A stretch of 64,000 nt of DNA from Bacteroidota bacterium. GTDB taxonomy: Bacteria > Bacteroidota > Bacteroidia > 2-12-FULL-35-15. Below the pieces are notes generated by a model that saw only the letters and a list, made by a program, of their open reading frames with translations, did not search any database and was not told the DNA's origin. The stretch lies in contig JAZJZM010000019.1 of NCBI GenBank assembly GCA_040389865.1, forward strand, positions 17,423-81,422. Reading direction: 5' to 3'. Positions 1 through 64,000 of the stretch are shown in pieces. Within the stretch, counting starts at the first letter, position 1. Each line of letters begins with the position of its first letter. Both the position numbers and the translations under genes were made by a program.

Positions 1-21742: not shown

Positions 21743-22291
21743 ATGATGAAAATATTTTTAATTAGTAGTTTAATAGCCACTTTTTTCTTTGTCAATAATG
21801 ACAAAAATATTTTGAAATTGACAAGCTCCCAATCAGGTGCACATAAAATAGGTGAACGTTTTGGCGGGGGAGTTATTTTTTATGTTGATAGCACAGGGCA
21901 ACATGGTCTAATAGCTGCAACAGCGGATCAAAAAAAAGCGAAATGGTATAATGGAAATTACGTAGTAACCAATGCAACAGGAGTTGCAGTAGGCACAGGA
22001 CAGGCAAATACAACCGCAATTATAGCAGCGCAAGGGGCTGGTGATTACGCTGCAAGTGTTTGTGATAAATTGGAGCTTAATGGTTTTGACGATTGGTTCT
22101 TACCTTCAAAAGCAGAGCTTAGTTTATTACGCACCAGTAAAACTGCAGTTGGTGGTTTTGCCAATCCTTTCTATTGGAGTTCTACTGAATACAGTTCTCA
22201 TTACTCATGGGCCCAGAATTTTAATAATGGCCGTCAGGATTATGGGAATAAAAATTCTACGCCTTCAATACGTGCGGTGAGAGCGTTTTAG
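21743..22291 (+). CDS. DUF1566 (Lcl C-terminal-like) domain protein
   Basis: 'FDDWFLPSKAELSLL....FYWSSTEYSS.YSWAQNF.NG.Q....K.S..SIRAVRAF' fits the DUF1566 consensus. Signal/TM N-terminus. Confidence 0.6.
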   Translation: MMKIFLISSLIATFFFVNNDKNILKLTSSQSGAHKIGERFGGGVIFYVDSTGQHGLIAATADQKKAKWYNGNYVVTNATGVAVGTGQANTTAIIAAQGAGDYAASVCDKLELNGFDDWFLPSKAELSLLRTSKTAVGGFANPFYWSSTEYSSHYSWAQNFNNGRQDYGNKNSTPSIRAVRAF

Positions 22292-22498
22292 ATTAAAAAA
22301 TAAAAACACCAGAATTATAAAATTGGAAATAGGCTTTATTTTTCCAGCACAAAAAAGAGGACGCAAAAAATCCAGGAATGGCAATTTAAAAACAGTTGAA
22401 TTGGAATGAACCTTGTGTTTTTTTCATTTTGAGTTTGTCCATACAAAATGCGATCGTCCTGTTTGTGAATAAAGAATAAAGTCATAATTATACTCTTT

Positions 22499-23194
22499 AT
22501 GAAAAACAAAATTGTTCCCTTCTGTTTCATTTTTTTATTTCTTTCTTGTTCTCATGATCCAAGCAATAATGAATCGACAAAAGCCGCTGATTCAATTGGT
22601 GTTGATGTTCATCAGGTAAAAAAAATGAAGGAGTATAAAGGTGTTTATCATCCGGGGCAGTTTAAAAATGCTGAGGATTCCGAACTTTATACCTTCTCGG
22701 ATAGTGTTCAAAAAAAATTGGATAGCTTATACAGCCACCTCCTGCCTGCCCCTTACCCTAACCAAACTGTTTTTATGCATTTTAAAGGTGTGGCTGATTC
22801 TTTTCCAACAAACACTGATTTTAGGACATCTATCACGGAACTTATAGTAATGGAATTAAAAAATGCTTTCAGTGCAGGTATTGCCTATGATTATTGGTGT
22901 ATGGGGAATGAACCTTTTTGGCAAGTACAAATTTCAGAAAACGAAAATCTGATCGACTTTTATGATCCGATGATTCCAAAGTTCTATCACTTTGTTTTTT
23001 CAAAAGCAGAAATTAAAGGGAATCAAAAAGTATATACAGCTGAAGGAAGTGGCAACAAAATAAAAATAACGATTGTTAATGAAATATGTAGCGATGGTAT
23101 GAGTGAACGTATTTATAAAAACAGGTCGGAAGTGGTTTTAAATGGCAAAACATACAAAGGGTGTGCGGTGGCTTATGGTGATGGGTTGCATTAG
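22499..23194 (+). CDS. Hypothetical lipoprotein (231 aa)
   Basis: Lipobox 'FLFLSC'; no recognisable domain. Confidence 0.5.
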   Translation: MKNKIVPFCFIFLFLSCSHDPSNNESTKAADSIGVDVHQVKKMKEYKGVYHPGQFKNAEDSELYTFSDSVQKKLDSLYSHLLPAPYPNQTVFMHFKGVADSFPTNTDFRTSITELIVMELKNAFSAGIAYDYWCMGNEPFWQVQISENENLIDFYDPMIPKFYHFVFSKAEIKGNQKVYTAEGSGNKIKITIVNEICSDGMSERIYKNRSEVVLNGKTYKGCAVAYGDGLH

Positions 23195-23290
23195 AGTAAT
23201 TGATCCGATACGTAAGTTTGCCAAACATAGATTCGCAATTAGATGGATCTTTAATTGGGTAAATTCGCAAAAAAATTGTTATTCGCAAAC

Positions 23291-24199
23291 ATGAAACTAC
23301 ACGTAATAAATACAGGGAATTTTAAATTAGATGGTGGGGCTATGTTTGGCGTTGTTCCAAAAATGCTTTGGAACAAAACAAATCCGGCTGATCAAAACAA
23401 TATGTGCGATTGGACAATGCGTTGTTTATTAATTGAAGAAGGGAACCGCCTTACTTTAATTGACAATGGTATTGGCAACAAACAAGATGCTAAATTTTAC
23501 AGTCATTTTTTTTTGAACGGAGACGATACGCTTGAAAAGTCTCTGAATTTGGCTGGTTTCAGCAATGATGATGTTACAGATATGTTTTTAACGCATTTAC
23601 ATTTTGATCATTGCGGAGGGGGAATAAAATTCAATGAAGATAATACCGCTTTAGAAACAGTGTTTAAAAACGCAACTTATTGGAGTAATGCTGAACATTG
23701 GGAATGGGCAGTTAAGCCAAATGCACGCGAGAAACCAAGTTTTTTAAGAGAAAATATTTTGCCGATGGAGGAGAGTGGGCAATTGAAATTTATAGAGAAT
23801 GTAAGTGCTGAAGGGCAAAAGAAAACGCTACACGATAATAATGGACTTGAATTTTATACCGGTAAACAATTAGGAGATAATGTTTCCATTATGCTTACGC
23901 GTGGTCACACCGATGCAATGATGATCCCTCATATTAAATATAAAGGGAAAACAGTTGTGTTTATGGCCGATCTTTTAGCATCAACCGGGCATATTCCATT
24001 ACCTTATGTTATGGGGTATGATACCAGACCTTTATTAACACTTACCGAAAAAGAAAAATTTATGTCCCTTGCCGCTGATGAAGAATTCATCTTGTTTTTT
24101 GAACATGATTTTGCAAATGAATGTTGTACCGTTCAAAAAACTGAAAAAGGAATACGGTTGAAAGAAACGTTTACACTGAAAGAATATTTTGGTGATTAA
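23291..24199 (+). CDS. MBL-fold metallo-hydrolase
   Basis: Zn-binding 'THLHFDHCGG' (HxHxDH). The ATG at 23291 ('MKLHVINTG') is the likely start; the ORF track extends to an upstream ATG at 23255. Confidence 0.8.
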   Translation: MKLHVINTGNFKLDGGAMFGVVPKMLWNKTNPADQNNMCDWTMRCLLIEEGNRLTLIDNGIGNKQDAKFYSHFFLNGDDTLEKSLNLAGFSNDDVTDMFLTHLHFDHCGGGIKFNEDNTALETVFKNATYWSNAEHWEWAVKPNAREKPSFLRENILPMEESGQLKFIENVSAEGQKKTLHDNNGLEFYTGKQLGDNVSIMLTRGHTDAMMIPHIKYKGKTVVFMADLLASTGHIPLPYVMGYDTRPLLTLTEKEKFMSLAADEEFILFFEHDFANECCTVQKTEKGIRLKETFTLKEYFGD

Positions 24200-24221
24200 A
24201 AATATGAATATAAAAATTGAA

Positions 24222-24257
24222 AGCCCTTGATAAGCATATTATCAAGGGCTTTTTTTA
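24222..24257 (+). terminator. Rho-independent terminator (12-bp stem + T7)
   Basis: 'agcccttgataa' - gcata - 'ttatcaagggct' followed by 'ttttttt'. Confidence 0.8.
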
Positions 24258-24396
24258 TTCAAACCGGTTTGCCTTTTATTTCTATCTCCTCAGGATAAAT
24301 CACAATTGAAAGTTAAGGCACTTGCGATGATTTTAATCAACGTTTTTGATGATGCAATACATTTTTAAAACTTGATATTATATAGACTTTAGCGGA

Positions 24397-25176
24397 ATGA
24401 ATTATTTGATTGTTCCAAATACGTGGAAAGTTTTTTTGAATGAGACGGGCGATATGTTCCGTTTTACAGGCCGATTTTTTAAAGAAGTTTTTAACCCGCC
24501 TTATGAGTTTCGTGAACTGCTGAAACAATGTTTTTATATTGGCTACAAATCACTTGCCTTGGTGGGGATCACGGCATTTATTATGGGCCTGGTTATCACT
24601 ATTCAATCGCGGCCCACACTTGTTGAATTTGGTGCGGAAGCATGGCTTCCAAAAATGGTATCGGTATCACTTGTGAGGGAAATTGCTCCAGTGATCACTG
24701 CACTGATCTGTGCGGGAAAAATCGGCTCCAGTATTGGAGCAGAGCTTGGATCCATGAAGGTTACAGAGCAGATTGATGCAATGGAAGTTTCGGGAACTAA
24801 TCCTTTTAAATATTTAGTTATTACAAGAGTAATGGCAACTAGCTTGATGATCCCGGTGCTTGCCGTTTTTGCGGATGCTATTTCGCTATACGGAGGGTAT
24901 TTAGGCACAAACATACGTGGTGTAGTGAGTTGGGACCTTTACTGGAGCCAGGTTTTTCAAACCTTGGCATATAGTGATATTTTACCTTCGGTTTTTAAAA
25001 CATTTTTCTTTGGATTTGCTATTGGAATAATAGGCTGTTATAAAGGATATCACTCCCAAAAAGGAACAGAAGGGGTAGGGCAGTCGGCAAACTCCGCAGT
25101 TGTGATCTCATCACTTCTTGTTTTTATACTTGATTTGATTGCCGTTCAGATCATTGATATTTTAAATTTTACCTGA
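24397..25176 (+). CDS. mlaE: MlaE-family ABC transporter permease
   Basis: Multi-TM protein with an MlaE/YrbE-type central motif ('VSLVREIAPVITALICAGKIGSSIGAELGSMKVTEQIDAMEVSG'). Confidence 0.8.
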   Translation: MNYLIVPNTWKVFLNETGDMFRFTGRFFKEVFNPPYEFRELLKQCFYIGYKSLALVGITAFIMGLVITIQSRPTLVEFGAEAWLPKMVSVSLVREIAPVITALICAGKIGSSIGAELGSMKVTEQIDAMEVSGTNPFKYLVITRVMATSLMIPVLAVFADAISLYGGYLGTNIRGVVSWDLYWSQVFQTLAYSDILPSVFKTFFFGFAIGIIGCYKGYHSQKGTEGVGQSANSAVVISSLLVFILDLIAVQIIDILNFT

Positions 25177-25177
25177 G

Positions 25178-25954
25178 ATGGTCAATTCCGAAGATCCTAA
25201 AATAATCAATAAAACAGAAGTCAGGGATGTTCCTGTTATTCAAATCAGGAACTTAAATAAGTCTTTTGGGGATAATCATGTGTTGCGAAATTTTAATATT
25301 GATCTATACAAAGGCGAGAATCTTGCCGTAGTTGGTAAATCGGGCTCAGGTAAATCGGTGCTGATCAAATGTATCATTGGGTTGATGAAGCCGGATTCAG
25401 GAACCATTTTTATGTTTGAAAAAAATATTCCTGATCTGAATAATGCAGGGCTGGATCGGATCAGGGCAAAAGCAGGATTTCTTTTTCAAAGTAATGCACT
25501 CTATGATTCAATGACGGTGAGAGAAAATCTTGAATTCCCATTGAGAAGGCATCGTGCAGGTGTTCAGACAGAAAAAGTGAATGATCTGGTGATGGAAGCA
25601 TTAACAAATGTTGGTCTTTCAGAAACAGTAAATATGATGCCTGCAGAACTTTCAGGTGGAATGAGAAAACGTATAGCCCTCGCACGAACATTGATCCTTA
25701 GGCCTAAAATTATTTTTTATGATGAACCAACAACCGGACTAGACCCGATTACCGGAAAAGAAATTAGTAACCTGATATTGAAAGTTCAAAAATTATATCA
25801 AACATCATCTGTCATTATTTCTCACGATATGAGTTGTATAAAAATAACTTCGAATCGTGTTGTACTATTAATAGATGGGACTTGTTACGCAGAGGGAACA
25901 TATGAGAAACTAAAAAAGTCTGAGGATAAAAAGATTAATCAATTTTTCGAATAA
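25178..25954 (+). CDS. mlaF: MlaF-like ABC transporter ATP-binding protein
   Basis: Walker A 'GKSGSGKS', signature 'LSGGMRKRIALART', Walker B 'IFYDEPTTGLD'. It starts 2 nt after the mlaE stop. Confidence 0.85.
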   Translation: MVNSEDPKIINKTEVRDVPVIQIRNLNKSFGDNHVLRNFNIDLYKGENLAVVGKSGSGKSVLIKCIIGLMKPDSGTIFMFEKNIPDLNNAGLDRIRAKAGFLFQSNALYDSMTVRENLEFPLRRHRAGVQTEKVNDLVMEALTNVGLSETVNMMPAELSGGMRKRIALARTLILRPKIIFYDEPTTGLDPITGKEISNLILKVQKLYQTSSVIISHDMSCIKITSNRVVLLIDGTCYAEGTYEKLKKSEDKKINQFFE

Positions 25955-25957
25955 AAA

Positions 25958-26923
25958 ATGGAAAAAGACATATTGAAAAACATAAGGTTAGGGGTTTTTG
26001 TATTAGTTGGTGCCATTTTATTGATCATTGCGCTCTATGTAGTAGGTAATAAGCGAAATCTTTTTGGCAAAACATTTAGTATCAGTGCGAAATTTTATAA
26101 TGTGAATGGACTAATGAAAGGAAATAATGTTCGTTTTGCCGGAATAGATGTTGGTACTGTGGATCATGTGGAAATTGTGAATGATTCTTCAGTAAATGTA
26201 ATTATGATCATTGAAAAGGACCTTCAAAAATTTATAAAAAAAAATGCCTTAGCAAGTGTGGGAACTGATGGTTTGATGGGGAATAAACTTGTAAATATTA
26301 ATGTAGTAGATGAATTAGCGCCCGTTATTGAGGATGGAGATGAGTTGCGAACCCTACGTTCTATCGAAACAGATGAAATGACACGTACATTGAATGTAAC
26401 AAATGAAAACATTAAAGTGATCAGTGCAAATGTTCGAAATATTACGGATAAATTGAGTAGTAAGAATAGTTTGCTTACAATTTTGATGGATACTGTGGTT
26501 GCGGGAAATATAAAAACTGCGATCATAAATATAAAGGAGGTAGGGGGGCAAGCTGTTGCTGTTACCAAAAATTTCGAACAAATTACAAAAAAGATAAGGG
26601 ATGGGAAAGGTACTATTGGTGCTTTGATCACTGACAGTTCTCTTTTTTTAAATATAAATCATGTTGTGAATCAATTACAAAAAGTTAGTGATACTGCCGG
26701 AGTTGTTGCTGGTGATGTTTCATCCATTATAGGAAAAATAAAAGAAGGTGATGGTTCTGTTGGGAATTTATTGACCGATACCACATTCGTTCACAATCTT
26801 AACCAAAGTGTAAAAAGCATAAATAGTGCAGCAAAAGGTTTTGATGAAAACATGGAAGCGCTTAAGCATACTATTTTGTTAAGGAGATATTATAAGAAAC
26901 AAGATAAACAGAAATCTAATTAA
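25958..26923 (+). CDS. mlaD: MlaD/MCE-domain protein
   Basis: N-terminal TM followed by an MCE domain ('NGLMKGNNVRFAGIDVGTVDHVEI'). It is the third gene of the putative mlaEFD operon. Confidence 0.75.
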   Translation: MEKDILKNIRLGVFVLVGAILLIIALYVVGNKRNLFGKTFSISAKFYNVNGLMKGNNVRFAGIDVGTVDHVEIVNDSSVNVIMIIEKDLQKFIKKNALASVGTDGLMGNKLVNINVVDELAPVIEDGDELRTLRSIETDEMTRTLNVTNENIKVISANVRNITDKLSSKNSLLTILMDTVVAGNIKTAIINIKEVGGQAVAVTKNFEQITKKIRDGKGTIGALITDSSLFLNINHVVNQLQKVSDTAGVVAGDVSSIIGKIKEGDGSVGNLLTDTTFVHNLNQSVKSINSAAKGFDENMEALKHTILLRRYYKKQDKQKSN

Positions 26924-27126
26924 TTTTTTTCATTGATTACATTTTTATGCTAAATGCTCCAGCGCTCAAGAGACAAAAAAAACTTTTAGAAAGATTTTGA
27001 CAAACAATTAAATGATCAGGTGATAAAAATCAAAAAATAGGTTGATTCGAATCATTGAACAAACAGGATTCTGAAAATACATTTGTGTACAATTAAATTG
27101 ATAATAAATTCTTAAAATTTTAAAAA

Positions 27127-27588
27127 ATGACACTAGTATTAAAAAGAAATGGAAACTTGTTTCCAAGAGTAGTAAATGATTTAATGGAAAGCGGAACTGT
27201 ATTCAGTCCTGATCTTCTTGATTTTAATAATAATTTAATGAACTGGGATTTCTCTTCAAAAGTACCATCAGTAAATATTACGGAGACTGAAAAGGAATAC
27301 AAAATTGAATTGGCTGCTCCGGGGCTAGAAAAAAAAGATTTCAAAATTGAAGTAGAAAATAAAGTTTTAATCATTAGTTCTGAAAAGGAGGAAGAAAAAA
27401 AAGAAGAGGATAAAAATTATAAGAGAAGAGAATTCTCTTACAGTAGCTTTTCTCGTTCATTCCAATTGCCTGAAGATATACTTTCGGATAAAATTGACGC
27501 AAAGTATGAAAATGGAATTTTGAAATTATCAGTTCCTAAGAAAGAGGTATCTGTATCAAAACAAAAAAAAGAAATAAAAATTTCTTAA
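27127..27588 (+). CDS. Hsp20/alpha-crystallin small heat-shock protein
   Basis: 'PSVNITETEKEYKIELAAPGLEKKDFKIEVENKVLIISSEK...FSYSSFSRSFQLPEDI..DKIDAKYENGILKLSVPKKE' is a canonical ACD core. Confidence 0.85.
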   Translation: MTLVLKRNGNLFPRVVNDLMESGTVFSPDLLDFNNNLMNWDFSSKVPSVNITETEKEYKIELAAPGLEKKDFKIEVENKVLIISSEKEEEKKEEDKNYKRREFSYSSFSRSFQLPEDILSDKIDAKYENGILKLSVPKKEVSVSKQKKEIKIS

Positions 27589-27608
27589 AAAAGTATTGTA
27601 AAAAAGAT

Positions 27609-27639
27609 CGCCCCTTAAGCGGGGCGCACTTTTTTGTTT
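27609..27639 (+). terminator. Probable rho-independent terminator after hsp20
   Basis: GC stem 'cgcccc'/'ggggcg' followed by 'cacttttttgttt'. Confidence 0.5.
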
Positions 27640-27736
27640 AATGGCTTTTGAAAAAAAGCATTAAAAATAACACCGTGTTAATTCATAAATGAAGATAAAA
27701 TAACTGCCATATTAAGACTTAATAATAAACCTGTAT

Positions 27737-28819
27737 ATGAAAGAAGTATCCGTTTTAAGTGAGCCCCAAATAGCTCCTTCTGTATCGTTGATTATTCCCA
27801 CAGACAAAAGATATCCTCAATATAGGATTGATGAAGGCCGGGTCAAAGCATTAGTAAAAAGAGCAGAAAATGAATTGTTAGATGAGTTTTCTGAAAAAAA
27901 AACTATGGTTATAATCAACAAACTTCGTAAACTTATTTCTACTATTGACCATAAGCAATTATCAAAGGCTCTGGCAGTATTTGTTTCTTTAGAAAAAGAA
28001 AAAATGATCTATTTGCCTTTTCATGTTCAGGAAAAACTTATTATAGATTCATCTTTTGAAATAAGAGACTTGTTATATTCCACGAAAAACAGTTATGGTT
28101 ATTTAGTGTTAGTAATTGCCAGTCATCACGCAAAAGTTTATCGTGGTTACAATAATAAATTAGTTGAAATTGATTTAAGCAACATGCCTTTAAACGTAGA
28201 AGAGGTTAAAAGGGATCTACCTTCGAAGGTTGCTAATTTTTCAACTGCTGATGCCGTTAAGGAAATTAATCTTGAAAAATACCTGAAAAAGATTGATGAT
28301 GCTTTAACCGTGAAGCTTAATGAAATGGAATCTCCTGTAATTGTATGTGGAGTTCAAAAAACTTTAGGTCATTTTAAGAAGCTAACAAAAAACAGTAAAA
28401 AAGTAGTCGCCTTTGTGGAAGGGAGCTATGAAAAATCTTCCCCGAAAGAATTATATAAGGCGATTGAACCCGCTATTGCAAGTTGGCGTGAGTTGGATCA
28501 GCAAAATTCACTTAATAAGTTAGAAGACGCTGTAAATAGAAAGGAATTTGTGTATGGAATAGAGAATGTTTGGCGTGCGGCAATGGAAAAAAAAGGACGG
28601 TTATTAATTGTTGAGAAAGATTTTGTTAGTACTGCAAAAATTGGGAAGGATGAATATACTTTGAACACTACTGTATTTGATAAGAACGATCCAAAGGTAT
28701 TCCCTGATGTTGTGGATGATTTAATTGAACTGGTATTGAAAAATGATGGTGATATTGCCTTCGTTGAAAGTGGTAGATTAGAGAAATACAAAGGCATTGG
28801 ATTAATTACCCGTTACTAA
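27737..28819 (+). CDS. eRF1/Pelota-fold protein lacking the GGQ motif (bacterial eRF1-like; putative ribosome-rescue or hibernation factor)
   Basis: Segments resemble eRF1 domain 2 ('SYGYLVLVIASHHAKVYRGYNNKLVEI', 'RDLPSKVANFSTAD', 'SPVIVCGVQKTLGHFKKL') and domain 3 ('FVYGIENVWRAAMEKKGRLLIVEKDF'). The GGQ position is occupied by NFS/FST. Confidence 0.55.
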   Translation: MKEVSVLSEPQIAPSVSLIIPTDKRYPQYRIDEGRVKALVKRAENELLDEFSEKKTMVIINKLRKLISTIDHKQLSKALAVFVSLEKEKMIYLPFHVQEKLIIDSSFEIRDLLYSTKNSYGYLVLVIASHHAKVYRGYNNKLVEIDLSNMPLNVEEVKRDLPSKVANFSTADAVKEINLEKYLKKIDDALTVKLNEMESPVIVCGVQKTLGHFKKLTKNSKKVVAFVEGSYEKSSPKELYKAIEPAIASWRELDQQNSLNKLEDAVNRKEFVYGIENVWRAAMEKKGRLLIVEKDFVSTAKIGKDEYTLNTTVFDKNDPKVFPDVVDDLIELVLKNDGDIAFVESGRLEKYKGIGLITRY

Positions 28820-28988
28820 GAAAGTGGTAGCATATTCAAATAAAAAACTATATGAATATGCGCATTTTGAATGAGTAAAGAAAAATGCAATAGCTTTCAT
28901 GAGTTATTTTAAACTTTGAAATGAAATTTTATTTGGCTCTTGATCTTTAGTGGATTTTATTTTCCAACCGTATTTTTGAAAAGCTGAT

Positions 28989-29180
28989 ATGAATAATAAT
29001 AAATTTTATTTGTTAATTATTTTTATACTTCTTGGAATTGTTGCATTTCTTGGTGTTCTTTTGTTTATGGGTGATTTAGGGAAGTACTGTGTGCCTATTT
29101 CTAAAGAGATGCATCGTCTTCCTGTAAATACTTTGAGTAAAGATTCATTAAAAATTGTTGATTCATTGACTAAGGAGTAA
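28989..29180 (+). CDS. Small hypothetical membrane protein (63 aa)
   Basis: An ORF in an otherwise empty gap. One TM segment 'LLIIFILLGIVAFLGVLLFM'. Confidence 0.3.
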   Translation: MNNNKFYLLIIFILLGIVAFLGVLLFMGDLGKYCVPISKEMHRLPVNTLSKDSLKIVDSLTKE

Positions 29181-29240
29181 TATTCTGTTCATTTTTTGTA
29201 ATGTTGAAGGTTCTTTAAAAGGAGCTTCAACATTATAGAT

Positions 29241-29666
29241 TTGTATTCATTTGAATTATTCGCAATTATGAACGCAAAACTTATTTTATTCGGATTACTT
29301 CTCTCGGGAATTGTCATATTGTATTCAGTTAATGTATACCAAAGTACTACAGGTCCACACGGAGGAGAATTAGAACCAGCTGAAAATTTCAACATTGAAT
29401 TAAAGGAAGCATTTCCTAATCTGCAGTGTTACCTTCTTGATCAAAAGCTATTACCAATTAGCAACAAAGGGGTATTATGCGAAATACGGTTCTTCTTACC
29501 AAATGAGACCAGCGTTGACCTTAATTTAAAACCATTTGAGGATGATGGATTTATTCTGGAGTCAAATACGATAGTGTATAATTCGTGCCGGGTAACTTTT
29601 AATATGTCCGGAAAATCTGTTTCAGCAAAATTTAGCAAAGAAAATCTTATTGTTCATGATAAGTAG
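29241..29666 (+). CDS. Hypothetical membrane-anchored protein (141 aa)
   Basis: N-terminal TM 'LILFGLLLSGIVILYSV'; no recognisable domain. Confidence 0.35.
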   Translation: MYSFELFAIMNAKLILFGLLLSGIVILYSVNVYQSTTGPHGGELEPAENFNIELKEAFPNLQCYLLDQKLLPISNKGVLCEIRFFLPNETSVDLNLKPFEDDGFILESNTIVYNSCRVTFNMSGKSVSAKFSKENLIVHDK

Positions 29667-29743
29667 TAGGTAATTTATGATGTTAAGTTTAAAGAAAACG
29701 AATCGAAAAATAGTTGATGGATTTTAATTTAATAAAAGAACAT

Positions 29744-30385
29744 ATGTTTAAAGATAGATATGATGCAGCGATGGAACTTGCGTTAGAACTGGAAAAATAT
29801 AAAGGTAATGACGGAATCGTTTTGGCTATTCCTCGTGGCGGAGTACCAATAGGTTATGTAGTTGCAAAGGATCTTGGATTTCCGTTGGAAATCATTCTTT
29901 CAAAAAAAATTGGGCATCCTTCTAATCCTGAATATGCTATTGGTTCAGTTTCATTAGATGGAATTGTAATTAATGATGATGTATCCGATGTTTCAACTGA
30001 GTATATTTATAAAATAGCCGATAAAATCCTTCAGGACCTGAAAACTAAGTTTAAATACTATATGGGCGATCGGGAACCAACGAATTTAAAAAATAAAACC
30101 GTGATTATTGTTGATGATGGAATTGCAACGGGTAGCACTATTATTGCTACTATTAATTCGGCCAGGAAAATGAATCCCAAAGAAATTATTGTTGCAGCAC
30201 CGGTTGCCTCGCCACTATCGATCCAAAAAATAGAAAGTATTTCGGATGAAATTATTATTCTTTTAGCGCCTCAGAATTTTATGGGTGTAGGGCAATTTTA
30301 TTATGATTTTTCACAAGTAGAAGATGAAGAAGTGATTTTGCTATTGAAAGAAGCAAACGCCAATGCGAAATTGGTCAAAACATAA
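29744..30385 (+). CDS. Predicted phosphoribosyltransferase (type I PRT fold)
   Basis: 'MFKDRYDAAMELA...IVLAIPRGGVPIGYVVAKDLGFPLEI' and the PRPP-binding 'VIIVDDGIATGSTIIAT'. ATG 29744 was chosen because it fits the family N-terminus; the ORF is open from 29714. Confidence 0.75.
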   Translation: MFKDRYDAAMELALELEKYKGNDGIVLAIPRGGVPIGYVVAKDLGFPLEIILSKKIGHPSNPEYAIGSVSLDGIVINDDVSDVSTEYIYKIADKILQDLKTKFKYYMGDREPTNLKNKTVIIVDDGIATGSTIIATINSARKMNPKEIIVAAPVASPLSIQKIESISDEIIILLAPQNFMGVGQFYYDFSQVEDEEVILLLKEANANAKLVKT

Positions 30386-30531
30386 TATTCTCAAGTGTCT
30401 CCTGGAGAAACAATCAGATAGCTTATCTTTTTTTATTTATTATCAACTCCCTTACAGTTGATAAGGTACCCTAAATGGTTTATTCGTGGGAGGCATGCGT
30501 TTTAGGTGTCGGGAAAATGTTAGGATTAGAG

Positions 30532-30852
30532 TTATTGGTAGCTTGCATCTGCTATTTCCATTTTTGATATCAATTCTGAAACTTTAGTATCGGAATATAC
30601 GCCATATGCATTAATTAATACACCTTTGATCTTGTTTTTGTCAGAGCTAATAGCGTACACTATTGAATTGTCTTCAGGGTCAGATATACCTTCGAACCGG
30701 TAAAATTCAACAATTTTAAATTCATTCGGATTAAAGTCGCACTGTTTTTCGGAGCAATAAAGTTTATCTTTTTGTTCCGTAAAATCATAAGTAAACCCCC
30801 TTTTTTTTAGATCATTTACTGCATCTAATAATGAATCATATTGGCGTTTCAT
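30532..30852 (-). CDS. Small conserved hypothetical protein (106 aa)
   Basis: The ORF ends 30 bp from the Usp gene stop. No domain was recognised. This small family is sometimes mislabelled as PRPP synthetase in Bacteroidota. Confidence 0.45.
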   Translation of the reverse strand: MKRQYDSLLDAVNDLKKRGFTYDFTEQKDKLYCSEKQCDFNPNEFKIVEFYRFEGISDPEDNSIVYAISSDKNKIKGVLINAYGVYSDTKVSELISKMEIADASYQ

Positions 30853-30881
30853 TTGTTATGTATTAGTTTGATATGTACTTA

Positions 30882-31715
30882 TTAAGGATGAACTACAAAA
30901 ATTGGATATGTTGCTATTGCGCTTATTGTTGCTAATAATGGTTGTTTTCGAAAAAACCTTTCAAGAATATTTCTATGCCGTTCTTCCATCACTACCAGAT
31001 CTGTTTGGTTTTCGAGAATAAAATCATCAAGTGAGTCATCAATGTTGTCGGTGAAATTTATATCAACATTGTATTTTATTTTTCCATCTAATGATTTTTT
31101 TATTTCTTCTTTTATTCCGATGAATGCTTTTTGGCTCTTTTCATTATCTTCCTTGGTTAAAAACAAAAATGTAATTTGGGCCTCAAAAAAATTTGCAAAT
31201 TCATAAAACTGTTCCAGTGCGATACTATCTATCTTGTCAACTATAATTGGATAAAATATGTTTTTATACTTTTCAAACAAAAGGTCTTCCGGAACTATTA
31301 AAAGTGGACATTCTGACTCCTTGCTTGCTTTATATGTATTTGTGCCAAAAAAAAATTGTTTCAGATTATCCGGGCCATTAGTACCCATAACAATCATTGT
31401 GTTTTTCGTCACCGCTGATGCGATAGTTTTCGACAGGGATTTTGTAGTTATATCAACTTCATATGTTGTTGGGATATTATACATCTTGTTAATTTCAACA
31501 CTCATTTGTTTTAACTTATTCGAAACCTTGAGAGAGTTGTTTCGGATGTTACTGCCAACTCCCTCACCAAGACTTACCGCAGTTTCAAAATGAATTTGCT
31601 GTACATTAAATAATATCAGTTCTGCATTGATAACTTGAGCAAGCATTGCCGCGTATTCCGAAGCGTTGTTTGCTGAATCTGTAAAGTCAATAGGACAAAT
31701 AATTGTTGTTTTCAT
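30882..31715 (-). CDS. Universal stress protein, tandem UspA domains
   Basis: 'MKTTIICPIDFTDSANNASEYAAMLA..' and a second half 'KNIFYPIIVDKIDSIALEQF...LVVMEE' give two Usp-like alpha/beta units. Confidence 0.8.
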   Translation of the reverse strand: MKTTIICPIDFTDSANNASEYAAMLAQVINAELILFNVQQIHFETAVSLGEGVGSNIRNNSLKVSNKLKQMSVEINKMYNIPTTYEVDITTKSLSKTIASAVTKNTMIVMGTNGPDNLKQFFFGTNTYKASKESECPLLIVPEDLLFEKYKNIFYPIIVDKIDSIALEQFYEFANFFEAQITFLFLTKEDNEKSQKAFIGIKEEIKKSLDGKIKYNVDINFTDNIDDSLDDFILENQTDLVVMEERHRNILERFFRKQPLLATISAIATYPIFVVHP

Positions 31716-31733
31716 AAATAAGGAACATATTTA

Positions 31734-31894
31734 AGAGCCTGTTTAAATTTTATATAAAAGAATAACAATATTGCTTGTTGGAGCCATCCAATTCTCGACT
31801 CCGCTCGAAATGACCATGTGCGCTGGTATTTCGAGCGGAGTCGAGAAATCGTGTGAAGGCTGGAAACTGTTTGAATAAAATTTAAACAGGCTCT
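31734..31894. mobile_element. MITE-like element copy A (161 bp) with 20-bp terminal inverted repeats and a central 22-bp-stem hairpin
   Basis: The TIRs are 'agagcctgtttaaattttat' (31734-31753) and its reverse complement 'ataaaatttaaacaggctct' (31875-31894). The central 'aattctcgactccgctcgaaat'-gaccatgtgcgctggt-'atttcgagcggagtcgagaaat' is a perfect inverted repeat. Confidence 0.7.
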
Positions 31895-31928
31895 AAAAGG
31901 CTGAAAAATTATTGGCGTTTCTTATTCT

Positions 31929-32597
31929 TTAATAGACAAATACTTCTGTATCAATTTCAAGTTTGTTTTCAACAAGACCAATTCCTGGCGCTGACCAAGC
32001 TGCACGTGCTGCATCTCTTTTTTCAGCCCAAGAACGAACTTTTCCTGTTAGAATAACTTTGTTCCCAATTGTTTCTATGTTGATTTTTTCTGCATCAATT
32101 GTTGCGCTCCTGTGGAATGCAGAAACGATCTTTGTTTTTATTTCTCTTGCAGTGACCTGTGGTGTTACTTTTATATTATTACTTATTCCACGAACCCCCA
32201 ATAAATATTGTACTGCGCTGCTTGCTGCGTTTTTTTGAAATTCCCAATCGGTTTCTCCTTCTAGTGTTAACCACCCGTCTTCTACCTTTAATTTTATTTT
32301 TTCTTGTTGAACTGCGCTATGCCATTTTAGAGCGCTAATTGCGGCTTCGGCTATTTCTGTATCACTCTTTTTTCCATGCCCGGCTAATTTCACTTCAATA
32401 TCCACAGCAACTGCTTTTACTCCGGTAACTCTTTTGGTCGCTTTTTCTGCGGTTAGTTTTTTGGAATATGTATCTACTAGTCCAGAAAGGGTTACGACTC
32501 CGTTTTTTACTGCTACTCCAATTTCTGTAGCTTTCATTAATGGTTCCCATTTAAGTTCGTCCATAACATCTTTTTGAATTTCTGAATCTGTTCTCAT
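31929..32597 (-). CDS. BON-domain protein (two BON domains; OsmY-like)
   Basis: '[19 protein letters not shown]' is a typical family start. The BON units are '[36 protein letters not shown]' and '[41 protein letters not shown]'. The ORF is open upstream to 32654. Confidence 0.75.
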
Positions 32598-32785
32598 ACT
32601 TTTTTGTTTTTTTAATAATAAATATTTAAATAATTTTATGCAAAGTAAACTCATTATTGAAATCTATTCAATGATGAATTACAAAAAATGGAATGATCCA
32701 CATCACGAGTTTATTTTTTTTAATTGAAAATTTTATTTGATTCATGATACGGTAAATTTTCAGAAAAAAAAGGTTTAGGACTTTT

Positions 32786-33169
32786 TTACATCCATTTAGA
32801 AAGGAATTGAGCTAATTCTTTTCTTAGGCCATTGAAAATTTTTTCGAACCCTTCCACGCTATTTCTTTGCATTGAATGGTCCAAAAACTTTTTACTTTCA
32901 TTTGCAACCGCTTTTTTATTTACTTTTTCTTCGAGTGATCTTTCATGGCTGTTAATTTCATGTTTTAAGATATCTAGCTGTTCGTTTTGAGCGATTAGCT
33001 GGTTTTGAAAATGTTCAACAAAGGCGCGTACTTCTTTTGACGTATTTTTTTTTGCAATTTCTGAAATTCTATTTTGCATGATCTGAATTTCGTCTTTATA
33101 AAAAACTAATTTGCTTAGCCACGTTTTGTGATCCTCGTGCAACTGGTAAATATTTTTTGTAGTTTCCAT
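32786..33169 (-). CDS. Hypothetical coiled-coil protein (127 aa)
   Basis: Intact ORF co-oriented with the flanking Usp and BON genes; no domain recognised. Confidence 0.45.
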   Translation of the reverse strand: METTKNIYQLHEDHKTWLSKLVFYKDEIQIMQNRISEIAKKNTSKEVRAFVEHFQNQLIAQNEQLDILKHEINSHERSLEEKVNKKAVANESKKFLDHSMQRNSVEGFEKIFNGLRKELAQFLSKWM

Positions 33170-33273
33170 GTTTTATTTATTTAGTTAATAGTGTGTTGAT
33201 CTTCCATTTTAAAAGCCTATGGTAAATTATTGTAAAAGGGTTATTTGGTTTCAATCATTAAAGGAGTGTTTTT

Positions 33274-33657
33274 TTAATAATTGTTTTCACTGATTTTCCC
33301 GCTGAGTGCTTCACCTTGCCGGTTTTGTTCTTCAAGTGTCCAACAATCAGTTACTGTTGTTTCGAGCCAAACTCGCCATGAGTTCCTGTACACCTTAACT
33401 GATATGCCATATTCGCTGTTGAAACATTGCTCAAGATGGGATACAGTCATTTGTGGTGTAATAATTATACATGTTTTTTCTTCATTCGCACCGTACTTAG
33501 CTATTGTTTTAACAGTAGATTTTACCAGTTTATGCGGAGATAATGATGTAGTTGTGAGTTTTGTTAAAAAAAAATCGATTTTCAAAAAGGGAAACATCTT
33601 TGTAAATTCTTCTTGTATTTCAAATAATGTACTATTGTCGTCAACTGTTATTTTCAT
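33274..33657 (-). CDS. Hypothetical protein (127 aa)
   Basis: Intact ORF co-oriented in the stress island; an ORF on the opposite strand (33281-33685) overlaps it and is judged less likely. Confidence 0.4.
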   Translation of the reverse strand: MKITVDDNSTLFEIQEEFTKMFPFLKIDFFLTKLTTTSLSPHKLVKSTVKTIAKYGANEEKTCIIITPQMTVSHLEQCFNSEYGISVKVYRNSWRVWLETTVTDCWTLEEQNRQGEALSGKISENNY

Positions 33658-33711
33658 TTTAATATGTTGTATTTCATTGTTCTAAAGCGTCAAATTATTT
33701 TTTTGTGAGTT

Positions 33712-34533
33712 TTATTCTGGTAAAGCAAGTAATGGAATGTGAGTATGGAATGCCATACGCTTTGTATTCCTTTCCTGGAAAATATTTTCGAATAATGTGT
33801 GTTTGCGAGGTATCATTACAATTAGATCAGCGTTGTGTTCCTTTACAAATTCATTTATCCCTTCTACTATATCTTCATTCTCCACAAAGTCGAATGAATG
33901 ATTTAAACCTTCAAATGAATGGACCAGTTGTGTTCCACCAACTGTTTTTTTTATCGGTGAAATTAATTCTCCTTCACTTGAAACATTCAAGATATATAAT
34001 TGAGAATTGAAAAGTTTAATGAATTCTTTTATAGGCTCCATGGATCTGGCATCCATATTTTGATAGTCACAAGCTAATACAATTTTTCTGAGATTCTTAA
34101 ATACCACCTTATCGTTAATGGCAAGAACAGGGCGTTTTGCTTTCCGAATTAAAGTGGTGGTAACGCTGCCAATTAATTTTTCGCTCAAATAACCTGCCCC
34201 ACGAACCCCCATTACAATTAGATCAATTTTTTCTTCTTCTACTATTTCATTTATTTCATCAACGGCAAAACCAAGTGTAGTTTTACACTCAATGTTCAAT
34301 TCACTTCCGTGCTTAAATCGTATATTTTCCTTTATTTTGGTTAATACTTTTAAATTGTCTTTTTCTATTTCATCTAAAGGCATTATAAAAGGAACATCTG
34401 ACGGAACGGTAGGTATATGAAATACATGAAATAAAAGAAGTTTCGATTTGGTAAGCTTTGCTAATTCAGCTGCGTAATTTATTGCATTGTTTGCGCTGTC
34501 TGAAAAATCTGTGGGGGCGAGAATTGTTTTCAT
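33712..34533 (-). CDS. Universal stress protein, tandem UspA domains
   Basis: 'MKTILAPTDFSDSANNAINYAAELA...' and a second Usp unit '...LIVMGVRG..'. It is a paralog of the 30882-31715 gene. Confidence 0.8.
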   Translation of the reverse strand: MKTILAPTDFSDSANNAINYAAELAKLTKSKLLLFHVFHIPTVPSDVPFIMPLDEIEKDNLKVLTKIKENIRFKHGSELNIECKTTLGFAVDEINEIVEEEKIDLIVMGVRGAGYLSEKLIGSVTTTLIRKAKRPVLAINDKVVFKNLRKIVLACDYQNMDARSMEPIKEFIKLFNSQLYILNVSSEGELISPIKKTVGGTQLVHSFEGLNHSFDFVENEDIVEGINEFVKEHNADLIVMIPRKHTLFENIFQERNTKRMAFHTHIPLLALPE

Positions 34534-34934
34534 TTTTTATACGTTTTTTTAAAATTTAAAGAATGACCAAAAATAATCGACAGATAAAATATCCCATTGT
34601 GATGGAACAATGAGCAGATAAATTAAGAAGGCAAAACGGATGAAAATGAATTGGATATCCCACTGTTTAATTATCCCCCTTAGCAATTTATTTATTTAAC
34701 AAATGTACACCAGCCAATGATTATTGTGAATGATTGAAATCAGTGGATTAGGTGATTCTTTATATCGTGATCCGTTTGGCGGATTTATGTTCGTACAATT
34801 GCTATCTATGGCTAATCAATATTGAATAAAAAAGTGAAATTTTAGGATATAAGTAAAATCATTTTTTTGTTTGACCAAACTCATTATTTAGTTAGGTGTT
34901 CAATACTACCTTTGAAAAAAGAAATATATATACT

Positions 34935-35339
34935 ATGACATCCTTAGAGAATTTACATTACGCGATTGGTCAGCTTGCTTATACTGTTGCAACTGCTGAT
35001 GGATATATTCAGCCGCAAGAGCGGCAAAAATTTCATGACATCATTGACGCTGAACTTCGATGCAATGATTATGATTTCAATATAACAGATATTATTTTTC
35101 GAATTATGGAGAAAGATAAATTAGATCCTGAAACGAGTTATAACTGGGCTATGAATGAAATTAAACTTAACAGTCATTACTTGAGTCCGAGCCTTAAAAA
35201 ATCTTTTATTACAGTGATGGAAAAAATTGCTAAAGCTTACTCCATTGTTACTGATGATGAGAGAAACATTATTGAAAGATTTAAAAAAGAGATCGAACCG
35301 ATTAATGGAGATCCTGTATTTTACGAAAAAGAAGCCTGA
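34935..35339 (+). CDS. TerB-like (tellurite-resistance TerB family) small protein
   Basis: The N-terminal 'LHYAIGQLAYTVATADGYIQPQERQKFHDII' resembles the TerB helical fold. The start could instead be the upstream ATG at 34896. Confidence 0.4.
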   Translation: MTSLENLHYAIGQLAYTVATADGYIQPQERQKFHDIIDAELRCNDYDFNITDIIFRIMEKDKLDPETSYNWAMNEIKLNSHYLSPSLKKSFITVMEKIAKAYSIVTDDERNIIERFKKEIEPINGDPVFYEKEA

Positions 35340-35822
35340 TTTTTCTTTCTCTTTAATTCTCGGTGTATGTGTTAGGTTCATTCGGCCATTTTTGCGATGA
35401 GTTTTTAAGAAATCATGAAACATTTATGAATTAAATTAATAATTTCAAAAAATTTTTTTTTATTGAAATTTTTTTATTAAACCCATTTAGAGAATGTTTT
35501 CGTTCACTAAAAAAAGCGTTAACGCCAGCTTCAATTTCTTTTCCTTATAGTATAGTAACTTTTCCCTCAATTTCTTTTTCCACAAATTGAAATAAATTCC
35601 CTCACGTTGGATCTATTAATTCATACTCTAATGTGGATGCCTCGGGTATCGTTAACCTTTCTCTCGTTATTTTAGCCGGTAAAATAATGTAATTGCATTC
35701 CCGACATACATGTGAATTGTGTAAGATTATTTTTAAAATGTGTAACACTTTAATTGTTGGACATCTGTTTCTTTGTGTTATAATTATTTTAAGACTTTAT
35801 TTATAAAAAGGGAGAACAACCA

Positions 35823-36314
35823 ATGGAAAAGAAAGGGATAAACCTATTTATTGTTGACGACAATAGATTAATGGTTTCAACACTTAAACAATATTTGCAA
35901 AATCGGTTTGGAGCCATTATGCAAATTTCAATTTTTAATAATGGTGAAAGCTGTTTGGAAAAAGTTGATTCTGATACTCAGATAGTGATATTGGATTATT
36001 ACATGAATGGCAAAAATGGTTTAGATATTTTGAAGTTAATAAAAGCCATTAACCCTAAAACAGAAGTTATCATGTTGTCCAATAATGAGGATATTGGACT
36101 TGCAATTGAAACATTCAGAGCAGGCGCCAAAGATTATGTGATAAAAGGTCAGGGTTCATGGAAAAAAATTACCCGTCTGGTAAATCTCATTATTACAGAG
36201 CCTATTCGAATTATGGTTAGGGAGTTTGGCGTATCAAAATTTACCGTCATATTTCTCATGACATTTGTAACTATGGGGCTTGCGGTGTTTTGTGTATTAT
36301 ATTTGATGAAATAA
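35823..36314 (+). CDS. Response-regulator receiver domain protein with a C-terminal transmembrane helix
   Basis: REC motifs 'INLFIVDDN', 'ILDYYMNGKNGLDILKLIK' and 'KDYVIKG'. The C-terminal 'FTVIFLMTFVTMGLAVFCVLYLM' is hydrophobic. Confidence 0.75.
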   Translation: MEKKGINLFIVDDNRLMVSTLKQYLQNRFGAIMQISIFNNGESCLEKVDSDTQIVILDYYMNGKNGLDILKLIKAINPKTEVIMLSNNEDIGLAIETFRAGAKDYVIKGQGSWKKITRLVNLIITEPIRIMVREFGVSKFTVIFLMTFVTMGLAVFCVLYLMK

Positions 36315-36687
36315 TAAAAAACAATAATTTTTTTTGATCGGATACACCGTATCATTTGCAAAAAAACAGAAACAGAACTAGTTTTTTTTCGTTTATCCAA
36401 TGTGTATTGATAAATATACCGCCATCAAAATTTATAGGTTCGGAGTCGGCATATTTTTAGAGAAATAGCAGTATCTCGATAAAAATCGTTAAGTTTAGCG
36501 GAAAGGAGCTGATTTTATTCATTCCTGTCAATATTATGGCTTGTTTTATTGTCTGCCAAAAAACACAAAAATGTGTGAATTATGTAACTTTTTGTAAAAG
36601 TTGTGTAACAAATACAATTTTAATTTTAATCACCTTTGTTAATATTGTTTTAAAACAAACAAGATTTTGAAATTATACATCAAATAC

Positions 36688-37248
36688 ATGGTAAGCGCCC
36701 GCTGTAAAATGGCGGTAAAAGAAGAGTTGAAGAAACTTGGATTGCATTTCACTCCCGTTGATTTAGGTGAGGTGGAGATCATGGAAAATATCACTTCGGA
36801 ACAGCGTGAACAGCTCAAAATTGCTTTACACGAGTCCGGACTTGAATTGATGGATGATAAGAGAGCTGTGTTGATCGAAAAAATAAAAAATGTAATTATT
36901 GAAATGGTTCATCATTCTGATGAAATGATCAAAATGAATTTTTCAGATTTTTTAAGTGAAAAATTAAGTCATGATTATACCTATCTGGCAAATTTGTTTT
37001 CTGAAGTTCAGGGTACTACAATTGAGCAATTTATCATCTCTCATAAAATTGAAAGGATAAAAGAATTGATGATCTATGGTGAACTTAACATTACGGAAAT
37101 TGCCTGGAAAATGAATTATAGTAGCGTTGCCCATTTATCCAACCAATTTAAAAAAGTTACTGGGCTTTCTCCTTCGCATTTTAAACAATTGAAGGATAAA
37201 AGACGCAGTCCGATTGAAGATATCGGAAATTCAAGCGAAATAAATTAA
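36688..37248 (+). CDS. AraC-family transcriptional regulator (small Bacteroidota type)
   Basis: C-terminal AraC HTH 'ITEIAWKMNYSSVAHLSNQFKKVTGLSPSHFKQ'. ATG 36688 ('MVSARCKMAV') is a family-typical start; the ORF track begins at TTG 36667. Confidence 0.75.
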   Translation: MVSARCKMAVKEELKKLGLHFTPVDLGEVEIMENITSEQREQLKIALHESGLELMDDKRAVLIEKIKNVIIEMVHHSDEMIKMNFSDFLSEKLSHDYTYLANLFSEVQGTTIEQFIISHKIERIKELMIYGELNITEIAWKMNYSSVAHLSNQFKKVTGLSPSHFKQLKDKRRSPIEDIGNSSEIN

Positions 37249-37271
37249 ATAAGCGATTATCTCAACTTTAC

Positions 37272-40200
37272 ATGGCAAAGAGAAAAAAATCGGAGGAATT
37301 AATTATTGCCAACAAGGAACTTATCTTTCAAAATGAAGAGAAGGAAAAGCGGGCAGAAGAGTTAATTATTGCAAATATCGAACTTGCTTTTCAAGATGAA
37401 GAAAAAGAAAAACGTGCTGCGGAGTTAATTTTAGCTAACATAGAGTTAGCTTTTCAGGATGTGGAGAAAGAAAAAAGAGCGGCTGAATTAATTATTGCTA
37501 ACAAGGAACTTGTATTTCAAAACGCAGAGAAAGAAAAACGTGCGGCCGAGTTGATCATTGCTAATAAAGAACTTGTTTTTCAAAATGATGAGAAAGAAAA
37601 ACGGGCTGAGGAATTGATCGTTGCTAATAAAGAACTTGTTTTTCAGAATGATGAAAAAGAAAAACGTGCTGCGGAGTTGATCATTGCAAACAAAGAACTT
37701 GTTTTTCAAAACGATGAGAAAGAAAAACGTGCCGCTGAGCTGATCGTAGCTAACAAAGAACTTGCTTTTCAAAACGAAGAGAAAGAAAAACGTGCAGCCG
37801 AGTTAATTGTTGCTAATAAAGAACTTGTTTTTCAGAATGATGAAAAAGAAAAACGAGCTGCGGAGTTGATCATTGCAAACAAAGAACTTGTTTTTCAAAA
37901 CGATGAGAAAGAAAAACGTGCCGCTGAGCTGATCGTAGCTAACAAAGAACTTGCTTTTCAAAACGAAGAGAAAGAAAAACGTGCAGCCGAGTTAATTGTT
38001 GCTAACAAAGAACTTGCTTTTCAAAATGACGAGAAAGAAAAACGAGCGGCTGAGTTGCTCATCGCTAATAAAGAACTGATCTTTCAAAACGATGAGAAAG
38101 AAAAACGAGCGGCAGAGCTAATTGTAGCGAACAAAGAACTTGCTTTTCAAAATGATGAAAAAGAAAAACGTGCAGCCGAGTTATTCATAGCTAATAAAGA
38201 ACTTGTATTTCAAACCGGGGAAAAAGAAAAACGTGCCGCGGAGTTGGTAATAGCCGACATAGAGCTTGTTTTTCAAAATAAAGAAAAAGAAAAGCGCGAA
38301 ATCGCAAATAAAGAACTTGAAGCATTAAGTTATTCCGCAAAATTAGCATCTCAATATTCTCTTAGCCTGATTGAAGCAAGTCGGGATCCCTTAGTTACTA
38401 TCAGTACAGAAGGCAAGATCACTGATATGAATCAGGCAACTGTAAATATAACAGGCTTGACTCGTGAAAAACTTACGGGTACCGATTTTTTTGATTATTT
38501 CACCGAACCACAAAAGGCACGTGAAGTATATCAGGAAGTATTTGCGAAAGGATCTGTTGCCGATTCTCCGCTTACTCTTCGTCATAAAGCAGGGAAACTT
38601 ACTGATGTATTGTTCAATGGCTCGGTTTATAAAGATGATCAGGGAAATGTACTGGGAGTGGTGATCGTGGCGAGAGATGTTACTGCCCAAAAATTACTTT
38701 CTAAATATTCGTTAAGTCTTATTGAGGCAAGTCTTGATCCATTGGTTACGATAAGTACTGAAGGTAAGATCACGGATATGAATGAGGCCACTGCAAATAT
38801 TACCGGTATGAGCCGTGACCAATTAACGGGTACCGATTTTTTTGATTATTTCACCGAACCACAAAAGGCTCGTGAAGTTTATCTGGACGTGTTTGCGAAA
38901 GGTTCTGTTGCCGATTCTCCACTTACACTTCGTCATAAGGATGGGAAGCTTACGGATGTATTATTCAACGGATCGGTTTATAAAGACGACAGAGGGAATG
39001 TGCTTGGTGCCGTTGTGGTAGCAAGAGATATTACTGAACAAAAAAGAATAGCAACTGAATTGACTGAAGCGAAAATATTTGCCGAGTTGGCAACAGGTAT
39101 TGCGGAGGAAGCAAAAGCTAAAGCCGAAAGTGCCACACGAATAGCCGAAGATGCCGTGAAAGCGAAGCAACAATTTTTGTCAAACATGAGTCACGAAATT
39201 CGTACACCAATGAATGCGATCATTGGATTTACGAAAGTAGTATTAAAAACAGAGCTGTCGGTAAAACAAAAGGAATATTTGTCGGCCATAAAAATGAGTG
39301 GTGATGCATTGATCGTGCTCATTAACGATATACTCGATCTTGCTAAGGTAGATGCAGGAAAAATGTCCTTTGAGAAAACACCTTTCAAAATGAAAGCATC
39401 CATAGCATCCATGCTTCATTTGTTTGAGACAAAAATTCAGGAAAAGAATTTACAGCTTGTTAAGGAATACGACAATAAAATTCCTGATGTGTTAGTTGGC
39501 GATCCGGTTCGTTTACACCAGATCATATTAAATTTGGTGAGTAACGCTGTAAAGTTTACAACTTATGGAAAAATTACTGTAAGTGTTCATTTAGTGAGTG
39601 AGGACGAAGAAAAAGCAACCATTGAATTTGCAGTTATGGATACCGGGATTGGAATAGCGGAAAATAAAATAGAAAGAATCTTCGAAAACTTTCAGCAGGC
39701 AACCAGCGGCACTTCAAGATTATTTGGTGGAACAGGATTAGGACTTGCAATTGTTAAACAATTGGTAGAACCGCAAGGGGGAAGTCTTTTTGTAACAAGT
39801 AAAATTGATGAGGGTTCTACTTTTAGTTTTACGTTAACTTTTCAAAAAACAAAAGCGGAAGCCGAATTGGTAACTGAAGTTGCGGAATTGGATTCCGAAA
39901 TAAAAAATATAAAAGTATTGGTGGTGGAAGATATTGCACTCAATCAATTACTAATGAAAACATTGTTGGATGATTTCGGATTTGAACGCGATATTGCTGC
40001 AAATGGACAAATAGCCATCGAAAAATTGCAAGCTAAATCTTATGATATTATTTTGATGGACTTGCAAATGCCTGTAATGAATGGCTTTGAAGCTACCGAA
40101 TATATTCGTAATAAAATGAATTCTAAGATCCCGATCATCGCCTTAACTGCCGATGTAACTACAGTGGATCTGGCAAAATGCAAAGCGGTTGGCATGAATG

Positions 40201-40676
40201 ATTATATTGCAAAGCCTGTTGATGAAAGAGTATTATATAGTAAAATAGTGGGCCTGGTAAAAAAGCCTGTATTTGTTAATATCCAAAAGGAAAAAGAAAA
40301 CATTGAAACTGAGAAGTTAAAATGTATTGACCTGAAATATTTAAACCACCGCACAAAATCAAATCCAACAATAATGATGGAAATGATTTCACTTTATTTG
40401 GAGCAAACTCCACCTTTGATCAGCACAATGAAACAAAGTTTGTTGGATCAGGATTGGAATTCATTGCGCGCTGCAGTACATAAAATGATTCCCTCCTTTT
40501 CAATAATGGGCATTCATATAGATTTTGAAAATATGGCGAAAAAAGTTCAGGAGTATTCAAGTATCCAGGAACGAACGCATGAGATACATGACTTAGTGAT
40601 ACAGCTTGAAGATGTTTGTTTACAGGCATGTAAAGAGTTGGAAGAAGAATTTAATACGATTAAAAATAAGAAATAA
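37272..40676 (+). CDS. Hybrid sensor histidine kinase: 16 x 21-aa coiled-coil repeats, 2 PAS, HisKA, HATPase_c, REC, HPt
   Basis: Repeats 'ELIIANKELVFQNDEKEKRAA' x16. PAS blocks 'LIEASRDPLVTIS.EGKITDMN.AT.NITG'. H-box 'SHEIRTPMNAIIGF'. G2 box 'GGTGLGLAIVKQLVE'. REC 'ILMDLQMPVMNGFEAT'. HPt 'AVHKMIPSFSIMG'. Confidence 0.9.
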   Translation: MAKRKKSEELIIANKELIFQNEEKEKRAEELIIANIELAFQDEEKEKRAAELILANIELAFQDVEKEKRAAELIIANKELVFQNAEKEKRAAELIIANKELVFQNDEKEKRAEELIVANKELVFQNDEKEKRAAELIIANKELVFQNDEKEKRAAELIVANKELAFQNEEKEKRAAELIVANKELVFQNDEKEKRAAELIIANKELVFQNDEKEKRAAELIVANKELAFQNEEKEKRAAELIVANKELAFQNDEKEKRAAELLIANKELIFQNDEKEKRAAELIVANKELAFQNDEKEKRAAELFIANKELVFQTGEKEKRAAELVIADIELVFQNKEKEKREIANKELEALSYSAKLASQYSLSLIEASRDPLVTISTEGKITDMNQATVNITGLTREKLTGTDFFDYFTEPQKAREVYQEVFAKGSVADSPLTLRHKAGKLTDVLFNGSVYKDDQGNVLGVVIVARDVTAQKLLSKYSLSLIEASLDPLVTISTEGKITDMNEATANITGMSRDQLTGTDFFDYFTEPQKAREVYLDVFAKGSVADSPLTLRHKDGKLTDVLFNGSVYKDDRGNVLGAVVVARDITEQKRIATELTEAKIFAELATGIAEEAKAKAESATRIAEDAVKAKQQFLSNMSHEIRTPMNAIIGFTKVVLKTELSVKQKEYLSAIKMSGDALIVLINDILDLAKVDAGKMSFEKTPFKMKASIASMLHLFETKIQEKNLQLVKEYDNKIPDVLVGDPVRLHQIILNLVSNAVKFTTYGKITVSVHLVSEDEEKATIEFAVMDTGIGIAENKIERIFENFQQATSGTSRLFGGTGLGLAIVKQLVEPQGGSLFVTSKIDEGSTFSFTLTFQKTKAEAELVTEVAELDSEIKNIKVLVVEDIALNQLLMKTLLDDFGFERDIAANGQIAIEKLQAKSYDIILMDLQMPVMNGFEATEYIRNKMNSKIPIIALTADVTTVDLAKCKAVGMNDYIAKPVDERVLYSKIVGLVKKPVFVNIQKEKENIETEKLKCIDLKYLNHRTKSNPTIMMEMISLYLEQTPPLISTMKQSLLDQDWNSLRAAVHKMIPSFSIMGIHIDFENMAKKVQEYSSIQERTHEIHDLVIQLEDVCLQACKELEEEFNTIKNKK
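37296..38304 (+). repeat. 63-bp tandem repeat array (16 units) encoding a 21-aa (three-heptad) coiled-coil repeat
   Basis: Several units are identical over more than 120 bp, e.g. 37650-37780 and 37840-37970. Confidence 0.9.
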
Positions 40677-41110
40677 TGAAAAACGAAAGCAAAATAAAAC
40701 TTTTCCTCGTAGATGACGATGCATTGTTTTTAAAATCCTTGGAAATTGAGTTTCTGGAACACGCGGATTTTACAATTGAAACATATTCAACAGGTGAACT
40801 TTGCCTTAAAAATATATCTCACAGCCCTGATGTGATCATTTTAGATTATCACCTTGATGGCATCGATAAAAATGCGATGAATGGAATGGAAACATTGGAT
40901 AAAATAAAAGCTTCCCATCCTGATATTCCTGTAATAATGCTATCTTCTCAGGATAAAATTGATGTTGCCATAAACTGTATGCATCACAGAGCCTTTGATT
41001 ATGTGGTGAAAAGCGAAACCGCTTTCATGCGTCTGCAAAAGATCATCACAACTATTTTCCGTTATAAAAAAATGGAAAAAGAATTAAGTTGGTATATGGA
41101 TAGGATGTAA
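40676..41110 (+). CDS. Single-domain response regulator (REC)
   Basis: 'KLFLVDDDALFL', 'ILDYHLDG..MNGMETLDKIK' and 'FDYVVKS'. The ATG overlaps the kinase stop (TAATG), implying translational coupling. Confidence 0.85.
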   Translation: MKNESKIKLFLVDDDALFLKSLEIEFLEHADFTIETYSTGELCLKNISHSPDVIILDYHLDGIDKNAMNGMETLDKIKASHPDIPVIMLSSQDKIDVAINCMHHRAFDYVVKSETAFMRLQKIITTIFRYKKMEKELSWYMDRM

Positions 41111-41433
41111 TTTATGTATTTAATTCATTAATGCAATATTTGGGATTTGTTTGCCAGATAAATATATGGTAAACATAAAATTAGGAGCGTTGCCTACAAA
41201 GCAGGGCTCCTTTTTATTAATATCAAAACTAAATGGCTTTAAAAGGCGCGAGTTTGTGGTAAAGATATAGCAAATTATAAAGCTGAAATTGCAATGTAAT
41301 TGTCATTGATCAACGTTAGTTCAACACTTTATTTTTGTATCTTCGTTAAGTACAACTTTTTTTAGGATTAAAAGTCCATTCCCGCTCCCTTGATCAATAA
41401 GTACAAAATTAATGTTCAATAAATTAGATTATA

Positions 41434-44400
41434 ATGAGATCGATCGCTACCACTAAAAAGAAGAAATCACCAACCAAAAAAAATGTTGAAGATCATTCTT
41501 TTCCTATCGTGGCTATTGGCGCTTCATTAGGTGGTTTAGAAGCGCTTACCTCTTTATTGAAAAATTTACCTTCCAATACCGGAATGGCATATATTTATGT
41601 GCAACACTTAAGCCCTGACCATAAAAGTTTACTAACTTCTATAGTATCCAAGATAACTAAAATGAAAGTTCAGGAGATAGAGGATATGGCGCACATGGCT
41701 CCGGATAATGTGTATGTGATCCCCTATAATAAAATAATTAAAGTTACTGACGGACACATTAAATTGCTTCCCCGTCCAAAAAGCAGTTCTGCCATTTCCA
41801 TTGATGTTCTGTTCTCGTCACTTGCTAAAACGCATAAAAAGAATGTTATTGGTGTGATCCTTTCTGGCAGCGGCACTGATGGTACAAACGGATTAAAAGC
41901 GATCAAAAAAGCGGGAGGAATGACAATTGCACAAGATGATTCCGCGCAAGCAAACAGTATGCCCAACTCGGCTATTGCCTCTAATGTTGTTGATTTTATT
42001 TTATCTCCTAAAGAAATTGCCGGGCATTTAGCAACATTTAGCAAAAATGATTTTTTGAAACCTGACCTTGAAAGTAAACAGAAAGAAGAAGTTAGTGAAA
42101 ATAGTAATCATGATCTGAAAACTATTTTCGGAATTTTATTTAAAAAAACCGGTGTGGACTTCAATCATTATAAGATGTCCACCATTAAAAGGCGATTGAA
42201 CAATAAAATGCTTCAATGCGGAGTAAAAACAGTAAAGGAATATGTAAAATTATTGCTCAAAAAAAACAGTGAGGTTGATCTTCTTTACAAGGATCTGCTT
42301 ATTAACGTAACTAGTTTTTATAGAGATAAGGACGCATTTCAGTATTTAAAAACAACCTTGTTTCCAAAGCTTCTTGAGGGTAAAGCACCGGGAGAAGTAA
42401 TTCGGATATGGATTCCAGCCTGCTCTACCGGTCAGGAAGCTTATTCCATTGCCATGATGCTGACTGAGCTGCAGGAAAATAAAAAAAAGAAAATACCTTT
42501 CCAGATCTTTGGTACCGATCTTAGCGATCAGGCAATTAGTGCTGCACGCAAAGCCGAATATTCGGCAAGTGATCTTATTCCTATTTCAAAGAAATTCAAA
42601 GATCGTTACTTTACTAAAACGGGTGACAACTACCGTATTGTTAAAGAGCTTCGCGAATTGTGTGTATTTGCTCCTCATAATATTCTGCGCGATCCACCTT
42701 TTTCACGTATGGATTTTATCAGTTGTCGCAATCTTCTTATTTATTTTGATTCTTCTGCACAGAAACGGGTTTTTTCAATCCTGCATTTTGCTTTGAATAA
42801 CCAGGGGAGTTTAATGCTTGGTCAAGCAGAAACGGTAGGCACGTCTTCTCAGCTTTTTATCACTACAAATGCTAAATTTAAGATTTACTCTCGTAAAAAG
42901 AGTACCGGAGTGAGGAAGATACTTGAATTAACACCACATTTTCCGCGTACAAATTTTTATAGTAAAAAAATAAACACACCTGTTAAAAGTTTGAGCGTAA
43001 ATTTAATGGGTGTTGAGAATGCTATTGATTCTGCTATTCTCTCAAAGTACATGCCTGCGTGTGCAGTTATAAACAAGGACATGGAAATTCTCCAGTTCAG
43101 AGGACCGATCTCTTTATTTCTCGCACATCCTTCCGGCAAAGCAAGTCTAAATATTTTAAAAATGACAAGACCTGAATTTGCCTTTGAACTTCGTAATGCA
43201 ATTCAAAAAGTAATAAAAACAAAACAGTCGGTGCAAAAAGCGGGCATCGAAATTAAGGTCGAGTCTGTTTTTCGTATGATGTCTTTGGAAGTTTCTCTTC
43301 TTAAGATTGATTGGGACGAGCCATTGCTACTTATTGTTTTTACATTACAGGAACAGGTTGAAAAATTTATTGAAATTGGTAATAGCGGGAAAAGCAATTC
43401 GATCCATGATGCCCAAAGAATAGTAAAGCTGACCGAGGAGTTGAACAATACCCGGATGGAAATAAATTCCATTATCGAATCGCAAGAAGCTACTTTCGAG
43501 GAATTACAAGCAGCCAATGAAGAAATTGTTTCAAGTAATGAAGAGTTTCAAACCTTAAATGAAGAACTTGAAACATCGAAAGAAGAAATTGAGACTACCA
43601 ATGAAGAGCTAATTTCTATCAATCAGGAATTACAAATGCGTAATGATCTTTTAACAGAATCGCATGAGTATTCGGAGGCCATCATTGCTACCATCCATGA
43701 GCCTATGCTTGTGCTAAACAAGGACTTTATTATACAATCCGCCAATAAATCGTATTATAAAAAATTTCTTGTTAAAAAAGAAGAAACGGAAAAGAAATTG
43801 TTTTTTGAATTAGGAAATAAGCAATGGAATATTCCAAAACTTCGTGAGGTGTTAAATGATATTCTTACCAAAAACAAGAGTTTTGAAAATTTTGAAGTGA
43901 CACATGCATTCCCGGGAATAGGCGAAAAAATAATGTTGCTTAATGCACATCTTGTCCTTCAAAAAGAGAACAGAGAACAACTAATTCTGCTTGCCATTGC
44001 TGATGTTTCCGAGTTAAGGAGATTGAGTATAGAGCTCAAAGTGAAAGACGCTAAAGTATTAAAAAACGAAGAGAAAGGGAAATGGGCGGCAGAGTTAGTT
44101 ATTGCCAACAAAGAACTTGCCTTTCAAAATGAGGAGAAAGAAAAACGAGCAGAGGAGTTGATCATTGCCAATAAAGAACTTGTTTTCCAGAACAATGAAA
44201 AAGAAAAACGTGCTGCGGAGTTGGTCATTGCAAACAAAGAACTTGCTTTTCAAAATGATGAAAAAGAAAAACGTGCTGCCGAGTTAGTAATTGCAAACAA
44301 AGAGCTTGCATTTCAAAACGAAGTGAAAGAAAAACGAGCTGCTGAGTTGGTTATTGCAAACAAAGAACTTGCTTTTCAAAATGATGAGAAGGAGAAACGT

Positions 44401-46944
44401 GCAGCCGAGTTAGTTATTGCAAACAAAGAACTTTTATTTCAGGCAGGCGAGAAAGAAAAACGAGCAGCCGAGTTAGCCATTGCAAAAATAGAACTTGACT
44501 TTCAAAATAAAGAGAAAGAAAAACGGGAAATTGTAAATAAAGAACTTGAAGCGTTCAGTAATGCAACTAAATTAGCATCTCAATATTCTCGAAGTTTGAT
44601 CGAAGCAAGTTTAGATCCGCTTGTTACTATCAGTGCAGAAGGAAAGATATTGGATGTAAATAATGCATCGATAAAAGTGACGGGTGTTCCACGTGATAAA
44701 CTCATTGGCACTGATTTCTCCCGTTATTTTACAGAACCATTAAAAGCACAAGAAGGCTATAAGCAGGTTTTTGAAAAAGGATCTGTGTCGGATTATCCTT
44801 TAACAATAAAACATAAAAATGGAAACTTAACGGATGTATTGTACAATGCATCTGTTTATAAAGATGAGAAAGGTAATGTTCTTGGAGTTTTTGCTGCTGC
44901 ACGTGATATAACCGAACAAAAAAGAATTGAAGTTGATCTGGGTAAAAGTTTAAAGGAAATTTCGGATTACAAATATGCACTTGATGAATTTTCTATTGTT
45001 GCCATCACAGACCAGAAGGGAATTATCAAACATGCAAATGACAACTTTTGCAAAGTTTCAAAATTCACGAGAGAGGAATTAATAGGCGCGGATCATCGCA
45101 TTATTAATTCCGGCCATCATCCGAAAGAATTTATCAATGATTTATGGACAACAATTGCCAATGGCGGGATTTGGAGAGGTGAATTAAAAAATGCGGCAAA
45201 GGATGGAACTATTTATTGGGTGAATACTACTATTGTTCCTTTCCTGAATGAACAAGGAAAACCTTACCAGTATGTTGCAGTAAGAACGGACATTACCGAT
45301 CAAAAAAGAATAGAAACAGAATTGATAGAAGCAAAAGTGTTTGCTGAGTTGGCAACCGGTATTGCAGAAGAAGCCCAGAGCAAGGCGGAAAGCGCTACAT
45401 TAATAGCTGAAGATGCGGTGAAAGCGAAACAGCAGTTTTTATCAAACATGAGTCATGAAATCCGCACACCAATGAATGCGATCATTGGATTTACCAAAGT
45501 GGTATTGAAAACAGATCTAACGACAAAACAAAAGGAATATCTTTCAGCGATAAAAATGAGTGGTGATGCATTGATCGTACTTATAAACGATATCCTTGAT
45601 TTGGCAAAGGTAGATGCAGGCAAAATGACATTTGAGAAAACACCTTTCAAAATGGAGTCTTCCATTTCAGCGATGCTCCATTTGTTTGAGACAAAAATTC
45701 AGGAAAAGAATTTGGAATTAGTTAAAAAATACGATAGTAATATTCCTCAAGTGTTAATAGGTGACCCGGTTCGCCTGCATCAGATCATTTTAAATTTGGT
45801 GAGTAATGCAGTGAAATTTACAACAAAAGGGAAAATTACTGTTAGTGTTCTTCTATTAACTGAAGATGAAAATAATGCAAGCCTGGAATTTGCGGTTTCG
45901 GATACCGGAATAGGCATAGATGGAAACAAAATAGAACATATTTTTGAAAATTTTCAGCAAGCTTCAAGCAGCACTTCAAGGTTGTTTGGTGGGACAGGTT
46001 TAGGCTTGGCCATTGTAAAACAATTGGTAGAACCTCAGGGAGGTAGCATTAGGGTGAAAAGTAAAATTGGTGAAGGTTCTACTTTTAGTTTTATATTAAA
46101 TTTTCAAAAAACAAAGGCTGAAGCAGAATTAGAAACAGAAATGCTGGAGTTGGATACTGAGATCAAAAACATAAAAGTATTAGTGGTTGAAGATATTCCA
46201 CTTAATCAACTATTGATGAAAACACTATTGGATGATTTTGGATTTGAACGTGATATCGCTTCAAATGGAAAAATTGCCATCGAAAAGCTGCAAACTAAAT
46301 CGTATGATATTATTTTGATGGATCTGCAGATGCCTGAAATGAATGGATTTGAAGCAACAGAATACATTCGTAATAAAATGAATTCTAAGATCCCTATTAT
46401 GGCTTTAACGGCCGATGTGACCACCGTTGATCTGGAAAAGTGCAGAGCCGTTGGGATGAACGATTACATTGCAAAACCCGTTGATGAAAAATTATTGTAC
46501 AGTAAAATAATTAGTTTAGTAAAAAAGCGAATGCCTTTAAAAACGAAGGAATCTATTGGAAATGAAAATAATTTCAATGAAAAATTAAAATGCACTGACC
46601 TGAAATATTTAATAAAACGCACAAAAAATAGTCCGAAATTAATGATGGAAATGATCTCACTTTATTTGGAACAAACTCCACCTTTAATCAACTCAATGAA
46701 AAAAAGCGTGCAGGATAAAGATTGGGATTCGCTATACGCAGCAGTGCATAAAATGATACCATCCTTTTCAATAATGGGTATGAGTATTGATATTGAAAAT
46801 ACAGCAAAAAGAGTTCAGGAATACGCAGGTACAAAACAACGAACTGAAGAAATTTCAGGCTTGGTTTTACATCTCGAAAAAGTTTGTGCACAAGCATGTA
46901 AAGAATTGGAACTGGACTATACGAATTTTAAAAATGCTGGCTAG
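41434..46944 (+). CDS. CheB methylesterase - CheR methyltransferase fusion to a PAS/hybrid histidine kinase (1,836 aa)
   Basis: CheB motifs 'IVAIGASLGGLEAL' and 'ILSGSGTDGTNGLKAIKKAGGMTIAQD'. CheR SAM-site motif 'IRIWIPACSTGQEAYSIAMML'. An 'EEL(Q/E)(S/T).NEEL' heptad linker. 7 x 21-aa repeats. 3 PAS. H-box 'SHEIRTPMNAIIGF'. HATPase_c, REC, HPt. Confidence 0.9.
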   Translation: MRSIATTKKKKSPTKKNVEDHSFPIVAIGASLGGLEALTSLLKNLPSNTGMAYIYVQHLSPDHKSLLTSIVSKITKMKVQEIEDMAHMAPDNVYVIPYNKIIKVTDGHIKLLPRPKSSSAISIDVLFSSLAKTHKKNVIGVILSGSGTDGTNGLKAIKKAGGMTIAQDDSAQANSMPNSAIASNVVDFILSPKEIAGHLATFSKNDFLKPDLESKQKEEVSENSNHDLKTIFGILFKKTGVDFNHYKMSTIKRRLNNKMLQCGVKTVKEYVKLLLKKNSEVDLLYKDLLINVTSFYRDKDAFQYLKTTLFPKLLEGKAPGEVIRIWIPACSTGQEAYSIAMMLTELQENKKKKIPFQIFGTDLSDQAISAARKAEYSASDLIPISKKFKDRYFTKTGDNYRIVKELRELCVFAPHNILRDPPFSRMDFISCRNLLIYFDSSAQKRVFSILHFALNNQGSLMLGQAETVGTSSQLFITTNAKFKIYSRKKSTGVRKILELTPHFPRTNFYSKKINTPVKSLSVNLMGVENAIDSAILSKYMPACAVINKDMEILQFRGPISLFLAHPSGKASLNILKMTRPEFAFELRNAIQKVIKTKQSVQKAGIEIKVESVFRMMSLEVSLLKIDWDEPLLLIVFTLQEQVEKFIEIGNSGKSNSIHDAQRIVKLTEELNNTRMEINSIIESQEATFEELQAANEEIVSSNEEFQTLNEELETSKEEIETTNEELISINQELQMRNDLLTESHEYSEAIIATIHEPMLVLNKDFIIQSANKSYYKKFLVKKEETEKKLFFELGNKQWNIPKLREVLNDILTKNKSFENFEVTHAFPGIGEKIMLLNAHLVLQKENREQLILLAIADVSELRRLSIELKVKDAKVLKNEEKGKWAAELVIANKELAFQNEEKEKRAEELIIANKELVFQNNEKEKRAAELVIANKELAFQNDEKEKRAAELVIANKELAFQNEVKEKRAAELVIANKELAFQNDEKEKRAAELVIANKELLFQAGEKEKRAAELAIAKIELDFQNKEKEKREIVNKELEAFSNATKLASQYSRSLIEASLDPLVTISAEGKILDVNNASIKVTGVPRDKLIGTDFSRYFTEPLKAQEGYKQVFEKGSVSDYPLTIKHKNGNLTDVLYNASVYKDEKGNVLGVFAAARDITEQKRIEVDLGKSLKEISDYKYALDEFSIVAITDQKGIIKHANDNFCKVSKFTREELIGADHRIINSGHHPKEFINDLWTTIANGGIWRGELKNAAKDGTIYWVNTTIVPFLNEQGKPYQYVAVRTDITDQKRIETELIEAKVFAELATGIAEEAQSKAESATLIAEDAVKAKQQFLSNMSHEIRTPMNAIIGFTKVVLKTDLTTKQKEYLSAIKMSGDALIVLINDILDLAKVDAGKMTFEKTPFKMESSISAMLHLFETKIQEKNLELVKKYDSNIPQVLIGDPVRLHQIILNLVSNAVKFTTKGKITVSVLLLTEDENNASLEFAVSDTGIGIDGNKIEHIFENFQQASSSTSRLFGGTGLGLAIVKQLVEPQGGSIRVKSKIGEGSTFSFILNFQKTKAEAELETEMLELDTEIKNIKVLVVEDIPLNQLLMKTLLDDFGFERDIASNGKIAIEKLQTKSYDIILMDLQMPEMNGFEATEYIRNKMNSKIPIMALTADVTTVDLEKCRAVGMNDYIAKPVDEKLLYSKIISLVKKRMPLKTKESIGNENNFNEKLKCTDLKYLIKRTKNSPKLMMEMISLYLEQTPPLINSMKKSVQDKDWDSLYAAVHKMIPSFSIMGMSIDIENTAKRVQEYAGTKQRTEEISGLVLHLEKVCAQACKELELDYTNFKNAG
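44087..44535 (+). repeat. 63-bp tandem repeat array (7 units); paralogous to 37296-38304
   Basis: 'AELVIANKELAFQNEEKEKRA' units. The nucleotide sequence is near-identical to the repeat units of the first kinase. Confidence 0.9.
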
Positions 46945-47113
46945 TCTTATGTTAAAATGATTTTGATGTCATTCCAACCGAAGTGGAGGAATCTTTTAAT
47001 TGATTACAAGATGCTTTGACTTGCTCAGCTTAACTTTTTGCATCATTTTATAATTACATAACACTAGGAATCATTAAGTTTATTTAAAAAATAAAATTCC
47101 CTTTGGACTTTGC

Positions 47114-48139
47114 TTATTTAATTTTCCAGCGCTTAGTTCTCCAATCATTTTGTTCGGTCTTATTTAAAAAGGTCCATGCTACAATACGGCTTACTTTTTG
47201 CCCCTGAGCCATCTCAATAGTTTTTACATAAAGTGCTTTTACTTTTTGAAGTGCTCTGTATACTGCAGGAAGATTGGATTTTTTAGAGATAAGTGTTGAA
47301 TACCAAAAACAGGTTGTTGGCAATTGAGCGCTTTGTTCTATCATTTTATTAACGAATGATTCTTCGCCTCCATTGCACCATAATTCAGTGTTTTGTCCGC
47401 CAAAATTCAAATCGGTTTTACTGTTTTTTTTAATACCTAAGTTTTTCCATTTTCGCTCGGTACCAGCTTCTGCTTCCGCTAAGGACGCATGGAAAGGAGG
47501 ATTACAAATTGTCATATCAAATACTTCACCCGGCTTTATAATGTCCCTGAAAATAGAGGATGAAGATTTCTGTAACCTGCATTCAACAGCTTCATTTAAA
47601 GGTTCATTTGCAGCAATGATTTGTTTGGCAGATCTTATCGCTGCTGGATCAATATCCGAGCCAACAAAATGCCAGCCGTATTCACTATGTCCTATAATAG
47701 GATATACACAATTGGCACCTACGCCAATATCAAGTACTTTAATGGACTTTCCTTGAGGGAGTGTTCCATTGTTGCAGGAGCTTAACAGATCGGCCATATA
47801 ATGGATATAATCCGCCCGGCCGGGAATAGGGGGACAAAGATAATTTGCAGGAATGTCCCAATTGGAGATGCTATAGAAATATTTTAATAATGCCTTATTT
47901 AGTGTTTTTACTGCAACAGGATCGCTAAAATCGATGGATTGATTATTATATTTATTAATGGAAACAAAAGCTCCAAGTTCAGGACAAGCAAGGCTAAGCT
48001 GGTCGAAGTCGTATCTAAAGCGGTGCTTGTTCCGGGGATGCAGATCGCTCTTTTCTAATGGAAATATTTTTGATTTTTCTGACAAAATAAATTGGCTCCG
48101 ATTGTTTTTGTTTTTTCCTTTTATCACATTCAAATGCAT
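47114..48139 (-). CDS. rlmF: 23S rRNA (adenine1618-N6)-methyltransferase RlmF
   Basis: '[16 protein letters not shown]' is an RlmF-type N-terminus. SAM motif '[16 protein letters not shown]'. Catalytic 'NPPFH'. Confidence 0.8.
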
Positions 48140-48189
48140 TGTGAACGCTTTACAAAATTAATATTATTTTCGATCAAATATTTGTAATT

Positions 48190-48272
48190 GATTACAGGCA
48201 TCGCATCTCTTCTTGAAAAGACCTGATCGCAGTCATTTCGAGCCTGTCGAGAAACGCGCGTTAGCTTTCAAT
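48190..48272. repeat. ~80-bp direct repeat, copy 1 (core-repeat family, 'tcatttcgagc...cgagaaacg' type)
   Basis: 'caggcatcgcatctcttcttgaaaagacctgatcgcagtcatttcgagcctgtcgagaaacgcgcgttagctttca'. Confidence 0.8.
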
Positions 48273-48317
48273 GGTGAAGTTATAATGGCTCCAAAGTCAA
48301 TGCGCGCTGACATCTTG

Positions 48318-48397
48318 TGCTGATTGCAGGCATCTCTTCTTGAAAAGGCCCGTGCGCAGTCATTTCGAGCCTGTCGAGAAACGTGCGTTCGCTTTCA
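48318..48397. repeat. ~80-bp direct repeat, copy 2 (~90% identical to 48190-48272)
   Basis: 'caggcatctcttcttgaaaaggcccgtgcgcagtcatttcgagcctgtcgagaaacgtgcgttcgctttca'. It lies in the divergent rlmF/PLD intergenic region. Confidence 0.8.
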
Positions 48398-48476
48398 TAG
48401 GAATTTTTTATTTGGTCAAATAAAATTTAAGATGCTCCTAAAGATTTCATTATTTTTACAATTAGATAAAACCCAC

Positions 48477-50003
48477 ATGAAAAAGATCCTTTTCCTTTAT
48501 ACGATTCTACTTTACTCTTGTTCAACGGAAACAAAAAATGAGGAGAGTAAAGTTCCGGATTTTTGTTCTTCCATTCATTGTGAAACCTCACCCGGACTTT
48601 CAAAACAACTCGATTCTCTATCAGGCCTGATGCAGCATAAAACCGGAGTTTACACTTTAGAGGATGGCGATGGATCAATGGTAGCGAGAGCCTGGTTAAG
48701 TGAGAACGCAGAGAAAACCATTGATATTCAATATTTTATTTTCAGTGCTGATAATGTAGGTTTAATTGCTGCTGATTATCTCGTTCGCGCTGCCGATAGG
48801 GGCGTGAAGGTCAGGATCCTTGTGGATGATATTATGGTGGAGGCCGATGAAAATAAACTGCTGACTTTAAATTCTCATAAAAATATTTCCATCAAAATAT
48901 ATAATCCTACCACAAATGTTGGGAAAAATATATTCGAAAAAGTGAATAGTCTTACAACTAATTTCGTTGGAGCCAATCAACGGATGCATAACAAAACATT
49001 TACTGTGGATGGTAAAGTAGTAATTACAGGAGGCCGTAATATAGCGGACGAGTATTTTGATTATGACCACGAATATAATTTCCGCGATAGAGATGTTCTA
49101 TTGATCGGAGGAGTGGTAAATAAAGTGCAACGGTCTTTTAACGATTTCTGGAGCAGCCCTATAAGCAAGCCGGTGGAAGAGTTGGTTGATACATCGAAAT
49201 TTAATTTTAATGCCCCGGACCGGTTTGAATTGTTGCATCAGTATGCCTGTGATTCAAATAATTTTTGGCCCCAGGTTCGGGAAAAAATAAAAAACATACC
49301 GATCGTTTTTGAGGAGATACAAAGATCCGGAAAGCTTCAATGGGTGGATAGTGTTGTGTTTGTGAGCGACAGGCCTGGTAAAAATGATGGAACTCATGGC
49401 TTGGATGGGGGAGGGATCTGTACCACCGCTTTGATCAATTTAGTGAAGCATGCAAAAAAAACGATTGTGATTCAAACGCCTTATTTGATAACCACCCAAT
49501 TAGGGAAGAACCTTTTTCAGGAGGCTGTGGCGCGTGGTGTGGATGTTAAAATAATGACCAACAGTCTCGCATCTACAGATAATTTGGAAGCCTTCAGTGG
49601 TTATCAGCGCGACAGGAGGCTGCTTTTACAAACGGGGCTTAGGATATATGAATATAGGCCTGATGCTGCCATTCGTTATAAAATAATGACAGGCGCATTA
49701 CAAAAGGAAATAAATTATACTCCTGTGTTTGGTTTGCATGCAAAGTCAATGGTAATAGATGGAACAATAACTGTTATTGGTACGTTCAATCTTGACCCAC
49801 GAAGTGCGAATTTGAATACCGAATGTGTGACCGTTATTTATTCTTCAACTATTACTAAAGAAGTTTTAACGGGAATGGAAGAAGAGTTAAAGCCGGAAAA
49901 TTGCTGGGAAACTACAATGAAATTTAATCCTGATTCAAAAGCGGGCTTGAAAAAAAATTTAAAATTAATGCCCATGAAAATTATTCCCAAAGGCATTTTA
50001 TAA
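48477..50003 (+). CDS. Phospholipase D / cardiolipin-synthase-like protein with two HKD motifs; probable lipoprotein
   Basis: HKD motifs 'HNKTFTVDGKVVITGGRNIADEY' and 'HAKSMVIDGTITVIGTFNLDPRS'. The ATG at 48477 gives a signal peptide 'MKKILFLYTILLYSCS'. The ORF-track TTG start at 48324 runs through the repeat copy and is judged an artefact. Confidence 0.8.
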   Translation: MKKILFLYTILLYSCSTETKNEESKVPDFCSSIHCETSPGLSKQLDSLSGLMQHKTGVYTLEDGDGSMVARAWLSENAEKTIDIQYFIFSADNVGLIAADYLVRAADRGVKVRILVDDIMVEADENKLLTLNSHKNISIKIYNPTTNVGKNIFEKVNSLTTNFVGANQRMHNKTFTVDGKVVITGGRNIADEYFDYDHEYNFRDRDVLLIGGVVNKVQRSFNDFWSSPISKPVEELVDTSKFNFNAPDRFELLHQYACDSNNFWPQVREKIKNIPIVFEEIQRSGKLQWVDSVVFVSDRPGKNDGTHGLDGGGICTTALINLVKHAKKTIVIQTPYLITTQLGKNLFQEAVARGVDVKIMTNSLASTDNLEAFSGYQRDRRLLLQTGLRIYEYRPDAAIRYKIMTGALQKEINYTPVFGLHAKSMVIDGTITVIGTFNLDPRSANLNTECVTVIYSSTITKEVLTGMEEELKPENCWETTMKFNPDSKAGLKKNLKLMPMKIIPKGIL

Positions 50004-50098
50004 CCAACATTTCAGCAACCTCTGTCATTCCGGGCTTTTTCGCGAGGGATCTTGTTCTTGAATTACAAATCGTTAATGGTTGACAAGTGACCATTAAA

Positions 50099-50232
50099 AC
50101 CACATAGAGACATAGAAAGGGAGGTAAAAGGCGTAAACCAGAAAAAGAAAAGATAGTTTTTTCTCCGCCAAAGGCGAAGAAAATTATGTGATCCTATTAG
50201 TTTCCTTCAATTTTTGTTTCTATGTTTCTATG
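50099..50232. repeat. 134-bp element bounded by 20-bp inverted repeats (19/20 match), with an inner hairpin
   Basis: 'accacatagagacatagaaa' (50099-50118) versus 'tttctatgtttctatgtggt' (50213-50232). The inner hairpin is 'ttttctccgcc-aaa-ggcgaagaaaa'. It sits between the convergent PLD and CDGSH genes. Confidence 0.6.
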
Positions 50233-50243
50233 TGGTTAAATAA

Positions 50244-50465
50244 TTACTTCTTAGGAGGCAAAGCAAAAGCAATTGCTTCATGCTCAAAATGTCCATTGTG
50301 TGAACCATCACAAAAGGGTTTGTTTTTCGATAGCCCGCAACGACAGATCGAAACAACTTCTCTTCCTGCCAGATCATAAGCATTCCCATTTTTATCTACA
50401 ATTTCGAAATCACCTTCTAATCGGATAGAACCATTGTTGTTTACAGTAATTTTTGTTTTAGGCAT
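50244..50465 (-). CDS. CDGSH iron-sulfur domain protein
   Basis: 'CRCGLSKNKPFCDGSH' is a CDGSH-type 2Fe-2S motif. Confidence 0.8.
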   Translation of the reverse strand: MPKTKITVNNNGSIRLEGDFEIVDKNGNAYDLAGREVVSICRCGLSKNKPFCDGSHNGHFEHEAIAFALPPKK

Positions 50466-50518
50466 CTTAATTAATTTTTAATTTCGTTTTTTTACTTTAC
50501 CTTACTTCTTTCGAAAGC

Positions 50519-50580
50519 ATTGTGTGCGCTATCATTTCGAGCAAGGTTAAGAAAGCGCGTTTGCCTTCAAAAGCAATTTA
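50519..50580. repeat. Core-repeat family copy (solo)
   Basis: 'tgtgcgctatcatttcgagcaaggttaagaaagcgcgtttgccttcaaaagcaat' is ~80% identical to the internal part of MITE copy B at 54432-54594. Confidence 0.65.
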
Positions 50581-50609
50581 TTGTTTCTTGTTGAAAATGT
50601 GTCAAATCA

Positions 50610-52439
50610 CTAAGGCTTTGGAATTAATTTTAATTTCGCACTCAGCTCTTTTACCTCCAACTTTGTTTTCTCCACATTTTCCTGGAATTCCATAATTAAT
50701 GGATTAGTACTTTTTGATTTTCCGAAAAAGCTCAGATTGTTTTCCAATTGGTCCACTTCAGTTTGAAGTTTTTTAATTTTATCTTGAAGCACCGTACGCT
50801 CTTTTCTTATTTGCTCCATCCCTTGTGGAGATTTAAGCATTTGCTCATATTTTAAACGGTAGAACATTTTATCATCCACATTTGATTTCACCTTCATTCT
50901 TTCAAGCAAGTTTTCAATTGCCTTACCAAAAGCGTTGTTAAGTCTATCACTGTCCTTTAAAGGTGTTTCACCTACAAGAGCCCACTCTTCCTGTAATTTT
51001 TTCAGTTCCTCAATACTTTGGTGGATATCTTCAGAAGGCGCAAACAGATCAGTTTTTGCAATAAGTGCTTCTTTGGCCTGAATATTTGCTTTAAGAGTGT
51101 TTTCCTTCTCCACAACCTGGTTGGTCTTGCTTTCAAAAAAATGATCACAGGCTTTACGGAATCGCTTCCAAACAGCGTCAGAGTCTTTGGTTGCAACCTG
51201 TCCGATGGTTTTCCATTCCACTTGCAGTTTTTTTAATACTTCCGCAGTGGCAATCCATTCGGAGCTTTCCTGCAATGCTTCCGCTTTTAAGCAAAGCGCT
51301 ATTTTCTTTTCAAGATTGCCTGAGAATTCGGTGCGTTGCTTCGCATAAAACTGATCCAGCCCCTGGTGTAAAAGCACACGGGCTGTTTTAAAGCGCGTCC
51401 AGCATTTTCCATTATCACTTTTTGGAACAAAACTTATTTTTTGCCAGGCCTCCCATATAGCATTCTCTTTTTCAGTTGCTTCGCGACAGCCTTTATGTGA
51501 AACAAACTCTTCTTGACCAAGTAGTTCTATTTGCTCACACAAAGCTAATTTGGCAGCAAGGTTACTTTTTTGTTGTTTTTGTATTTGAGCTGTATGTTCT
51601 TTTTTACGTTCAACTATTTTATCACCTGCAGTTTTAAAACGCAGCCATAAATTATCTTTTAATTCTCTGCCCGAATTTCGGATCTCACTCCATTCTTCCT
51701 GCAGCATCGTAAGGGCTTCCAATGCTTTCTTTAAGGAAGGTTCTGCATTCAAGAGTTCTGCCTTTTCACAAAGTTGGATTTTATACTCAACGTTTTTTTT
51801 CTTATCCAGTACATTCAGTTCATTGTTGATCTTCACCATGTCATAGAACTTACCTGTAAGAAAAAAATAATTTTCTCTTAACGTATGCGTATCTTGGATC
51901 GGGACATTGCCTGTAACGCGCCATTTACTTTGAAGTGCCTGAAACTTGTGGTACGAAGCCGAGAAGTTCTCATTACCTTTTAACAGCTCTTTTAATTCTT
52001 CAATGATCAACTTTTTTGTTGAAAGATTCTCCTGTGCTGATTTTTCCTTTTGCTTTCGCTGAAGTACTTTTTTAGCGTTTAAGCTTTTCCAGACCTGTTC
52101 TGCTTTTTCATCCAAAGGGTCTGCCTTGGGTTCAAAATCTTCGGCAGGACTGCCGTCTTCAGTGAAAATTTGAAGTTTGCGATCATACTCTTCCTTTGCC
52201 AGTTCATCTAATTTTTTTTTAATGATCACTGCTGCAGGAAATATTGAATGTACCTCTTCCTGTTCCAGGTATTCAGTTAGCTTATCTATAAGTTGAGTTT
52301 TACTCAAGCCTTCTATTTCGTCTTCAGAAATGAGTACATCAACATTTTCTGATTCTAATTCATCAGTAGAGATTACCGGAATTGCCACCTGCGTAGGATC
52401 TTCATTTACTACCGGGTTCTTTTCTTCATTATTTTGCAT
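50610..52439 (-). CDS. DUF349-domain protein
   Basis: About six repeats of the DUF349-type unit '..LQEEW..IG.....D..LW.RF..A.D.FF..K'. ATG 52439 ('MQNNEEKNPV') is the likely start; the ORF is open to 52475. Confidence 0.7.
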   Translation of the reverse strand: MQNNEEKNPVVNEDPTQVAIPVISTDELESENVDVLISEDEIEGLSKTQLIDKLTEYLEQEEVHSIFPAAVIIKKKLDELAKEEYDRKLQIFTEDGSPAEDFEPKADPLDEKAEQVWKSLNAKKVLQRKQKEKSAQENLSTKKLIIEELKELLKGNENFSASYHKFQALQSKWRVTGNVPIQDTHTLRENYFFLTGKFYDMVKINNELNVLDKKKNVEYKIQLCEKAELLNAEPSLKKALEALTMLQEEWSEIRNSGRELKDNLWLRFKTAGDKIVERKKEHTAQIQKQQKSNLAAKLALCEQIELLGQEEFVSHKGCREATEKENAIWEAWQKISFVPKSDNGKCWTRFKTARVLLHQGLDQFYAKQRTEFSGNLEKKIALCLKAEALQESSEWIATAEVLKKLQVEWKTIGQVATKDSDAVWKRFRKACDHFFESKTNQVVEKENTLKANIQAKEALIAKTDLFAPSEDIHQSIEELKKLQEEWALVGETPLKDSDRLNNAFGKAIENLLERMKVKSNVDDKMFYRLKYEQMLKSPQGMEQIRKERTVLQDKIKKLQTEVDQLENNLSFFGKSKSTNPLIMEFQENVEKTKLEVKELSAKLKLIPKP

Positions 52440-52787
52440 AATACAAATTTTAAAAATATTATTTGGATAGCCCAATTTATCGGATCAATGGTTTTTAACC
52501 AAATAAGATCTTATCAAGCTCAAGCTCTTATGCATCTAATTTACAACAATTTTTAAAATGGACATTTAAAATAAAATAAAAGCTTCAAGTTGTTTAATGT
52601 TCAATATCTATAAAGCGATTACTTTATTAAAAGGAATGTGTGTTTTTGAAATGAAAACGATGCGGAAAATTCAGGAGATCTTTTTGAAGGTTTTTCGAAA
52701 ACAGAAAAAGCTCCCAAAGTGTTGATTTTCTATAAAATGCAGTTTTTATTCACAATTTTAATATTGTTTAATCAGAAGTGAATTTCT

Positions 52788-53000
52788 CTATACAGGTTCA
52801 GCTTTTATTTGTGTAAGATCAACACCAAGGTTGGCAAACTCTTTTTCTCCTTTAGTGGTGATGAAAAAATGTTTATCGCTTGGATGATTTTTTTTTAACC
52901 AACCCAGGTCAATGAATTGCTCTAAAAGAAGTCTTCCAAGTTTTCCGCCAATGTGTGTGTAGCAGGTCTTTGCTAGTTTTTTGTTTTTAAGATTTTCCAT
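52788..53000 (-). CDS. Small winged-helix (ArsR-like) regulator candidate
   Basis: 'CYTHIGGKLGRLLLEQFIDLGWL' resembles the ArsR/SmtB recognition-helix region. The assignment is weak. Confidence 0.35.
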   Translation of the reverse strand: MENLKNKKLAKTCYTHIGGKLGRLLLEQFIDLGWLKKNHPSDKHFFITTKGEKEFANLGVDLTQIKAEPV

Positions 53001-53038
53001 TGTTGCACTTTTTTTAATTTCCCTTAATAATCAGCAAG

Positions 53039-53428
53039 TCATTTTGTTGTTGGGGCGATCTTCATTTTGGCGAGGTAATAAAAATAGCCGGCAATAAATA
53101 ATCCCCGGAAAACAATTCCTCCCCATCCTTGTGAAGTAAAGATCCCTTTAAATACGCCATACGCATCAGCACACACGGATGCTATTAAATAAAAAAGTGT
53201 TCCAATAAATATCGCTTTTAGGGCAATGGTGTCCTGACTTTTTCTACTTAACAAGGTTATGATCCCGAAGGCGATCGAAAAAACTCCAAGATTCTTTTGA
53301 AGCAAAAGGGCAGCATCTGTGGTTTCTTTCATCAGTTGCGAAGCGGCCATCTCTGTGAAAAATAGAAAAAACACACCAATAAATAGTTGACCCATAGCTC
53401 CAATTAAAAGGAAGTTTTCTCGTTTCAT
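53039..53428 (-). CDS. Hypothetical integral membrane protein (4 predicted TM segments)
   Basis: It is hydrophobic throughout ('LLIGAMGQLFIGVFFLFF', 'VFSIAFGIITLL', 'IFIGTLFYLIASV', 'GIVFRGLFIAGYFYYL'). Confidence 0.45.
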   Translation of the reverse strand: MKRENFLLIGAMGQLFIGVFFLFFTEMAASQLMKETTDAALLLQKNLGVFSIAFGIITLLSRKSQDTIALKAIFIGTLFYLIASVCADAYGVFKGIFTSQGWGGIVFRGLFIAGYFYYLAKMKIAPTTK

Positions 53429-53759
53429 ATTATTTTGTTTTTTTTAATGTTTTCAAAGGTAGGTTTGAGGCATTAATTTATTAATGAGTAGGATCAGGGA
53501 CAAAAATGATCTTGGTTATAATCTATAAAATGTTAGTAAGCCATTTTTAGTTTTTTTGGTTCTGATAATCAACCGATTCGGGATTTTGAGGGTAAGGTTT
53601 TTTCAAGAACAAAAGGGTAAAAACCTCATGGCTTTTTACGTATACATGCTGGTTTTAATATTCCGATAGAAAATGTCAATAAAAAATTATAAATGTTTTT
53701 AAGTTTTATTATAAGAAACAATTTTTTAATACTAAATTCGCAACATCAAAAAAATTAAA

Positions 53760-54077
53760 ATGAACGAAAGAGATTTTCAACCAACAAACGGAAATATTGT
53801 AAAGGCTTTACTTGCTAATCAAAAACTTGTACTTGTTGGTATTCAAAAGAAAATTCAAAATTTACATTCCGATTCTGCAAACAGCGGATTCCTTCAACAA
53901 CTTCTCAACGAAGCAGGTCAATTAATTAAATTATCTGATAAAGACGCTGGAACCAAGATCAGGGAATATGCCGAGGAATTGGATTTTTATTTAAACGGTG
54001 GATCTGACGATTTGACGAAATTTTATCATTGTAAGGCTGAAGCACTTACCATTATTGCTAAGCAGGTTGGTGCGTAA
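53760..54077 (+). CDS. Hypothetical protein (105 aa)
   Basis: Intact ORF with its own terminator 120 bp downstream. Confidence 0.45.
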   Translation: MNERDFQPTNGNIVKALLANQKLVLVGIQKKIQNLHSDSANSGFLQQLLNEAGQLIKLSDKDAGTKIREYAEELDFYLNGGSDDLTKFYHCKAEALTIIAKQVGA

Positions 54078-54196
54078 AAACACCATTGCTCTCTTCCATT
54101 GTTTATATTCATTAGAATTACAAATTTACCCTTCCTGTTTTTATATTGTACAAGTTTTTCAAGGGCTTCAAATATAGTATTGTAAATGAACAACAA

Positions 54197-54234
54197 AAAA
54201 CCTTTAACGTATTACCGTTAAAGGTTTTTTGTTT
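54197..54234 (+). terminator. Rho-independent terminator (13-bp stem + T-run)
   Basis: 'aaaacctttaacg'-tattac-'cgttaaaggtttt' followed by 'ttgttt'. Confidence 0.75.
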
Positions 54235-54431
54235 ACTCTTTGATCCCGCTGAGGCATTCGAATCTCTTTCTGAATAGCCTGTAATTACTATCTTTTAATC
54301 ATTTTCTAAGAACTTTGGTGAAGTAATAGCGAATTGCTCCTTTTTTATCAGTTTTGATTATTATCATACAACCAGAACAAAGATATAATTCAACTCTTTA
54401 TAAAATTAATGGCAAAGACTTTAATTGTATA

Positions 54432-54594
54432 AGAGCCTGTTTAAATTTTATTCAAAATGGTTTTTTGCCTTCGCTCTATTTCTAGTCTCCACTCAAAATG
54501 ACCATGTGCGCTGTCATTTCGAGCGATTCGAGAAAGGTGCATTAGCTTTGTAAGCAATATTGTTATTCTTTTATATAAAATTTAAACAGGCTCT
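54432..54594. mobile_element. MITE-like element copy B (163 bp); its arms are inverted relative to copy A
   Basis: It carries the same 20-bp TIRs 'agagcctgtttaaattttat' ... 'ataaaatttaaacaggctct'. The arm 'caagcaatattgttattctt' is the reverse complement of copy A's 'aagaataacaatattgcttg'. The central hairpin is degenerate ('ctccactcaaaatgaccatgtgcgctgtcatttcgagcgattcgagaaa'). Confidence 0.7.
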
Positions 54595-55149
54595 AACAAG
54601 ATGGAATTATTTTTGGAACCTCAAGTCAATTTGCACACAAAATAAAAGGAGTTAAAAAAAAGTAAATGAACAACTTATGACAATTTAGGCAAAGACATTT
54701 GGTACCCATTGCTAGAATATTTACTTTTTCTATTTTCATTTATTTCTAATGTAAAAATAGACAAATATAGATGCTGGTTTCTGAAACGTGTATGCCATGT
54801 TTTTAGAGATAAAAATGGGTGTTTTTACGGATATCAATTGATTTTATATATTGTATCATTGAGCTTTAAAATAATTTTTGAAATTTAATTAACCCTCATT
54901 CTTAAAAATTATCTATTCTTTACAAAGGAATAGATATGAACGAACAACATTTTTTTTTAGTTCTATGAGATTTTTGATTTTTAACAAAAACTAAACTTTT
55001 CTTACATGGTAATGTATTTGTGATTTTTGATAAAATCGGAGAAAAAAAAGTATTTATTTTTAACGTGATTTAAATGCATATCATTACAAAAAAGCAGTAA
55101 TAGCTTTTTTCGAAGCATTTGCATAAATATTAATTATTACTAATTCAGC

Positions 55150-55590
55150 ATGAGTTATAACTTAAAAAAAATGGAATTAAAAAAAGCTGGTTCGAAATAC
55201 CAATCGGTTATGATTGTTGATGATTGTGAAATTGATAATTATATTAATGAAATTATAATTAAAAAGGCTGGCTTTGCTGAGAATGTTTATAAACATAGCG
55301 GAGCTTTGGGGTCATTAGAGTTTTTAAAAAATATAGCAATGCTTAACTATACTGATCTTGATTTATTACCATCGGTTCTCTTTTTAGACATCAACATGCC
55401 TGTTTTAGATGGTTTTCAATTCCTTGATGAACTTAATAATTTTCCAACACAATTAAATAGAAAAATTAAAATTGTAATACTTTCTTCCTCCGCAAACCCT
55501 TCTGATATAAAAAAAGCAAGTCAATATAAACAAGTTGTCAAATTTCTTCATAAGCCTCTTACGAAAGAGGATTTGTACAACTTAAATTAA
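55150..55590 (+). CDS. Single-domain response regulator (REC)
   Basis: 'SVMIVDDCEIDN', 'FLDINMPVLDGFQFL' and 'VVKFLHKPL'. Confidence 0.8.
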   Translation: MSYNLKKMELKKAGSKYQSVMIVDDCEIDNYINEIIIKKAGFAENVYKHSGALGSLEFLKNIAMLNYTDLDLLPSVLFLDINMPVLDGFQFLDELNNFPTQLNRKIKIVILSSSANPSDIKKASQYKQVVKFLHKPLTKEDLYNLN

Positions 55591-55640
55591 TCTGATTTGT
55601 TCCATTCCTTTAAAGGATTTTAAATATCTATATACTTTAT

Positions 55641-57065
55641 ATGCTTCAAAAAATCATTCATCAATTAAATGAGAAGGATTATTCACTTCTTTCGTTACAA
55701 ATGAAAGAATCAAAAGCGGACAAATTTTTGTCTCTGTTGGTTAATTACCGTAAGGAAAAAACTACGGACAAAGAGTTGATCACAATTCTCAACGTTAATC
55801 CTCCTGCTTTTTATACCTTAAAGTCAAGATTATCAGAGAAAGTTCAATTCTTTTTATTTAAAAACAGCGCAGAAACCCGTATTGAGTTGATTCAAAACGT
55901 ATCAAAAATTGATCAATTGGTATATAATACTCCTCGTGAAACTGCAATTCAGATATTAAAAAAATTAGAAGCAGAGTTAATTAAAAATGACATGCCCAAT
56001 GAGCTGATTGTAGTTTACAAAGCATTAAAAAAGCTCCATCTTCATTCTTCAAAACATTTTGATTATTCACAACTCTATAATAAGCATGTTGCATATAATT
56101 TGGCACAGGATAAAGCCGAAGATTTATTATCCTCTTTTTGCAAAACGCTAAGCGAATACTATTTAAGCAGAAATGAGATACAGCTCACCTCACTAATTTT
56201 GTTAAAGAATGAAATGGAAAACGTGTGCAGGCTCTATAAATCCCACCGTTTAACGATTTATAAAAATATCCTGAACATCCATTTCGCTTTATTTTTATCT
56301 GATGCAGCTAAACTGAATGATGAAACAACCATTGAATCAATGCTGGCTGAATCCATTGAAATACTTAAAAATTTTGAGGATGATAAGGTTTATAAACATT
56401 TAATTCAGGTTATTAATTTTTTATATTTTGAATATTATTATCAATTAAAGTTGCATAAGAATGCACTTGTTTATTATGATAAGATATCATGCAAAACAGA
56501 AGCATTGTTGCTACTCAACCATAGCTGCTTTGCATCTCATTTTTTAATTTCAAAAATCGAATACACTGTTACAGGATCAAAACTTCCTGATTTTCACCTT
56601 AAAAATGATATTCTGGAAGATGATCCAGATCCTGAAAATATTCCAAATTTTATTTTGTTTGTTTACCATAAAACATCTATTGCGTTTTATGAAGGCCGTT
56701 ATTCTGATGCTATTCAAAGCTTGAACAAATTATTAAGAGAAATAAGTTTTAAGAGTATTGCTTTTTCTGAAGTTGAAATAAAATTGTTTCTTGCTATGCT
56801 TTATTTTTTTAACAAAGATGAAGAACACGCAACTGTAATTTTAAGAAATGTTACCAGAAAAATAAATGAAGAAAAAACAAGTGAAAAATATAAGTGCGTC
56901 ACGCCATTTCTGAAATTGTTAAAATCTTTAGGAAAGGGACAGAGTGAAAAGCAAGAAGAAAAAATTATTTTGCTTAATAACTATTATAAGGCCGCTAATG
57001 TTGGTCAATACAGAATCCTCGAGTCTCTTGTGTTAAATGATGAAATGCTGTCAAAAATTAAATAA
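55641..57065 (+). CDS. Hypothetical alpha-helical protein (474 aa)
   Basis: Intact ORF; no recognisable catalytic or NTP-binding motif. Confidence 0.5.
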   Translation: MLQKIIHQLNEKDYSLLSLQMKESKADKFLSLLVNYRKEKTTDKELITILNVNPPAFYTLKSRLSEKVQFFLFKNSAETRIELIQNVSKIDQLVYNTPRETAIQILKKLEAELIKNDMPNELIVVYKALKKLHLHSSKHFDYSQLYNKHVAYNLAQDKAEDLLSSFCKTLSEYYLSRNEIQLTSLILLKNEMENVCRLYKSHRLTIYKNILNIHFALFLSDAAKLNDETTIESMLAESIEILKNFEDDKVYKHLIQVINFLYFEYYYQLKLHKNALVYYDKISCKTEALLLLNHSCFASHFLISKIEYTVTGSKLPDFHLKNDILEDDPDPENIPNFILFVYHKTSIAFYEGRYSDAIQSLNKLLREISFKSIAFSEVEIKLFLAMLYFFNKDEEHATVILRNVTRKINEEKTSEKYKCVTPFLKLLKSLGKGQSEKQEEKIILLNNYYKAANVGQYRILESLVLNDEMLSKIK

Positions 57066-57085
57066 CATCACAAAATTTTTTCCAA

Positions 57086-57862
57086 TTGAAAAGAATAATA
57101 TTTTTCGTCCTTCTGATCCCTCAAATTATTTCTGCCCAAATGAAGCAGAAGGAAAACTATACAGTTTATGTTAATTATCCTGATTATACAATAAAAACAG
57201 ACATATCTTCTAAGGTTAAAAGGATAAACATCCATGAAGAGCTGACTTATTACTGGTATGCTTCCAACAAAATAATGGAAACCACAGGAGGCTATGATGG
57301 TAAAATACTTAACGGCTCCTACACTTCATTCTATGTCAGCGGTAATTTAAGAGAGAAAGGTAAATTTAGAAATGGAATAAAAAATGGAGAATGGATTGCC
57401 TGGTATGAAACAGGGAAAATGAAAGAAATAAATGCATGGAGAAGAGGTATAAAGTCAAGTACTTCTAAAAGCTTTGATATAAATGGTGACCTTATTTCTG
57501 AGGCGAAATATAAGAAAGGGAAATTGAATGGTTCTCAAACAACTTATGGAAACGGAAAGGTCATTACAAAAAAGAAATATAAAAATGGAATAGAGGTTAT
57601 CAAGAAAGAAAAGAACCTTGATAAGGCTCTTGTTTCAATAGGACCCCGTACAAACATGGCTGAAAGATATAAGGTATTTAAAGAAAAAATTGTATCTGTT
57701 TTTAAAAAACACAATGACGAGGGAAATAAACAATCATTAAAAAAAGTAAAAAAAAATACTTCAGCAGACACACCTAAAAAGGTAAAAAAAGAAACACCTT
57801 CGGTTTTTAAAAAGAAGGTCGCTTCTGAAGAAATCAAAAAATCCAAGGAAAAAGCAAAATGA
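57086..57862 (+). CDS. MORN-repeat-variant (YwqK-like) protein with a Lys-rich C-terminal tail
   Basis: Repeats 'GSYTSFYVSGNLREKGKFRNGIKNGEWIAWYETGKMKEINAWRRGIK..G.S..F..NG.L..E..YKKGKLNG'. Signal peptide. Confidence 0.6.
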   Translation: MKRIIFFVLLIPQIISAQMKQKENYTVYVNYPDYTIKTDISSKVKRINIHEELTYYWYASNKIMETTGGYDGKILNGSYTSFYVSGNLREKGKFRNGIKNGEWIAWYETGKMKEINAWRRGIKSSTSKSFDINGDLISEAKYKKGKLNGSQTTYGNGKVITKKKYKNGIEVIKKEKNLDKALVSIGPRTNMAERYKVFKEKIVSVFKKHNDEGNKQSLKKVKKNTSADTPKKVKKETPSVFKKKVASEEIKKSKEKAK

Positions 57863-59124
57863 TAAAAGCGGGAGCGTTATTTTATGCAATTGTTATTTCC
57901 TTGATTATTGCAATTACGAGTAGTGCTCTTATTCTATCTGCATATCTTAGCAGGATCCAATATGAAAATTTTGAGATTAAAAGGCGATTAGACTTGAATG
58001 CTGATTCGGGAATAAAGCTGCTATTGTCAAAGCAATCATTGGTTGAGCTAAATCAGGAAAAAGCAATTGACTTATTTAATAATGGAATTGATAGTGTAAT
58101 TCTGATCAGAAAACAGTGGGGAGCATATGAAATAGCAATTTCAAAGGCGATATTTAAAAATAGTACGTCAGTTCGTACTGCACAGATTGGCTTTTACCCG
58201 GATAGTGATCATTTATATAGTTTACATTTATCTGATAAAGACAAACCTCTTGCACTATGTGGTAATACGCTCATAAAAGGTCCGGCCTTTTTGCCAAAAG
58301 CGGGCGTAAAACGAGCATATATAGAAGGACAGAGCTTTTCCCGAAGTCTATTAATTGACGGAGAGATCAGGAAGAGCGACCGGACACTTCCAAAGTTTAA
58401 TCCAGAATTAATAGAGAATATTCAGGCTGTTTTTTTTAAGAAATCATTGAGTGACAACGACAGTATACTCGATATAAAAAACGAGCTGACAGGAGATTCT
58501 TTGAATAATAGCTTTCAAAATAAGACATTGGTATTTGCAAGTTCAATCCCCATAGTAGTTTCGAACGGGATGTATTCAGGGAATATAGCCGTTATTTCAG
58601 ATAAACAGATTACTGTCACATCAAGCGCTCTGCTGAAAGATGTGTTGTTGTTTGCCCCAAAAATAATAATTGAAAAAAAATTCAGAGGGAATTTACAGGT
58701 ATTTGCTTCTGATTCAATAAGCATTGGTGAGGATGTAACTTTAACATATCCAAGCGTCATAGGGCTTATAAGTGACAATAAACCAAACGGCACTTCCATT
58801 ATTGTTTTAAATAAAAGTGACACTATTTTGGGAAGTGTATTTATAATTAAAAACGAAAATGCTATAATGGGACAGACACGGCTTCTGATCTCGGAAGAAG
58901 TAGTTATTTTCGGACAAGTCTATTCGAATGGATATGTTGACCTCAAAGGAACAATCAACGGCAGTTTAATGTGTGATAATCTAATGCTAACTACAGCTTC
59001 CTCTGTATACGAAAATCATTTATTGAATGCCGTTATCGATGTATCAAAACTGCCTGAGCATTATACAGGTATTAATCTTGTAGAAGAATCTACAGTAAAA
59101 AAAATAGTAAAATGGCTCAATTGA
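57859..59124 (+). CDS. GspK-like minor-pseudopilin candidate (421 aa)
   Basis: The N-terminal hydrophobic helix 'GALFYAIVISLIIAITSSALILSAYL' lacks Glu+5, as in GspK. A large periplasmic domain follows. The ATGA start/stop overlaps the upstream gene, and the 3' end overlaps the next gene by 13 nt. Confidence 0.45.
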   Translation: MIKAGALFYAIVISLIIAITSSALILSAYLSRIQYENFEIKRRLDLNADSGIKLLLSKQSLVELNQEKAIDLFNNGIDSVILIRKQWGAYEIAISKAIFKNSTSVRTAQIGFYPDSDHLYSLHLSDKDKPLALCGNTLIKGPAFLPKAGVKRAYIEGQSFSRSLLIDGEIRKSDRTLPKFNPELIENIQAVFFKKSLSDNDSILDIKNELTGDSLNNSFQNKTLVFASSIPIVVSNGMYSGNIAVISDKQITVTSSALLKDVLLFAPKIIIEKKFRGNLQVFASDSISIGEDVTLTYPSVIGLISDNKPNGTSIIVLNKSDTILGSVFIIKNENAIMGQTRLLISEEVVIFGQVYSNGYVDLKGTINGSLMCDNLMLTTASSVYENHLLNAVIDVSKLPEHYTGINLVEESTVKKIVKWLN

Positions 59125-59462
59125 ACCATAACCTAAAAGCTGCAACACTGATGGAATCCTTAATAGCAATGATTATTATTGTTGTTTGTTTTGGTGTTGC
59201 AACTATGATTTATACGAATGTTTTGGATTCAGACAAGCAACGGCTTCAATTAAAGGCCATTTTGATATTGAACAAGAAAGCAATAGAAACAAAGACTAAA
59301 AAAGAATTTCTTGATTCGGAAGAAGTAGCAGGCGACTGGACTATAAAAAAAATAATCGAACATTACCCCGGGACAGAAAATTTATATCAGCTTACTTTAA
59401 CTGCGTTGAGTAAAAGCGGGAAAACAATCGCGATAAGAAATGAATTAATATTGGCGGAATAA
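59112..59462 (+). CDS. Prepilin-type (type IV pilin / pseudopilin) protein
   Basis: 'LKA|ATLMESLIAMIIIVVCFGV' shows an A/G-(F/A)TL.E motif with Glu at +5 and a hydrophobic helix. Confidence 0.65.
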   Translation: MAQLNHNLKAATLMESLIAMIIIVVCFGVATMIYTNVLDSDKQRLQLKAILILNKKAIETKTKKEFLDSEEVAGDWTIKKIIEHYPGTENLYQLTLTALSKSGKTIAIRNELILAE

Positions 59463-59956
59463 TGAAACAGATTTCAGCCTTTACATTGTTGGAATTGCTC
59501 ATTGGGATGATCCTAAGTAGTATCGTTATTGGTTTCTGTTATACGGGCTATTCAATAATTCACAAGCAATATTTAAATTATAATAATATAAAAAGAGAAA
59601 ATACTAATGCAATTCAGTTAAATTCAATTTTAAATACAGATTTTGTGAATGCCGGATATGTAATGTACGATGGGGATAAATTGATTTTAAATTCTGAAAA
59701 CAAGGATCAGTTGCAATACGAATTTAAAGAAAATTACATTTTAAGGAGCACCAGCGGCTTAATTGATTCTTTTATGTTTTCTCCGGTAAATATTAGTCCG
59801 GAATATTTGAAGGAATCGACACGTTTACCTCTGGCAATTATTAATGAGTTTTCCTTTGATGTTGTTATACTTGGAGAATTAGAACATTTTCATTTTATTA
59901 AAGAATACAGTGCCGAAACAATGATTAGATTACAAATGGAAAATTCGAGCAATTAA
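59462..59956 (+). CDS. Prepilin-type (type IV pilin / pseudopilin) protein
   Basis: 'ISA|FTLLELLIGMILSSIVIGF' is a canonical prepilin N-terminus. The TAATG overlaps the previous gene. Confidence 0.75.
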   Translation: MKQISAFTLLELLIGMILSSIVIGFCYTGYSIIHKQYLNYNNIKRENTNAIQLNSILNTDFVNAGYVMYDGDKLILNSENKDQLQYEFKENYILRSTSGLIDSFMFSPVNISPEYLKESTRLPLAIINEFSFDVVILGELEHFHFIKEYSAETMIRLQMENSSN

Positions 59957-59958
59957 TT

Positions 59959-61107
59959 ATGTTGCAAATAGATCTAAATAATATTGATTTTGTAAAAAAA
60001 GCACCTGCCACACCTCTAAAAGAAAGGAAGGGTACACTTGACTTTCTGAATAAGGATCTTAAACTATTTGAAACAGGCTTTAGTGATAAAAAGAAAGAGC
60101 GTTTTTATTCAGAACTATGTATTCTTTTTTCAGCAGGAGTGGATATTCGTTCGGCTCTGGAATTAATAGAGGAAGAACAGACAAAAGAAAAAGATAAAAT
60201 TTTATTTGCCACTATAAAAGAATCCGTAGTAGCAGGTGCAGGCTTGTCAAGTGCTGTTGAACAAACCGGTATGTTTTCACCATACGAGTATTACAGCATT
60301 CAGATTGGTGAAGAAAGCGGAAGTTTAACAAAAGTGTTGCAGGAGCTTTCCTATTTTTATTCCAAAAAAATTCAACAGAAACGGCAGTTAATAAGTGCTC
60401 TTTCATATCCTGCGGTTGTTTTTTCAGCATCCTTTGGAGCTATATTTTTTATGATGAAATTTGTAGTTCCTATGTTTGCTGATGTTTTCAAGCGTTTTAA
60501 AGGGGAATTACCTTATTTCACGCGATTGATCATTCGGTTATCCGATGCTTTTTCAAATTATTCTTTATACTTTTTTGTAGGAATCACTATTATAGTTGTT
60601 TTTTTATATAATAAAAGGAGAACGGTTTGGTTTAGAAAGCTGAGTGCGGATGTATTATTGCGGACTCCTATTATGAAGGACATGATAAGCAAAATATATC
60701 TTGCCCGCTTTTGTCAATCAATGAATTTATTGATCAGTGCCAAGACTCCCTTAGTAACAGCAATTGATTTGGTAAAAAAAATGGTAGGTTTTTACCCAAT
60801 TGAAGTGTCACTCGAAACAATACAAGAAGATATACTGAAAGGCCAGCCATTACACCTTAGTCTGGCAAAATTTAAAATATATAACAGGCGGATGATCTCC
60901 CTGATAAGAGTTGCGGAAGAAGTGAACCAGCTTGATGTAATGTTTTCTAAATTAGCAAAGCAATACTCTGATGAAGTAGAGCACCAGACAAGTATATTGG
61001 GGAGTTTAATTGAACCTATAATGATCATTTTTCTTGGACTTCTTGTCGCAATTATTCTAGTTGCGATGTATCTGCCTCTTTTCCAGATGAGTTCAACGGT
61101 TGGATAA
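59959..61107 (+). CDS. GspF/PilC-family inner-membrane platform protein
   Basis: Two T2SS_F-type helical repeats ('LCILFSAGVDIRSALELIEE..', 'LLISAKTPLVTAIDLVKK..') and 3 TM segments. Confidence 0.75.
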   Translation: MLQIDLNNIDFVKKAPATPLKERKGTLDFLNKDLKLFETGFSDKKKERFYSELCILFSAGVDIRSALELIEEEQTKEKDKILFATIKESVVAGAGLSSAVEQTGMFSPYEYYSIQIGEESGSLTKVLQELSYFYSKKIQQKRQLISALSYPAVVFSASFGAIFFMMKFVVPMFADVFKRFKGELPYFTRLIIRLSDAFSNYSLYFFVGITIIVVFLYNKRRTVWFRKLSADVLLRTPIMKDMISKIYLARFCQSMNLLISAKTPLVTAIDLVKKMVGFYPIEVSLETIQEDILKGQPLHLSLAKFKIYNRRMISLIRVAEEVNQLDVMFSKLAKQYSDEVEHQTSILGSLIEPIMIIFLGLLVAIILVAMYLPLFQMSSTVG

Positions 61108-61608
61108 CGGAACTGTTTAGTTTTTAGGTTTGGGAATATCCGTAGTTCGAATGCTGTCAGTCACTTCTCGTTCACTCATTCTTTATTTTTTCCTTCTTTA
61201 AATATGCTTCTATCAATTTAAATTGTTGGTCGATCTTTTTTTGCTTTTCACCTCAATTATTATGTGTTGTTATTATTTAAAAAGGTTGTTGCTTTTTTAT
61301 TTAAATAAGAAGCCGATTCAAAAAAAACATTTTTTAAAAATCTATTTTAATGTTTAAAAATGATTTTTTTTACCAAAATGAGCTATATAAATTTGGGTAA
61401 AAATTCATGTAAATATATTTTTTGAAATCAGAAAATTACTTTTTATCCTCCTTCGCCATTAAAATCCTCCTTGTTTATCAACCTGATACAGCATTTTTTT
61501 AAATGATTAAAACGAAAACACAAAAACTGTTTTTTAGTAAATATTCCATTTTCATTACACATGAAAGCATTTGTAAAACATTGGTAAAATAAAAATTGAA
61601 ATTGTAAA

Positions 61609-61616
61609 TATGTTTG
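61609..61616 (+). promoter_or_regulatory. Candidate Bacteroidota -7 promoter box (TAnnTTTG) for the second collagen-like gene
   Basis: 'tatgtttg' lies 38 bp upstream of ATG 61654. TTG trinucleotides occur 10-25 bp further upstream. Confidence 0.3.
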
Positions 61617-61653
61617 TTTCGGCATAAAAAGAGGATAATCAAACGGAAGTAAA

Positions 61654-64000
61654 ATGAACTGCAGTCCAATCAAATATATATATACTCAAATTCCATTCAA
61701 TAGAAGTTTTGTTAAGCAACAAAAGCAAACGCTGCGTTTTTTAACAAATGCAATTTGTTTATTTTTTATTGTTATTTTATTTCAACAAAAAGCAATTGGA
61801 CAAAACCTTGGTATTAATACTACAGGCGCATTACCTGATTCATCGGCTATGCTCGATATCATAAGCCCTAATAAAGGATTGCTTATTCCAAGAATTAGTT
61901 TAACATCTACTACAGACGCTACTACTATTGCAAACCCCGCTATTTCATTGTTAGTGTATAATAACAATGTTTCTATGATCGGTGGAGGCTTAGGTTTTTG
62001 GTATTGGAATGGAACACAATGGGTACAGGCAATTGGCCCTGTGGGGGCTACTGGTTCAACAGGAGCAACGGGAGCTGACGGAATATTTGGAACAACTGGT
62101 GAAACGGGTACTGCTGGCTCAAATGGAAGTACAGGTTCAACAGGTGTAACTGGTGCTGAAGGAATAATAGGAGCAACCGGAGAGACAGGTTCTGCTGGAA
62201 CAAATGGAGCTATAGGTTCAACTGGTGCAACTTCAAATACAGGTGCAACAGGCAGTACAGGTTCAACAGGTTCTACGTCTAATACAGGTTCAACAGGTAG
62301 TACAGGCTCTACAGGTTCAACATCTAACACAGGTTCAACTGGAGCAACAGGAAGTAGTTCAACAGGTGCGACTGGTTCAACTGGTTTCACATCAAACACA
62401 GGTTCAACAGGAATTACCGGCTCAACCGGTTCCACTTCAAATACAGGAGCAACAGGAAGCACTGGCTCAACTGGTTCAACCGGGAGGACTGGCTCAACCG
62501 GTTCAACAGCTAACACAGGGTCTACGGGAGAAACTGGGACAACAGGTGCGACCGGCTCAACCGGTTCTACCTCAAATACAGGGTCAACAGGAAGCACAGG
62601 ATCAACTGGTTCAACATCTAATACTGGTTCAACAGGAAGCACAGGTTCAACATCAAATACCGGATCGACTGGGGCTACAGGTTCAACCGGTTCTACGTCC
62701 AATACGGGGGCAACAGGAAGCACAGGATCAACCGGTTCCACTTCAAATACAGGAACAACAGGAAGTACCGGTTCGACTGGTTCAACAGCTAACACTGGTT
62801 CAACAGGAGCAACGAGTTCAACAGGAAAGACAGGATCAACGGGCTCAACCGGTTCTACTTCAAATACAGGAACCACTGGCTCTACTGGTTCTACATCTAA
62901 TACCGGTTCCACGGGCGCGACAGGTTCAACAGGGACTACGTCAAATACGGGTTCAACAGGAAGTACAGGTTCAACTGGCTCGACATCAAATACAGGAGCA
63001 ACTGGGACAACAGGTGCGACCGGCTTAACCGGTTCAACAGCCAACACCGGTTCAACCGGTTCTACTTCAAATACAGGTGCAACAGGAAGTACAGGTTCAA
63101 CAGCTAACACAGGTTCAACGGGATCAACTGGTTCCACTTCAAATACAGGATCAACTGGAAGTACCGGCTCAACAGGAGCAACTGGAGCAACCGGTTCTAC
63201 TGGTGCTACTTCAAATACAGGTTCGACCGGAAGAACCGGTTCAACAGCTAGCACGGGTTCCACTGGCGCAACAGGTTCTACAGGGACAACAGGAAGTACC
63301 GGTTCAACTGGTTCAACAGCTAACACAGGGTATACAGGAGCAACTGGGACAACAGGTGCGACCGGTTCTACCTCAAATACAGGAACAACAGGAAGTACCG
63401 GCTCGACTGGTTCAACAGCTAACACAGGTTCTACCGGTGCGACCGGCTCAACAGGTTCAACAGCTAACACCGGTTCATCGGGATCAACGGGTTCCACTTC
63501 AAATACGGGATCAACAGGAAGTACTGGCTCTACCGGTTCTACAGGAGCAACTGGTTCTACTGGTGCTACTGGAACTACTTCAAATACAGGTGCAACAGGA
63601 AGTACCGGCTCGACTGGTTCAACAGCTAACACTGGTTCAACTGGAGCAACGAGTTCTACAGGTTCAACAGGAAGGACAGGGTCAACTGGTTCAACGGGTT
63701 CTACTTCAAATACAGGAACCACTGGAAATACCGGTTCCACAGGCTCAACCGGTTCTACATCTAATACAGGTTCAACAGGTGCGACCTCTAATACCGGTTC
63801 AACGGGAGCAACTGGAAGTAGTTCTACTGGTGCTACCGGTTCAACTGGCTCGACATCAAATACAGGTGCAACAGGAAGCACAGGCTCAACGGGTTCGACC
63901 TCTAATACCGGTTCAACGGGAGCAACTGGAAGTAGTTCTACTGGTGCTACCGGTTCAACTGGCTCGACATCAAATACAGGTGCAACAGGAAGCACAGGCT
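61654..64000 (+). CDS. Second giant collagen-like fibre protein, 5' part (paralog of 1629-13307); it runs off the window
   Basis: ATG 61654 follows a TAA at 61636-38. The N-terminal module '[68 protein letters not shown]' is about 60% identical to the first gene's module. It is followed by G-X-T triplets with regular 'STSNTG'/'STANTG' Gly-to-Ser interruptions. The six-frame track omitted it because there is no stop inside the window. Confidence 0.85.

Follow-up and report, generated by a model that had tools for sequence, protein, structure and literature searches.

The stretch of Bacteroidota DNA analysed here, 64 kb long and referred to as the window, carries two genes for collagen-like fibre proteins, gene 1 and gene 2 (Table 1). 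The gene at the start of the window carries CHU_C. Gene 2 lies at the other end, and in the ORF analysis of the window its frame is open from the ATG to the last base. It follows a T2SSF gene across a 546-nt AT-rich spacer that is 86% identical at the L003 ortholog locus. The motif TAnnTTTG is the established consensus of Bacteroidetes sigma-A promoters, and the match TATGTTTG is a putative -7 box. In an alignment with 28 homologs the hydrophobic core of the signal-peptide region and the A/G-Q junction fall at the matching position, and AlphaFold2 (AF2) predicts a helix at aa 18-49. Judging from this arrangement the mature protein likely starts at Gln50.

The 3' end of gene 2 lies beyond the window. 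No public contig continuing past base 64000 was found; GTDB species representatives and JGI metagenomes yielded relatives only, and the only public contig with the upstream T2SSF protein ends 633 nt after the T2SSF gene. A preliminary description of this DNA had called the gene giant, a label that the lengths do not support: 782 codons are visible, the ortholog in the related MAG L002 has at least about 1350 aa, and typical family members have 500-1100 aa. A minus-strand ORF of 737 aa (61782-63995) was rejected as a repeat shadow. It is P-V-E-type low complexity without a homologous module, and its counterpart in L002 is likewise of the P-V-E type.

Table 1. Features of the two fibre genes in the window (positions are window coordinates)
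Feature	Position	Strand	Remarks
Gene 1, paralog, 3892 aa	1629..13307	+	same module; G-S-T stalks rich in Asp/Arg; 7 sporadic Gly-less triplets
TATGTTTG, match to Bacteroidetes-type -7 promoter box (TAnnTTTG)	61609..61616	+	motif search; 38 nt 5' of ATG
Gene 2, partial ORF, predicted secreted collagen-like fibre protein	61654..64000	+	ATG start; 782 codons, no stop; 3' end beyond window
Signal-peptide region, aa 1-49	61654..61800	+	long basic n-region, hydrophobic core, then QQKAIG
78-aa beta-rich module, common to gene 1	61801..62034	+	PF26696 as annotated on homologs
21 uninterrupted, compositionally varied G-X-Y triplets (ending GAI GST)	62035..62223	+	largely conserved in L002
Quasi-periodic interrupted array, 12- and 15-residue units [G-x-T]2-3-G-S-T-[S/A]-N-T	62224..64000	+	37 Gly-less triplets, 3 GSSST units
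Recent internal tandem duplication	63766..64000	+	114-nt unit, 2.1 copies, 97% identical

The N-terminal modules of the two genes are identical at 59 of 90 positions (66%, E 2e-38), which bears out the earlier view that they are paralogs. These are the only two copies in the 64-kb window. Homologs of the module down to E 4e-38 all carry PF26696 in precomputed annotation. A search with the module found 14,830 representative proteins at E<=1e-3, and phmmer found 3004 representatives at E<=1e-10; in other proteins the module also occurs internally and in tandem. Blocks over aa 81-120 of the AF2 model average a pLDDT of 90-94. No structural relative was recognized by a PDB sequence search (best E 0.34) or by Foldseek of the AF2 model (best E 2). 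The module has no match in PHROG and is absent from IMG/VR except for one 14-aa motif. A virus-encoded phage tail fibre was rejected on these viral comparisons together with the chromosomal housekeeping genes that flank the locus.

The stalk adjoins the module at aa 128 (nt 62035), and its visible interrupted array spans at least 590 aa, as the gene runs off the window. Its 179 Gly-started units comprise 139 canonical G-X-Y triplets, 37 six-residue units and three five-residue units. In the six-residue units, G-x-T-[S/A]-[N/S]-T, the Gly position is filled by Ser (28 times) or Ala (9 times) and the register is kept, while the three GSSST units shift it. Neither the Ala variants nor the GSSST units appear in the preliminary description. 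Its statement that every fifth or so triplet lacks Gly agrees well with the count, one Gly-less triplet per approximately 5.4 triplet slots. It had also named GAT, GET and GAD as the typical triplets; GAT is indeed common (29), whereas GET (3) and GAD (1) are rare and found mainly within the first 21 triplets. Thr is the Y residue of 92% of the canonical triplets, and Ser and Thr together make up 56% of the stalk. Canonical runs between the interruptions vary from 1 to 7 triplets, 67% of them having 2-3, and Gly-less triplets are never adjacent; neither property was reached in any of 20,000 shuffles. Tandem Repeats Finder (TRF) reported periods of 36, 45, 81, 126 and 207 nt in the array.

The variety of the coding sequence shows that the periodicity is kept at the protein level and does not stem from recent DNA amplification: 37 different 9-mers encode the 107 GST triplets, and 13 different 18-mers the 20 GSTSNT units. 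The preliminary description regarded the interruptions as Gly-to-Ser changes. A simple loss of Gly does not account for them, since the Gly-less positions form a distinct [S/A]-N-T motif with TCN or GCN codons: Ser is TCN in 26 of 28 cases and Ala is GCN. Asn directly follows the Gly-less residue in 34 of 37 motifs, and 34 of the 37 Asn residues of the stalk sit inside the motif. In the L002 ortholog all 21 Ser residues at Gly-less positions are TCN. The sporadic Gly-less sites of gene 1, by contrast, use AGY (six) and GCT (one), the codons expected from a one-step mutation of GGN. The TCN and GCN codons, the dedicated Asn and the recurrence in L002 indicate a propagated feature and not decay.

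These observations bear on the possibility that gene 2 is a degenerating copy of gene 1, a pseudogene with eroding Gly codons. The many non-Gly triplets, the three register-shifting units and a 3' end beyond the window could be read in this way. However, the frame is open across all 782 codons, the codons at the Gly-less positions differ from the one-step decay seen in gene 1, and the promoter-like box is present. L002 retains the motif, and L003 has a syntenic locus. Compared with L002 and L003, the mature module has 91-94% identity, and over the 129 codons of signal peptide and module the synonymous and the nonsynonymous codon differences each number 21-22. We therefore regard a pseudogene as very unlikely.

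The earlier assignment of the stalk as collagen-like is upheld by the Pfam Collagen model PF01391 (224.7 bits against a gathering threshold of 27.2, E 7e-68), although this model is low-complexity and its score mostly reflects period and composition. By a working definition, a triple-helical domain needs six or more contiguous triplets with Gly as every third residue (PMC11923368). Gene 2 reaches this length in its first 21 triplets and in four later stretches of 6-7; most runs of the array have 1-5 triplets, and the prevailing runs of 2-3 fall below the definition, which argues against a triple helix. Known bacterial collagens are stabilised by imino acids and by Lys-Glu/Asp salt bridges (PMC11923368). 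With one Pro and nine charged residues in 654 aa, the gene 2 stalk is without these usual stabilisers. Glycosylation of Thr has been proposed to stabilise Thr-rich bacterial collagen-like stalks, and a (Gly-Pro-Thr)10 peptide is a random coil unless its Thr is glycosylated. By domain annotation no glycosyltransferase gene is present in the 64-kb window.

The array could instead be a disordered, possibly O-glycosylated, mucin-like spacer that holds the C-terminal head off the cell, with the triplet period as a collagen relic. The lack of Pro and charge pairs, the Ser and Thr content, the short runs between interruptions and the unfolded state of unglycosylated Gly-Pro-Thr peptides are all compatible with such a spacer. 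So is the AF2 model of the single-chain stalk (pLDDT 27.5, no secondary structure), but low confidence is expected for an obligate trimer as much as for disorder, and the model is thus uninformative. A spacer would not need Gly to be replaced only by Ser and Ala in frame, nor the Gly period and Thr at Y to be strictly kept despite heavy synonymous divergence. In addition, orthologs have conserved both the 21 canonical triplets and the module next to them. We consider the disordered spacer a possible but doubtful reading.

The 12-15-residue units may also suggest a non-collagen polyproline-II (PPII) or polyglycine-II (PGII) bundle with the S-N-T-G positions as turns. Folds of this kind are known from the snow-flea antifreeze protein and from the PGII sandwiches of phage gp38. 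The quasi-regular unit length fits such a bundle, as does the turn-like Asn followed by Thr-Gly in the Gly-less motif. On the other hand, run lengths of 1-7 triplets fit a regular bundle poorly, AF2 predicts no monomer fold, and the relatives have classical Pro-rich collagen after the same module. A bundle is accordingly improbable.

Our preferred reading, held with moderate confidence, is that gene 2 encodes a Sec-exported, trimeric, adhesive fibre of the cell surface with a softened, jointed collagen-like stalk. The chain would be exported by Sec via its long signal peptide, and the mature protein would begin with the beta-rich PF26696 module, followed by a presumably homotrimeric stalk of 21 canonical triplets and then 12-15-residue units that close with a Gly-less [Ser/Ala]-Asn-Thr. 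Of all substitutions for Gly, those by Ala and Ser destabilise the helix least. The gene 2 stalk uses only these two smallest substitutes and stays in the triplet frame, and so its most likely structure is a triple helix loosened locally at regular intervals. A single Gly-to-Ser change in a recombinant bacterial collagen left a trypsin-resistant helix and lowered the Tm by only 1-2 C (PMC5009287). The preliminary description proposed that the interruptions make this fibre more flexible than that of gene 1, which is plausible from the collagen peptide literature; the idea draws on the local loosening or kinks proposed for animal collagens. The stalk would then be a softer, jointed tether compared with the almost uninterrupted, Asp/Arg-bearing stalk of gene 1. 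Like the orthologs, gene 2 would most likely carry a phage-tail-fibre-like binding head at its missing C-terminus, and the protein may serve as an adhesin or recognition fibre whose stalk sets reach and flexibility.

The orthologs share the locus or the motif and differ further along the chain. The L003 positional ortholog, whose upstream genes are 85-95% identical, shares the module and continues with 260 aa of uninterrupted G-X-Y and then with tail-fibre repeats. In the L002 ortholog the interrupted motif recurs, and a head matching tail-fibre PHROGs comes after it. In other family members Pro-rich classical G-X-Y follows the PF26696 module. Bacteroidota proteins with PF26696 that NCBI annotates as tail fiber domain-containing (for example P0029, P0170, P0205 and L034) have the module, up to 78% identical, directly after the signal peptide, like gene 2, and continue with a fibre region and, distally, a variable tail-fibre-like part, with or without collagen repeats, Peptidase_S74 or a T9SS tail. 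Peptidase_S74 chaperones are present in relatives, and so are T9SS sorting domains, TIGR04183 in the case of L034; neither gene 1 nor the L002 head matches a T9SS sorting domain (TIGR04183 or CHU_C). Gene 2 belongs to this large family and is an unusual variant, with an interrupted stalk, of a common protein type.

How unusual the stalk is can be seen from the comparisons. In-register Gly-less triplets number at most one in each of 148 PF26696 representatives against 37 in gene 2, and an interruption density close to that of gene 2 was found in none of these 148 and in one of 122 collagen-like matches. This one is P0133 (GCA_947085255.1), a protein of 607 aa with G-S-T-S-A-T units (13 Gly-less per 54 canonical triplets, ratio 0.24), in which the motif is S-A-T in place of S-N-T. 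Its N-domain also differs from that of gene 2 and matches Bdello_MAT_N weakly (34 bits against a cut-off of 60), and its genome has T9SS cargo neighbours. A reading of its C-terminal domain as a C1q/BclA-type trimeric head, which would have favoured trimeric interrupted stalks, was dropped, since Pfam gave no match and the PDB no more than a weak one, to a chain that its depositors named FliK. Related G-S-[A/T]-[S/A]-N-T-G-A-T-G motifs are found in the unrelated microbial collagen-like proteins P0056, P0073, P0106, P0121 and P0134. A bolder reading, possible but doubtful, is that [Ser/Ala]-Asn-Thr is not a defect but a selected structural element of a previously undescribed "jointed" Pro-free, charge-free collagen-like tether, or else of a non-collagen PPII architecture, and the related motifs hint at a general, unrecognised building block.

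Several known systems resemble gene 2 in part. The MAT (mosaic adhesive trimer) fibres of Bdellovibrio bacteriovorus have the same design of signal peptide, conserved beta-rich N-domain, trimeric fibre and swappable phage-like tips (PMC10769870). Their S74 and non-S74 subgroups have an architecture that the gene 2 relatives match, the distal part of gene 2 itself lying beyond the window, and the mosaicism among the L002, L003 and window orthologs mirrors the "tip swapping" of MAT fibres (PMC10769870). However, MAT stalks are built as a beta-prism or beta-helix and are not collagen-like, and the phylum differs. Membership in the MAT family through the N-domain was rejected, as neither window module matches Bdello_MAT_N (NF053851) even at E<=10. 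Thr-rich bacterial collagen-like proteins, Bacillus BclA and its relatives, share the G-x-T triplets with Thr at Y, and Bacillus and Clostridioides proteins are among the best matches to the gene 2 stalk. The inspected Bacillus and Bacteroidota stalk matches contain Pro and are uninterrupted, unlike gene 2, and BclA-type proteins differ in their terminal domains and cell envelope.

Streptococcal Scl1/Scl2 and Legionella Lcl are surface adhesins with a collagen-like stalk. Their NCBIfam models match gene 2 on the repeat but stay below the curated cut-offs (NF038329, 214.9 against 325; NF038330, 185.4 against 400; NF046116 of Lcl, 189.5 against 500). Unlike gene 2 these adhesins rely on Pro and on charge pairs. 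LPXTG anchors belong to Gram-positive bacteria, and the host of gene 2 is a Gram-negative Bacteroidota. Non-fibrillar animal collagens and the Gly substitutions of osteogenesis imperfecta show frame-preserving Gly replacement (G5G class) and G4G-type breaks, as gene 2 does. In gene 2, in contrast, the interruption is a repeated and apparently selected motif that returns at roughly every fifth triplet of what is presumed to be a homotrimer, without stabilising flanks.

The stalk of gene 1 clearly differs in chemistry from that of gene 2, as noted earlier. Interrupted units amount to 29% of the canonical triplets in gene 2 and to 1.2% in gene 1, and the few charged residues of the gene 2 stalk contrast with 48 Asp and 36 Arg in gene 1. 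Gene 1 also has interspersed globular domains and a tail-fibre-like, Gly-rich C-terminus. The two genes are on the same strand and 48,346 bp apart, as first described, and it was proposed that they act as direct repeats bracketing a cassette that could be deleted or inverted. Recombination of this kind would be served by the same orientation, the common module and the common G-x-T repeats. Yet the paralogs are 66-68% identical at the DNA level with a longest shared exact word of 23 nt, direct repeats delete and cannot invert, and the interval holds ordinary chromosomal housekeeping genes (FKBP, MlaEFD, Usp, BON, hybrid kinases, an RNA methyltransferase with Pfam Methyltransf_10, a PLD-domain protein, Hsp20 and similar). 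Loss or inversion of the interval by this route is extremely unlikely. A 105-nt exact repeat inside gene 2, at 63782 and 63896, makes intragenic length change far more likely than recombination between gene 1 and gene 2.

If the stalk is a mere disordered spacer, gene 2 would be an ordinary member of a very large family. Should it be a true triple helix, gene 2 would supply a natural example of a homotrimeric, collagen-like sequence that withstands the replacement of Gly at every fifth triplet, and does so without proline, hydroxyproline or salt bridges. Such a protein would test the current rules of collagen stability and could be a template for designed collagens with programmed flexibility. 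One genome carries two fibres with the same module and very different stalks, and in sister species the same locus carries different stalks and heads. These differences across paralogs and sister species point to surface recognition fibres that diversify rapidly in Bacteroidota, much as the Bdellovibrio MAT fibres do.

The kind of protein encoded by gene 2, the partial collagen-like fibre gene at the end of the window, is known and very common; its densely and regularly interrupted, Pro-free stalk is new. The reading frame opens with ATG at 61654 on the + strand and runs without a stop through base 64000 (782 codons), with a G+C content of 47% versus 36.6% for the window. Upstream are a T2SSF-family gene ending at 61107 and a 546-nt AT-rich spacer with a putative promoter box. 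A 737-aa ORF on the opposite strand was rejected as a gene, being a shadow of the triplet repeat with P-V-E-type low complexity.

The stalk was parsed by Gly-to-Gly distance into canonical G-X-Y units and two interrupted forms. Gly is replaced in register in 37 six-residue units of the type G-x-T-[S/A]-[N/S]-T (GSTSNT 20, GSTANT 8, GATSNT 3, GATSST 2, GTTSNT 2, GFTSNT 1, GSTAST 1), and the five-residue GSSST units each shift the Gly register. The first 21 triplets are varied and uninterrupted. Beyond them the array consists mainly of 12- and 15-residue units, which TRF detects as periods of 36 nt, 45 nt and multiples of these. Gly is absent from approximately one triplet slot in 5.4, and the preliminary description of this periodicity was accurate, although it mentioned neither the Ala variants nor the units that shift the register.

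The 122 collagen-like database matches of 30 triplets or more have a median of 0 in-register Gly-less triplets, and of these only P0133 (assembly GCA_947085255.1), with GSTSAT units, has a ratio (0.24) near the 0.27 of gene 2 (37/139 canonical). None of 148 module-family representatives has more than one such triplet. A related motif, G-S-[A/T]-[S/A]-N-T-G-A-T-G, often with P-G just before it, occurs in frame and at low density in unrelated microbial collagen-like proteins (P0056, P0073, P0106, P0121, P0134). It may be a general, hitherto unrecognised structural element.

No two interruptions in gene 2 are adjacent, and two thirds of the intervening runs are two to three triplets long; either property was matched by 0 of 20,000 shuffles. 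The 107 GST triplets are spelled by 37 different 9-mers and the 20 GSTSNT units by 13 different 18-mers. The periodicity is thus maintained at the protein level. At the Gly-less position Ser is encoded by TCA, TCT or TCC in 26 of 28 cases and Ala by GCT or GCC (n=9). A change from GGN to TCN needs more than one mutational step. In gene 1, which has seven sporadic Gly-less triplets, the codons at these positions are AGY (six) and GCT (one), as one-step mutation would give. Asn follows the Gly-less position in 34 of the 37 units, which hold 34 of the 37 stalk Asn. The GSTSNT motif is also found in L002, a related MAG contig whose identity to gene 2 is 84% across the first 129 residues and 94% in the mature module, and there TCN codons are used in 21 of 21 cases. 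Spacing, codon use, Asn pairing and conservation thus mark the interruption as a propagated, conserved sequence element.

Composition and interruption counts bear out the different triplet chemistry that had been proposed for the two paralogs, and a difference in stiffness between the stalks can reasonably be predicted. The gene 1 stalk is broken by recurring globular domains, single (~85 aa) or paired, with the motifs 'GLAYT.G.R.RV' and 'W.IN..G'. This domain type also occurs in L033, and its sole match is a PHROG of unknown function. The Gly-rich end (GGGGGG...LVIKYN) of a viral-contig protein (L035, IMG/VR) resembles the C-terminus (Gly_rich_2, …YVIIYW) of gene 1, which supports a putative phage ancestry of the distal end. 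The listed TTG start of gene 1 overlaps TAGTTTTG, which fits a TAnnTTTG -7 box, so its true start or promoter is uncertain.

Composition of the two stalks
Property	Gene 1	Gene 2
Canonical triplets	598	139
In-register Gly-less triplets	7	37
Register-shifting GSSST units	0	3
Interrupted units / canonical triplets	1.2%	29%
X position	Ser 73%, Asp 8%, Arg 6%	Ser 58%, Ala 23%
Thr at Y	95%	92%
Charged residues	48 Asp, 36 Arg	9 in 654 aa
Pro	3 in 1836 aa	1 in 654 aa

In the best-supported reading the gene 2 product would be secreted as a trimeric surface fibre of tail-fibre type, with a locally loosened triple helix as its stalk. The triplet frame is strictly kept, and nothing but the two smallest residues takes the place of Gly. 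In recombinant bacterial collagen, single Gly-to-Ser changes left the helix trypsin-resistant and lowered Tm by 1-2 C (PMC5009287). The main rival, a disordered and possibly glycosylated spacer, would suit a stalk without Pro and charge pairs in which most uninterrupted runs fall short of the six triplets that define a triple-helical domain (PMC11923368). Also against the triple helix, (GPT)10 folds only with Thr glycosylation (PMC11923368), and no glycosyltransferase gene was found in the 64-kb window. Single-chain AF2 was uninformative on the stalk. We consider the disordered spacer rather unlikely and prefer the loosened triple helix.

The hydrophobic core and A/G-Q junction of the signal peptide align likewise in homologs, the basic n-region is kept in the L002 and L003 orthologs, and AF2 places a helix at residues 18-49. 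This region is unusually long (~49-60 aa) in gene 2, both orthologs and the database proteins P0170, P0181 and P0205, and calls to mind the extended signal peptides found on very large secreted proteins. The module that follows is Pfam PF26696 according to precomputed annotations of the database matches. It shares 59 of 90 residues (66%, E 2e-38) with the module opening gene 1, the only other copy in the window. In a full phmmer search of 1.84 billion representatives it matches 14,830 proteins at E<=1e-3; at E<=1e-10 there are 3004. In many the module directly follows a signal peptide; elsewhere it is internal or tandem (eight copies in P0149), which makes it a reusable fibre module. A role as an 'anchor' would be speculation. 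Its partners include classical Pro-rich collagen, beta-helical 'GNVGIGTTxP' repeats, Peptidase_S74 chaperones and T9SS sorting domains, and several members carry the NCBI name 'tail fiber domain-containing protein'. Tail-fibre PHROGs match the non-collagen parts of gene 1, the L002 head, the L003 repeats and the family member L034. The module itself has no match among PHROGs, is effectively absent from IMG/VR and has no structural relative in PDB (Foldseek). Elsewhere in the window, a PKD-domain protein fragment has a CHU_C type IX secretion signal, so the organism has T9SS cargo.

Coordinates of features (window positions unless a contig is named)
Feature	Position	Strand	Remarks
PKD-domain protein, C-terminal fragment	30-761	+	CHU_C
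TAGTTTTG	1621-1631		gene 1 start listed at 1629
Gene 1	1629-13307	+	3892-aa ORF
Gene 1 globular repeats	2781-3638; aa 385-465, 490-667, 771-943, 1461-1633, 1854-1933, 2013-2192		aa positions are those of gene 1
Gene 1 Gly_rich_2 C-terminus	12750-13307
L035 protein	L035 2989-4290
182-aa protein	21743-22288	+	Lcl C-terminal domain
Hsp20	27127-27588
baeRF family 3 protein	27737-28819	+
1134-aa PAS hybrid kinase	37272-40676	+
1836-aa CheB/CheR fusion	41434-46944	+
Pilin-like/T2SSF cluster	55150-61107	+	adjoins gene 2
TATGTTTG	61609-61616		putative box in spacer 5' of gene 2; matches Bacteroidetes -7 promoter consensus TAnnTTTG
Signal peptide, gene 2	61654-61800 (residues 1-49)		basic n-region, hydrophobic core, QQKAIG, then Gln50
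Same region, orthologs	L002 138-284; L003 10001-10147
Conserved module, gene 2	residues 50-127		compact, beta-rich
Stalk, gene 2	from 62035 (residue 128)	+
Rejected ORF	61782-63995	-

Genes 1 and 2 lie on the same strand, 48,346 bp apart, as first described. The further proposal that they act as direct repeats deleting or inverting the interval is not supported: DNA identity between them reaches only 66-68%, no exact word longer than 23 nt is common to both, and direct repeats cannot give inversion. The preliminary observation and its triplet chemistry stand, and the recombination bracket does not. The true repeat instability is within gene 2, which contains a 105-nt exact repeat and a duplicated 114-nt unit (97% identity), rather than between the two genes. 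Genes in the interval code for FKBP, DUF3352, an OmpA-family protein, MlaEFD, Hsp20, a baeRF-family protein, Usp and BON. Also encoded there are two very large hybrid kinases, a Methyltransf_10 (Pfam) RNA methyltransferase, a PLD-domain protein, DUF349 and the pilin/T2SSF cluster. The baeRF family 3 protein (archaeo-eukaryotic release-factor-like, bacterial; E 4.5e-30) is encoded just 3' of Hsp20. One kinase fuses CheB methylesterase, CheR methyltransferase, PAS domains, histidine kinase and receiver, and adjoins the other. A protein with the Legionella Lcl C-terminal domain (PF07603, E 1e-11) stands alone between the paralogs.

The cluster adjoining gene 2 encodes a response regulator, TPR-like, MORN-like and unknown proteins, two N-methyl (pilin-like, ComGE/ComGF-like) proteins and T2SSF. 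The positional ortholog L003 has this cluster in collinear order (response regulator, pilin-like genes and T2SSF at 85-95% protein identity), and a functional link to fibre export or assembly is possible. After the module, L003 has ~260 aa of uninterrupted G-X-Y and then tail-fibre-type repeats (NANLTGGVTSVGNAATVVT; ATTAFV), and its ORF leaves the contig at 1352 aa. L002 has an interrupted stalk, a 100-N assembly gap and a 645-aa head (at least ~1350 aa in total). It is exactly at this gene that short-read assemblies end or contain N-gaps (L002 1726-1825; L001 3' end), because of the repeats inside it, and public protein databases consequently hold mostly truncated fragments of the family.

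Tip swapping has been described for Bdellovibrio MAT fibres (PMC10769870). The MAT N-domain model has no match to the window module, and the likeness is one of design, not family membership. Since different stalks and distal parts follow the same module in L002 and L003, all parts distal to the module are exchanged between close relatives, in the pattern of that tip swapping.
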